From contig JBHGNT010000016.1 in NCBI GenBank assembly GCA_043228905.1, positions 13,764,001 through 13,828,000 of the forward strand: DNA of 64,000 nucleotides. Direction: 5' to 3'. Source of the DNA: Azolla caroliniana (taxonomy: Eukaryota; Plantae; Polypodiophyta). The position numbers and the translations under genes were made by a program. Positions within the stretch are counted from its first letter, which is position 1, and each line of letters opens with the position of its first letter. Shown here piece by piece: positions 1-64,000 of the stretch. Under the pieces are notes generated by a model. That model saw only the letters and a list, made by a program, of their open reading frames with translations, was not told where the DNA came from and did no database searches.

Positions 1-1118
1 CGAGGAGGATTGAAGAAGGAGATTGGGTGATCGTCTATGACAGTAGTTTGGACCATCAACATACAACGATGCGGAAATTCGCGAAAAGGTGGTTCGGGCC
101 ATACGAGGTTCGGAAAGTCTTCGACAACGGAACGTACCGACTGTCCGAGTTGGATGGAACAATATTATGAGTGCCTATAGCCGGGAAGCGGGTGAAGATT
201 TTCAAGAAGCGGACCGACGACAAACCCTATGTGATCCAAGCCAAGGCCGACAACGAGGAGCAATCGGACAAAGACCACGGTGATGCGGGAAGCGAAGAAA
301 GTGAATTACAACTCATAGTTGACATAAGGGGAGAATTGGAGGAAGCTTTGGGTGAAGACGGATATGGGGGATCGAGAACTTCGGCACATACCGGAGGATG
401 TGCGGGTTCGGAGGGGGCGAATGTCGTAGTGTATTCCGCACACTACGTGAAAACCATAAAATAATATATCCGATTTTAGATACATATAAATAAATAAATA
501 AAAAGAATTTATCACGTGCATAGGGCAGGATTCGAACCATGCACCTCCACGTAAATAAACCCCAACTTTACCATTGTAATAACTTATCTTTAGTGTTATA
601 AATATAGATTTAATACGTATAAGACCTTTATTTATACATACCTTTATTAAAAGGTAAAAATCATGTATTCTTTAGAGTGTGAATATTTTATTTACACGTG
701 ACATTAAAAGTGACTCATGCACATCTAGCGTGCACGAGCCCTATATTTAGGAAATGACAAAACATCACATGCACATTTAGTGTGCATGGGCACTTTAGGT
801 GAAAAAGCATGAAGCCATCCTTAGCCTCTTCCATCTTTATATAAGGAGGAGAAAAATATGTCTATGGTTGTTGATTAATATACAAGGTTGGATCAATCTA
901 ATATATTCGTGGGATTCACGAATTTTGTCATCTAATTGCTCTTATAATCTAAATATTGTTTTAATTACGCTAAACTCGTGGGATTCACGAGATTGCTATC
1001 TTACTTCTCTTTCCACTATTCATATCTAGCCTTAAGTTGTATTCCTCTTCCTCCTAGTCAAAAACCTCGGCGGTTCCCACCCGACTCACGCAACGATCCG
1101 GAGCCGAAGGGCACGACA
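1..1118 (+). mobile_element. 3' end of a Ty3/gypsy LTR retrotransposon (integrase C-terminus, PPT, 3' LTR), inserted into the copia element that follows
   Basis: Frame +3 reads EEGDWVIVYDSSLDHQH..RKFAKRWFGPYEVRKVFDNGTYRLSELDG (GPY/F integrase tail, stop at 168). PPT GAGGGGGCGAA at 411-421. LTR 422-1118 has inverted termini TGTCGT...ACGACA. Copia coding sequence resumes at 1119. Confidence 0.9.
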
Positions 1119-4100
1119 ACGTGCACATAGAGAAGTGCACTGATTGTCTGGCCGGTAAGCAGAACCGGACCTCCTTCCGACCAAGGCCACCGATGAGACG
1201 TAATGCACCACTGGAGTTGGTGCATACGGATGTGTGTCAAGTAGACGTGAAGTCACGTGCCGGAGTGCAGTACTTTGTGACGTTCATAGATGACCACAGC
1301 CGGAAGCTGTGGGCCACACCGTTGAAGACGAAGGATCAGGTGTTATCCGTCTTCAAAGAGCTCCACGTGAGAGTGGAAAGAGAAACCGGCCGGAAGCTGA
1401 AGGCGGTTCGAGCAAATAACGGAGGAGAGTACTGGGGGCAGTTCAAGGAGTACTGCCGCTCGAAGGGAATCCGGCTCGAATTTACCGTGCCGAAGACGCC
1501 GGAACTAAACGGATTGGCCGAGAGGATGAACCGGACCATAATGGAGAGGGTCCGGAGTATGCTAGCACATGCAAAACTACCCAAGAAGTTTTGGGCTGAG
1601 GCACTGTCGACGGCGACATACGTGATAAATAGATCACCCTCAATACCCTTGGACGGAGACACGCCACAGAGAGTGTGGACCGGTAAGGAAGTATCCTACC
1701 GGCATCTGAAGGTGTTCGGGTGTCTTGCGTACGTGCATGTAGCCAAGGACCAGAGAGGAAAGTTAGATCCAAAGACCCGGCCATGCATATTCCTCGGTTA
1801 TGATGACGATGAGTTCGGCTACCGAGTGTGGGACCTGGTCGACAAGAAGGCATTCCGGAGTCGAGATATTATCTTCATGGAGAACAAGACGCTCGTCGAT
1901 TGGGAGTCGGAGAAGAAGATAATGAACTCCGAGCCGACCGGTAAGGATCGACTCTACGATGAGCAGACCCAACCGGCAAGAGACCGATGAGGAACCAGCC
2001 GAATACGGTGAGGATACCGAGCACGCTGAAGAAGAAGTAGTGGAAGCTGAAACCGGAACCGGCCAAGACCCCGAATCGGATTTGGATGAAGAGAAAGTGG
2101 AGGAGCCGGTTACCGAAGCCCGAAGATGGAAATATCCTCTCAGAGAGAGAAGGGCCCCCCGGAGATTTCCGGATGCAGAGCATGTTCTGCTGACCGATGA
2201 GGGGGAGCCAGAAAGCTTCGGAGAAGCGAAGGATGACACCCACAACCGCAAATGGTTAAGTGCCATGCAGGACGAGATGGATTCCTTGCATGAGAACCAT
2301 ACGTACGAATTGGTGGAGTTGCCGAAAGGAAAGCGGGCACTCCGAAACAAGTGGGTATACAGATTGAAACCGGGAGATGCCGGTAACCCCCCGAGATACA
2401 AAGCCAGGATCGTGGTGAAGGGGTTCCAGCAGAAAAAGGGTGTGGACTTTGACGAGATATTTGCCCCGGTAGTAAAGATGACCTCCATCCGGACGGTGCT
2501 GAGTATAGCGGCAAGCATGGACCTCGAGGTAGAACAGCTGGACGTGAAGACGACATTCCTTCACGACGACCTCGAAGAGGAGATCTACATGCAGCAACCA
2601 GAAGGATTTGTGGAGAAAGGGAAGGAGCACCTGGTATGCCGGTTGAAGAAGAGCCTGTACGGACTAAAGCAGGCTCCCCGGCAATGGTACTGGAAGTTCG
2701 ATTCCTTCATGACCGATCAAGGGTACCACAAGACGCAGGCCGATCACTGCGTGTTTGTGAAGAAGTTCGAAGGAGGCAACTTCCTGATACTCCTTCTGTA
2801 CGTGGATGACATGTTGATCGCCGGACGTGACCAAGTCAAAATACGGATGCTGAAGAAGGCTCTCAACCGGACCTTCTCAATGAAAGACTTGGGTCCGGCA
2901 AGACAGATGCTGGGGATGCACATCATTCGGGACCGGTCAAAGAAGCAATTATGGCTGTCACAGGAGAAGTACGTGACAAAGGTGCTTCACCGGTTCAACA
3001 TGTCAGAAGCGAAACCGATCGGATCGACACTTCTGGCAAACTGCAGGCTATCCGGTAAGCAAAGCCCGAAGACAAAAGCAGAGAAGGTGGATATGATGAA
3101 GATTCCATATGCCTCTGCCGTCGGGAGCTTGATGTACGCAATGGTGTGTACCCGACCGGATATAGGATATGCAGTCGGAGTGGTGAACCGGTTCATGAGC
3201 AATCCCGGCAAGGAGCACTAGAACGCGGTCAAATGGATACTCCGGTATTTGAAGGGCACTTCAAATATGTGTCTCCGATTCGGCTCCGGAAAACCTCAAC
3301 TTGACGGTTTCACCGATTCGGACATGTCGGCTGATGTGGATACCAACCGGTCTACATCCGGGTATGTAATAACATATGCAGGGGGAGCTGTTTCGTGGCA
3401 ATCGAGGCTGCAGAAGACCATTGCATTGTCAACCACGGAGGCGGAGTACATGGCAGCGGTGGAAGCCGGCAAGGAAATATTATGGATGAAGGACTTCATC
3501 GGAGAGCTCGGCAAGAGGAATACCAACTCTATTGCGACAGTCAAAGTGCCATCCACCTTGCTAAGAATGCGGCCTACCATTCCTGGACGAAGCATATCCA
3601 GCGGAGGTATCACTGGATCTGGGAAAGAGTAGATGACCAGGAGTTCGCACTGACAAAGATTCACACGGCTGAGAACGGGTCAGATATGCTGACCAAAGTG
3701 TTGACACCCGACAAGCTGAATGCATGCCGGAAGCGGATCGGACTGGTAAGACACCCCATGCCGGAGTGAAGGGGGAGTTTGTTGGGAGACAGGTCCCTCC
3801 GGATGGTGCAGACCCGGTATGAACCGGATGAGGAGTGCCCGGCTACGGAGAACCGGATGGTGCAGACCCGGTATGAACCGGAGGAGGAGTATCCGACTAC
3901 GGAGAGCCGGATGGTGCAGACCCGGTATGGACCAGATGAGGAGTACCCAGCTACGGAGAGCCAGATGGTGCAGACCCGGTATGAACCGGATGAGGAGTAC
4001 CCGACTACGGAGAGCCGGATGATACAGAGCCGGTGAAGACCGGATGAGGAGTACCCGGCTACGGAGAACCGGATGGTACAGACCCGGTGAGAACCGGACG

Positions 4101-4530
4101 AAGAGACATATTCGTAAATATGTTTCCTGAGAGCCCATCGAGGCTATACTTGTAAATAGCCGAAAAGTCATATTAGTATAAATATGACTTAGGGCAAACT
4201 TACAATTGTTGTTGTTATTCTGGTCTGCGCGAGATTAGAGCGTGTAACTGTGTACAGAGAGAGAGAGAGAGTGAGAGGAAGAGGTCGCTACCTCTGTTGT
4301 AACCGCCGCCTGTGGCGAAGATCGTGAGCACGAGGTTGTTGCCTCCGTGAACTCACCGTTTGTACATTCCAACATAGTGATAGTTTGCAGCCTGTGGGCT
4401 GCCGTGATTTTTTCCCTTAGTTTGGGTTTTCCACGTAAACATCCTGTGTACCTTTTTCTCTCTCCTTTGCGTCGTGTTTTCCGTTTCCTGTTTTCTGTGT
4501 ATGATTCTAAGCTCGGTTGTGGCCGAGCGT
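1119..4530 (+). mobile_element. Ty1/copia (Tork-like) element: integrase, RT, RNase H, PPT and 3' LTR (right end truncated)
   Basis: CTDCLAGKQ, LELVHTDVC, NGLAERMNRT (integrase); QLDVKTTFL, LLYVDDMLI (RT); GFTDSDMS, STTEAEY (RNase H). Frameshifts near 1980 and 3515 and a stop at 3219. PPT GAAGGGGGAG at ~3768-3777. LTR starts TGTTG at 3780. Confidence 0.93.
3799..4103 (+). repeat. 54-bp tandem repeat (~5.5 copies) in the U3 region of the copia 3' LTR
   Basis: The unit CGGATGGTGCAGACCCGGTATGAACCGGATGAGGAGT... recurs at 3800, 3854, 3908, 3962, 4016 and 4070. Confidence 0.95.
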
Positions 4531-5878
4531 TGTGTATAAGGAGCGTTGAGTTCTCGTCGGTGTATTCACCTCCGTTGTTAGATCGGAGCATCTTCACTCT
4601 CTATATTGATCAATTCTCCACTTCATCTATCCACCTTCTTCTTTCAACCTAATAGAATAGGCCCACACCTTCCGTGTACTGGGAACCTCCTAGTGATCGC
4701 TCAGGTATTGACCCACATATGTCAGTGTGCACGAGCTCTAGGGGTTGTCATCTACGAATGTGATGAAGTACTAGGAGCCTCCTAGTGATCGTTCAAGCAT
4801 AGGCCCACATATGTCCATGTGCACAAGTTCTAGGGGTTGTCATACCATGTCCTAATGGAGAGAGTGCGGACTTCGGGTTTTTTTCCTATATAAAAAATGT
4901 TCATAGAAGTTCATCTTGTTTTGGAGTTTCGAGATGTAACCGATAGCCATCAGCCGGTCCAATCTGGTTTGCAACATATGGCCAAGTCCGCCATGCCATA
5001 AGTTCGAGTCGGTCGATTTGGCTATGTTCATGGACCCTTCTAGATTGATCACTGTCAGTGGCTACAATTTATTGTACTTCTATCTATTTCGGATCTTTAT
5101 GTTCCCTCGGCTGATCATCCATGTCAACTCGCTAAGAGTCGTTCTGTACCCATCTTCGGCTAACATGCTGATGGAGACCAGAATCCTTTTCAGTGCGGGT
5201 ACGTGCCAGACTTGGTGTAGGAAAATTGTGTTGCCATTTTAGAATTGAATGGGTACTTCACCTACTCCAGTGATTTTGCATTCCTTCTTGTTGCCTAGTC
5301 GGACTATGCCGCTAGCGTCGGCTGAATACATCAAAAACCATTCAATGTTATGGGCCACATGAAATGTGCCACACGAAGTCTAGTAACCACATGTAAGAGT
5401 CTTGCGCACTGTAGAGGACTTCTTTGATTATTGAGTCCTCTAAGGAGAGGATTTCTCCCGATCGGTTGTCGGCAACATTGACCTTGTTACCAACTAGAGA
5501 GTGGTTCGAGTAAGATCATCCTCGATTCCACTCGGATCACTGACCACTCTCTTTCCTCTTGATCACCCAGAAATGAGAAACATTAGGACTGGTTTTTCTC
5601 CAATGGGTGCACAATTCGTTTAATCGACTCGTCCTAGACTTCAACTATTGTCGATCTCCGCTTGTTTTCGACCAATTGGTATTCCAACCGGTTCTGTCAG
5701 CTTGTTCTCTCGATTGACTAAATCAGTCGATCGACTTGGGTGAGTGGTGGGTTTCTGCAGGCTCGTCGATGGTGAGTTTCATCGATTTTTGCTACTATTG
5801 GTGAATGTCATATAGAAGACCTCCCAACTCGACAACAAGCTCGATAGGAGGGCAAGGGCTTTAACCTATATTTCGAAG

Positions 5879-7005
5879 TGTCAGTTGGTCAGGGTAGGCG
5901 TCGGATAAGTATGAAAGCGTCGGAGTCGACAATGTTAGGAGAAAGACAGAGTCAGAGTCGGATTGATGAGTCAGCAAATTTGTTGACTAAGTAAAAATAA
6001 ATTATAGATATTAGAGCTAGTTAGAAGTTTTGGTTAGTTCTTGCCGACAAGGAAAGTTGTAATTCTTGATGACTCAGTCTCTTGGTTTACCTATAAAAAG
6101 GAACCGAGAGTATTCTAACAATATTGTTTGTTTTGGAATTTAAGATAGTTATTAGTTAGTAGAAATCTGTGTACTTGTCTCTGAGTAATCTATCATTTTA
6201 TGCAATTATATTCTGCTCATAAATATAATAAACCAATTAGTCAATCACGATAACAGTATACAGTATCGTAAGTTGCATAGAAGTCATCCAGTATTCCATT
6301 CGTACTCCACAGTTTCTTGATAGAACGTTCATTACAGAACGTTTGGCACTATTGTTCTGTCGGTCAGAGAGGTCAACTGTCAGCCAAACAACACAATAAT
6401 TTTGGCACATACGGTGACAAGAATTTTGATTATTGTGGGTTCGACCAAGCAAGGCCTTGGCCCACGAGCGTGCCAAGTGTTAGTTGGTCAGGGTAGGCAT
6501 CGGATAAGTATGAAAGCGTCAGAGTTGACAATGTTCGAAGAAGGACAGAGTCGAAGTCGGATCGACAAGGCGGATCGATGAGTCAACAATTTTGCCAACC
6601 AAGTAAAAATTAATTATAGATATAAGAGTTAGTTAGAATTTTTGGTTAGTTCTTACCGACAAGGCAAGTTGTAATTCTTGATGAGTCAATCTCTCGGTTT
6701 ACCTATAAAAAGGAACCAAGAGTATTGTAACAATATCGTTTGTTTTGGAATTTAATATAGTTATTAGTTAGTAGAAATCTGTGCACTTCTCTCTAAGTAA
6801 TCTATCATTTTATGCGATTATATTGTGCTCGTAAATATTATAAACCAATTAGTCGATCACAATACGAGTATATAGTATCGTAAGTTACATAGGGGTGATC
6901 CGAGATTCCATTCGTACTCCATAGTTTTTTGATAGAACGTTTATTACAAAACGTTCGACACTATTGTTCTACTGGTCACAGAAGTCGATTGTCGGCCGAA
7001 CAACA
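5879..7005 (+). mobile_element. TRIM-like non-autonomous LTR element of the Athila-like family
   Basis: LTRs at 5879-6393 and 6478-7005 (TGT(C/T)AGTTGGTC...CAACA). The 84-bp interior holds a PBS-like TGGCACATACGGTG (6403) and a tRNA-like module (6432-6475). Degenerate TSD CGAAG/CGGAC. The host copia gag reads through across the site. Confidence 0.88.
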
Positions 7006-7411
7006 CGGACTTAATCCCTTGGGAGGAGAGTTCAGAAAACACTCAGGTAAAGGTGTTGATGTGGGAGGTGGGTGGATTGGTTTCTCTCAAGTTCATGTTG
7101 AACAGTTGTCTGATCAGTATCTTTTTTGAAGATGAGGACATCTTTTCGTACACAACCTATACCTTCTCCCATAACAAGAATGTTTTTGTCTCCTTGTCCA
7201 TGCTGAATTTGACATTCTCGGCCAAATGCATTCGAATGGTGGAGCGCGCGATTTCATCTATGGATCTCCGCTATTTGACTGACATTGTTACAGGTTTTTT
7301 GTTATGTCAAATGGCTTCGACTTATCTTCCGATGATTAGGACATCCTATGTCATCTCCTTCCACACGGCAACATTTTTGTCCTCAAACTTTCAGATTTCA
7401 ATTCTTGTTCC

Positions 7412-7478
7412 TGTTGTTGGGGTGGGGGGTGAAGCCTAGAATGGCTCCATCCCCCTCCTAAGGGGGTTACGTGTGAGG

Positions 7479-7528
<50 letters not shown>

Positions 7529-10024
7529 AGTAATGACACAAAAATGAGAGGGGGAAAAGCTATATTCCATTATGCCCCATGGGTGGGCTTTATATAGTAC
7601 AAGAGGTAACCGTTACAAAAGAATGCTTGACAAGTAGCGAGTTACATTACTTACCCACTCTCTCACTTTTATACACATGCACACAAATGTGCATGTGTTC
7701 ATACACATACTCATCCTTGCACACTCATACACATTACACATACACATCAACCACATTATCGTGTTCCACCCCTTATGCCTCCCCATATATTTTTACGGGT
7801 AACACATGGCACACCTGTGGGATAGTGCATTGCACGGTGAACCCACTCGCCATGGCAACTCTTCTCGATCAAATCATTGCTCTACGATAACTTTGATCGA
7901 AGCTTTGCTTGACTCGAACCTTCTTGTTCGGTCACAAGCCACAATTGGATTATACACTAATCGACTAGTTCACTATGGCATGGGTTGTGAAATCGTTGAC
8001 TCTATGTGTATTTTTTCTTTTGTCATATGAAGTGAGTATTACATTTTGCACCCTTTAAAAATTTTACCCTCAAGTTTTTAAAATTTTATTTTTACCCTCC
8101 AATTTTTAAAATTCTCATATTTGCCCTTGACTTTTCAAAATTATCGTCTTTGCCCTACGGTTCTTGAAATTGTGGTGATGCTGAAATTCTTCTCTCTACC
8201 CCTCTTCTCTTATTTCTTTTTCTTCTTTGTACACTTCCTTTCTTCGTCTTCTCTCTGGCTGTCTTCACGGCCGTCACTCTACCCTCCTCTCGATCACGCT
8301 TCTTGGTCATACTCTCGGGCATGCATCTCGACCATACTCTTGGTTGCGGGTCCCAGCCATACTCTTGACTGCGCGTATCAGCCGTCCTCTCGGCCACGCG
8401 TCTAGGCTATCTTCTCAGGAGACAAGTAGGTCCATGTGATGTTTAGAGCATGGAGATACGACACAAACAGAACGATATAGGGGCCAAGCCCTAGAGTCTC
8501 TTCTTCCTTCTTTCTCCTTTCTACCTTCTTCTTACTCCTTTTTTCTTTCTTTCTGCTACTGCTGTTTCTTCCTCCTTTTGCTCTTCTCTTGGTGTAGCCT
8601 TTGTCTTTCCCTGCTTTCTGTGTTTCTCCTCCCCCTCCATTCGTCTTTTCCTTCTCTGCGTCTGGTGAAGCTTCTTCCTCTTCAATCTCCTCTCCTCCTG
8701 TCCAGCTCGTCGTCGATGGCGGCCGGCCGTCGGACAGAAGGTCCGACGGTTGGCCTTGTCCGTTGTGTCCTTGTCGGCATCCGACTGTCTGACCGGTTGT
8801 CGGACGTCAATTTGGCGGTCGGCCCTATTCAGGTGGTTTTCCGATTGGTCGTCTCTCGGTTCGGTCGGTTCGGTTCGGCCGTGTCTTTCCGACCACATGC
8901 TGGGCTTCAACTGTCTCTCGGCCGGTTCGACCGTAGATCGTTTCTGTTAGGCCGCCAACTGTCGGACCGTCTGTCCACCAGCAGTCATTGTCCGGTGTAA
9001 CTTTTCGGTTTGCATGTCCAACTGCTATCGAACCGCACCTTTCGCCATCCACCTTACCATCGTTGTCTCTGTCTGTAGGCTCATCCGATTTGACAATCCT
9101 TTTCAGATTCGTGCCTCCTTCCTTTCTTGATCTTCACGGATCATCTCATTCTCGGTCACTGCAAGTATTCTTAGGATGCCTCCTTTCCCGCACTTAGACA
9201 TATTCACTTCTTTTAAATGTTCGAATGCAGTATAAATTTCTACATGATTTCCATGATTTCCTTTGATGACAATATAGAAAGAACGACAGAACTTATGGGA
9301 GAGGGAATTGACATCAAAGTGGTATACCCATCCTTCGCAGGATACTCCACTGTTTGTCCTGCCCGCAGAAGCAAACGTTATAGCTTCCCCTTAGCAAGGA
9401 GACGGACTGTCTCCCGAAGTAGACAAATAGGATTCAAGAAACGATGTGAATGGATACAATAGGAACAAATGATTAAGTCCTATTGAATTGTTAACATTAT
9501 CCCTTATATAGATAAATATGGTGCAGAAAACATTGTCAATATAGATATGGAGAATATACTAGCAGAATGAAAACTTTGCACTCTCAGACAAGGAAGGAGG
9601 AGGAGGAACAACAGAAAGAAGTAAGAAGAACAGAACAAATTCTAGATTATTGGGGCCTAAAAAACACTAATACACAGAGCCAGTGAGAACAAAAGACAAG
9701 CTTGATGATCACAGGCTATGGGGGCTCTTAAAGAAAGGAGATGGAAAAGATGAAGAAGAAAAATTGAGGGTAGACCGCCAGATAATCGAAGAGGCTATAT
9801 TCCATTATGCCCCCTGGGGTTTATATGTATAGTACAAGAGGCAACCGTTACAAAAAGAATGAGACAAGTAGGGAGTTACATTATTACTCACTCTCTCACT
9901 TTTGTACACATCCACACAAATGTGCATGTGTTCATACACATACTCATCCTCACACACTCATACACATCAACCAAATTATCGTGTTCCACCCCTTATGCCT
10001 CCCCGTATATTCTTACGGGTAACA
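7412..10024 (-). mobile_element. Non-coding LARD/TRIM-like LTR element (~2.6 kb)
   Basis: Perfect TSD GTTCC at 7407-7411 and 10025-10029. LTR 7412-7804 contains (GA)n. 7560-7804 is repeated at 9795-10024 (both end TTACGGGTAACA). tRNA-like module at 7807-7846. No recognisable coding domains. Confidence 0.8.
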
Positions 10025-10314
10025 GTTCCAGATGTTGAAGACCTATTCTTTTCGAAAGGGAGATTTTTACTAACCTTGTCTTCTTTTTTAGCTTTCTCTA
10101 TTGCTTTTGTTGCTACTAAGCAACAATCTGGCTCTGATACCACTTGATGGGAAGAATGTGTGGAAGTAAGTAAGGACCTGTAGGTGAATGTGCACAACAA
10201 AAACCAAAGAGAGTATGATTGAAGAAATGATTGAAACGTAAACATAGTTTAAGCTCAAATGGAAGGTCTCGATATTCTCTGTTCTCTCTCCCTCTCAAAG
10301 ACTCATAATACAAG

Positions 10315-11215
10315 GAGGTCTTCATTACAACCAAATGGATGTTAAGAATGCCTTCCTCTAAGGAAAATTAGAAGAGTTGTACATGGTCCAACCACCCAAC
10401 TTCGAATCCAACAACTATCCAAACGCAGTCTGCCGACTAAAGAAACCATTGTATGGTCTTAAGCAAGCACCGTGTGCTTGGCGTTCGAAGGTAACACAAT
10501 ATCTTCATCAAATTAGCTTTGGAATGTCAAAATCCAACAACTCCCTCTACATAAGAAGTAATTCTGGAAGCCCCATTGCAATCATCCTATATGTGGAGGA
10601 TCTGGTAATTGGAAGTGGTCATCTAGCCGACGTCAACAAGGTCTGGGAAATTCGAGATGATGGACATGAAGGAGCTACACTACTTCCTGGCATCGAGGTA
10701 ATTTGGGCTCTAGTCGGCATTATGATCTCTGAACGACACTACATCCTTAACTTGTTATACAAGTTCAGGATGACTGAGTATAAATCTGTGGCAACCTCTC
10801 TCCATCGAATCCTCAAACTGCATGCCGACTTCGGCACCATAGAGTGTGAGCCGACTCTGCATCGACAACTGAATGGGGGCCTCATTATCTCACAATCACT
10901 CAACCCGACCTTGGCTATCTAGTCAGCCTCCTTAGCCAATTTATGCAAACTCCACGAGATATTCACTTGGATTGTGGTAAACGAGTGTTATGATATGTGA
11001 GTGGAACAATGGACTAAGGAATTCTCTACAAGTCAACCACACCAATTCGACTCAAAGGGTACACAACTGCCGACTGGGCCAACTATAGAGCCAACTGACA
11101 ATCGACCTCCGTATTTGTTTTCTCCCTCAACAATAGTGGAGTAGCAAGAAACAGCCAACTATTGCTCTTTCAAGCAACGAGGCTGAATACAAGGGCGCAA
11201 TTGTGGCTACATGTT
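10315..11215 (+). pseudogene. Ty1/copia RT-RNase H fragment
   Basis: QMDVKNAFL, YMVQPPNF..VCRLKKPLYGLKQAP, ILYVEDL, and RNase H ADWA/IALSSNEAEY remnants, with many stops and frameshifts. Confidence 0.88.
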
Positions 11216-11219
11216 AATA

Positions 11220-13326
11220 TTCAATTCTTTACAGAAACTAACTATCTGTTCTTGATTTGTGTATTGTTCCTACAAAGTAGTCAAAAATTTTGCCGATTTA
11301 TCAATCCTGTAATGAGGAAGAATGAACAACAAGAAATAGGAATGATTAACTTACGTGGAGGTTCTCCATATCATTATCAATGACAAGATTAACCCCTAGA
11401 AGATACAAGTTCATTGAAAGAATCTAAATCTCTATCCATAGATGTATTTTCCGCTCGGGATCGAGCGACCCATTAGTATCAAGCTCATGTTCAACAACCT
11501 GTTCCAGATAATGCCTCACTGAGCACATTTTCATGTACAAGTTATTTAAAACATACTAGGAAAAAAATAGCTACCTGAATCTTGTTTCTAATTGTTGTCA
11601 CTGCCAACACGACCATGCTTTCCATTGCATGAGCCAAAGTTGCTTTCTCTAAGGCAGACTTTGTTGCGTCCAATGTCTCATAGGCTTCATTAACATTTTT
11701 CAACATATCACTAATCAATGTCTCACCTATATCATTGACATTTTCTTTCATGATGTTTCTGTGTAGTGCCTCCTTGCGGTTTTGTTGGGAGTCGGCAATT
11801 GCATCATCAACTACCATGCTCCATAATCGCACCATCTTTTGTTGCAAGTTCCCCATATTCTAGCATCATTCTATAAATGCCTCACCTACAAGAGCCCAAG
11901 CTATCTTTTACATTTCAGGGTTAGTTGCTTCATTCACTATTTTGCAATACTCATAGGCAAAGGCTCTAGTGAAGGCAACAAACAATTCATTGTTGAATGG
12001 AATTTCTTGATGTACTTTTTGGTGAAGCCTCATGCAGTCGTCATACAACTCCAGTCGTACATGCTTCAACTTCACCTTGCCTTTCTCACTTGGCACTTTA
12101 TAGACTAACAACTAGTCTATCCCTAAGCAATTTATCCATTAGCACAACAGGGTCAATACCCTCCAATGACAAACCATATACGTGGTTAAAGTCCTCCTTT
12201 GTCTCACGAAACTTGGCAAAGTTCAGTACTCTAGGATAGGGAGGAATGAGCTACCGAAAATAAAAAATCAATACATGTTACCTCTGCTCTGTTGGGACAT
12301 GTGTATTTAGAATCATAATTAGTAGGGAAGAATAAAAAATAAACAATTAGGCACATGCATCAAAATCCAAATCAAGTTTGGGAGAAATTTATAGATAGAT
12401 GGACACCCTAGTTAGAAATGTGTATTGATGTAAAATTTCAACCCTAATCAAAGATTTTAACCCTCATCAGAAATGTGTATGAAATCAACCCTAAATCAGG
12501 AAATTTTAACCATAATCAGAAATCAACCCTAATCAGAAATGAAGTTTGGGGGAAATTTACATACAAATACACACTATAATCAGAAATGTGTATTGATTCA
12601 AAATTTCAACCCTCATTAGAAATGTCTATAAAATCAAGCCTAAATCAGAGATTTTCAACCATAATAAAAAATAAACCCTAATCGGAAATATCTACAAAAT
12701 CAACCCTAATCAGAGATTCTGACAATTTGATTTTAGCTTCATCTGAAATCGGAAATCTTGACAATTAGAAACACACATGCTAGACCTTGATTTTTGCGAC
12801 ATCCTTGTTTGGGACTCCAACGACCCATTTACTATAAAAGATGAACATGCAAGACATTTACAATAAAGGAAAAAAAGCAAGATTTTTGAAAGTATGTAAT
12901 GTGTAACTAATGCATACCTTGACGAGGACAGAACTGGTGGTGTGTTGGTGCTTTGAAGGTGGAATGTCGATATCAGAGGTTTTGTGCTGCTACGAGAGCT
13001 TCGTTTGTGTTTGTGCTTGGAGTACTCCATATGTTTGGATTTCGAATTAAACCTCAAGATTAGCAAGACTTCGGTGACATTCAAGTCGATTTTAGATGAG
13101 GGCATTCAAGTCGATTTTTAGTACTTGCATATTACCTATTCACCATAATAAATGAAATGTATTTCATTAATAAAGCAAACAAAAATTGTAAATGATCCTT
13201 AAGATTTGCCCACAAAAATTTAGCTAAAGAAATAGCTAAATAGTTGTAGCCATGTTAACTACATGTTAGCTATTTCTTTAGCTAAATAGTTGTAGCCATG
13301 TTAACTACATGTTAGCTATAGTAGTG
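11220..13326 (-). mobile_element. Probable CACTA (En/Spm) element 5' end carrying a decayed intron-containing accessory gene
   Basis: The minus strand begins CACTACTATAGCTAAC at 13326. Palindromic TAGCTA-rich subterminal repeats at 13218-13320. Putative exon 12918-13030 with AG|GTATGC donor. Coding remnants at 11542-12250. The second TIR was not found. Confidence 0.55.
12405..12720 (+). repeat. Degenerate AACCCTAA(T)CAG (telo-box-like) repeat cluster
   Basis: Many spaced AACCCTAA/AACCCTCA motifs inside the putative intron. Not a tandem TTTAGGG array. Confidence 0.7.
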
Positions 13327-13489
13327 TTTCCATTCCCATGCTTTTACCTATGAGTAAAACATTTAGTTCTAACTTAAAACTTAAAACATAAAAATCAAAC
13401 CTATAAACTAGAGTCTACACTCTTAGTTTAATAAAGGGTATTATTTAAAATTAAAATTGATTTGAGAATATATCATCATTACAATTTTT

Positions 13490-14460
13490 TATTCCAAAAA
13501 AGGGAGCTATTTTCCCATTAGTTGGAAGAGATTTTTACGAAGGGACTATACAAGAAATGGGGATATCACCCCCCGATCAAGTTCAAGAATATGAGACTAT
13601 GAACATATCCTCTGTTACTTTCTACTTAAGTAAGGAGGTATCTAGAGCTATAAACTAGTGGCAATCCACCAAACTGATCCCATTAGTAGGGGCCATTCTA
13701 TTGGCTTGTAGAGCCCCTAAGGTATTCTCGGCATGTCATTCTCGAATAACGTTAAACAATTCCGACAATACATTTTGACTCTTGTGTTGACTCTCTTGCC
13801 CATCCTTCATCCCTCTGTCCCAAAGGGTGCTTGCCAAACTAGGTGAAAGTATGCTTCTCTTGCCCTTCCCTTTGTCCTTGGTCTTGCCACTTTGGAGCCA
13901 TGACTTCATTGTTCAAAGGTCACCTCCACATTTGTGTTCCATTGTGAGGGTGGCTACAAGGCTGGTAAGTTCCATCACAAGTTTTCTTTTTCCTCGAGTG
14001 TGATGTCACAATGGTTGGCGATGAATTCACCTCCTCAAGGGTGGACAACACAAGTTGTGGCTGCATCTCCACCATGGTGGATAGCACAAAGTCGAGATCT
14101 CGTTCGAGGGGGGGGGGGGGGGGGTCGCATGGGAGCAACGCTACTGATAGCGCTTAAGGGTTTCCATCCCCTAGCCCATATAGCATTGTAAATCTTTGCT
14201 TGCTGCTCATGAGGACATCTTTATCCTTGCCTGACGATACTTCCCTAGGACCCAAGGTCATGAGCTTCCCTTGCCAATCTTACACGGACACACCTTAGCT
14301 TGGTGTTCTTTTTGTTTTAAGAGGAAACAGTACCAAGGAAGTCCATCGTAGACCACTTTCACCATTGTGAGCCCTAGCTCCTCAAAGTAGAGACAAATTC
14401 TTGATGGGAGTCCATGTATGGAAGGCACTAAGATACGCCACCAAATGATGCCGCCCAACT
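13490..14460 (-). mobile_element. LINE (L1-type) remnant: ORF1 zinc-knuckle fragment and 3' end
   Basis: VVYDGLPWYCFLLKQKEHQAKVCP is a degenerate CCHC. The 3' end (TTCCCATTAGTTGGAAG...) resembles the LINE end at 29260. Confidence 0.6.
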
Positions 14461-15019
14461 AACACACACACACACACACAAAGAGTGCCGCCAAAAGTCC
14501 TAATGTCTTCCTGCACCTACCATCACCATCGCCATGAGAGTGTCGCCCCCGCCAGCCTTGCAAATAACTTATATTGTTCAAGTCCAATTGTTTAAAAAGT
14601 TCATAGATTTTATTACTCTATATAATATTATATTACATGCTTCATAGTACAATGGTACATACTACATACATGTATTTATATGACAATATAATATATATAA
14701 TATATATGAAATGAAAAATAGAATTTTAGCATGTCATTTGACATGTATAATTTTTAGGGGCCTTTCACATGGAAATGAAAAATTAATATGTGAAAGGCCA
14801 TTTTTATTAGGTGTGTGTTTTTTAATGGGTAAAATGACCTTTGAGGGGCATGACACACATCAAATTTTTGTGCTACTTGGGGAAACTATGTGGAATAGAG
14901 GACAAAAAGATGAATTGATTATCAGAGAAACGAGTGATGGTAGAGCACCGAGTGGCACCTGAGTCAACGCACAAAGGGAGTTCCGGTGTAACTTCCCTCA
15001 AGCCGCCTAACATCTCTTC

Positions 15020-15840
15020 TAATATCTCAAATAAGGGGAACTTGTTGAAACTTCAACAAGTGTTATTAGATTTATGTGATGCTTCAAGAACTTTGATAAA
15101 TTGGGACAAGTCCATGGGGTTTTGGGTTGTGTCGTCGTCCCCCTCCACAAGATGTGTCAACGCTAGGTTTTAATTGGGTACCTTGAGGTATAGCCATAAG
15201 GTATTTAGGCTATCAAGTGGGGATAGATTTGCTAGCAAAAGAGATGGTAACACCCCTTTTATTACGGGTTAGAAATAAGTTGTTGTATTGGGATATCACT
15301 AATTTGTCTCTACTAGGAAGGGTGGTTGTGGCAAACTATTTTGCTTCCATTGATGTGGTATGTTGCATCAACATGGCTATTTTCAAGGTCTATTATATTG
15401 AAACTACAACGTTTAGTTCGTAATTTTATTTGGGGTACCCCTGTGGGATCAAGGGTTGTTGCAAAAGTTGTGTAGTCGGTTTTAATCCAATCAGTACGTG
15501 AAGGTGGACTTGGCTTAATAGATCCTCTGCTCCAAAGTAAGGCCATTCTTGCCAAGCATGTTGTGAGGGGTTTTATGCCTGGGAATGAGTTGTGGAAAAA
15601 GTTATGGTTGTTATCTCTTCGTAGCACGAAACCTACAATAGGAGTACAGTGGCAGGATAGTTTTCGATAGTTGTTTACCTCTGAATTTCCAATTAAGGCT
15701 CATAATGTTGATTCTATGAGATTTTTTACAGGTATTTTGAGGACATGGAAGGACATTAGAGAGGCTCTCCTATTTTAACTTCCATCCTATTTTAACCCAA
15801 TTCTTAAGGGAGCAGTTGTTATGGAATCCTTTGTTATGGC
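15020..15840 (+). pseudogene. LINE reverse transcriptase C-terminal fragment
   Basis: LCDASRTLINWDKS, RYLGYQVG, LSLLGRVVVAN, RNFIWG and EGGLGLIDP motifs. Confidence 0.85.
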
Positions 15841-15868
15841 CATACATAAATGTGGTTTCATTTTCAAG

Positions 15869-17203
15869 CTAACCGTCGCCCTTCTTCTTTGTTGTATACA
15901 ACACGACTTTTTTCTTGGAGTCGGCGTATTGCATACACCATTCCTTGTCCTTTAGATCACAGTCAGGAAGGTCCTCACCACCAGTAGCTACTAACATTTT
16001 CTTTGGGCTAACATCATTGGATGGTTGAGATTTTGTCTCCTCGTTGAAGAGAAGCTTTTTTCCTCCCTTCATGTTCTCAGGAACTATTAGGGTCTGGGTC
16101 TCAATTGGAGAGACCTGTATCCGGAGCTTTATCTTCTTCATAGGTCGGACAAACAAGTTCTCAAACAACCTATTTAAGAAAGGACATGCGAAAACATTAG
16201 GTGGTTACCTAGATTAAGGTTGTATATTAAAATATACATAATTAGACGAAGACAAAAACTAGAAGGCGATTTGTAGTAAACTATAAATATCAATCATGTA
16301 TTGAGTGAACATGGTAGTCCTTTATTCGGAAATCCATTCTAGTAAGGGCTATTCAACTTCGAAAATTATATATCTTAATAATTATACAAGGATATATATC
16401 ATCTTAAAGGGTAGGTATGGCTTATATTGATTCCATATCCATATTGTATAGAATTTGCATATGACAGACTTAAATTTGGTATCATAAAGGTAATTCGTGG
16501 GTTATTTTCTATTATTTTATTCTATAATAGGTCATAAAACCTTTTTAAGTAAGGCCCCTAGTTACAAAATATGGCAAATGTCACTAAAAAAGTCTGAATT
16601 TGACATAAAGTTTGGTATCTTTTCACACATATACTAAATTGTTGCCCCAAAGACACAATATTCTTGTTTAAATTTTGTGTTTTATATAGGAACTCGAGGG
16701 TATCGAGTTCATGTATAAAACACATACTTTACACAGGAACTTGATACGACGTATCGAGTTCCTCTTTAAAACACAAACTTTAAACAAGAACTTGATACAA
16801 CATATCGAGTTCTTGTATAAAACACATACTTTACACAGGAACTCGATACGCCATATCGAGTTCCTGTATGAAACAAGAACTTTATACAAGAACTCGATAC
16901 GCCGTATCGAGTTCCTCTATAAAACACGAACATAATACAGGAACTCGATACGGCGTATCGAGTTCTTGTTGAAAACACAAACTTTAAACAGGAACTCGAT
17001 ACGCTGTATCGAGTTCCTATTTAAAACACAAACTTTATACAGGAACTCGATATGGCGTATGGAGTTCCTGTATAAAGTTTGTGTTTTAAATAGGAACTCG
17101 ATATGCCGTATCGAGTTCTTGAGTGCTAAAACATATTTACAAAAATGTCCAGAGTGTCAGACGCTTACCTAGAGTCTTGGCGCTCGATTTTCTTTGACGA
17201 CAT
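15869..17203 (-). CDS. Spliced ORF of unknown function, head-to-head with the Sola-like transposase (exon 1 17169-17203, exon 2 from 16169 to ~15874)
   Basis: TATAAATA at 17338-17345 (minus strand). ATG at 17203. Donor AG|GTAAGC and acceptor AAATAG|G join in frame: MSSKKIERQDSR-LFENLFVRPMKKIKLRIQ...KKKGDG. Ends at TAG 15869 or splices at G|GTTAGC. Confidence 0.6.
16672..17125. repeat. Tandem array of ~43-44 bp units (~10 copies), each with the palindrome GAACTCGATAC-N3/4-GTATCGAGTTC
   Basis: Directly visible. The last linker is inverted (ATTTAAAACACAAACTTTATA versus TATAAAGTTTGTGTTTTAAAT), giving a larger hairpin near 17020-17092. Confidence 0.92.
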
Positions 17204-19248
17204 GGTTGACGTTGTCAATGCTTAGGAGGAGATCCCAATTTGGTGCTTCGTGCTCTGTGTGCTTTGTTTGCTCTATGTGTTCTTGTGCTTTGTTCTGAGT
17301 GTGTGCTTCGTGTGATTGAAATATGAGGAGATCTTCCTATTTATAGGGATTGACCACAATAGTTAAAGTAACCACAATCACTTTAACCAGGGTTGGCAAG
17401 CTTAAGGTTAGTTAGTTAGTAACCACGATCACTTTAACCAGAGTTACTTTATTTAGTACCTAATCTTGAGTGTACCAATCACTCTCTAATGGATTTGAAA
17501 TCAATGATTAAATAGTCAAACTAACATATTAATGATTATTTTATAGTGAAACTAACATACACTGACTTCGAAGGTCATGAAGGAAACAATGAACCAATGA
17601 TTGAATACTCAAAGCAACATTTTTATGACTGTTAATTGCTTTATATTAAAGATGTGGCCATGAATGAACCAATAATTGAAAAGTCTTATATTTAAAATAG
17701 TGGGCATGAATAAACCAATGACTGAGAAGTTCTATATTAAATATGGGTGCCATTAATTAACCAATGGTTTTAACTTTAAAACAACATATATATGACTTGG
17801 TAATGATTGTAATTATATTATACTTGATTTAACTTTATACATACTAGTTTAAGTAATTATTAAAATGTTGAATACAATTATTATATTAAAAATAATATCT
17901 TTATTTATTGTATTAATATAATATTAAATAATATAGACATTATATTGAGGGAGCTTCTATTTAGAGATGAGTTTATGTTTAGAGAGGAGCTTATTAGTTT
18001 TTTATGTTAGCCTAAGCACATAACTTAAAGAGCTCTATGTGGACCTTAAGCCACGAGTGAAGAATATTGTTTGTCATCAGACTCTTTGTTTTCTACTGAA
18101 GAGTATTGTCTGTCGACAGACTCACCATTTTCTATGGAAGAATATTGTCTGTCGACAGACTCACCATTTTCTATCGAAGAATATTGTCTGAACTCATCTT
18201 CACCTACGACGAATGTGAATAATGACACATGTGAAGAGTTCTCTATTGAGGAATACGATGTTAATAAAGATACGGAGAATGAAGGTAGTGCCAATGAAAC
18301 ATCGAATATAATGGGTGATGGTCACAACAAAGAATTGGATAGTAAGAAGGTTACACCAACTTCTATGTAGGAAGAGAAATCTGGAAGCCCTATGCATATT
18401 AGAAGAATCCCACAAAGAATTCGTCTGGCTAGATTTAACTTGGTGACATAAGATAAACAGATTGGATTTGATGTCAAAAAATCAAAGTTGCGAGAATTAA
18501 GGCGATACTATTTTTCAATGATTGGTGATGTGCAAGACACTTACCTCGGGTCACATATGCAACTAGTGTCAGACAAATGTACGGGGATCAAAGTATCATT
18601 CGAGTGTTATATCTTCCATGCGCAACGGATATGTAGAGTTGCATTCAAAATTGCGTTATGTGTTAGTAACATGCGGTTACATAGAGTACAACAACGTCTA
18701 CTTAGCGGGGATCAGATGCTCAATTGTAAAGAGGTTCCAAGTATGAAAGGTGCAATTGGAAGACATGCTATTGGTTGGATGAAAAGTTACTTTCAGTTAA
18801 ATTGTGAAGTAATGCCCACTACAGGTAGGATGCACCTCTCTGATAATTACACACGTCGGGAAGTTTATGATGTCTATCGATCTAATATGGTGGGCTCACG
18901 TAATAATATCTATCACATATAGCCAATTCACAAGATTATGGAGAGTTGGGTTTTCAAATGTCATCATTCCACGTAAAGTACACATGGGGCATTACTCCAT
19001 TTGTGCAAATTTTAAAAGTTTGGCTAAAGGTGCAAAGACATCAATGGAAAAGGATATGAGTAAGAAGTTACTACAGGAGCATCGTGAGGCACAATCATTA
19101 GAACAAAAGAAGGCAATGCATCATAGAGAGAAGCGTTTGAAGAAGCCCGAACAATACATGCGCTTAATGATAGATGGCATGGACCAGACGAAGGTGTGCT
19201 TACCGCATATGCGGAGGCTCCCCAAAGACGTCAATGATGAGTGCCTTG

Positions 19249-22200
19249 TGTTGAGAATTCGATGCGGAATAGATCACAATAAACGAACTACGCATTGAAA
19301 TACGAATTACAGAAATGCCAGAAAAACAAGACACACAACAATGCACAAAGATTTACGTGGAAACCCTAAAACGAGGAAAACCATGGGAACAGAACTTCAT
19401 TATACAAATAGTGGATATACACCAGCGAGAAGGTTAGAACACTCTATCGAGTGTATCAGCCGCACAGGGCTCTTCGTGTCTGCTGTTACACACACAACTA
19501 TGGCGCAACTCTCTCTTCTCTCTCTCACACACTCTCTTGCATTCTTCAATGCAAACGATTACTTGTAGAAGCGTTAGAAAAACAGAGAAAGCAGAGAGTA
19601 CACGGGAGAGACAGAGAGAGAGAAACGTAAACGCTATATTCAAAAACGATATATTCACTCTCTGTTCATACAACTGTGCTCAGTAGCACTATTTATACAA
19701 GTCCTCGTGGGACTGATAGAAGTACCGCATACTTCAATGCTCACACGAGCATCTGACACTTACTACGAGACTATAACTGCCTAGTAGTCTAAACTAATAC
19801 TAGGCTTCCGGTTACCGATTGGATCCGGCTAACCGGCTCCCCAGCTCACCGGCTCTGTTGCTTGCCGGCTTTGTTGCTCACCGGCTTACCGATCCGTCTC
19901 GCTCACCGGCTCAGGCTTATCCAACCGATCTGGCTCCAGTTCAGCTTGCCGCTCAACACTCCACCTCAAGCTCAACTTGAGGATAGATCCTAGTGTCAGC
20001 CTTTGTGATAGTCTGTTCTTCCAACCGACTTCTCCTGGCGTCGCTCAGCGTTGCTCGCGCTCCTCGTCCGGTCCGGTTCTGTTTGCCGCGACCCTTCTGG
20101 TTATGCGCGCTTCGACCTTCTCGGTCGGCATGTTTGCTCAATAGGCCCCTCTCAGCTCCTTCGCTGTTATGACTCCAGCGCTTGCCGATCCGTTAGTTCC
20201 TCCGCGATGGCTTCTACTTCCGCTGCATCCGTGTCTGCATGGCCTTGAATTGATCCGGTTCTTCCGAATTTGTTTGTTGAACCGAATCGATTGTTTCCGA
20301 TTCGTTCTAGCTCTTGTCCGAATCGGTTGCTCCCGATTCGTCTTCTAGTTCCAAGCCCTTCACCACATCGGACCATGTCCGGGTCTTGGCCTTCTTCCTT
20401 CGGTCGGCTCTGTCCTTCTTGACTCTGCCGCCACTGCCGCTTGTTCCGTCTTGTTCGGACGTGTCAACTTCCCTTGTTGACTCGGCTCCTTTCTTCTTGT
20501 TGACTCTCCCTTCGTCTGTTCTTCCCGCACCAGCGCAATTGGCAGTCTCTTTGCCTTTGCCCGTTCTGGTGTCTTTGCCCGTTCTCCCCCTCAAGTGTGG
20601 CACATCGAGATGCTGAACACCAAGCATTTCGGTGAAGTGCTACAACTTGTCCGATCCGAGTGGTTTGGTACACATGTCGGCAACTTGCCGATCCGTGTGA
20701 ACATACCGAAGTTCGACCTCACCGCTCAGGACACGCTCACACTCGAAGTGATAGTGCACTTCTATGTGCTTTGTGCGAGCATGGAATATGGGGTTCTTTG
20801 CGAGTTGCATGCTGCTTATGTTGTCGTAGTAGACTAGAATCGGGGTCGGTACCTCGATCCGTAGGTCTTACAGCAATCGCCAAAGACAAATGGCTTCACA
20901 GGGGGCAATGGTAGCGCCCCGATACTCGCAACAGCTGCGCTCCCAAGGGAAAATATAAAACCGGAAGTGGATCTGCGATCCAACGCATTGCCGGCCTAGT
21001 CGGCATCCGTGTAACCGACTAGCTCTTCGGTTATACCTCGCCGGTATAACAGTCCCCGGTCCTTTGTGCCGCTTACATATCGCAGTATTTGCTGCGCGCA
21101 CTGAAGGTGCTCCACAGTCGGTTTTTGCATGAACTGACTTATCATTCCGACCGGATAGCTGATGTCGGGCCGCGTGATAGTCAAGTAAATAAAGCTTTCG
21201 ACAATTTGTCGGAACCGTTTCTCGTTGCAGGCCGGTCTGCAGTTGGGACGAAGCTTCTGGTTCTGGTCCAAGGGTGTGGAGACAGGTCAGCATTCTGTCA
21301 TGCCGAACTTGTACAACATATTCAAGACGTAATGTCATTGTGAGAGCAATATGCCGTCGGGGGTTCGGATCACCTCGATCCCAAGAAAATAATGAAGGTC
21401 CTCCAGGTCCTTCATCTCAAATGCGTCCGACAACTGGGACTTGACGAGGTTGACTGCTGGAAGACCCGGTCCGGTGATGACTAAGTCATCAACATACAAC
21501 AGTATACATACTGGACCGACTGAGCCTTACTGGATGAACAACGAAGAGTCGGACTTGGAGGCCGCAAACCCCATCTTACGCAACCGGTGCGTGATCTTCA
21601 TATTCCAAGCTCGAGGGGCTTGCTTTAGGCCGTACAACGACTTCTTCAGCCGGCAGACTGCCAACTTGTTCATCTCCGATTGAAAACCGGGAGGCTGAGT
21701 CATAAAGTCTTCTTCTTCAAGATCACATTGAAGAAATGCAGTCTTCACATCCATCTATTGAAGATGCCACCCCCTTGCTGCAGCAACCGCCAGCACCACA
21801 CGAACCATCGTCATCTTCCCCTGCCTGTGGAAGTCCCGGAATTGCTGTCGACACGCTTGGACTCCCCCTGCCTGTGGAAATCCCGGAATTGCTGTCGACA
21901 CGTTCTATGTGCCTTCGTTCTTGCTCTTGTCGGCCGCCTCCATTGCGTGCCGACTTGCCTCATCCACCACGCCCACGCGACCGATCCGCCTCCGTGTACG
22001 ACATTCGACTGTTAGTGGGTGCGCTAGTTGACGCACCGACGTGGTTCTCCTCTACAAGGAGCATCGGCTGTAAGTCGAAAAATGACGGTGTATTCTCCCT
22101 TGTACATACCGCCGTTCGGAACGCTCTGAACTTAGACGCCAGGCCCCCAAGACAGACCTGTACCATCTCGTCTTCCTCTACGGTAACGTTGATAGAGGCA

Positions 22201-23461
22201 AGCGAGTCACAGATCTCTTTGATCCGGGTCGTGTAATCCGACACCGACATGTCCTTCTATCGGACATTGCTTAACTCCTGTCGGAGTTGCAAGTTCAGGG
22301 CTGTAGTGCTCGAGGTGAAAACCTTCTTCAGGTTTCCCCAAGCCTCCTTCGGCGTCTTGGTGTCTCGGATGTGGCTCAATAGCTGGTCTCCGACACTGGA
22401 CGTGAAGCAGTACATCACTCTGCTTGCCGATTGTTCCCACACTGGGAAATCCTTATGTGCCGGATCAGGCGCTGTTTCATTGGCTCCTTCGACGAAACTC
22501 CAGTAGCCATGCCCAAGCAGGTACTGGTGCATCTTGTACGACCAAGATGCGTAGTTGGATCTGTCGAGTTTCTCCACATGGAGCAAGCTAGCCATCCCTC
22601 TATCCATCACTTCTCTGTCTGTTGTTCTTACGACCTGTTAGGGTTTTCTTTCAAGCGTCAGTCGGCTGCAGAGGTTCTCAACCCTCGCGCTCTGATATCA
22701 TGTAAATGATTACTTGCGGAAGCGTTAGAAAAACAGAGAAAGTAGAGAGTACACTGGAGAGACAGAGAGAGAGAAACGTAAAAGCTATATTCAAAAACGA
22801 TATATTCACTCTCTGTTCATACAATTGTGCTTAGTAGCACTATTTATACAAGTCCTCGTGGGACTGACAGAAGTACCGCGTACTTCAATGCTCACACGAG
22901 CATCTGACACTTACTATGAGACTATAACTGCCTAGTAGTCTAAACTAATACTAGGCTTCCAGTTACTGATTAGATCCGGCTAACCGGCTCCCCAGCTCAC
23001 CGGCGTTGTTGCTTGCCGGCTTACCGATCCGTCTCGCTCATCGGCTCATGCTTATCCAGCCGATCCGGCTCTAGTTTAGCTTGCCGCTCAACATTCAACT
23101 TCTGCACTTACATTGTTCTACCTAAAAGTTTGCCCTAGTTGCATATATACTTACGCAACATTCTGGTTATTTACATACGTAGCCCTCATGAGGCGCACAC
23201 TTAGACTATTTACAAGTATAGTCTTCCGAGTTGGCTATTTACACAATTTCGGTTTCGGCCTCGGCTAGTTCCTCATCAAATCGGCTCCTGTTTTTTGACT
23301 CTTTGACTGTCGGCTTTCTGAACAGTCGGATCATCCTCCCACTTGAGGGTATCGGCCTCAGCTGAGTTCCTCATCAACTTGGCTCCTGTTTTCCGACTCT
23401 TCAACTGTTGGTTTTCTGAACAGTCGGATCATCCTCCCACTAGAGGGACATATTCCCAACA
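19249..23461 (-). mobile_element. Solo copia LTR (same family as 33439-34039), itself interrupted by another copia element
   Basis: Termini TGTTG...CCCAACA. TSD CCTTG/CTTTG. Both halves (19249-19549, 23094-23461) are colinear with the LTR at 33439-34039. Confidence 0.85.
19550..23093 (-). mobile_element. Internally deleted Ty1/copia element (gag joined to RT; protease and integrase missing)
   Basis: LTRs at 19550-19958 and 22701-23093. Perfect TSD TTCAA. PBS-Met TGATATCAGAGC at ~22689-22700. PPT-like TTGAGGTGGAG next to 19958. Gag (KLDRSNYASWSYKM) abuts RT (MDVKTAFL) at ~21755. Confidence 0.92.
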
Positions 23462-25113
23462 CTTTGTTCAATTTCACTTGGTGGGATGCTTGGCTTATAA
23501 TAGGTCAGTTGGACCTCACGTCTTCATTACATACCCCAATGTTCAGAATGACCCTAACCTAACAATTACAATGATTCGCCGAGTTTTGATGTGTTGGGGC
23601 CAACCATTCCCCCCTGTTCTATACATTCAATTAGACAATATTGCTAAAGAGAACAAAAATTCAACTATGTTTGGCTATCTAAGTATGTTGGTAAACCAAG
23701 GATTGTTTAGAAAAGTGAAAGTCAATTTTCTTTTGGTTGGCCACACAGATAATCATATAGATAAGATGTTTAGCACATTCTCTAGACAATTGTCTCGACA
23801 TGATGTTTTCACATTACCTAAACTATTTGATGTCATTTGTGATGCATATACACCATGCCCAAAAGTGTTACACTTGAAGGAGGTATATGACTTTAAGAGA
23901 TATATATCAGATGCGGGTGTTGGGAATGTTAAAGTGCTCGCCAAGTTGAACATTATAAGCTTCAATCACATTTTTATGATAAAGAAAAATGAAATAAGTG
24001 GTTCTACGCTTTTGTATGCTAAACAATATTCATCTTCTACAACATGGGAACCTGAAGGTGGTTGCCAGTTATTACTTTGTATACCGAGTACAATTGTCCA
24101 TGGAGCTAAACAAATGCCAATTGAGAAGAAAGGACAGTTGCATAGTGACTTGGTATCGGAACAAAAACAGTTATGGCTCCAAGCCTTAGAAGAGAAAAGA
24201 AAGCATATTGAGGCCGCCTAGAAATATGCCGCACAATAAGACACATCAGGTTGGGATGTATTTTTTAGTGATCAGAGAAGAATTATAGACAGTTGTGTAT
24301 TAGGTGATAATTGGAATTTGGAAACGCCATTCACATGGTCGCTACAACATGATCGTGTAAATAAAACTCCGGAGCAACCAACAAATGCGATTAACGACAA
24401 TTTGGTCCATCCACAACAAAGAGACATTTATGTGGGACCAAGGTTGACAAAAGCAGCCGAAGCTAGATGGCAAGGCAATTTGCAAGAGCTTGCGTCGGGG
24501 ATGTTGATTGCAACGCCGACTGATGAGAACTCACATGGCCACCAATTTTGGGTTGGTAAAATTCTAGAAGTCCTAATGCATGAAATAGAAAACACGATCA
24601 AGTCTATAAACGTTCATTGTTACAACATTAGAAGTGCAAATGCTTATACAGGTAAGTATACATTGGAGATGATTGAATGCCCAACGACAAGGGGAAGTAG
24701 GAAGAGGAAGCGAAACATTCGTAACACATCGACCCTTGATATCTCTGATGTGGATATCATCGTGTACGACTTCATACACAAAATAATGATGATGATGATG
24801 TGGGGCCCGCAAAATAATCTCATGAAGAAACTTAATTTGTTGTATGTACAGGAATTTGGTGGTAATCCGGCAAGATGGTTGATGGGGAAAAAGGAAACAT
24901 AATTGTTGACTTTAGAATCATGAATGTGGAAAGTTGTTCTCTTGAAAAACCAAAGAACGTAGTTGATCGCCTTCTAATCCGAGATGTATAATGTATGATG
25001 TAAGCATTATGACCTTTCTTTATAACTAATGGAAGGATAATTTGTTTTGAGAAAAAAAAGATGAATTGATCATTAATCTAATTAATTTATTGTATAATGA
25101 GTCTCAAATCACT

Positions 25114-25216
25114 TTCCAAAGGGTTAGGTGCACTTTGTTCCTGTATCAATTGGGTCATCTATAGTTCCAAAGGGTTAGGTGCACTTTGTTCATGTATCAA
25201 TTGGGTCATCTATAGT
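25114..25216 (+). repeat. Direct tandem duplication of ~51 bp
   Basis: TTCCAAAGGGTTAGGTGCACTTTGTTC(C/A)TGTATCAATTGGGTCATCTATAG occurs twice. Confidence 0.9.
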
Positions 25217-25671
25217 TGTTAAACACGCGTATTCTACTTTTAGAAATACATTTTAGAATAATCTAAAGTATTCTACACATATTAGAACTGCCATTTTGTA
25301 ACTTTTCACATATTTTAAGAATTTGATGTATACTATCTATTTAGCATGTAACATTTCAAAAATGTTTAAAAACAAATTTAATTATATTTTCTAAATCACT
25401 TTAAAATTTAAGGAGTATTTAACATATTTCACACATTTAGAATATTCTTCGTATTTAAACTATTTCGCAGATATTGGAAGTATTTAACGACGTATTTTAT
25501 TATGTGCTTACTCTAAGTATTTTTTGAAAAAGGTATAGTACTTTGCATACGTATTCTACATGGGTTGTTTCCCATTACCAGAATTCCATGAAAGAAGCGT
25601 CCAAATTTAATAGTGACAGCCAGGATTCAGAGTTATCGTTCTTTAGGATTATCAGTGTTTTTTTCTTTACT

Positions 25672-25814
25672 TTGGGGGAAATAGTTTTGAAGCATCTTGA
25701 CCAGATGATCTGTTAGAATGTCATTCATCCAATGTGTTCTTTTCTATAATTTGGGAGAAATAATTTTGAAGCATCTTGACCAGATGATCTGTTAGAATGT
25801 CATTCATCCAATGT
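25672..25814 (+). promoter_or_regulatory. Duplicated ~64-bp segment in the kinase upstream region, each copy with a W-box (TTGACC)
   Basis: TTTTGAAGCATCTTGACCAGATGATCTGTTAGAATGTCATTCATCCAATGT occurs twice, 140-280 bp upstream of the ATG. The duplication is certain. The regulatory role is inferred. Confidence 0.45.
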
Positions 25815-25953
25815 CTTTATTTGTTTTGGGCCAATGATTTGTACTGCCTGGGAGATAATGTAACTTAGCCCTTCTTCTCCTCCCCAAATATTCATTCGAT
25901 CCGTCTAGACAGACACACACCATTGATTGGGGATGCTTACTCTGCAATCAGCC

Positions 25954-28826
25954 ATGGAAACTAAGCATTCTTCTTCTGCTTCTTCTCATTACTATTGCAC
26001 AGAGACGCTCCTGACATTGATCACCGCCATGGCATGCTTACTACTTGAGGCTTTCCTAATCACAATTATTCCTGTTGCAGCCAACATAACAGTCGAGAAT
26101 TATTACTTCCCCTCCTCGAACTCCGATGGCAATCTCTTCTCTTACTACAGAGACCCAGAATACAGCTCAGACACCTCTGTATACAGCGATTTCCAGATAT
26201 GTAACAATATATCACTTCTGCAAGCTCTGAATAATGAGAAGAGGCTGTACGGACGCGCCACCGACATCTACTCGGCCCACCATGTGGAATACCCTTACAT
26301 TCTCTACTTTCAGCTCTTCTTCGTCATCTCCGCGGCCGAGTTCTGCACAAAAAATAATGCCAGTACCCCGTCTTACTACCTGTCTCTCTTGGCATATAAA
26401 GGCTACGGAAAGGCACAAGACCCGAACAAGGGGCAAGTCGTGTGGACGGCCAATGTGGACAACCCGGTCGGCGAGAACGCATGCCTGGAGCTCAATGCGG
26501 GCGACACCAATCTCAAGCTTGTAGACTACGATAGGAACGGGCCGGATCGCATTGTGTGGCAGACTAATACATTCACCCCTGCCAGTGCATCCCTCACCAT
26601 TACCTTTGAGGGAAACCTGGTCCTCTTCACGAACACTACCGTTACTAATGCCTCCATGTTGACACAAAACATACTGTGGCAATCTTATGAGCATCCCACC
26701 GACACGCTCATGGTTCTGCAAGCTCTTCGGCCCGGGAATAATCTCACAGCATCCAGCGATAGTAACAAAACAGCCAACTACACGCTCATGATTAGGCCTG
26801 CTGGAAATGTTTCCCTCCATGTGAAGATCGGGTATCAATCCCTCTATAGCCATACATCTAATAATAGTACTGTAAATCACACCGGCTATGAATATCCTTA
26901 TTGGGTTTGGACTCCTAATGACATGTCCATCGGAGATACTGTGGTGCTGTGCTGGTACCTGAGCATCAAAAGCCGTCTCCAATTGGATATCCTTCCATCC
27001 GCGAATGGGTTAGTTAATAATGAATAATAATGAGTTTTGGAATGTGCACCATATAATTATCTACATGAATTGTTGACACATGTTTCCAATTCGCAATATA
27101 TATATATATATATAGATCCCTAGTTTCAAACTACACCCAAATCTCTCCGGATGATTGCCGTTCCCAATCTCAACAATCGAAAGCATTTGTATTCAAGGAT
27201 GAAGGAAGTGAGGATGAAGCCAATAGCTTGAACCCAAGGATGATTTCTGCAGAAAACTGCAAGGAGAGTTGTAAGAACCTTTGCTCTTGCACGGCCGCAT
27301 TCTGGGAGTCAGCATCATCAGGTGGTTCTTGCTTCCTCATCCAAGGTCCTGTTGCCACCATTATAGTAGTGAATGCTTCTGCAAGTAAAGAATTTCAGGG
27401 ATTTTTGAAACTCATAGACATCTCTACTCCAACCTCACACCCATCTCCATTCATCCGGATCGTAGTCGCCGTATTAGGCATCATCATAGTTATGGCCATA
27501 CTGGTGGCTGGATATCTGTACAGGAGAAGAAGACTAAAAGCCAGGAAACTTGAAGATCATAACAACATGGAAGCTGAGCTCCTGGGTGCCTCGCTTCAAG
27601 GGTCCAAGCCCCGCCGGTTCACATGGAAAGAGATGGATGAAAACACGTGTGGCTTCTCAGACCAGCTGGGGCGTGGTGGCTTTGGCAAAGTCTTCCGGGG
27701 GACTATGGCCGATGGCACGCCCATAGCCGTGAAGGAACTCAATAATGAAGGCCACCAGGGTAACAAACAGTTCATTGCCGAGGTCTCGATTCTCGGCCGG
27801 ACTCACCACCTTCACCTTGTTCGCTTGATCGGCTTCTGTCTCGAAGGTACCATGCACAAGCTCCTCGTATATGAGTACATGGAAAATGGATCCTTGGATG
27901 CTTGGATCTTCAGTAAGACCCCCAAAGATAGGTCAGAGAGCGGCGAGATTAAGGAGAACAACCGGCGGCCCGTCTTGACTTGGGAGAGGCGATTCGACAT
28001 TGCCTTGGGTACTGCCAAAGGATTGGCATACTTGCATGAAGAGTGTGAGGACAGGGTCATACATATGGATCTCAAGCCGGAGAACATACTGCTAGGACCT
28101 GATTTCTTCCCAAAGATTTCCGATTTTGGGTTGTCCCGAAGAGTAGTAAGGGGGAAAGAGAGCGCGGTCATGACCATGGCGCAGGGGACCTTGGGATACT
28201 TGGCACCCGAGTGGCTAACCGAGGGGGGGGTGACTGTGAAATGCGATGTCTACAGTTACGGGATTGTGCTCCTAGAGATCGTGAACGGGAGAAAAGTGAC
28301 AGATTGGAGAGCATTGAGGCATACGCTGGACATGAGCCGGAATCTGTGCGAGGGAGTAATGGAGCTCGTGGACGAGCGGCTCATGAGCTATGGCGTGGGT
28401 GGGGCGAAGAAGAAGATGTACGATGAGAAGCAAGCCGTGAGGATGGTGGAGGTAGCCATGATGTGCGTGCGAACCGATCCTGGGACCCGGCCGAGCATGA
28501 GCAGAGTGGTGGACATGTTGGGAGGGAAGGTGGAGACTATAGCCCTGCATGATGCCCCCATTAGTGAGGATTATCAAGAGATAGGGCTTTTAATTCCTAG
28601 CAGGAAGATGAAGGATGGAGTAGAGCTAGAGCAAGAACAGTACAGGCATCATTTCTCCAAAATTCAATGGCCCAATGAGTCTTGGGGTTCCGGATCCGGC
28701 ACCACCTCCACTACTACGATGGGCAGGACGAGGAAATCGATATTCAGTGGCAAGACATCGTACAAGTATATGGAGATCTCGAAGTCTGAGGAATACATGA
28801 ATTCACTACATCTGGGTCATACATAG
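25954..28826 (+). CDS. G-type lectin S-domain receptor-like Ser/Thr kinase (SD2-like, non-RD); exons 25954-27008 and 27116-28826, ~921 aa
   Basis: Hydrophobic N-terminus. B-lectin motifs VVWTANVDNPV, IVWQTNT, GNLVL and LWQSYEHPTDTL. PAN domain CKESCKNLCSCTAAFW. Transmembrane IVVAVLGIIIVMAILVAGYLY-RRRR. Kinase motifs GRGGFG, AVKEL, IHMDLKPENILL, DFG and GTLGYLAPE. The 107-bp intron GTTAGT...ATAG joins the two ORFs in frame (GG|A). An alternative ATG lies at 25933. Confidence 0.92.
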
Positions 28827-29108
28827 AGAATGAGCAAACATTAAGATATAAAAACATGAGTGTCATTATATTCATGGGCCATTCAATAAGAAATCTACTC
28901 TGGCAGGGTTCCACTCGCGCCATTCGCTAATCTCTTTCTTTCGTAGCTTCTCTTCCATAATGTTATAATAAACATATGTCCCGACATTGATGACCCCGCA
29001 AATGCACTTGACGTACAAACTTGGAAGTGGTGTGATTTAAAGGCTCGATTGGAACTCTTGCTTCATATGGAGGACACATTTAAGCATGTTAGAACATTAT
29101 TAATGTAA

Positions 29109-29152
<44 letters not shown>

Positions 29153-29239
29153 TAGGATATTAGAAAATACTTTGCCGTGAAGGTTCACATGTAACTATTT
29201 TATTTCAAGAGCCATGAAGGTTCACATGTAATTGTTTTT

Positions 29240-30215
29240 CTTTTCCCAAAATGACGATACTTTCCCATTAGTTAGGAAGGATTATTACGAAGAGACTCTA
29301 CAAGGAGGCTGATACATAGATTGGGGAATCTCCCTCCGATCAGGCTCAAGAAAATGAGACTAGTTACATCACCTTTCAGACTGACTACTTAATGTCATAT
29401 AGCACTCCACGATGCCTATAGCACTCCACGATGTTGTTCCTTCCACTTCACATGCCGCAAGGAGCCTAGTCACTCTATCGCATACCTTTTGAACTTGAGG
29501 GCAATCCCACAGACAAAGTGGGCAGCCTAACGGGCCGTGACGTTTACCTAGCCATTAACCAATGGGAATAACATTATGACCGATTTACCACCAAAAAAAC
29601 TTTATCTTTTTCGGCATGTGGAGACGCCAAAGACCCTTCCAAAAGGTAATGAGCACCTCATCAGGGATGCTCAATGCACGCCAGCCATTGCGTAAGGGAC
29701 CATCTAGCTGTAGTTGAAAAGTCCGGCCCAGTTTAGTGTTGTACTCGAAGAAATGACAAAATCTGCCATCATGTTTCCACCTGAAATCCCCTGGGTCCCA
29801 TTCTAGTTCGACGAGGGGACGACAACCATATACCCATAACTTCCAATGGGGTTCCACCTTAGCAACATTTGGGTCTGTCTTCCAGATGTTACCAACCTGC
29901 GCTACCACGCGGATTGGGTGCCAAGAGCCCCTACTCTGACTCTCACCAAAAATTGTATCTCTTCCCGATCCGCTCACGCCCTTCAACAACTTAACCCTTC
30001 CAGCCTCATCAAAGAGACCAAACCAAGCATCTTCTCTAACGTCCCCCATCGGAACCCTATCAACTGCGCCAACTATCAATCTCCGCATTTTCATCGGAGC
30101 ACTGTTTGCGCCAGCTTTCCCCATGCTAGGCCCTTTAAGCTGCCCTAACATCATGTCGTCACTTGTTCGCACCTGAGGGTTCCAAAATAATGGTTGTCTA
30201 GACCACTCGATTAGT
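29240..30215 (-). mobile_element. 5'-truncated LINE (ORF2 C-terminal zf-RVT region and 3' end)
   Basis: QPLFWNP ... FWKGLWRLHMPKKIKFFWW. Flanked by copies of the CATG(T/A)..TTGTTTT motif. Confidence 0.78.
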
Positions 30216-30444
30216 AGACATGTGATTGTTTTATTTAATGAAACATGAAGGTTCATGTGTGATTGTTTTCCCAAGATTGTACTTGTATATATACCATCAA
30301 TAAGAATCATCATGTTAGGGCGTTTTTATACATACAAGCTTATGAGAACAAGTTCTAGAATAAAAAATCAAGTGCCCTTAGTATTGTTAGCTTTTTCGCA
30401 AATTATTTATTCCACATTGTTGAGGTAGGTGATTTGGGAGCTAT

Positions 30445-32620
30445 TGTTGAGAATCAAGCTCAACTTGGTCTAGTGTGTGAACTCACCTTAAGAGTGAAGA
30501 GACACTCCAACAGTCAAGAGTCACCATTATGTCACCACTTTGTATTCTAGCATTTAGTATGAGTCATAGAATCATATTCTATGACCCATAACTTATGAGC
30601 TTTCACATTCCCCATGCTCCATGAGACTTGTAGTTAATGAAGAGAGAGGGTGACTACATAAAGCACTCTCCTCCCATCTTGTAAAGTGTTGAGTCTTTCT
30701 CCTTTGTCAAATATACTTTTTACCTTGCGTATTCTCTGTGTTTCACTCACTCACTCACTCTCTCTCTATCTCTCTCTCTCTCTCTCTCTTACACACACAC
30801 ATAACTCACATCTCTTTCGCTTCACAAGAATCCATCTCTTGATTCTTTACATGGTATTGAATGCTACACTAGACCTCGCCTTTAAGGAACTCAAGGACCT
30901 GGTTTGCAAGGCTCCTTCACTTCTTTTACCCGATCCTTCAAAACCTTTTGAGGTTGAAATTGATGCAAGCGATTATGCTATAGGTGTTGTCTTACATCAA
31001 GATGGTAAACCAATAACATTCGAGAGTAAGAAACTTGATTCTGCTCAATGTCGGTATACCGTTCAAGAAAAGGAATTATTTGCAGTTATACATGCGCTCA
31101 AAACATGGCGCCATTATCTTTATGGAAATTGCTTTGTGGTAACTACAGACCACGAGTCCTTGAAATATTTTTGTGACCAACAAGACCTAAAAGGTCGTAA
31201 GGCACGATGTGCTGATCTCATCCAGAACTTTGAATTTTCCATACGATATCGTAAAGGTTCCATGAACACTGACGCTGATGCACTAAGTCGCATTCGTGAA
31301 GTCAACATGCATAGCTTCACTGAAATAACATCAGATCTTTATGATCACCTTCGAGGAAAGTATCCTGATGACAGTTATTTTGCAAAATACTGAGCAAGAG
31401 TTGAGTCTGGAACATACACCACCACATCCTCGAAGGAATACTTCCACATTGCTAACGGTTTGCTCTACCGTAACGGGAAGGTTTGTGTTCCAGATTTACC
31501 CGAGGTCAAAAAGAGGATTCTTTTTGAATGCCATGATGCACCGTCAACAGGGCACCCTGTAATACATCGTACACTTGTTCTCATCTCCACTCAATTTTAT
31601 TGGCCTAAGATGCGTCCTGACATACATAGTTATGTGACTAAATGTCACCAGTGTTAGGTTAACAAAGCCGAGCGACTTAAAGCCGCATGACTTTTACATC
31701 CCTAGGACATTCCCAATAATAAGTGGGAAAGTATATCCATGGATTTTATTGTTAGCCTTCCTCGCACCCAAAAAGGTCATGATGCCATCTGGGTTGTCGT
31801 TGATCGACTAACTAAAATGGCCAGATTTATTGCTACTAAAACTACGGTAACAACTCCTAAATTGGCTTACCAATTCATTGACGAATTATTTTGTTTTTAT
31901 GGGTTACCGATGGATATTGTGAGTGATCGAGATCCAAAGTTTACTAGTGACTTTTGGACGCAAGTCTTTAAGAAGTTAGAAACTACGTTGAGCATAAGCC
32001 TCACAATTCTAAGACATTGTCTATGGGTAAGTGCGTTAAGGTAGCCCCACGGTTTTGTGGACCTTTTACAGTCCTCAAACGCATTGGGTCATCAGCCTAT
32101 CGTCTCACTCTTCCCGATGGTGTTGGAATTCATCCAGTCTTCCATGTGAGTCATCTAAAAGAACTTCTAGGTTCTGGCGACAATACAGTCACAATTGAAA
32201 CTCTGGCGTGGTGAGAATTTACCGTAGTATTCTATACACGTGGATAAGTGTGAGGGTTAAACGAGAGTGTAAAGAAGGGGAGGATTACTTTTAATCCTCG
32301 GGATTGAGACAACCCATTAGGTCAAGTGTGAACTTGCTTGGGAGCCTTGGGTATCGTTATAAATAAGAGGCCTAGCTACCCTCATTTGATCATCTTTTGA
32401 CTACATCGAGACTCTGCTCTTGTGGTGGGTCAACTCTTGTAGTGAGCGTGCCAGCACCAGGTACGACTCGACGCCACGGTGGTGGTATGGGACGCCGATT
32501 GAGGCTCGAGTCCGTCTCGATCCCTTCGCTCGGGGGTGGTCGGGTGGATCGACACCCTTCTTTCTCTTTCTCCTTTCTATCTATCATTTGTTTATCCTTA
32601 TCTTAAGCTTACTTTAGTAC
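30445..32620 (+). mobile_element. Internally deleted chromovirus-type Ty3/gypsy element (LTR, PBS-Met remnant, RNase H, integrase)
   Basis: LTR-like sequence ends TTACA at 30851, followed by TGGTAT. Motifs FEVEIDASDYAIG, ELFAVIHALKTWRHYL, ECHDAPSTGH, MDFIVSLP, SDRDPKF, GPFTVL and IHPVFHVSHLK. Boundaries are approximate. Confidence 0.82.
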
Positions 32621-34039
32621 CTAGATCTCGAATAGTCCGGCACTCTTATCTTTCTTTAAGTGTCAACAGTCCTTCTGGAAGTGTCCAGGCTTTCCACAAT
32701 AAAAGCACACGGGCTTAACTTTGGACTTCGATCTGGCGTGGGATTTGTCCATTCGTTGCAGACTTCTTCTTTGCCGATCTCTTCCTCTGTCCATATGTTG
32801 AGTCAGATTCGACTCCGATTGGGACAAGACTCCTTTGTCTTTCCTCCTTGCCTCCTCATTTAGGATGCTTGTCTTCACCGTTTGTAAAGAAAAGTTCTCT
32901 TCATGACAGGAGGTGCTGAGAGTAACCACCAGGTTCTCCCAGTTGTCCGGCAGTGTGCACATCAGCAGGATGGCCTGCATTGCATCATCCAAGGGAAACT
33001 TGGTTGCAGCAAGTTGATTTACATACCCCATGAATGTGTTGATGTGTTCAACGATGCTCTTGCCATCTCTGTATTTCAGCCGTATGATTTTTCTCATCAA
33101 CGAGGTTTTATTGAGCGCGTTCTTCCTCTCATACAAGCCCACCAACTTCTGCCACATTTCGGGGGCATTTGTGTTATTCGCCACATACTCAAGGACACTT
33201 ACGTCGACGCACTGTCGGATAGTGGTCACTGCCTTTCTGTTTAGAAGTTTCCAATCTGACTCCAATACCACCTTGGGTATGTCTGCTCTATCGATTGGCT
33301 TGTATAGGCCTTTCACGATGAGGAGGTCTTCCATCTTTATCTTCCAGTTTGCATAAGTTCTGTGAGTTTAGACCTATCATACCTAGGAAACCGCTCACAC
33401 CTCCTTCCATGCTTGCACCTCAAGCTCTAATAATAGTTTGTTAAGAAATCGTTCAGTTGAATCACAATAAACGAACTGTGCTGAAATACGAATCACAGAT
33501 ATGACAAAAAACAAGACAACAATGGTGCACAGAGATTTAACTTGGAAACCCTAAAACGGGAGAAACCATGGGAACAGAACTTCACTATGTATAGTGGATA
33601 TACAACACATAATGTTACAACACTCCTTCGAGTATATCAGCCATGTAGGGCTCTTGGCGTCTGCTGTTACGCACACAGCTATGGCGCTGCTCTCTCTCAC
33701 TCTCTGTCTCCCACGCTCTCATACTACTTTTGTTCAACACACACTCACACTCGTTTTGCCCTAAGTGTATTTATACTTACACACTATATGGGCTATTTAC
33801 AAATGTAGCCTCTGCTACGTATCATTATTATTATTGCTATAATAATAATAATCGAACTATCAAACAGTCGACTCACTGTTTTCGACTCTTCGACTGTCGG
33901 CTTTCCGAACAGTCGGATCTTCCTTGTCTTCGACGGTCGGCACTCCTTGGTGTGATCAGTCGGCTCCTCGTAGTCATCGACTGTCAACAACTTCTGGATA
34001 GTCGGTTCCTCCTCCCACTGGAGGGACATATTCCCAACA
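32620..34039 (-). mobile_element. 5' part of a Ty1/copia element (LTR 33439-34039, decayed PBS, gag)
   Basis: Gag NWKIKMEDLLIVKGLY...CFYCGKPGHFQKDC, ATG at 33410. LTR TGTTAAG...CCCAACA is inserted into the integrase of the adjacent gypsy element. Confidence 0.88.
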
Positions 34040-37000
34040 CATTGGCATGCGGATAATACGGCGTGCTTTTCTTATGAAGTATGGCGTAATGCTCAGTGAG
34101 ATCACGGATTATCGTATTGAGGAAATGGCTTCCTTGGTCACCGATAAGCTTGATAGGGCAACCAAAACCGCACCAAATGTGCTCATATAAGAATTTATCC
34201 GTGGAAGCCGCGGCGTTTTCTCTTAATGCTTTGGCCTCGACCCATTTCGTACAATAGTCTGTGGCCACTAGGATGTATTTATTACTTGTTCGTGTCACAA
34301 CTAGAGTAAATGGTCCGATGAAATCAAGACCCCATTTCTGGAATGGCTCTAGTGGTAGCACTGGTTGGCGGGGCATCCGCGTTAATTTTTTAGGTTGGCC
34401 CATTCGCTGACAGAGGTCACATTCTTTGCAATACGTGTGTGCATCCTTTTGTGTCGTCGGCCACTAGAGACCTCCTTGCCAGATCTTCCATGCAGTTTCC
34501 TCCTCCGCGTAGTGACCCCCTACTATGCCGCAGTGAGTCTCCCGTAATACCGCGTTCTTTTCGTCCTGGCGTACACACCTATGCCAAATACTGTCGTTGC
34601 CCTTCTGGTACAATATTCCTTCTAGCAGACAGAAGTTTCGGCTTCTGACCACCAATCGTATCTTTTCATCTGTACATAGGCATGGAGGTGCAGCCTCGTA
34701 CTTAGGAAATAAGACATTTCCTACATTTATTTGTCCAGGGGGCACTTGCCTTCGTCTTCAACGTTTGCCGAAATACGTAGGATTCCAATGTCCGGAAAGT
34801 CATCGTGCCCTTCTACCACTTCTTCTCCATTTTCGATTTGGCTAAGATAATCTAGTACTGCATGCTGGGTCTGTGGCCGATGCTGAATCTTAAACTCAAA
34901 TTCTTGCAAGAGCAGCATCCACCGGGCCAATTTTCCGGTCAGTGATTGTTTTGAGACGAGGTACAACAATGCTGCATGATCAACGTGAAAGGTGAATTTT
35001 CGACCTAGTAGATAATGCCAAAATTTGTTGATACTGTATGTCATCCCTAAGGCTTCGCGTTCTATCGTTGAATAGTTCCGTTCGGCGTCTGTTAATTTGC
35101 GACTGGAATAATATACTGGTCAATACCAATTTGGCTCGTTGAGTTGCATGAGAGCGCTTCTGATGGCTATGTCAAATGTATCTATGAACACGTGAAATGG
35201 TTTTGACCAAACTGGAGGTTGTACGACTCGTGCCTGTGTAAGCATTACTTTTAGTGCTTCATATGCCTTGTCTTCCATCACCGTCCATTGGAAGGGGGTG
35301 TGATGTACTGCTGCCTATAAAGGCGTAGCGAAATCCGTCAGATAGCGGAGCATGCGGCTGTGCCAACGAATCTACCCCAAGAAGCGGTTAAAAGCCTTTG
35401 CGTTGCGTGGACCAACGCATCCACAATGGCTTTATTTTTCCCTGGATCCATTGCGATACCGTCTTTGCTCACTATGTGGCCGGGCAAGGCCCCGCTTGTG
35501 ACACCGAACGCGCATTTGGCAGGATTGAGACTGAGTTGTGCTGAATGGCATCACTCTAAGCATAGTCATAGATGTCCTAAATGATCCACTTGTGTCCCAT
35601 AAACCGCAAAGTCATCGAGAAAAACCTGCATCAATGTGAGGATGAATTCGCCAAAAATTTCGATGATGATGCGTTGGAACATTGCTGGGACGGTTTTTAA
35701 TCCGAACATCATTACTACGGCCATGAAAACACCCTAGTCTATTACGAAGGCGGTTTTCTCCTAGTCATCTAGTTGCATACGTATCTGCTTGTACCCGCTA
35801 AACCCATCCAAGAAATTGTATATTTCGTGGCCCGTGACGGCGACGAGTATGCTAGTCATAAACGGCAATGGAAAGGCGTTTGTGATCATAACTACATTTA
35901 ATTTGCGATAGACGACGTAAACTTGAATTTTGCCATTTTTCTTCGGTACGACCACGATCGGGCTAAGCCATGTGGCTCGTTTTACTAGTCAAATAAACCC
36001 GATTTTTAAAAGTTTATCGAGCTCTTCCTTTATGCGTGCCGCGTAATTCGGGTTCATGCAGTAGCGTGTTGCTGAACTGGTTTCGCGTCTGTTGCCAGAT
36101 TGATCTGATGTTGGTAAAACTTTGGGTTCAGTCCCTTCATATTGCAGTGTGACCACACGAATACGTCTTTATATTCTCACAATAGGTCAATCATTGCTAC
36201 CTTTTCGTCAAGTGTCAAGTCCTTCGCTATGGACAACAGTCGTGGTGCCTCGATCGTCCCTACATCGATTTCCTCCATGATCGACGTTGTGACTCGTCGA
36301 GAAATCTTTATTTCTCGATCAAACGCATCACACATCCTACTTACTTCTAGCACTGATTCCAGATCCGGTTCGTATTTCTCCCCATTTGGTGTAGCAGAGG
36401 TGATGTAACCGTTCGTCATCTCAAGGAATTCTATCTCGAACAAGGTACGATTCGTGGATTCTCGTCTAGGTATTCCTCCAGTTTCATTTCATCTAGCCCT
36501 TCCAGCATGTTGACCTCTTCCGCATATAGTGGCGTTATCGCTTTTATGGGTGATGCAATCTCCTGCGTTGGCACCCGAACCATGGCTCGGCCCCGTCGGA
36601 AGCTAATGCAGTTGTACTGCCAGTTCTGCTTGATATTGGCTCAACGTAACCATGGGCATCCTAACAAGATGGCATACGCCCTCAGAGCGTCGAGAGCCAG
36701 AACCAAGGCTACAATTTCAAAGGTATGGTTGCCGATCACAACATTTAATTTCCGGACCAACCCTAAGGATCTGACAAAATGGGTATCCGCCATACATAGC
36801 TAGAATGGGCATGCTTCCCACTCCGTAATGCCGAGACGTCTACACATGGAATGCCGAGACGTCTACACATGGTCTTACTGATGACAAATTGGTTCTCTAC
36901 TGCATTGACGGCTAGACATCCATTCCTTGATGTTCGACTATGAGGATCACAGATCATCAGGCATGCCAAAAGTGTTACCAGCTAGGGTTATCACGGCCTA

Positions 37001-37640
37001 CCCTCAGTCCTTCAGGGTACGGCTGAAGGACATTGTAGTGCAGAGAATGGAGAGTGTATACAGTCTATCACAAATCGTTGTGAGTGTATTACGTCGCCTA
37101 GTGTAATCGGAGGGGAAAGAGTATTCGGGAGATGGCTACAACCGATCTCCTTCGCACAATGTGCCACCTTTACACAAACACGCTTACGCAATTGCCACAC
37201 ACAGAGAATACGTAAAGAAGAACACTCAGACACAACAAGTCAGAAACAATACGACTATATTTCAAAGATTACCCAAATAACTACACTACCCTTTACAAGT
37301 TTTCCATGCCTTTTATATACAGGGTCATGGTTGGTTACGCTTGGCACGTGAGCCAACATGCGTTCAAAAATTCTTCATTCTAACGCTTCGTCCTCATCAT
37401 TATGCTACGGATGGTTCTGACTCCACTCCTTCCCTTTCTTCTACCTTTTCCCACTTAGGCCAACTTAGACGAACAACAACCAAAAATCGATTTTTAGAAA
37501 ATAGACTAATCGACAATCGATCTATAATCGACTCGGCTAGTATCTGAATCGGTCAAAGCCGAATTGAGAGACTATATTTGTAAATAGTCTAAATGTACCC
37601 TTAGTGGGTCATATTTATAAATAGCCCTGAATATTAGTAT
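34040..37640 (-). mobile_element. Degenerate Athila-like gypsy element (5' LTR from 36973, PBS, PR-RT-RH-INT; gag deleted)
   Basis: PBS-like TGGCATGCC at 36960-36968 (minus). Motifs VVPKKNGK, FLDGFSGY, WHYLLGRKF, PFQKWGLDF and DYCTKWVEAK are colinear with the pol at 54169-57198. Confidence 0.87.
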
Positions 37641-38548
37641 TGTGAAATGCACATAAGAGATGAAAACCAGCCTAGTTAGCTTCTTACTTCTTAGTCAATT
37701 TATAGTTGATACAAAGGTACCCATTTGGGTTGGCTTAGCTAAAAAGGGTGTGCTAAAAGGATGGGTCGGCTTAGGTACATGCATCCTAAAAAGGGTGTGC
37801 TAAAAGGGTGGCACAAAGGAACACATGCACACCACATTTCCCCCCAAAGAGAAACAAGAGACTAAGGAGCAGGAACAGGAACAGAAACAATGGCTTGTCA
37901 TAGGAACAATAGCAGTAGCTTGTTGAAGGAGGGGGATCATCTGTTGGAGATAGAGCCCCCAAGTGGCACTATCCATGTTGGCCGGGTTGGAATGGACGTC
38001 AATAGACGATTCTTGTGGGAGGCGAGGGTCACGCCCATAGAGTGCTCGAAAAGGGTTGAGTCGTGCGGCCATCTCTTGCTTGAGGGTCTTGTTGAGGTGT
38101 TCGGTGAGGTCATTTGTCTGAGGATGGTATGGGGATGTAAACATCTGCTGGACAACTAGTTGAGTTGCAACAGCATTGAGGACATCCCTGTGGAACTATC
38201 GACACTGATAGTTGGACAGGGCTAGTGATGGAAAACGAGCTAGCAATTGGCGGATAAAGATCAATCGCTTTTGTGGACTGTGGGCCACCTAGACATGGCT
38301 AAGATGGGGGATAGGAGGGCTATAGGTGGATAGAGATCAATCGCTCCTGTGGACTAAGGGCCACTTGGAGGTAGCTGAGGTAGGGAACAGGAGGGGTATC
38401 GTGTAGGAGGGGGATCAGAGAAACTCATGGGACAAGAAGTTAACAGGCAACCTAAGGTGAGGGGGAAGAGGTGGACGCTTGGATGTGGGGGATTGGTACC
38501 CCGATTCTCCACCAATATGTGAAATGCACTATTACCCGGATGAGGGGT
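37641..38548 (-). mobile_element. Small deleted gypsy element with a tRNA-Ala-type PBS
   Basis: LTR 37641-37836 and a second LTR edge TGTGAAATGCAC at 38518. PPT GGGGGGAAA at 37837-37845. PBS TGGTGGAGAATCGGGGTA at ~38497-38514. Integrase remnant FTSPYHPQTNDLTEHLNKTL..PFRALYGRDPRLP. Confidence 0.7.
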
Positions 38549-41500
38549 TGTTAGACAAGTGTAGAAGCGTCAGAGTCAGAGTTAGGGTCAGATCGACGAT
38601 GAGGATCGATGAGTCAACATTTGGCCGAAAAAATAAATTACCAAATATTAAGTTAGTTATAAGTTGTGTAGTTCTTGCCGGTAAGGAAATATGTATTTCT
38701 TGATGAGAAAGCCTAAATATGGTTACCTATAAAAGGAACCGAAGGCATTGTAAAAAGGTTGTCTGTTTTAGTTAATATAGTTTTGTTAGTTGTAGAACTC
38801 TGAGCACTGGTGTGGACATTTTGTAAATCTATATGTTGTTCTGTTATATCTATACTAACTAACAGAACCGATCACGATACAAAATATCATATCGTAGTAC
38901 ATGATTAATAGAGTCTAATCCATTCGTACTCTACAATTCTTTGATAGAATGTTCGGAGTATAACGCTCGTATATACTGAGTTTCGGTGACAGAGTTGAGT
39001 GCCGACTGAACAATTACAATATAATTTTGGCACACCCAATTACATCTGCAATTAGCAGAGAACAAGTCGAATGGATGTCGTCGTCTGGTCCGGATACACT
39101 ATTCGATCGTAAACGTCCTCGTACACGTTCGATTATAAAGCGTGTCGAAGAGGATTCTGCTGCAGTGGTACAGCCAGAAACAAGTCGGAGGTGGTCTTCA
39201 GTTCCCGACTTAACTCACAACCAATCAGACGAAGATCATTTTACGATATATGGAGTGAAAACAATATGTCTTACCCTTACTTGAAATTTTGAGAAGGCGC
39301 TGATGCAGAAGCGCATATTAGGGATTTCTTGACAACATGGGAAATAAACCATGGAGCTCAGCGACTATCGGCCGCAGGCGGGGATAAGTCTAAAATAGCT
39401 GAGTTTGTTTTGTCATTAGATGGCTCGTCGGCAAATTGGTTTGCTCAGAATAGTTTCCGAGCGTTCGAAACATTCGAACAATTAACCAAAAAATTTCTTC
39501 AATTGTTTCATTGACAGATTCCTCAGAAGGATCTGATAGCTCAATTTTATTCTTTGTATCAAGAACCCAATGAAACGGTGTTACAATTTGTCATTCGATT
39601 TCAGAATCTACAACTATAAATTTCCAGGCCAGTTCCAGATCACGAACTAATGGATATCTTTTTAGAGGCAATTCGTGAACCACTACGAACAACACTAGCG
39701 GTGTTTGATTTCCGAAATCAGTCAATTGAGCAAGTGATTGATAAGGCCACTACTATGGGTTGAAATCCAAAAAATATAAAAAATATGGATATGTTGGCAT
39801 TACACCATACTCTGCCGACTCTAGAAGAGTTACAATTTCGACAAGCAATACAATGTACCACTTGTCTTAATACTGGGCATTCGACTATAGAGTGCAGTTT
39901 GCGTACTCATTGCACAATCTGTAACTCTAAAGCTCATTCCTTGGAACAATGTGAATATAATTTGCTTAATAAAGCGACGGTGCCTGTACGACAAATTTAT
40001 CCAAAAAATGGTTACCAAGATAACCGTAACAGGTTCAACAACAGGTATCAGGAGGAAGACCATTATGATAATCAGAATTATTTGGCGGGGCGACCGAATA
40101 ATGATTGGAATGAGTACAAGCAGAATAATAATAATGATTCAAGCCGTGAGGAAGATCGATAGTATGAGTATCGCCAGAATCGCGATCAGGATTTTTCACC
40201 ACCTTGGGATAATGGCCGCCAACAACATAAAGGAGGTCGTTATCAAAATAAACAAAACTGACCAAACAACAAAAAAATTTACAAGCCAAAAGCATCGAGA
40301 CAATTTTAGCATGATTCTCAAAGAGAAGAACAAGATTTCAATAACGATAGACATCCACAATATGAACAAGGAGAAGCCAACGGTTCATCCATTCCTAATT
40401 GCTATATTTGCAGGAAGGATGGACATTATGCAAATCAATGTCCGACTAAAGCCAAAGGAAAAGAACCTATTGTCAATATGGTGGTTCCAGAAATTCAGCA
40501 GGTCACTACCAGAAGTAAGGGTAAACAATCAGAATGGGAAATCCAAGGAGCCGTTAGAAAAGCAGCCAAAGAATGGGTTGAAAAAGCAAATAAAAATAAT
40601 GTGTCCAGAATGTTGCAGGATAATGAGATAAACCAAGTAAACGAACAACCCGGAGCAGTACCAATGCAGGAAAATGACGAAGGTTGGAAAATCTTGGCGG
40701 ATTGTCAAGTTTCATTACCCTTAACTGGGTTACTGAAATTGGTTCCACAGTTCACCGAGAAAGTGGCAACTTTGATTGCCCAAAAAGGGTTAGAACATGT
40801 CTCAATTAATTATAATCACCCAAGTAATAGTCGGACAATTACGGATGAGTAAAATCCATCAATAAGAGTAATCATCCATGGACAAGAAATAAAGAGGACT
40901 ATTGTAGATGACGGACGAGGAGTAAATGTAATCAATAAAACTACCTGTGACAAGCTTGGTATTACTAAATGGGAAGCATGTCCATTCTGGTTACGAATGG
41001 CCAATACCAATACGGTACAACCACTCGGCTTAATTAGGCATTTAGATGTCATTTTAGGGGGACATACTTTTCAAATATCGGCAGTAGTGCTTCATTTGGA
41101 GGCTCTTGGCGCATATCCTTTGTTAGTAGGCCGACCATGGTTAAAGACTGCAAATATTAAGCAAAACTTGAATCAGAACTTATTAACATTTCGGAAAGGT
41201 AAGAATAAAATTTGGGTGCCCACTCAAAGTAAGATTAGTACAAGTCAGCAATGTCTGTCGGTTCATGCAGAAGTAGTCAATATGATGGAGGGATTAGATG
41301 AAGCTAGGAGAATAATTACTTTAATGATATTTGAGGTCGACATATTACAAGCTCTTACATCATATGTCGACACACAGGATGACTTACCAATTGATGATCA
41401 AACAATGAAAGAAATCCGCCTTCACTAGGAAGCTACAGAAAAGGAAACGAAAGTATCAGAACGAGTTCAAGTTTCGGCATTGGAGGAGGTCAATTTAGCT

Positions 41501-41612
41501 GATGAAGACAACACGCTTGAACCAAAAACAATATTGATAGCCAAGGAAATGTTGATATCTTACAAACAACGATTAATCGGCTTACTCAAACAATATAAGG
41601 ATGTCTTCGCTT
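38549..41612 (+). mobile_element. 5' half of an Athila-like gypsy element (LTR, PBS-Arg, gag, protease), truncated at the start of RT
   Basis: LTR ~38549-39018 is related to the TRIM LTR at 5879. PBS TGGCACACCC at 39028-39037. Gag QCTTCLNTGH..CTICNSKAH and CYICRKDGHYANQC. Protease-region YPLLVGRPWL. Ends at YKDVFA. Confidence 0.87.
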
Positions 41613-44600
41613 GAGCATTAGCATGGTTTGCACCACTTCTCGAGAAGAAATCACCGTTGCTGGAGGATTTTGAAGCATTTGTTAAGGAGTTTCAAGCTAG
41701 TTTCGGAGACACCGACAGCACTAGGATGGCGATAAACAAGATTCGAAGCCTCCGACAAGGAGATCGTCTCGCGTCGGCTTACGCAACTGGTTTCCGTCTT
41801 TTGGCATGCGATATCCCTTGGGATAAGGCGGCCTTAATGGATCAATTCCATCAACGTTTGCGTAATGATGTCAAAGATCTTCTTCTTACTTTCCATGAAG
41901 ATCCGAAGTCTCTAACAGAGGCCATTAGTCGAGCCGTGCGATGTGATAATCTCCTATTTGAGCGACGCTCTGAGCGCCAACAAATGTTACGTCGCCAGCC
42001 AAAACAGATGTATGCTTCTGTAGTCGCAACGCCTCCACAAGTTTCCAGACCCATTACAAGGGATGGCCCAACTCCGATGGAAATAGAGACAACAGAACGT
42101 CGAGGGCCTTTATCAGATACTGAGAAGCAATGACGTTGAGCGCACCACCTATGCCCATATTGTGACGGTCAAAGACATATAGCTGTGAATTGTCCACATA
42201 AACCTAGACATCAAGTATAACAAGTAAGTGCACATGACATCCCTACTTCGAGTTCCATTGTTACTTCTAATAACATAAATAAGCCTAATAGTCCATGCCA
42301 TGAGAATAGATTCGATGTCTTGAGCCAATTAGAGGATGTGTTAAATGAGTAAGTCCGGCCAAAATAGGAGCCATTTGGTTGGACCATCCTAGATACGTAG
42401 AGTTAGTTCCTAGTTGTGGTTCCATTTCATCGAGTCAAGTGAGTAGAGTTTTTTCTGCACAAGTTGAGCTTACCACATCTACATGTCATCGAGTCCTAGC
42501 CTCTGCCCTCCTAGATTTTGGAGCCAACTCTTGTTTCATGGATCGTGAATTTGCATTGTCACAAAACACTCTTTTGAATATACTCCCGAACCCAGTAGCC
42601 GTAGGAGTCATTGATGGTCATCCCATAGCATCAGGTGATATAGTCGAGGAGTCTGAGCCAATTCGTATAGTTCTTGGCGATTTGGCAAGCATAATATCTT
42701 TCAACATTATTTCCAGTTCGGAACACCCAATATTTCTAGGTCTCCGTTGGTTTGAACTCCATAACCCAAAGATTGATTGGATGAAAAGGACAATTGAAGA
42801 GACCCAGGAAGAAAGAACAAAGTGTGCATCCCTCAACTCTCCAACACTTGATACTAGATCCCATAAGTTATCAACCATCTCTTTACGCCAATTACGTGAG
42901 GAAGGGGGGACCGAGGATATGTTCGTATTTGCAATAGTAGCAACTCCATCATCTACCTTACATGAAGGGGACATTAAACTACCAGAGAAATACAAAGAGT
43001 TCTCCGAAGTCTTTGATAAGGTGAAAGCCAATGTCTTTGATAAGGTGAAAGCCAATGTCTTTGATAAGGTGAAAGCCAATACATTGTCAGAGCATCAGCC
43101 ATACGACTTCCTTATTGATTTACAACCAGGGAAAGAACCTCCATGTGGCCCAATTTATAATCTCTCCCTTGTAGAGCTAGAGACTTTGCAAGAATATATC
43201 AACAAGAATCTCCCAAATGGATTCATTCGGCATTCTAGATCCCCTGTTGGTGCACCTATCTTCTTCGTTAAGAAAAACAATGGTCTCTTCGGTTGGTCGT
43301 GGATTATCGAGGGTTAAACAAAGTGACCATCTGAAATAGATATGCTCTACCATTAATCCCAAATCTTTTGAAACGTCTTAGTGGAGCAAAATATTTCACT
43401 AAATTGGACCTTCGTTGTGCATATAATCTAGTTCGGATTCATCCGGGGGATGAATGGAAGATTTCTTTTCGCACTCACTATGGACATTTTGAGTATACTG
43501 TGATGCCATTCGGTCTCACGAATGCACCTGCAGTTTTCCAGCTATGGCGAATGATATTTTTCGAGATTTTCTCGATATCTTCACTATAGTTTACGTAGAT
43601 GAAATTTTGATCTACTCGATGACCCAAAAGGAGCATGATGAACATGTTAATCAGGTACTACATCGACTACGAGAATATGGTCTCTATGCAAAATTAGAAA
43701 AGTGTAGTTTCAGCCAAAATCAAGTGGAATTTTTGGGGTATGTTGTATCATCAAATGGTATTTCTATGGACCCCATGAAGGTTCAAGCAATTTTAGAGTG
43801 GCAGATGCCCGTTTCAATGCGCGATGTGCAATGTTTTCTTGGGTTTGCGAACTTTTATCAGAAATTTATTAAAAATTATTCTAAGTTCATGCTTCTGCTC
43901 AATCAACTCACACACAAAAGTCAACCATTCATATGGAGTTCAAATGCAGCTGAGGCATTTGAAAGTTTAAAACGGGCGTTTACAACGACACCTATTTTAG
44001 CACATGTCGACCCAACAAAACGCTTCATCCTTGAAGTTGATGCATCCAATTTTGCACTAGGAAGTGTCCTATCGCAAATTGGAGATGACGGAGAGCTATA
44101 CCCTGTCACCTTTCATTCCCGAAAGTTTGAAGCTACAAAGATCAACTCCGAGATCCATGATAAAAGAACTTCTTGCAATCATGGATTCTTTTCAACAATG
44201 GCGACATTTTCTAGACGGCTCTTCTCAGTAGATCATTGTGTACAATGATCATAAGAACCTGACATATTTTCAAAATGCTCGAGTCTTGAGTCGACGACAA
44301 GCCCAGTGGGCGCAATTTTTGACCCACTTCGACTTTGTAATCATATATCGCCCTAGGATGCAGCAAGGCAAACCATATGAGCTTTCTCGACGCTCTTATA
44401 TGGAACTTCGTCCAGGGGAACCTACGTTTGAGCATCAAAAATAAATCCTTTTGGGTCCTAATCGCCTACAATTAATGGTAGTTAATGTCATAACAACACT
44501 TGAAGATTCCACTCTTCTTGATTCCGTTCGAGATCATATGGCCACTGATGAATTCGCCAAGGATGTTTTGGATCATATTGTCCTAGATCGTGCTTCTTGC

Positions 44601-44865
44601 TCGCAGTCGAAAACCCTTCATAATGATTATCGTCAGTTCTATTGGCATGGTGGTTTTCTATTTAGACAAAACCTATTGTATGTTCCTGATGGTCCCCCGC
44701 GACTACAAGTTTTACAACACTGCCATGACTCACCAATGGCTGGACATTTTGGAGTACGCAAAACTCTAGAATTAATTTCTTGACAATATTGGCGGCCTCG
44801 CCTTCGTCATTTTGTTGAGGAGTATGTTCGCAGATGTGATACATGTTGTTGATCAAAGAGTCCTC
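41613..44865 (+). mobile_element. Chromovirus (Tcn1-like) Ty3/gypsy internal region: gag, PR, RT, RH, start of INT
   Basis: Motifs [63 protein letters not shown] and HCHDSPMAGHFG. A 24-bp triplication encodes VFDKVKAN x3 (~43009-43080). Confidence 0.9.
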
Positions 44866-45141
44866 TGAAGAGAAATGCGCAAAATATCGCTCGGCCAGAA
44901 CCGAGTAGTAAAACACTTCTATAAGAATCAAACACAAAAATAGGAAGTGGAGAGTACACAAGAAAAATGACACAGGATATTTACGTGGAAAACCCTAATA
45001 GGAAAAACCACGGGAGCCCACAAACTCCAAACTATCACTATGAAGAGAAGGGGTACAATCAGAGACTCAGAACAACGACCTCGAGCTCTGTTTCTTCACA
45101 CAGTGGCGGTTACAACAAAGTATCGCTCTCTCCCTCTCCCT

Positions 45142-45172
<31 letters not shown>

Positions 45173-45423
45173 CCTCTCTCTCTCTCCCTCTCTCTCTCCC
45201 TCTCTCTCTCTCCCTCTCTCTCTCTGTACAATAGTTACAGCAATATGACAACAACACAAAACATACTCACACACACTAAAGTGATTGCCCTAACTCATAT
45301 TTATAGTTATTTGAACTTAGGGCTATTTACAAATATAACCTCAATGGGCTTATTCAAGGCATATTTACAAATCTATCTTCTCTTCCAGTTCTCACTAGGT
45401 CCACCGATCCGGTTTCTGGATCT
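44866..45423 (-). mobile_element. Part of a copia LTR, interrupted by the Athila-like element
   Basis: GATATTTACGTGGAAAACCC...AAAAACCACGG matches the U5 motif of the other copia LTRs. CT microsatellite at 45126-45224. Confidence 0.7.
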
Positions 45424-45925
45424 TGTTAATCCTTAGGGCTGGAAAATGGCCTAACACAGGGTGTCTCCTGAAGACACTTCACCAAAGGGGTGTTACGGCG
45501 AGATAACTTAAGACACAAGGATTAATTCGACTTAATTGGCTACTTAGCAATAAGGCATTCACTTAATACACACGTAAGATATAACAATTAATACAGAATG
45601 GTAATCAATATGTGAAGATAAAACAAGAAGCTTATATTAATTCTCCATTAAAGTTATACATTGTAACCGGGCCTTTATATAGGTCACCGGTGCTGCGTAC
45701 AAAACAGTGCCAACCGGCACCTGTTCGAAACCGGTCCGGATCCGGATCGGCATACCAATTCCGGTTCGTCCATTCACTACATAATTATAATCTACTTTAC
45801 TTAATTAAAATATATTCCGAAAAACCATCCCTTTCACATTCTGGTCTCTGCTCCTTTGCCGGCCGGGTAACACATGGCACGCCCGTGGGACAGTACCTTG
45901 TACGTCGAATCCCACTATCCGGCCC

Positions 45926-48880
45926 TTAGCCTTCATCCAAGATATCCAGAATACTCTGCACTAGGGTATCCAATGGTTGTTCGGAACTCTGTTGTTGTTG
46001 TTGCTACTATTGTTGTTGTGGCTGCTGTTGTGGCTGCTGTTGCTACGGTTGCGGCTGTTGTTGTGGCTCCGGCTCCTCCGACTATTGCTTCTTAGATGGC
46101 GTCTTTTCGGCTCGCGGTACCAGTGGTTGTGGCGGTGATTCCTTCGTTACTTGCTCCGCCGGATTTGACTCCGGTTGACTTGCCCCGGAATTGTCTCCGT
46201 TCGGTCCTTGCTCCGGTGATGGCTACTCATCGCTGAGGTTGACGATCGCCGCCTGCTTTGCTTCTTCTCTCCGTAGCCTGGTTCGTTCATAGCTTTCAAC
46301 TGGATTTGAGCATCCAATCGATCATCATCTAGCTGTGCTACAAGTTGTCAGACCACTGCTGACTGCTCCTCTGCCAGAGTTACAAAATCTTCGGCTAACT
46401 CATCTTTTACGGCGGTGAAGTCCTCCTTCGTTAGGATGTAGCAGTCGTCGCCATCCTTCTGCCGGTTTTCCGTGTCCGCCCGTAGCAGCTGGAGCTCGGT
46501 TGTGTGCTTTGCCCATTTGTCCCACCATTGCACGGAGCTCTCGTCAATCAAGCGTTTGGTCTTGTTTCTCCATGCCTGGACAATGAACTGGATCCACTCC
46601 AATCCCATCTTTGATTTGTCCTCTGCGGCTTGTCGTTCGTCCTTCAACTACTTGATCAGTGCCACCGTATCCACCTCCTGCTCCCGGTAATGTGACAATT
46701 GGGTTTGATAGGTGTTCTGCAGCCTTTGCAAGACCATTGTTTCTTTCCTTCTCTTCATAATGTTGCTTATGGAGCTCCATCCGTTCTTGCGTGGCTTCCT
46801 CCAACAACGTGGTTCCTTCAGCCCGTTCCTCCGCTAGCGCTATCTCAACTTGATGCACCTCCTGCCGGAGTTTGGCTATCTTTTCCTGCTGTTTCTTGTG
46901 CTCCGTATCCAGGTGCTTGTAGTCCCGGTGCAGGTGCTCAAAATCATCGGTCTTCTGCTTCAGCTTTTGGTTGAGTTGTCGGTGAGCGCGGTCTTCCCGA
47001 TCCTTCTGTTGACGGAGTTCTTCTTTAAGTCTTTCGATCTCTATTTCCGCCATCCGTCGGAGCTTCTCCTTTTCTTGCAGTGCCTTCTCTTTCTCCTCCT
47101 TCAGCTAGTCATAGGCCTAATGCCCTTTCCGCAGATTCTCTTATGCCCGACGGAGGTTCTCAACAGTCTTTCGTTGCTCTTCTTCTGCCGCTTTCTTCAA
47201 GTCCCGCTCTCGGGTGCGTAATGCTTCCTGTGCGGCCACTTCATCTCTTAATTCAGCAAGCTCTTTTGCTTACACTGCCATTATCTTCGGGATTGGTTCC
47301 GTCTCCGGGGTCTTATTGTTATGTACAGGTACCGATGCTTCTTTATTCTGTACATCTACCAGAGTCACTAGTGCTTGGAGCTGTGGTCCGGTTAAGGCCA
47401 TTTTGGCCAATTCTTCTGTGGTCAGGTCCAAGTCTTGTTCTAGGCTCCGGATCCTTGATCGGGCCGTCTCTAGTTCTCCGGTTGTGACAAGCAACCGGTC
47501 CATTTGCGCTTTCTCTTCCGCCTCTATGTAGTGTACCACTCCAACAATCTGTTCTCCAATCCACCGGAGCCATTGGCTGCCGGTGCCCTGTTGTTGCGTC
47601 TACCCGAAGGGTTGGCTGTTGGTGTCGCTGGCCAATGGTCGGTTTTGTCCGGTTGCGTTGAGCAGCAACTCTGGCTCTTGTTGGTGACCACTTTGCTATT
47701 GTGGTTGCGACTCCATTGGCCGCTCCGCCTCTGAATGTTCTTGGCCTGCCGATGGGGTAGGCAACTGTACTTCCGACGCTTGCATTTTGGGTCTTGCCGT
47801 ATCCTGACCCGCCGGTAGAGGTTGTTGTGCAGGGAGCTCTGTGATCGGTTCTATCCGAACTGGTTCCGGTTCCATCCTTGGTGCGGGCTGCTCAGTGCAG
47901 GGTACAGGCGCTCCATCCTTCTTTGGGTCCGAACGCTCCCCGGCATGTTCGGAGGTGCTTGCCTTCTAGCACCGTTGGAGGTGCTCTAACGGTTCCTCCT
48001 CCGCTTCCTCCTCCTAAGTCCCAATGTTAATTTTCGCTGCCAAGGGGTCCGACGCTTGTTGAACCGGTTGGCTAAGCCTGATCTTGATTGGCCGTACCGG
48101 TGGCTCCTCCTGCGTTTCCGCCTGCCGCTTCCTATTGGCGCGCTCCTTTGCCGCCTGGTCCATGCCGGCCGCCTTCCCTATGGTTGCCTTAGAAGCCAAC
48201 AGCTATTGCCATTTCGAGGCTGTTTTCGGGGTGCCTTCTGTTGTTCTTCCCCGCTTCGTGGTCTTGACGGGCTCGATAGGTGGTGCCAATAGGGTGAGCC
48301 ATTGCGCCACTGCCGTCCATATCTTTCGACCCGCCTTGCCTCTGACAGAGTCGGTGGCTGCACAGAGGCCATCCGCAATCAGTACCGCCCAATCCACCTT
48401 CACGCCTTCATATGTGGCTATGATTAAGCTGGCCCGGTTCTGAGGCATGCATGGGGGTCGAGGGTATACATGTCCAAATTCATGGAGCACCCGGGCAATC
48501 TCTCGAAAGAGTGGGTCTTCGTCGGCATGTGTCCGATAGGCCTTGCTGGCCAGAGAGTATTCCCCAAAATATTTTCAGAGTTGTTCCGGGGTAGGGTTGT
48601 CGATAGTGAAGATGCCCCCCTCCGGAAGGCCAATCAATGCATGGATGACCTCCTCCGTAATCAGCTCCGTGTCGATTTCTTTGACTATCTTCTCCGCCTC
48701 CCGGTACGGTGGCGCCTCCATGATTGTGAGGAAACCTTCTAACCCGTGTTGCCTTAGCCACTTCTTGGCTGCTTCAGAGAGTGCTTGGCAATCCATGGCT
48801 TCGTCGAGGTCGGTGAGCGCTGGTGACGGTTGTGTGTGAGGAGTCTCTGTGTGCGTGGGCTCGTGTCTGCTGATCTTCAA
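45926..48880 (-). pseudogene. Decayed ORF2 (extra ORF downstream of pol), homologous to 57947-61363
   Basis: ALSEAAKKWLRQHGLEGFL, RASLIIATYEGVKVDWAVLIADGL, AVAQWLTLLAPP and EIERLKEELRQQKDR align with ORF2 of the full-length element. Confidence 0.85.
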
Positions 48881-49869
48881 TCACCTGTTTGCATTTGTGC
48901 TCCTCTGTTCGCGAAATGTGAGGGTTTCTATGTGGCGGGGGTCTTCTTGTTGAATGTCGACGCTTGTTTTTTTCTTACCCGCACGTGTGCATGTCATGTA
49001 CTAAAATAGAATGGCGTGTCATGTGGCGGTGGTTTAATACCCTATGAATAGCCCACTACGTACCTTTTCAAAGTGCCTGTTCACTCCTTGTTTTTGCATG
49101 TGTCCGTTCACCCCTCGCCCTTGCATGATTTACTTCGATTTGAATTTTTATTTTTTATTTTTTTGTATTAAATTGTTTTGCTAATTCGCAACCGGTCCCA
49201 CTGGACCCCTATCCGGATTGTGGTCCTTGCCGGCCGCTGGACCGCTTGCCGTCGCTTCCGACTTACCGGTGTCGGGTTCTGTGTCGCCCTTCACTTGTTC
49301 AATTGGGTTTCTTGGCATGGGTCCATTGTATGTTTTGAGTCGGAACCCATTGACCCATTTACCCAAAACCTCACCGGCGAGTGTCCCTAATTGGTAGGAA
49401 CCGTTGAACTCACGCGTAATCCAGTATCGTCCGGTCCACCGAAACCGTAGCTTTCTCGGCATCATACCCATCCGGGTCTGGAACACGAGTACCGGCTTAC
49501 CGATTCCGAACATCTTTTCGTTCCCTTTTCGGTGACGATCCACGAACGCTTTCCTTCACCACTGCTCTAGTTCTAGCTGCATGATGCTGGCTAGCCGGTG
49601 TTCTTCCAATTCGCACAACGCGTTTAACCGGATAACTTCCAATTCCTTCTCATTTAGGCGTTCCCGAATCTGTATTCGTAAACTCGGTACCTGGAACTCT
49701 ACCGGCATCACTGCTTCCAATCCGAATGCTAGGCGGAACGGTGTTGTGCGAATACTTGTCTTATATGCCGTTCGGTAGGCCCAAAGTGCACTGTGCAGCT
49801 TTGTATCCCAATCCGTCCGGTTCTCATTGACGATTTTTTGCAGGATATTTTGTAGTGTTTTATTTGTTG

Positions 49870-51073
49870 TGTTGTATGTATGGCTGGACTAGCCGCAACA
49901 CAGGTGTCTATCCGACACTTCTCCAAAGGGGTGGTAGGGATAGGATGTTAATACACGCGTATGATAATTACACTTAAGCACAGACGAAGACAAGATCAAT
50001 AAGCATAAGCAAAACTATATTAATTCTTCGTCACTTCATTACAAAACATCGGATCCTTTTATAGGCATCCGGCCAGATTACAATCGGTGCTCTTAGGCAA
50101 CCGTTCACCGAAACCGAATCGGTTCGGATCTGGATCGGTTACAACTACCGGATCCGTCCCTCCTAATAATTCTATTCCTATTTCTATATTTATCCGATCC
50201 GACCTTGCTTTCCCATTTGCCTTCTCTGACCGGTCAACACATGGCACGCCCGTGGGAAAGTGCATTGCACTTCGAACCCACAATAGTGTTGTATGTATGG
50301 CTGGACTAGCCGCAACACAGGTGTCTATCCGACACTTCTCCAAAGGGGTGGTAGGGATAGGATGTTAATACACGCGTATGATAATTACACTTAAGCACAG
50401 ACGAAGACAAGATCAATAAGCATAAGCAAAACTATATTAATTCTTCGTCACTTCATTACAAAACATCGGATCCTTTTATAGGCATCCGGCCAGATTACAA
50501 TCGGTGCTCTTAGGCAACCGTTAACCGAAACCGAATCGGTTCGGATCCGGATCGGTTACAACTACCGGATCCGTCCCTCCTAATAATTCTATTCCTATTT
50601 CTATATTTATCCGATCCGACCTTGCTTTCCCATTTGCCTTCTCTGACCGGTCAACACATGGCACGCCCGTGGGAAAGTGCATTGCACTTCGAACCCACAA
50701 TAGTGTTGTATGTATGGCTGGACTAGCCGCAACACAGGTGTCTATCCGACACTTCTCCAAAGGGGTGGTAGGGATAGGATGTTAATACACGCGTATGATA
50801 ATTACACTTAAGCACAGACGAAGACAAGATCAATAAGCATAAGCAAAACTATATTAATTCTTCGTCACTTCATTACAAAACATCGGATCCTTTTATAGGC
50901 ATCCGGCCAGATTACAATCGGTGCTCTTAGGCAACCGTTAACCGAAACCGAATCAGTTCGGATCCGGATCGGTTACAACTACCGGATCCGTCCCTCCTAA
51001 TAATTCTATTCCTATTTCTATATTTATCCGATCCGACCTTGCTTTCCCATTTGCCTTCTCTGACCGGTCAACA
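49870..51073 (-). mobile_element. Tandem three-LTR mini-element (three 370-bp LTRs separated by two 47-bp spacers)
   Basis: LTRs at 49870-50239, 50287-50656 and 50704-51073 (period 417 bp), near-identical. Spacer on the minus strand: CTATTGTGGGTTCGAAGTGCAATGCACTTTCCCACGGGCGTGCCATG. TSD TGTTG at 49865-49869 and 51074-51078. Confidence 0.95.
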
Positions 51074-51736
51074 TGTTGACTCTGTTAATCCGTTGGCTTG
51101 CAGATAATAGGGAGTGCTCCATTTGTGCACCACCGCATAAAATGTCGTCAAACTTTCCACTATTTGCTCTAAGAAGTGCCCACCTTGGTCACTTATGAGC
51201 TCTATTGGACATCCATACCGGCACCAGATGCATTCATATAAAAATTTTGCCATGGATGCCGCGGTGTTATCGCATAGTGCTTTCGCTTCCACCCATTTTG
51301 TTGGCCGGTCAGAAGAGCAAGGACAAGTGGGAAGGCGGAATCGGATCGGATAATAGGAAGTAATAGTAGGATTATTATTCGGAGGGACGGATTCGGTTCA
51401 GTTGTACCGATCCGGATCCGAACCGATTCGGATGTCGGTTGCCTAAGCGCACCGATTGTAACCTTGCCGGATGCCTATAAAAGGATCCGATGATTTGTAA
51501 AGTGTTTTGACGGAAGTAATACAATAGTAATTATTGTGTATTTATCTGTATCTCGTATTGTTTGCCGTCCGTGCTTAATTGTAATCATATTATGCGTGTA
51601 ACCTAGCATCCAATCCTTACCACCCCTTTGGAGAAGTGTCGGGTAGACACCTGTGTTGAGGCTAGTCCGGCCAGACAGACAACACTATTTTGGCGACCAC
51701 GATTCCTACAAAGTGCAGAGGACATCCGGGGGATGG

Positions 51737-54700
51737 ATGTCTAGAACAAACGACGACCACATCACCGAACGAGGGAGACGATACACCGAACGCGAGCAAC
51801 GACGGGAAGCCCTGCAACAAGCCGTCAACGAGATCCGGCGGGATCGGTCATTCTCCAAAACTCTTCGGAGAGTCGCAGAAGAAGCACTGCAGTTCCGGGT
51901 TCTGCAAATCCCCGACGAAGGTAGTAGCATAACAAGCCTGCAAGAGGCAGAAACGATACTGCAGACGCTCGCCGCGGGCGACGGGGACTCGGAAGCATTC
52001 ACAACACTTGAGGCGGAGTCGGAAAGCGACGGAAGCGTTGCATCCCGGTATAAAAGCAGCCACGACACACCAAACGACCGGGAGGACGAGGGGTCGGAAG
52101 ACTCAGTAACACCGGCGCCAGAGGAAGAAATAACCCTGGAATTCGGTGATCGGCAACCGCCGAGGAAGGCTGACCGGATACCGACAACAACCGCGAGGGA
52201 ACCGAAGGAGCGGATACCGACAACACCCGCGGAGGAACCAACGGACCGGACACCGGTAACACCCGCGGAGGAACCAAAGGTTCTCACACCAACGCCAACA
52301 ACGGACAGAGAATGGAGGGAACAGGAGAGTCAGTTGGACGACACGATGCCGTACCCATACCCAAAGTACCGGGATGAGGCCGACGTGGAGGCACACGTGT
52401 ACGCATTCCTCCAAACATGGGAAGCCAACCATATCTCCCAAAGACTGACGGAGCCCGAAGCCGAACGATCCAAAATCGCCGAATTCGGCATAACCTTAGA
52501 AGGACCGGCGGCCCAATGGCACACAAAGCACTTACCAGGCACCTTTGCCACATTCGATGCCTTGAAGGCCAGATTCCTCAGGTTTTTTCACAGACAATTT
52601 GAGCAAAGGGAATTGGTCGGGCAGTTCTACACCACCCGGCAGGAAGAGAACGAGACTATGCCACAATTCATCATTCGGTTCCAGACCCTGCACAACCAAC
52701 TGACAAGAGCACCACCCGAAGACGAAGCCAAAGCAGTCTTTCTGGCCGCACTGAAAGAGCCACTTTGAACAATGTGCGGAGTCCTTGATTTCCAAACCAG
52801 CACAATGGAGCAAGTTATTGATCGGGTTTTAGAAATGGACAAGACTAGCCCCTTCTTGACGATGGGGATGTTACACCGGGCACTCCCAAAAGAGGAAGAC
52901 CTGAGGTTCCAACAGGCCTTACAATGTACAACATGCCTAAATTCGGGGCACTCAACAGTAGACTGCACCCTGCGGACACAATGTGTGATCTGCAACTCTT
53001 GAGCCCATACAACGGACCGATGCGAATACAACCTGTTAAATCGGCAGGCAGCACCGGTTCGACACATAGAACCGCGCAATCAGAACCCGGACGAGGATCG
53101 ATTCCGGAGAGACGACCGCTACCAACGGGAGCGCGGTAACAGATACGCTGATAGAAGACGCGACAACTATGACCGAGAGGAGAGACGCAGAGATAGCTAC
53201 CCCCGGGACCGGTACGACAGAGACGAATCCCCGGAAGACGACAGACGCGGAGAAGAGAGGCGACAAGGATACGCTGATAGAAGACGCGACAACTATGACC
53301 GAGAGGAGAGACGCAAAGAAAGCTACCCCCGGGACCGGTACGACCGAGACGGAGCCCCGGAATACGACCGACGCGGAGAAGAGAGGCGACAAGGGAACCG
53401 AAATTTCCGACGGAATCAGAAGCGTGGATTTTTCCGAAGAGAGGAACGTCGGGAGGCAGCAAGGAATGACAACCCGGTATCCGTACCGGATAACCGAAAA
53501 ACCGAAGACGACCGCCGGAGCATACCCACCCTCCAAACCAGGGACAAAGGAGAAACGAGCAACAGTCACAAGGTGTACTGTTATTACTGCCGCAAGGAAG
53601 GCCACTATAGTAACCAAGGCCCAAGCAAAAGCTATGACAAGCAGCCGGAAGTCAACATGGTTACAGCCGAAATAACAGAAGTATAGCAGGTCACAACCCG
53701 GTCAAAGGGAAAGACCGCCGAGTGGGAAGCCCAGGAGGCAATCAGAAAACAAGCGACACAATGGATCAAGGAGGCCAATGAACAGAATGCGGCAGAAGTA
53801 AGAGACCAAAATATGCCAAAAGACGAAGAAATCATACAGCCAGGAGAAAACCCGACGTGGCAAGCGCTACAGGACTGTCAAATTGTGCTGCCGTTAGCAC
53901 GACTACTACAGTTAGTGCCACGATTTACGGCAGACCTACAGGCATCCGTCAGCAAACCGAAGCCGATGCCATCACCGGCATTCTTCTCCAACCCGGAGGA
54001 AGGACCAGCGGTGGTCGATACAAGTAGCCCGACGATCACGACAATCGTGAAAGGAAAGGAAATTGCTGGAACGATTATTGACGGAGACTTCGGGTAAATG
54101 TCATCAGCCAACAGACATGCAACGACCTGGGCATCCGGGAATGGGAACCATGGCCCTTCTGGTTACGCATGGCGGATACTAGCTCAGTCCGACCGACCGG
54201 GCTTATCCGAGATTTGGAAATCACGATCGGAGGCCACGTATTCCGGATATCGGCCGTAGTGCTGCAGCTGAATGTACAAGGCGCGTACCCCCTACTGCTA
54301 GGACGACCGTGGCTGCGAACGGCGCATATCAAGCAGAACTGGCAAAAGAACATGATCACATTCCGGCGAGGGAAAACAAAGGTACGAGTAACGACGCAAC
54401 CACGGGTGATCACCAGTAAGGAAGCAACTCCATTGTATGCGGAAAGCATTAACATGTTGGAGGGATTACCGGACGAGGAAGTCGAGCGGTACCTCGAGGA
54501 ACACCCACGAATCGTCCCACTATTTGAGGTGGATATCACGGCGGCAGTAGAACCGTACATTACGATGCCGGAAGAACCGGACCAAGCGGCGATCCGGGAA
54601 CTACGACAAGCGCAGGAATCCCTAGAGAGGGAAATGAAGATATCCCAGAGGGTAAAAGCATCCCAGCTCGAGGAGGTGGACCTCGGCACAGCAGACAAGC

Positions 54701-57696
54701 CCCGACCGGTAAATGTTGCAAAGGAATTGCCGAAGGAAGAAAAGAAGGCAATGGTAGCATTGTTAACAGACTTCAAGGATGTGTTCGCGTGGTCGTACGA
54801 AGACATGCGAGGGTTGGACCCCCAGCTCTATCAGCACCAAATTCACCTAAGTACGGATGCGAAACTGATTGCTCAACGCAGGTACCGGATGAATCCGAAT
54901 TATGCGGCAAAGGTGAAGGAGGAAATTGATAAGCTCCTCCGGGTCGGATTTATCCGACCGGTCAAGCAGGCAACCTGGCTGAGTCCGATAGTGGTGGTCC
55001 CGAAAAAGAACGGAAAAATCCGGGTATGCGTGGACTACCGAAAACTAAATGCCGCGACAGTGACCGATGCGTTTCCACTACCATTTACGGACGGGGTGTT
55101 AGATGCGGTAGCCGGGCACGAAGTTTACAGCTTCCTGGATGGATTTAGCGGCTACAACCAAATACGAATGAACCCGGCCGACCAAGAGAAGACAGCGTTC
55201 GTGACGGAATGGGGAGTGTTCGTCGCGGTCGTGATGATGTTCGGACTAAAGACGGCTCCAGCGACCTTTCAAAGGATAATAATGGAAATTTTCGGGGAAT
55301 ATATCCCCGGTTTTATGCAGGTCTTCCTTGACGATTTCGCGGTCTACAACCGGCACGGAGAGCATCTCGATCACCTCCGGCTATGCTTGGAGAAGTGCCG
55401 CGAGTACCGATTGAGCCTGAATCCGGCCAAGTGCGTCTTTGGAGTGGCAAGCGGCAACTTGCTAGGGTACGTGGTGAGTAAGGAAGGAATCGCGGTAGAT
55501 CCGGATAAAGTCAAGGCGATTCTCGATGCACCAGCACCAAGTAACGCAAAGGCTTTAAGCAGGTTCTTGGGCCAAATAAGGTGGCATAGCCGAATGATAC
55601 GGCACCTCGCGGACTTCGCTACACCGTTACATACCGTCGTACATAGGGTACCCTTCCTATGGGCAGAGACGGAGGAGGAAGCCTACAAAGCGTTGAAGGT
55701 CATGCTGTCGCAAGCTCCGGTGGTGCAACCGCCGGATTGGAGTAAAAGCTTTCACGTCTTCGTCGACGCGTCGGACGTAGCAATCGGCAGCGTTCTGATG
55801 CAACTCACAGAGCCGAAATGGTACCGACCGGTGTACTACGCAAGCCGGAAACTCTCAAAAGCCGAACGGAATTACTCTACGACGGAACGCGAGGCATTGG
55901 GAATGGTGTATAGTGTCACAAAGTACAGGCACTATCTGCTCGGAAGGAAGTTTTCCTTCCATGTCGACCATTCGGCACTACTCTACCTGGTCTCGAAGGC
56001 ATCCCTGACGGGAAAAATTGCACGGTGGACACTGCTACTACAGGAATTTGAATTCGACATTTTCCACCGACCCGGGGCGCAACATGCGGTAGCGGACTAT
56101 CTAAGCCGACTTGAATCCAGAGAAGCAGGGGACGGCGTCCAGGATGAGTTTCCCGACGCCGAATTGTTTCGGATCATGACGAAACCGGCAACGGATACAA
56201 CGGTAGCCGACGAAGACACATGGCTAACTGAGATGCACCAGTTCCTGAGCACCGGAGTTCCCCCGGAAAACATGGACCGCGATGAAAGGAAAAGGGTAGC
56301 AGTAAGAAGTAGACATTTCTGCTTGGTTGGAGACACCCTCTATCACAAGGGGGCAGATGGCATCTGGAGACAAGCAGTGCAGAGCGATGAGAAGGATCTA
56401 ATCCTCAGGGAAGCCCACTGTGGAATTGCCGGCGGGCATTATGCCGGCGACGCAACCGCTCGGAAAATATGGCAGAGCAGACTGTGGTGGCCGACCACCC
56501 TAAAAGATGCCGTGAAGTATAGCAGAGAATGCGATTTGTGTCAACGACTGGGCCAACCCACAGAGCAGGCCCGGATGCCACACCACCCGGTCTTGCCCTT
56601 AGAACCGTTTCAAAAGTGGGGGTTGGACTTTGTCGGTCCCTTCAAACCACAAGCAATGCGAACCGGAAATCAGTATGTCATAGTGGCGACCGACTATTGC
56701 ACCAAATGGGTAGAAGCAAAGGCCTTACGGGACAACACGGCCGCTTCCACGGCAAAGTTTCTGTACAAATGCATATGGTGCCAGTATGGATGCCCGATCG
56801 AGCTTATAAGTGACCAAGGAGGACATTTTCTCGGGCAGGTAGTAGAAAGCCTGACGTCATTTTACGCGGTGGTACATAAAAAGAGTACACCCTACTACCC
56901 TCAAGCCAATGGACTAGCGGAATCAACGAAAAAAACTCTGCAGAACATCCTACGAAAAATCGTCAACGAGAACCGGACCGACTGGGATATGAAATTGCAA
57001 AGCGCGCTATGGGCGTACCGAACAACGTACAAAACCAACATCCGGACAACCCCGTTCCGACTAGCATTCGGGTTAGAAGCGGTCATGCCGGTAGAATTCC
57101 AGATCCCCAACTTACGGATTCAGGTAAAGGAGCACTTAAGTGAGAACGAGTCCGAACGAATCCGACTGGCAACGCTGTTGGAATTAGAGGAAAACTGAAT
57201 AGCCAGCTTACTACAACTCGAATTGGAGCAAAGGAGGAGAAAAGCCTTCGTGGACCGACATCGGCGTGGCAATGAAAAGGAGTTCGAAGTCGGGAAACCG
57301 GTGCTATTATTCCAGACAAGGATGGGGAACATGCCGGGAAAGTTGCGGTTTCGATGGACCGGACCGTTCTGGATCACCAAGGAGTACAATGGGTCGTATC
57401 AGCTCGGCACGTTGTCTGGAGATGTCATCGGCAAATGGGCAAATGGATTTCGGCTAAAGCCATATAAAGGAAATATGCCAGCCAACCCGTTCAAGCGAAA
57501 CCCGGAAATCCGGCAAGATGAGGAACCGACACCGACAGACGCTGCTGAAGACATTCGGACCGAGGAAGAACCGACACCGATACTGACGAGGACCATCCCG
57601 GAAAACCGACAAAAGGATCCGGTATCCACACGAACCGACCCGAACAAATCGGGGGGGGACCAGCAAATGACGTGGTCCAAGCAAAAGAAAAAATAA
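51737..57696 (+). pseudogene. gag-pol polyprotein (gag, zinc knuckles, PR, RT, RNase H, integrase) with a few point lesions
   Basis: Motifs QCTTCLNSGH, CYYCRKEGH, IIDG, CVDYRKLN, FLDDF, VDASD..EREAL..DH, HCGIAGGH..CDLCQ, WGLDF..ISDQG..NGLAE and WTGPF. Stops at 52766, ~53000, ~53684 and 57196, and a frameshift at ~54092. No additional archaeal-type RNase H between RH and INT. Confidence 0.93.
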
Positions 57697-57946
57697 AAAT
57701 AAAAAGAAAAAAATAAAATAAATATATATATATATATATATATATAAATAATAATAAAATAAAATAAAAAATAACGTGGGCAAAATCGACGCGAATCATC
57801 GTAATGATGGGGAGATCACAAGAGGTGGGAGCGCCACCATGCAACGAAGAGGCGCCATGCATTAAAGAAGGACGTGTGCAGACTTGCTATTTAAAGCAGG
57901 GAACGTGGGCACTCACACGCGGCAAATAAGAAAGGACATACTAATT

Positions 57947-60900
57947 ATGGCGGGAGAGGAACATGCGCGGGAAACGAAAAAGGACGGCTCGAGGCACAAC
58001 CCACTATATAAGACACAGGCCTGCGAAGGGATCACTTTTTACGAATTTTCCTACATACAGGCGCAGAAGCACAGAAGAGCGACCCGACGCACAGAGCACA
58101 CACAACGTGATCCCGAACAACAGGCAGCAGACGAAGAATTCGAAGCAATGGTACTGTCGGAAGAGGCACGCCAATGGATGAGGGAGAACGGGTTAAAAGG
58201 ATTGCTGCGGATCGCCGACGCTCCACCACACGCAGAACCAGAGCAGGCGGCAGCATCGATCGATATATCAGAAGTCACGGAAGGAGCGGTGCAGGCACTC
58301 ACGGGGATCAAAGCAGGAGGACTGCAAACAATCGAAAACTCTTCCAGTGAAATCCTGTTCGAATATTTCGGGGAATACTCTATCAGCAGCAAGGCGTACC
58401 GAACGCAGGGCGGAGAGAACCTGTTGTTCGGAGAAGTGGCCCGCGCTATGATGGAATACGGATTCGTGAATCCCCGTCCCCCAGCCATAGCCAAGTACCG
58501 GGCAGCATTCTTGATAGCAGCGTACGAGGGCTTACAAATAGACTGGCTCCATTTCATAACCGAAGGATTGAAGGAGGCCATCAAAAATCTGGTGGAAGGA
58601 AAAAAGCCATGGGCCGGGATCGCACAATGGCTAACGGTGTTAGTCCCACCGGTACTCCCCATCACACAAAAGAAAAGAGGTCGGCAGGAGACGACGCCGA
58701 AAAAGGTCACAAAGCGCCGACAGATCTTGGAGAAACACACCCCCGGATGGACCCCGCAAGAAGCAGAACAGCAGGGGGAAGGACCATCCCGACAGCCACA
58801 GGAACCGGCAACAAAGACAAAACCGGCAGGTAAAGGCAAAGGGAAAGCGGCCGAGGAGGAACCGGTACCAAAGGTCTCTAGACAAAAGGTCCGTCTGGTA
58901 ACCGCACCGGAGGAGGAAACTGAAACAGAAGACTCATCCGAACCACTGGTAAGACTCCCAGCAAGACAAGGTCGGGAGAAACGGGCGAAAGGACCGGCTC
59001 CACCAGTAGCCGAGGCGGAAACAGCACCGGAACCCGTACCCAGGGAAGCAGCACCGACACCGGTTGGGGCGGACTTCAGAAAACCGGTCATCCCAGAGAA
59101 GAAGAAGGAACGAGTGCCGGAGCCGGAGCCAGAGAAGAGGCCGGAAAATCAGCCTGGCTTAAGTGAGCAAGGCCACCCCGAAATCGGAAGCACAAAGCCA
59201 CAATGGCTAAGATGGATTTCGGAGCAGTTATCGGGAGTAGCAGACCAGTTAGAGAAAGAAGAAACGTGTCGGCAACAGCTGACGCATACAACAACTCAGG
59301 AGTTGGTCGCGCTCCGAACACAGATCAAGGAAATGCAAGGGGATCTGTTGCAGGCAAGGGAAGGAATCCAACAAGCACAAGCTGTCACCGAGCCGGTCGG
59401 GACAACAAGGAAGCAACCAGAACCGGAACCGGAACCGGTAGCCTTGCAAACTGGCCCTGAGACCGAAAAAATAATAGAAACCTTACGAGAGGAGTTACAA
59501 GCTCAGGAGGCATTAAGGGAAAGAGAAAGGGAGCAGCGGAAAGCGGTGGAGGATGACAAACGAAAAATGGAAGAAGGCCTCCGGAAAGGTCGAGCCGCTA
59601 ATGACCGACTGCAAGAAGAAAAAGAGAAGCTACAGAAGGAGAAGGACCGACTACGTCGACATGCCGAACAAGAGATAGAACGACTGCAGGAAGAACTCCG
59701 ACAACAGAAGGACCGGGACGATCGGTTAAGAGCTCAGGCAACCCAACGCCTGAAGCAGAAGACGGAGGACTTCGACCGTCTCTACCGAGATCACAAGCAG
59801 GCCGAGTCGGACAACAAAAAACGAGCAGCAGACTACGACCGGCAAATAGAGAAGCTGAAAGAGCAGCTCAAAGAGACCCGATTAGACCTGGCTAAGGCGA
59901 TGGATGAGGTCAGTGCCAACAAGGAAGCATTGTCGGCGGAAATAGCCCAAGCAACGGAGAGAAGGAAGGAATTAGAGGCGCTAAGGCGGGAAAAGCTGGA
60001 CCTGACCAAGATCAGGAATGAAGAAAAGGAAAAATCGACCTTCACGATCAGCAAACTGCAGAGTACCTATGAAAAGCAGAAAGCAGATTACGAGGCCCAG
60101 GCTCAGATAATGGCCGACATATAGCTCGGCTGCCTGTTGTGACGCCTGAAGCAGAAGACGGAGGACTTCGACCGTCTCTACCGAGATCACAAGCAGGCCG
60201 AGTCGGACAACAAAAAACGAGCAGCAGACTACGACTGGCAAATAGAGAAGCTGAAAGAGCAGCTCAAAGAGACCCGATTAGACCTGGCTAAGGCGATGGA
60301 TGAGGTCAGTGCCAACAAGGAAGCATTGTCGGCGGAAATAGCCCAAGCAACGGAGAGAAGGAAGGAATTAGAGGCGCTAAGGCGGGAAAAGCTGGACCTG
60401 ACCAAGATCATGAATGAAGAAAAGGAAAAATCGACCTTCACGATCAGCAAACTGTAGAGTACCTATGAAAAGCAGAAAGCAGATTACGAGGCCCAGGCTC
60501 AGATAATGGCCGACATTATAAAACGGGAAAGGAAGGAAAAGTAGGAAGCTTATGCGCATGCTAAGGCAGGAGTTGACCGGATCAAGCTCATCATGTCAGG
60601 ATGGAGTACCCGAGCTCAGGCAAGTATCAACGAAAGTACGGAAAAGCTATGGAAGGAGTGGTCACAACAGGCAGCCGAGCTGCAGACACTCCGAGCGGAT
60701 GCCGAGAATCGGAAGAAGACCGGTGACAGGTTCTACAAGATGGATGAAGAAAGTATCGTCGCCATTCGGGAGGAATTGTCGGAGGATTTCTACACTTTAG
60801 CAGAAGAACACCTCAAAGAAATCCGAGGGTTGGTAGAGAGGTTGGATGACGGGCAGCTCGCAACTCAGTTGGAGTTGGAGAGATACGAGCAGGACCGGTT

Positions 60901-61363
60901 ACGACAGGAAGCTAAGGGAAGAACGACGCCAACCAGTATTGGTGAGGGAACGCGACCGGATGAAGATGAACCAACCGACACCGAACAACCCCGACAAGGA
61001 ATACCTGAAGACGAACTTGAAGAAGAGCAGGAGCGGACCGATGCCGGAGAAGAAGAAGAGCTGAGACCGGAAGACACCAGAGCAGAGGAAGGAGGCATAT
61101 CAAGTTGACCAGTCGAGACCGGAGAAAGCGACACCGGTAACAGAACAGAGCCAGGAACGGAGGGAGAACAGGAAGAACCCGGACGAAGCGGTGAGGAAGC
61201 ACCGGCACCACGGAATCAAGCAGAGCCGGAGCAGAAAATTTTTATGGAACAGCCTACCCAACAGGAGGTCGGAGACCAGGCAGGCAAGGAACAGGAACGG
61301 AAGGAAAAAGCACCACTTGACACTATCGAGCAAAGTGTGCTCGTTATTTTGGAGGAAGACTGA
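57947..61363 (+). pseudogene. ORF2 of the Athila-like element: globular N-terminal domain, P/E-rich linker, long coiled coil, acidic tail (~1000 aa ancestral)
   Basis: 746-aa ORF 57884-60124. After removing the 396-bp duplication it continues in frame through 60593-61108 to LEED* at 61363, with two CpN-type stops. The start codon is uncertain. Confidence 0.82.
59746..60516 (+). repeat. 375-bp tandem duplication with a 21-bp inverted templated filler
   Basis: Copies at 59746-60120 and 60142-60516, with three differences seen. The filler 60123-60143 is the reverse complement of 60661-60681. Confidence 0.93.
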
Positions 61364-61371
61364 GGCCGGGA

Positions 61372-61411
61372 GTGGATTCGAAGTGCAAGGCACTTTCCCA
61401 CGGGCGTGCCA
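61372..61411 (+). other. tRNA-Arg-like 3'-half module at the PPT position
   Basis: GTGGATTCGA-AGTGCAAGGCACT-TTCCCACGGGCGTGCCA, then TG, then the LTR TGTTG. Homologous modules at 6435-6475(+), 7807-7846(-), 45875-45915(-), 50242-50281(-) and 50659-50698(-). Confidence 0.85.
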
Positions 61412-62986
61412 TGTGTTGGCCGGTCAGAAGAGCAAGGACAAGTGGGAAGGCGGAATCGGATCGGATAATAGGAAGTAATAGTAGGATTATTATTCGGAGG
61501 GACGGATTCGGTACAGTTGTACCGATCCGGATCCGAACCGATTCGGATGTCGGTTGCCTAAGCGCACCGATTGTAACCTTGCCGGATGCCTATAAAAGGA
61601 TCCGATGATTTGTAAAGTGTTTTGACGGAAGTAATACAATAGTAATTATTGTGTATTTATCTGTATCTCGTATTGTTTGCCGTCCGTGCTTAATTGTAAT
61701 CATATTATGCGTGTAACCTAGCATCCAATCCTTACCACCCCTTTGGAGAAGTGTCGGGTAGACACCTGTGTTGAGGCTAGTCCGGCCAAACAGACAACAT
61801 ATTTCGTGCAGTAATCCGTAGTGACGATCACATACCGGTTGCCGGTTCTCATTGCCGGTGGTTTGAAAGGACCGACAGAATCTAGCCCCCATTTCTGAAA
61901 TGGTTCTAATGGTAGCACGGGCTGGTGAGGCATTCTGGCTTGTTCGGTTGGTTGGCCCATTCGTTGACATAGGTCGCATTCTTTAGCGTACCGGACTGCA
62001 TCCTTCAATGTTGTCGGCCACCATAGTCCACTCTGCCATATTTTCCTTGCCATAGCGTCTCCGGCATAATGTCCTCCAGCCACACCGCAGTGTGCTTCGC
62101 GCAATATTATTTCCTTTTCGTCGTTGCGCACTGCACGCCGCCATATGCCATCTGCGCCTTTGTGGTACAGTGTGTCCTGTAATAGACAGAAGTGTCGGCT
62201 TTGAACCGCAAAGCGTTTCCTTTTGTCTCTATTCATCTCCTCCGGAGGTAAGCCTGTGCTCAGGAATTGGTGCATGTTGGTGAGCCACTTTTCTTCCTCT
62301 ACGACTGAACTATCTGTTGTCGTTTCTGCTGTGAATCTAAACAGCTCTGCATCAGGAAAGTCGTCTGGTACTCCGTCACCGGTTTCGCTGGAATGCAACC
62401 AGCTTAAATAGTCCGCTACCGCATGTTGTATGCCGGGTCGGTGGAATATCTCGAACTCGAATTCTTGAAATAGTAACGTCCACCGGGCCAGATTACCGGT
62501 GAGTGATGCTTTGGACACCAAATAGAGGAGCGCCGAATGATCTACGTGAAAGGAAAATTTCCTTCCCAACAGATAGTGTCTAAACTTGGTGACATTGTAG
62601 ATCATACCCAAGGCCTCCCTTTCCGTTGTGGAGTAATTCCGTTCCACTTGGGACAGCTTCCGGCTGGCATAATAGACTGGCTGGTACCATTTCGGTTCTG
62701 TCAATTGCATCAGTGCACTCTTGATTGCGATGTTGGACGCGTCAACGAACACATGGAACTCTTTTGACCAATCCGGGGGTTGCACCACCGGCGCTTGTGA
62801 CAACAGTACTTTTAGTGCCCGGTAAGCCTGGTCTTCTGTGTTCGTCCATCGGAACGGTGTCCGATGTACCGCGGCATGCAGTGGTGTAGCCAGGTCTGCC
62901 AAATACCAGAGCATTCGGCTATGCCACCGAATTTGTTCTAAGAACCGGCTTAGTGCCTTTGTCGTGGCTGGTGCGGGTGCCTCCCG

Positions 62987-64000
62987 AAGGTCAATTTACT
63001 CTGTCGGTGATCTATACTCGGGGTACGACCAATTCTAGCTAGCCGTGGAGAGTAGGGATATCACGACGATGCGAACTCCTCTCGGTCTAGTGCGGATGTG
63101 TACCCTACCACAAGGAGGGACGAATTCGGTGGCGCATATGGTGAACACAATGAACAAGGTGCTGAGGGACTGCATCCCGGAAATCACCATGCCATTCTTG
63201 GACGACATCCCGATAAAGGGGTGTCCAGTGGAAGATGCGGACGAGACTGTCGGGCCGGATGGATGCCGGAGGTTCGTCGTGAACCACATCAACGATTGCG
63301 AGAAGGTGCTGCAGAGGCTCGAGAGAGCACGACTCACCTTCTCCGAAGAAAAATCTGCGTTCGGGCAGTTAGAGATCTTGGTGGTCGGACACCTATCCAG
63401 GTTAAACGCAAACTCTGGGGTATCATTTTGGCGGCGAAGGCCGATAAAGACTACCTGATCGGGACAGAGGTAATAATTGAGATGGACTGCCTGCCGATTC
63501 TCGGCATGGTTTCTAGATGCGTGACGCCGGACCTAGTAATGCTTAGGTGGATAACGTACATCAAGTCCCTGAATCCAAAGATATGACACATTTCTGGAAA
63601 AGACAATGCCATGGCCGACATGCTCTCAACGGCGAGGTTCGAAAACGAGGACGGCGTGGTATCGGAGGACGAGGAAGTCGGCGTAGATTTCTTCGAGGCG
63701 GCATACGTAACAACCAAAAAGGGGAGCACTCCGGTGCTTAACGAATTCGACGAGAGCAAGTATGACGGGGAGTGGCTCCAGATCGGTGGGCTCCTGAAAA
63801 CAATGACACCGGACGTGGCATGGACGAAGGAAGAGACCAACCGGATCCGGAAGAAAGCGTACCGATTCTTCCTTCGGGACGGGTACATATGGAAGCACCC
63901 GAAGAAGAGGGATGGCATCCCGCTCCGAGTGGTGGTGAAGGAGGAACAGGAGGAGTTGCTGGAGGCCTACCACGAGAGTCCCTGGGCCGGACACTGCGGA
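62987..64000 (+). mobile_element. Ty3/gypsy RT-RNase H fragment of a divergent (fungal-like) lineage, running off the window
   Basis: DLYSGYDQF..RDITTMRTPLGLVRMCTLPQGGTNSV..PFLDDIPIKG, EMDCLPILGM and RWITYI. Internal deletion at ~63395. No LTR at the left junction. Confidence 0.85.

Follow-up and report, generated by a model that had tools for sequence, protein, structure and literature searches.

As far as the available parts of the relevant papers go, plus-strand synthesis in LTR retroelements is described as primed by polypurine tracts (PPTs) only (PMC5371799, PMC13191261, PMC4139406, PMC13332604, PMC4408406). In LTR retrotransposons and retroviruses, the PPT comes from the element's own RNA as a purine-rich piece that lies directly upstream of U3 and sets the left edge of the LTR, as outlined in excerpts of PMC5371799, PMC13191261 and PMC4139406. 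For the minus strand, the accessible passages of PMC5371799 and PMC13191261 describe the bipartite primer-binding site (PBS) of Ty1 and Ty3 and the primer over-extension of lentiviruses, in which the acceptor end and the T arm of the tRNA pair with two loop-separated segments at the 5' end of the genomic RNA. LTR elements with tRNA-derived sequence are also known as the Helenus TRIMs, in which, according to part of PMC10886601, the tRNA-like portion lies inside the LTR, is proposed to be a Pol III promoter, and is accompanied by both a PBS and a PPT. Among the non-chromovirus Ty3/gypsy elements, namely Athila, Tat, Phygy, and Selgy (PMC6317226), together with the Tat-like moss elements without an additional archaeal-type RNase H (aRH) that are compared among them (PMC4408406), the excerpts of these two sources make no mention of a tRNA-like site in place of the PPT.

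In the current study, we analyzed a window of 64,000 nt of Azolla caroliniana DNA (contig JBHGNT010000016.1 of GCA_043228905.1, positions 13,764,001-13,828,000 of the forward strand), which is a nest of plant LTR retrotransposons. Ty3/gypsy elements in this nest carry, 2 nt before the 3' LTR and thus at the usual place of the PPT, a short module that corresponds to positions 49-57 and 61-76 of the host tRNA-Arg(UCU), minus one acceptor-stem base, with a hairpin at positions 58-60. The module is probably (roughly 0.8) a second, split primer-binding site on minus-strand DNA, where host tRNA-Arg(UCU) would prime the plus strand. This reading is drawn from the position of the module, the lack of a purine tract, the separate 5' PBS, the match to the tRNA, the covariation of the hairpin, and junctions between the tRNA and U3. 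Only slightly less firmly, the data point to a lineage without a PPT in which both strands would be tRNA-primed, by tRNA-Arg(UCG) or tRNA-Arg(UCU) on the RNA and by tRNA-Arg(UCU) on the minus-strand DNA. The element itself is of a known kind; its priming mode appears to be new.

Element B, on the plus strand, has the order 5' LTR (51299..51684), PBS (51691..51703), gag, RT-RNase H-integrase, extra ORF, module (61372..61411, at the PPT position), 2 nt, and 3' LTR (61414..61799). The PBS is an ordinary one with 13-nt complementarity to the host tRNA-Arg(UCG); the stop-to-stop frame with the gag domain (Retrotrans_gag) spans 51647..52765, and the pol frame with RT, RNase H, and integrase spans 54082..57195. 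The LTR pair has TG..CA ends and its 5-bp flanks match at four of five positions; perfect 5-bp duplications were found for two other elements of the window. The extra sense ORF at the 3' side (57866..60121, 752 aa) belongs to no Pfam family, is 36-88% conserved across families, and gave a weak Atlas lead to ATHILA/Transposase_32 clusters (0.87). A 396-nt tandem duplication (59746-60516, 99%) overlaps the end of this ORF.

Paired LTRs, a target-site duplication, gag followed by RT-RNase H-integrase in Pfam, and a tRNA PBS place these elements in Ty3/gypsy, the one departure being the PPT before the 3' LTR, which all 112 copies lack. In the pol of element B, Pfam matched neither a second RNase H family nor a chromodomain, and the distance from RNase H to the integrase zinc finger is 153 residues versus 440-740 in two seed-plant matches. 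A tree without labelled references puts the RT together with liverwort, fern, and unnamed sequences (about 50% identity) and apart from the seed-plant matches. Compared with the descriptions in the available part of PMC6317226, the gag, the RT-RH-INT order, and the lack of a chromodomain are shared with Athila, Tat, Phygy, and Selgy, and the tRNA-Arg PBS with TatIII, Ogre, and Retand, but the aRH of Tat (TatI-III, Ogre, Retand) is absent here. By the same source, the lack of aRH, the 5-bp target-site duplication, and the extra 3' sense ORF resemble Athila, whose PBS, however, matches tRNA-Asp, Asn, or Ala rather than Arg; Phygy and Selgy differ in having a 4-bp duplication and tRNA-Trp (Phygy) or tRNA-Ala (Selgy).

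The other modules of the window lie in elements of various states. The copy at 6435..6475 (plus strand) belongs to an old TRIM-like copy with a 5' LTR at 5879..6393 and a 3' LTR at 6478..7005, which are 86% identical and have 5-bp flanks matching at three of five positions. Its tRNA match at 49-57 covers 6435-6443, the A58 position is 6444, the hairpin occupies 6445-6460, and the part matching tRNA 61-76, with one acceptor-stem base absent and a CCA end, covers 6461-6475, leaving a 2-nt spacer (6476..6477) before the TG of the LTR. A decayed PBS of its own (6403..6415), separated from the 5' LTR by 9 nt and similar to the PBS that related families have for tRNA-Arg(UCU), lies 20 nt upstream of this module. 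Spacers between module and LTR are 2 nt in most families and 4-5 nt in some; those between U5 and PBS were 4-9 nt (51685-51690, 6394-6402, and related loci). On the minus strand, the module at 7807..7846 is separated by 2 nt from a 3' LTR (7804-7412); the element to which both belong (7412-10024) has suffered deletions, is non-coding, and shows a 5-bp target-site duplication. The module of element A (45875..45915) stands before a 3' LTR running from 45872 to about 45424, with an extra ORF and pol upstream on the same strand in the same order as in element B. Also on the minus strand, an LTR-module-LTR-module-LTR array (49870..51073, period 417, modules at 50242-50281 and 50659-50698) is flanked by a perfect 5-bp target-site duplication; no PBS was found in it, and U5 abuts the module exactly at the position-49 edge.

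A 19-letter pattern composed of the 3' half of the module and the LTR start matched the 523-Mb genome exactly at 1,953 places, and its reversed control at none, giving a family of about 2,000 copies, some with identical LTRs. Metagenome contigs yielded 97 matches, of which 89 were the same module beside a related LTR start and eight were unrelated chance matches that were dropped. The data comprise one genome and metagenome contigs possibly of the same or a close species. The module is also covered by contigs of four sequencing runs from three coded organisms. In viral contigs, the pattern found no module and a protein search no relative. For the structural analysis, 202 module copies were gathered, and the 186 in one register gave 80 distinct 41-mers; the 16 with a shifted register, including the copy at 6435, were excluded from the pair counts.

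The position of the module at the PPT place and the different PBS at the 5' end of the element are points that the earlier note on this DNA did not contain. None of 112 copies had a polypurine tract at the U3 edge, with at most nine purines in the last 15 nt in all 112. Since the module sits at this edge without a purine tract, it replaces the PPT. Purine-rich sequence does occur in some families at a distance of 25-35 nt upstream of the module, but it was rejected as a PPT, because the 5' LTRs start at the TG after the module. Within 20 upstream stretches of 10 kb, a close pol (60% or more) was found on the same strand in nine and in the opposite orientation in none; two had the extra ORF alone, and nine had no close coding match. 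Three of the 20 reached a 5' LTR followed by its PBS. In the main families, this 5' PBS matches the host tRNA-Arg(UCG), and in some families tRNA-Arg(UCU) is used at the 5' PBS too. The claim that the module is not a passive copy of a PBS is therefore borne out by the separate 5' PBS, the gag-pol running towards the module, and the covarying hairpin.

The hairpin occupies the 58-60 position of the tRNA register, as had been proposed, and all five of its described variants were recovered, at 6445-6460 (+), 7825-7835 (-), 45893-45903 (-), 50270/50687 (-, tandem), and 61381 (+), three of the five being on the minus strand. Compensatory changes were confirmed in the 80 distinct copies, in which five of six pairs change on both sides and 93.8% of cells are paired in a register with a bulged T. 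The pairing claim thus holds, but not in the unbulged register originally drawn, which pairs only 71.3%; the bulged T is invariant in 186 of 186 copies of the common register. The covariation score of the hairpin was 0.472 versus 0.195 for shuffled alignments (reached in 0 of 500), and slid registers scored 0.02-0.12. As shuffles ignore relatedness, the LTRs of 152 copies were in addition placed on a tree; this tree, which is rough and built on 280 nt of divergent LTR, gave at least 11 Watson-Crick-to-Watson-Crick switches (1, 4, 1, 2, 3, and 0 per pair). The triloop begins with AA in 184 of 186 copies, as described, although its third base is not restricted to G or T (AAG 120, AAT 36, AAA 23, AAC 5, TTA 2), so that the loop is AAN rather than AAK. 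G-T and C-A appositions in the hairpin both occur at methylation-prone sites, so the strand signal is mixed.

The outer stem behaves differently. Its CCCAC side is mostly present, in 91 of the first 100 copies listed by an unanchored search, but the proposed upkeep of a GTGGG/CCCAC stem was not supported by covariation, as none of the five pairs changes on both sides; the stem is unpaired at two positions in 27 and 26 of 80 rows, which were chosen on CCCAC, so that the 3' side was fixed by the search. The copy at 61381 has GTGGA instead of GTGGG, and the copy at 7825 lacks the TTCGA that was said to come directly before the hairpin in each copy. The copy at 6445 appears decayed, and its folding was no better than that of shuffles (z -0.4 to -0.5). 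Single-strand folding energies were left out of the support, because in most copies they could not be distinguished from shuffles. As the hairpin covaries and the outer stem does not, the hairpin is selected as a structure and its flanks as sequence.

The flanks match the tRNA. Five host tRNA-Arg(UCU) genes were found, none of which encodes CCA, and the match to the module consists of 15 nt plus 7-9 nt on the minus strand. The module is tRNA-sense in the element RNA, and the tRNA can therefore pair with minus-strand DNA only. Positions 51-57 carry 99 changes in 152 copies, and 94 of these are of the G>A or T>C type; such changes remain wobble-compatible with the tRNA on the minus strand and spoil the T arm in the element RNA; positions 49-50 vary freely and often mismatch the tRNA. 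Thirteen G>A cases at position 57 fall at CpG and may have arisen by methylation decay. A three-way junction was obtained for four of four window copies when the tRNA was cofolded with the minus strand under RNA-only or DNA-only parameters, which are approximations, and with A58 held unpaired. The absence of one acceptor-stem base was seen in about 2,000 copies across families, with an extra A at this place in two ordinary modules, L296 and L311, whose 7-nt acceptor counts against priming by tRNA-Arg(UCU).

No tRNA was found in the window by ARAGORN or Rfam, and the module lacks the D arm, the anticodon arm, and the 5' acceptor strand of a tRNA. Without a cloverleaf, a selected T-stem, or a position inside the LTR, it does not fit a tRNA gene, a tRNA mimic, or a sequence of the Helenus type; unlike the latter, it lies outside the LTR, takes the place of the PPT, and is limited to the 3' 40 nt. 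What sets it apart from a PPT is that it is not rich in purines and that it matches a host tRNA, which was found joined to U3. As in Ty1, Ty3, and the lentiviruses, the acceptor end and the T arm fall on two loop-separated segments, but with the opposite polarity, at the 3' end, on minus-strand DNA, and with a covarying hairpin as the separating loop. What the module does share with a primer-binding site is complementarity to a host tRNA 3' end and a place next to an LTR edge. Of the two functions suggested in the earlier note, a role in reverse transcription, such as positioning, is the most likely, whereas a tRNA mimic folded by the element RNA is at odds with a T-stem that lacks covariation and with changes at positions 53 and 55 that break the mimic and suit a tRNA on the minus strand.

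Based on this evidence, plus-strand priming could proceed as follows. RNase H would clear the RNA from the minus-strand DNA, and the tRNA 3' end (61-76, with one base bulged) and the T arm (about 49-57) would pair with the DNA on either side of the hairpin in a three-way junction that leaves tRNA 58-60, including m1A58, unpaired. The hairpin likely bridges this unpairable stretch and positions RT, which is the least certain part of the model and to which we give about even odds. From the CCA end, RT would then synthesize DNA across the spacer of 2-5 nt and on into U3, after which RNase H would normally remove the tRNA and integrase would trim the spacer. If removal failed, the finishing minus strand would copy the tRNA, usually up to m1A58, and genomic footprints would result. 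RT on a tRNA template is described as stopping at m1A58 after 18 nt in the available part of PMC13191261.

A search for the genuine tRNA 3' end with CCA identified 45 loci (30 exact, two from another search, and 13 with a single mismatch), of which 10 lie at the U3 start (seven events), 27 on the U5 side, two in ordinary modules, and six are unclassified, the orientation being set against module-anchored LTRs. The seven independent U3 events (L107-109, L110, L113, L129/130, L304, L307, L312), in which tRNA is continuous with the DNA at U3, show genuine tRNA with CCA and without the hairpin, 18-63 nt in length, with a spacer like that of the module. The copies are 57 nt in L107-109, 51 nt in L110, where A58 is read as T, 63 nt in L304, and exactly 18 nt in L129/130, L307, and L312, with one mismatch each in the last two; L113 is a tRNA/module hybrid. 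Each of L110, L307, and L312 has its tRNA copy in front of the 5' LTR, an Arg(UCG) PBS after this LTR, and, at the 3' end of the same element, a module with the hairpin and a 6-nt acceptor. This layout indicates that the tRNA copy is not the module and that tRNA-Arg(UCU) is not the minus-strand primer of that element. In L129/130, U5 and a spacer are joined to the 18-nt tRNA copy and then to U3, as in a two-LTR junction with a retained primer.

tRNA-Arg(UCG) served as the control: of 100 loci found with a copy of it, 30 were inspected, and all 30 had the copy on the U5 side. The difference in side between the two tRNAs gave a Fisher p of 0.012, a rough value because events are compared with loci. 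The U3 footprints are rare, aberrant products, with seven events versus about 2,000 copies, and they could also be template switches onto a co-packaged tRNA through 10 nt of shared sequence, an origin that would still need the tRNA at the U3 edge. Module, LTR, and PBS in succession occurred in five of 51 copies and were not counted as footprints. L011, with an unrelated repeat directly upstream of the hairpin, was read as a nested insertion, and L185, L186, L188, and L189, in which family sequence continues upstream, as tandem elements. The junction in L131, where a tRNA end is joined to internal gag-pol in sense orientation with 2 nt of microhomology, was not counted; it would fit ectopic priming.

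Further rearrangements were observed at the LTR edges. At about 100 loci, U5 is followed by a 17-18 nt copy of tRNA-Arg(UCG), and most of the 30 inspected (L329-L358) are joined to unrelated DNA, indicating that aberrant right ends are common in the module family. L324 (4864-6310) has three tandem LTRs linked by a spacer and 18-nt tRNA copies, followed by a PBS and gag. In L111, L112, and L121, around position 1500, a 5' LTR end with a true-tRNA PBS is fused to an antisense module, an arrangement that annealing of strong-stop DNA to the module RNA could produce. L323 (110-7700) is a chimera with 99% identical LTRs that encloses the pol of another family in reverse, with an antisense module at the PBS position and a tRNA/module hybrid at the 3' end.

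The main result against priming by the tRNA is the tandem array at 49870..51073, where U5 is joined to the position-49 edge of the module, as a retained primer of module RNA would leave it. It speaks for the idea that the element's own RNA is the plus-strand primer, its tRNA-like 3' half surviving RNase H, being cut after CCA, and acting in the manner of a structured PPT, as does the end of the module in CCA 2 nt from the LTR; moreover, some copies can fold a T-stem along with the hairpin in the sense RNA, the tandem copy reaching z -2.05. We nevertheless consider this tRNA-mimic reading unlikely, and we favor a second primer-binding site on minus-strand DNA over it. Zero of five T-stem pairs covary, the T arm is broken by G53>A (60 of 152 copies) and by T55>C (20 of 152), and one 13-copy cluster retains only three stem pairs; a self-folded primer would also have fewer bases free for the template. 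The left-end footprints, moreover, are host tRNA and not module, and a search with the two main hairpin types found the module-type junction only once, in two matches that both belong to the array.

It is less probable still that the module serves end-to-end pairing of the RNA or captures a tRNA for packaging, by 5' PBS pairing or as a decoy, while another RNA primes the plus strand. The use of tRNA-Arg(UCU) at the 5' PBS in several families does make PBS and module complementary over about 10 nt, but the main families with an Arg(UCG) 5' PBS retain the Arg(UCU) module and have footprints of this second tRNA at U3, tRNA-sense RNA is unable to pair with the tRNA, and the U3 edge shows no other primer. 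That the module is the element's own, ordinary PBS for copying of the opposite strand, where the other strand reads LTR end, 2 nt, and TGG and where L323 has its antisense module, or a passive relic of a captured tRNA or inverted PBS, is the most improbable reading, rejected by gag-pol running towards the module, by the separate PBS after the 5' LTR, by read-through of Arg(UCG) at U5 as expected for a true minus-strand primer, and, for the relic, by covariation across families whose LTRs are 70-75% identical.

If the reading of the module as a second primer-binding site is true, a successful family of about 2,000 copies would depart from the rule of the RNase H-resistant PPT by using a second tRNA on a DNA template, and dual-tRNA priming would be a new copying mode for this class of LTR retroelements. 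We know of no precedent for tRNA-primed plus strands, and literature searches on titles and the beginnings of abstracts, with most subscription journals and Repbase outside their coverage, returned no report of them. The model makes testable how RT would tell RNA from DNA binding sites, how two tRNAs would be packaged, how RNase H would clear a tRNA from the edge of U3, and whether such elements could be silenced at the second site by 3' tRNA fragments. It also predicts misannotation, since tools that orient elements by PBS and PPT could reverse module elements or score them as PPT-less.

Besides the module elements, the window has a 51-nt tandem repeat at 16649-17158, which is internally palindromic and has long inverted repeats, with weak Rfam miRNA matches below thresholds. 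Two long ORFs at 25927-28826, with B-lectin, PAN, and kinase domains of an S-domain receptor-like kinase, lie among the retrotransposons.

What the first reader, a model, noticed from the sequence alone, without database searches (positions are those of the whole stretch)
49870..51073. Minimal three-LTR tandem element whose only internal sequence is the tRNA-like module
Seen: LTR-47bp-LTR-47bp-LTR with near-identical copies, bounded by a single 5-bp TSD (TGTTG) inside a host integrase gene. The spacer has no normal 5' PBS and no PPT, only CTATT plus the tRNA-like module. Inference: either one module is enough for mobilisation (for example via multimeric or circular intermediates, as in tandem-array TRIMs or retrozymes), or the array arose in place by TATT-microhomology deletion followed by unequal LTR recombination. 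The first case would define the minimal cis requirement of the system.
Basis: partly seen in the sequence, partly recalled or inferred. Interest (0 to 1): 0.75.

Follow-up and report, generated by a model that had tools for sequence, protein, structure and literature searches.

The report
Dead-end triple-LTR retrotransposon copying accident
Three near-identical end-repeats of a plant jumping gene sit in a row joined by a 47-base tRNA-like piece, but the family normally also carries a first primer site and long coding regions, so this is likely a one-off copying error rather than a tiny mobile element of its own.

Summary
The array is real as described: three 370-nt LTRs (1-3 differences), two identical 47-nt spacers and one exact 5-bp TSD inside an older integrase gene. 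The 'minimal mobile element' reading is not supported. In contigs of four public runs the same LTR family is abundant, carries a normal 5' primer-binding site, and has the module preceded by the end of a long ORF. No listed contig spans the LTR-CTATT|GTGGG junction; in the best-constrained sample it can be at most about 1-5% of the PBS-bearing form. None of 97 modules in metagenome loci follows an LTR end. The proposed TATT microhomology is absent from the parent. Instead the deletion starts 1 nt before the PBS and ends at the first base of the module's stem, with T-x-TGG shared. That fits a premature second-strand transfer during reverse transcription (inferred), followed by one extra unit (unequal exchange or a small circle; not separable). 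The unit has one of two priming sites, so it is likely dead on arrival. The PPT-replacing tRNA-like module is the novel part, but it belongs to the parent lineage and other notes of this scan already cover it. The genome-wide junction count could not be run.

The parts
49865..49869 (.). target-site duplication TGTTG, left copy
49870..50239 (-). LTR (last in sense order), 370 nt, 2 private changes
50240..50241 (-). 2-nt gap (TG) between the module's CCA and the LTR start
50242..50281 (-). tRNA-3'-end-like module: T-stem arm, TTCGA, inserted hairpin, CCCAC, acceptor-like strand, CCA; at the PPT position
50282..50286 (-). CTATT: first 5 of the 6 nt linking LTR to PBS in the parent family; the deletion junction is at its 3' edge
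50287..50656 (-). middle LTR, 370 nt, majority state at all three variable sites
50657..50703 (-). second spacer, identical to the first (CTATT + module + TG)
50704..51073 (-). LTR (first in sense order), 370 nt, 1 private change
51074..51078 (.). target-site duplication TGTTG, right copy
49305..51298 (-). integrase-coding region of an older element (host H) interrupted by the array
51299..61799 (+). full-length sister element A: 386-nt LTRs (2 differences; 78.6% to the array's LTR), CTATTT + PBS TGGCGACCAC at 51691, gag, pol (RT-RH-INT), extra ORF, module 61372-61411, no PPT; comparison only

Best explanation
The array is a three-LTR, two-spacer insertion that lacks the 5' primer-binding site and is likely a single dead-end by-product of an abundant Ty3/gypsy family, likely made when a minus strand stalled at the base of the module's stem and paired too early with the plus-strand strong-stop DNA. 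Shown: the parent family is LTR-CTATT(x)TGGCGACC (PBS)-long coding region-module-TG-LTR; the array keeps only CTATT and the module; the two breakpoints lie 1 nt before the PBS and at the module's first paired base. Inferred: the 3' end of the stalled minus strand (complement of TGTGG) paired at 4 of 5 positions with the linker-PBS start (TTTGG) of the strong-stop DNA and was extended, which gives exactly CTAT-T-G-TGGG. Inferred: a third LTR was added at or soon after insertion, by unequal LTR exchange or by one more turn round the 417-nt circular intermediate; the family's integrase made the single TSD. With only one of the two priming sites the unit would not be copied again.
For: Family form: contigs joining this LTR to a normal PBS have depth 2233 (X1), 3711 (X2), 1003 (X5), and the same loose end is seen in X4; contigs matching the module exactly stop at 50282 (4292, 4535, 910, 479), and loose ends there show unrelated letters beyond; LTR contigs in X2 are about twice as deep (7600-8787). 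No listed piece spans the junction in 4 of 4 runs; residual depth at 50282-50285 is 24 in X1 (1.1% of the PBS contig) and 201 in X2 (5.4%). 0 of 97 modules in 95 metagenome loci have an LTR end, or LTR end plus PBS, within 200 nt upstream; the exact junction is in 0 of 95 loci. L030 and L093 carry this LTR at 98-99% with the module, in L030 directly after a 1053-codon open frame. Both breakpoints at these edges has a rough post-hoc chance of 35 in 5151 even given that 100 nt or less is kept. No self-priming complement longer than 4 nt. A second internally deleted element in the window (5879-7005) also ends its deletion close to the module but keeps a PBS-like site. L3I2 arrays from one insertion are common in plants (PMC11899658, abstract and Discussion; PMC4717578, passages).
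Against: The genome could not be searched, so uniqueness is not shown. Logan contigs drop rare paths between high-copy sequences, only 32 of 429 pieces were listed, X1 and X2 are one sample, the bound is weak in X5 (401, 40% of the PBS contig) and could not be computed for X4. None of the listed flank pieces is the window's own host copy (7-17 differences each), so the runs may lack this locus. Short-read metagenome assemblies collapse such arrays, and the 95 loci appear to be one series of assemblies. Only 1 nt of exact microhomology exists, so ordinary end-joining repair at a hairpin after insertion can give the same junction. The three private changes do not tell an RT origin from unequal exchange. 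The base at the mismatched PBS-linker position is inferred from element A and one mismatch in contigs, not read directly.
Confidence: 0.55

Rival explanations
1. A full-length element inserted here, later lost its whole interior by a DNA break repaired with 1-nt microhomology next to the module hairpin, and then gained a unit by unequal LTR recombination. Also a one-off, non-mobile relic.
For: Single TSD; LTR copies differ by only 1-3 nt; unequal exchange is a proposed route to tandem LTR arrays (PMC11899658 Discussion; PMC7215508 passages).
Against: Needs both ends of an approximately 10-kb deletion to hit a 6-nt linker and the module edge (rough chance 0.7% even if conditioned on a short remnant), and two rare events within about 0.2-0.5 Myr (assumed rates). 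The middle LTR shares none of the 3 private changes with either neighbour; a late crossover could give that only with a further later change.
Confidence: 0.22
2. The PBS-less unit is a real low-copy mobile element: the module serves as the sole tRNA site (for example as a PBS on an antisense or circular RNA, 2 nt from the LTR end) and the parent's enzymes insert monomers and multimers.
For: Intact TG...CA ends and a perfect TSD; identical spacers; read on the + strand the module is a PBS-shaped TGGCACGCCC 2 nt from the LTR end; retrozymes give multimers from circular RNA (PMC4918200, abstract and passages).
Against: No second locus in the window, in 95 loci or among listed contigs; on either strand one priming site is missing; no ribozyme or other Rfam match; the other short derivative in the window keeps a PBS-like site.
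Confidence: 0.1
3. Same RT accident, but the multimer itself was made in one cycle: the 417-nt plus strand closed to a one-LTR circle, the minus strand rolled round it, and a host tRNA re-primed the plus strand at a newly made module copy, which a PPT-primed element could not do. (A sub-case of the best explanation; about half of its weight.)
For: Star-like LTR differences (2, 0, 1) and identical junctions fit three copies of the same age; template switching during reverse transcription is a proposed route to tandem arrays (PMC7215508).
Against: No cDNA or circle data; depends on tRNA priming of the plus strand, itself untested; unequal exchange fits the same three changes.
Confidence: 0.25
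4. The third LTR is an assembly artefact of a two-LTR element.
For: High copy identity; no long read available; the junction is not seen in the runs laid.
Against: All three LTRs differ from one another at distinct sites; flanks are colinear with an exact TSD; the window has no N.
Confidence: 0.05

Closest known systems
Tandem LTR-retrotransposon arrays (Morales-Diaz et al. 2025, PMC11899658; abstract and Discussion read)
   Same: Alternating LTRs and internal regions sharing internal LTRs, one TSD, one insertion; origin by LTR recombination or during retrotransposition left open
   Different: Here the internal region is 47 nt, with no PBS, no PPT and no coding sequence
TRIMs and tandemly arrayed TRIMs, L3I2 (Gao et al. 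2016, PMC4717578, passages; definition in Kojima 2024, PMC10886601, passages)
   Same: Short, non-coding, L3I2 layout, 5-bp TSD, derived from an autonomous element by internal deletion
   Different: TRIMs have a PBS and a PPT and form multi-locus families; this has neither signal and no second locus was found
Retrozymes (Cervera et al. 2016, PMC4918200; abstract and passages)
   Same: LTRs of about 350 nt, Ty3/gypsy-type ends, multimers
   Different: No hammerhead (Rfam), no PBS or PPT, internal region 47 nt rather than 600-1000
Helenus TRIMs (Kojima 2024, PMC10886601; passages)
   Same: Non-autonomous LTR element with tRNA-derived sequence
   Different: Helenus has the tRNA-like sequence inside the LTR and keeps PBS and PPT; here it is a 3' tRNA fragment outside the LTR at the PPT position
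Retroviral deletion proviruses from errors in plus-strand transfer (Pulsinelli and Temin 1991; recalled, not read: searches found no text)
   Same: Recalled: deletions that start at the LTR/PBS border in a single replication cycle
   Different: Plant Ty3/gypsy; the acceptor is a tRNA-like module; array of three LTRs
Non-chromovirus Ty3/gypsy, Athila-like side (Neumann et al. 2019, PMC6317226; passages) - for the parent family
   Same: gag, RT-RH-INT order, extra ORF, 5-bp TSD, non-Met PBS, no chromodomain or archaeal RNase H Pfam hit in the 1038-aa pol frame
   Different: tRNA-like module instead of a PPT; closest named pol hits are Marchantia and Riccia proteins at about 46%; no tree was built

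Membership tests
TRIM / TA-TRIM | two or more LTRs with a short non-coding interior and a TSD | tested here: met
TRIM / TA-TRIM | PBS after the 5' LTR | tested here: not met
   LTR is followed by CTATT then the module; the parent has CTATT(x)TGGCGACC
TRIM / TA-TRIM | PPT before the 3' LTR | tested here: not met
   longest purine run 3 in the last 20 nt; the module sits there, as in the parent
TRIM / TA-TRIM | dispersed copies with different TSDs | tested here: inconclusive
   junction not in listed contigs of 4 runs or in 95 loci; genome not held
Retrozyme | hammerhead ribozyme in each LTR | tested here: not met
   no hammerhead match up to E 10 on 49860-50340 or E 5 on 44000-64000
Retrozyme | PBS (tRNA-Met) and PPT boxes | tested here: not met
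Retrozyme | circular or multimeric RNA | not testable with these tools
   no RNA holder listed
Helenus | tRNA-like sequence inside the LTR, with PBS and PPT | tested here: not met
   module is outside the LTR; ARAGORN 0 genes
Tandem LTR-RT array (L3I2) from one insertion | alternating LTR and internal units bounded by one TSD | tested here: met
Tandem LTR-RT array (L3I2) from one insertion | unit number polymorphic between haplotypes | not testable with these tools
   no long reads or second assembly
Ty3/gypsy non-chromovirus (parent family) | RT-RH-INT order, no chromodomain | tested here: met
   Pfam on element A pol frame 54082-57195; A is a sister family with 78.6% LTR identity
Ty3/gypsy non-chromovirus (parent family) | placement in a REXdb lineage by RT phylogeny | not tested
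   no reference set held; only best hits seen

The most novel reading that the evidence does not exclude
The 417-nt LTR-plus-module unit is a low-copy mobile element that needs only one tRNA site: a small circle is copied by rolling, a host tRNA re-primes at every new module copy, and the parent's integrase inserts multimers. It would be the first LTR element with neither PBS nor PPT and would directly support tRNA priming of the second strand.
Probability: 0.1. Interest if true: 0.8.

Novelty: new variant of a known kind. Interest (0 to 1): 0.36.

Why it matters
As a relic it is modest: L3I2 arrays are common. Its use is as a fossil of reverse transcription in a lineage that has a tRNA-like module instead of a PPT. 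Both breakpoints fall at the expected ends of cDNA intermediates, which predicts a minus-strand pause at the module's 5' edge and more such junctions genome-wide; that is a cheap test bearing on the open question of how these elements start the second strand. It does not define the minimal cis requirement; the short element at 5879-7005 (PBS-like site plus module, 84 nt) is the better candidate for that.

Tried and rejected
Whole-genome junction search: no genome held. ARAGORN and Rfam find no tRNA or ribozyme in the unit. RNA: no RNA holder listed. Folding the 417-nt unit as RNA gave z = -2.0, 4 of 100 shuffles as stable: not remarkable. Self-priming by the module: longest complement 4 nt in the unit, 6 nt in element A: rejected. 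TATT microhomology: seen only before the module of another family (6437), not in the parent: rejected. tRNA isotype: a phage tRNA-Arg(TCT) (L097) matches the module in three blocks, but a phage tRNA-Glu (L096) matches nearly as well and both were found with a module-derived pattern, so the isotype is not fixed here; 'Arg' for module and PBS is recalled, and PMC4724089 (one passage) labels the same PBS start R or W. A looser module pattern in viral contigs gave 2 matches with no LTR context: chance. Literature: searches returned 0 papers; searches listed none describing a PBS-less LTR array or a tRNA fragment at the PPT position (titles and abstract starts seen); subscription journals are not covered. 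PMC6317226 supplements held as text (17,418 characters) had no hit for the PBS motifs; its large tables may not be fully held. PMC12312487 (passages) had nothing relevant. Earlier scan notes: no note on another PBS-less array among those shown (at most 8 shown per look-up, of 41-99 that fit).

Full report
Observation. The window holds three 370-nt direct repeats at 49870-50239, 50287-50656 and 50704-51073, period 417. They differ at three sites (two private to the left copy, one to the right), the two 47-nt spacers are identical, and TGTTG flanks both ends. The flanks encode consecutive integrase residues (875-949 and 949-1038 of the neighbouring pol), so the array is a clean insertion with a 5-bp duplication. 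Distinct differences between all three copies argue against an assembly duplication, but no long read was available.

Orientation and context. A full-length element (A, 51299-61799, + strand) lies 220 nt away. It has 386-nt LTRs that differ at 2 sites and are 78.6% identical to the array's LTR in the opposite orientation, so the array's sense strand is minus. A reads LTR, CTATTT, PBS TGGCGACCAC, gag, RT-RH-INT, an extra ORF, then a 40-nt module ending CCA, 2 nt, and the 3' LTR. The closest named pol relatives are liverwort proteins at about 46%. The host is a land plant; other scan notes say probably a fern, which I did not test. Four more modules lie in the window, each 2 nt before an LTR start (about 6430, 7805, 45873, 61372).

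The module. It looks like a tRNA 3' end (GTGGG TTCGA ... TCCCAC GGGCGTG CCA) with a hairpin inserted after TTCGA; a phage tRNA found with a module-derived pattern matches in three blocks (circular, and isotype not fixed). A metagenome scan gave 95 loci with 97 matches (two loci are the same contig). In an alignment of the window's module and the 39 distinct ones with a 15-nt insert (other insert lengths left out), the inner hairpin has changes on both sides at 3 of 4 pairs (15 cells against 3.7 shuffled; 0 of 500 shuffles, but 199 of 500 reach the count of 3 pairs); the outer stem shows no compensatory change, and its 3' side was fixed by the pattern. Related sequences inflate such counts. The module occupies the PPT position, where the plus-strand primer normally ends (PMC12789967, passages). 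The likeliest role is plus-strand priming by a host tRNA or by the element's own tRNA-like RNA; this is inference, and many earlier notes of this scan say the same, which is not independent support.

Is the minimal unit a family? The genome is not held, so I used contigs of four public runs (three samples) and the metagenome loci. The LTR is abundant: contig depths 8787 (X2), 2108 (X4) and 1772 (X5) against 10-63 for listed contigs of individual host-element variants, very roughly 150 LTR copies (the tool warns that depth is no copy number). On the junction stretch, contigs continue from the LTR either into a normal PBS (depth 2233, 3711, 1003 in X1, X2, X5; loose end also in X4) or cover the module and stop matching at 50282 (4292, 4535, 910, 479), with unrelated loose letters beyond. 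No listed piece crosses the junction, though a unique junction contig would be about 59 nt and longer than those listed; 32 of 429 pieces were shown. Subtracting listed contigs from the summed depth at 50282-50285 leaves 24 in X1 (1.1% of the PBS contig), 201 in X2 (5.4%) and 401 in X5 (40%); X4 could not be computed. So the junction is not a major form in the X1/X2 sample. Low copy numbers are not excluded, and none of the listed flank pieces is the window's own host copy, so these plants may lack the locus. In the metagenome loci, 0 of 97 modules have a window-type LTR end or an LTR end plus PBS within 200 nt upstream; self-comparison was possible for 76 and found only two different copies in one contig; the exact junction is in 0 of 95 loci. 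L030 and L093 carry this LTR at 98-99%, and in L030 the module follows a 1053-codon open frame homologous to A's extra ORF. The parent is therefore a long element with PBS and module.

How it arose. The 5' breakpoint is 1 nt before the PBS and the 3' breakpoint is at the first paired base of the module; the two sides share T-x-TGG (TTTGG against TGTGG; the middle base on the PBS side is inferred from A and from one mismatch near the contig end). A rough post-hoc figure for both ends landing there is 35 of 5151, even given that at most 100 nt are kept. These are the places where cDNA intermediates are expected to end: the strong-stop plus strand at the PBS, and a minus strand paused at a stem. 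If that minus-strand end pairs with the linker-PBS start and is extended, the product reads CTAT-T-G-TGGG, as observed; extension of the plus strand from TGG would give a T at that position instead. This is a premature second-strand transfer (inferred; a retroviral precedent is recalled but could not be read). It gives LTR-module-LTR. The third LTR came from unequal LTR exchange or from one more turn round the small circular intermediate; both routes are discussed for tandem arrays (PMC11899658 Discussion; PMC7215508 passages), and three private changes cannot separate them. LTR divergence suggests about 0.2-0.5 Myr at assumed rates of 1.3e-8 to 5e-9, like A.

Can it move again? A sense transcript has no PBS, and the module's 3' end has only a 4-nt complement in the unit. 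An antisense transcript would have a PBS-shaped site but no second-strand site. There is no ribozyme. The other short derivative in the window (5879-7005; LTRs 85.7% alike, 84-nt interior, flanks CGAAG/CGGAC) keeps a PBS-like site before the module. This fits a need for both sites, though that element's own mobility is unproven.

Comparison. It has the L3I2 shape of TA-TRIMs and tandem LTR arrays (PMC4717578 passages; PMC11899658) but fails the PBS and PPT tests for TRIMs, retrozymes (PMC4918200) and Helenus (PMC10886601). My searches listed no paper on a PBS-less array or on a tRNA fragment replacing the PPT; subscription journals and some supplements are outside them.

Verdict. Real structure, most likely a unique non-mobile relic (about 0.8 over the best explanation and the DNA-repair rival), with an RT-accident origin at 0.55. 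A mobile one-site element stands at about 0.1. Interest 0.36: a known kind of array whose breakpoints give a testable clue to an unusual parent lineage.

Noticed in passing
window 5879-7005: TRIM-like element: two LTRs of about 520 nt (85.7% alike), 84-nt interior with a PBS-like TGGCACATACGGTG and the module, flanks CGAAG/CGGAC, apparently inside a copia gag remnant (read by eye). Better candidate for the minimal two-site element; related LTRs in L043/L066 have a longer interior.
   Followed up: partly
window 51299-61799: Young full-length PPT-less element (LTRs 384 of 386 identical, TSD CATTT/TATTT) with a 752-codon extra frame without Pfam match and internal tandem duplications of 126 and 396 nt; inserted 220 nt from the array in the same host integrase region.
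   Followed up: partly
L076 1188-1745 (minus orientation) vs window 48000-48560: A related LTR in a metagenome contig is also inserted in an H-like element, hinting at preferred nesting inside relatives.
   Followed up: no
L025 1548-1639: The module's 3' part is repeated just inside the LTR start (local duplication).
   Followed up: no
window 16661-17124: Array of about 8 near-palindromic 51-nt units, matching itself on both strands.
   Followed up: no
window 25927-28826: B-lectin, weak PAN-like and protein-kinase domains in two consecutive frames: an S-domain-type receptor kinase gene or pseudogene among retroelements.
   Followed up: no
window 23322-24221: 299-codon frame with DUF7869 (E 4.6e-47), probably transposon-related.
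   Followed up: no
window 7559-7846 and 9794-10024: Another module followed by an LTR-like start; a second copy of that LTR (86%) lies 2.2 kb away, just after a tRNA-Met-type PBS motif of another element.
   Followed up: no
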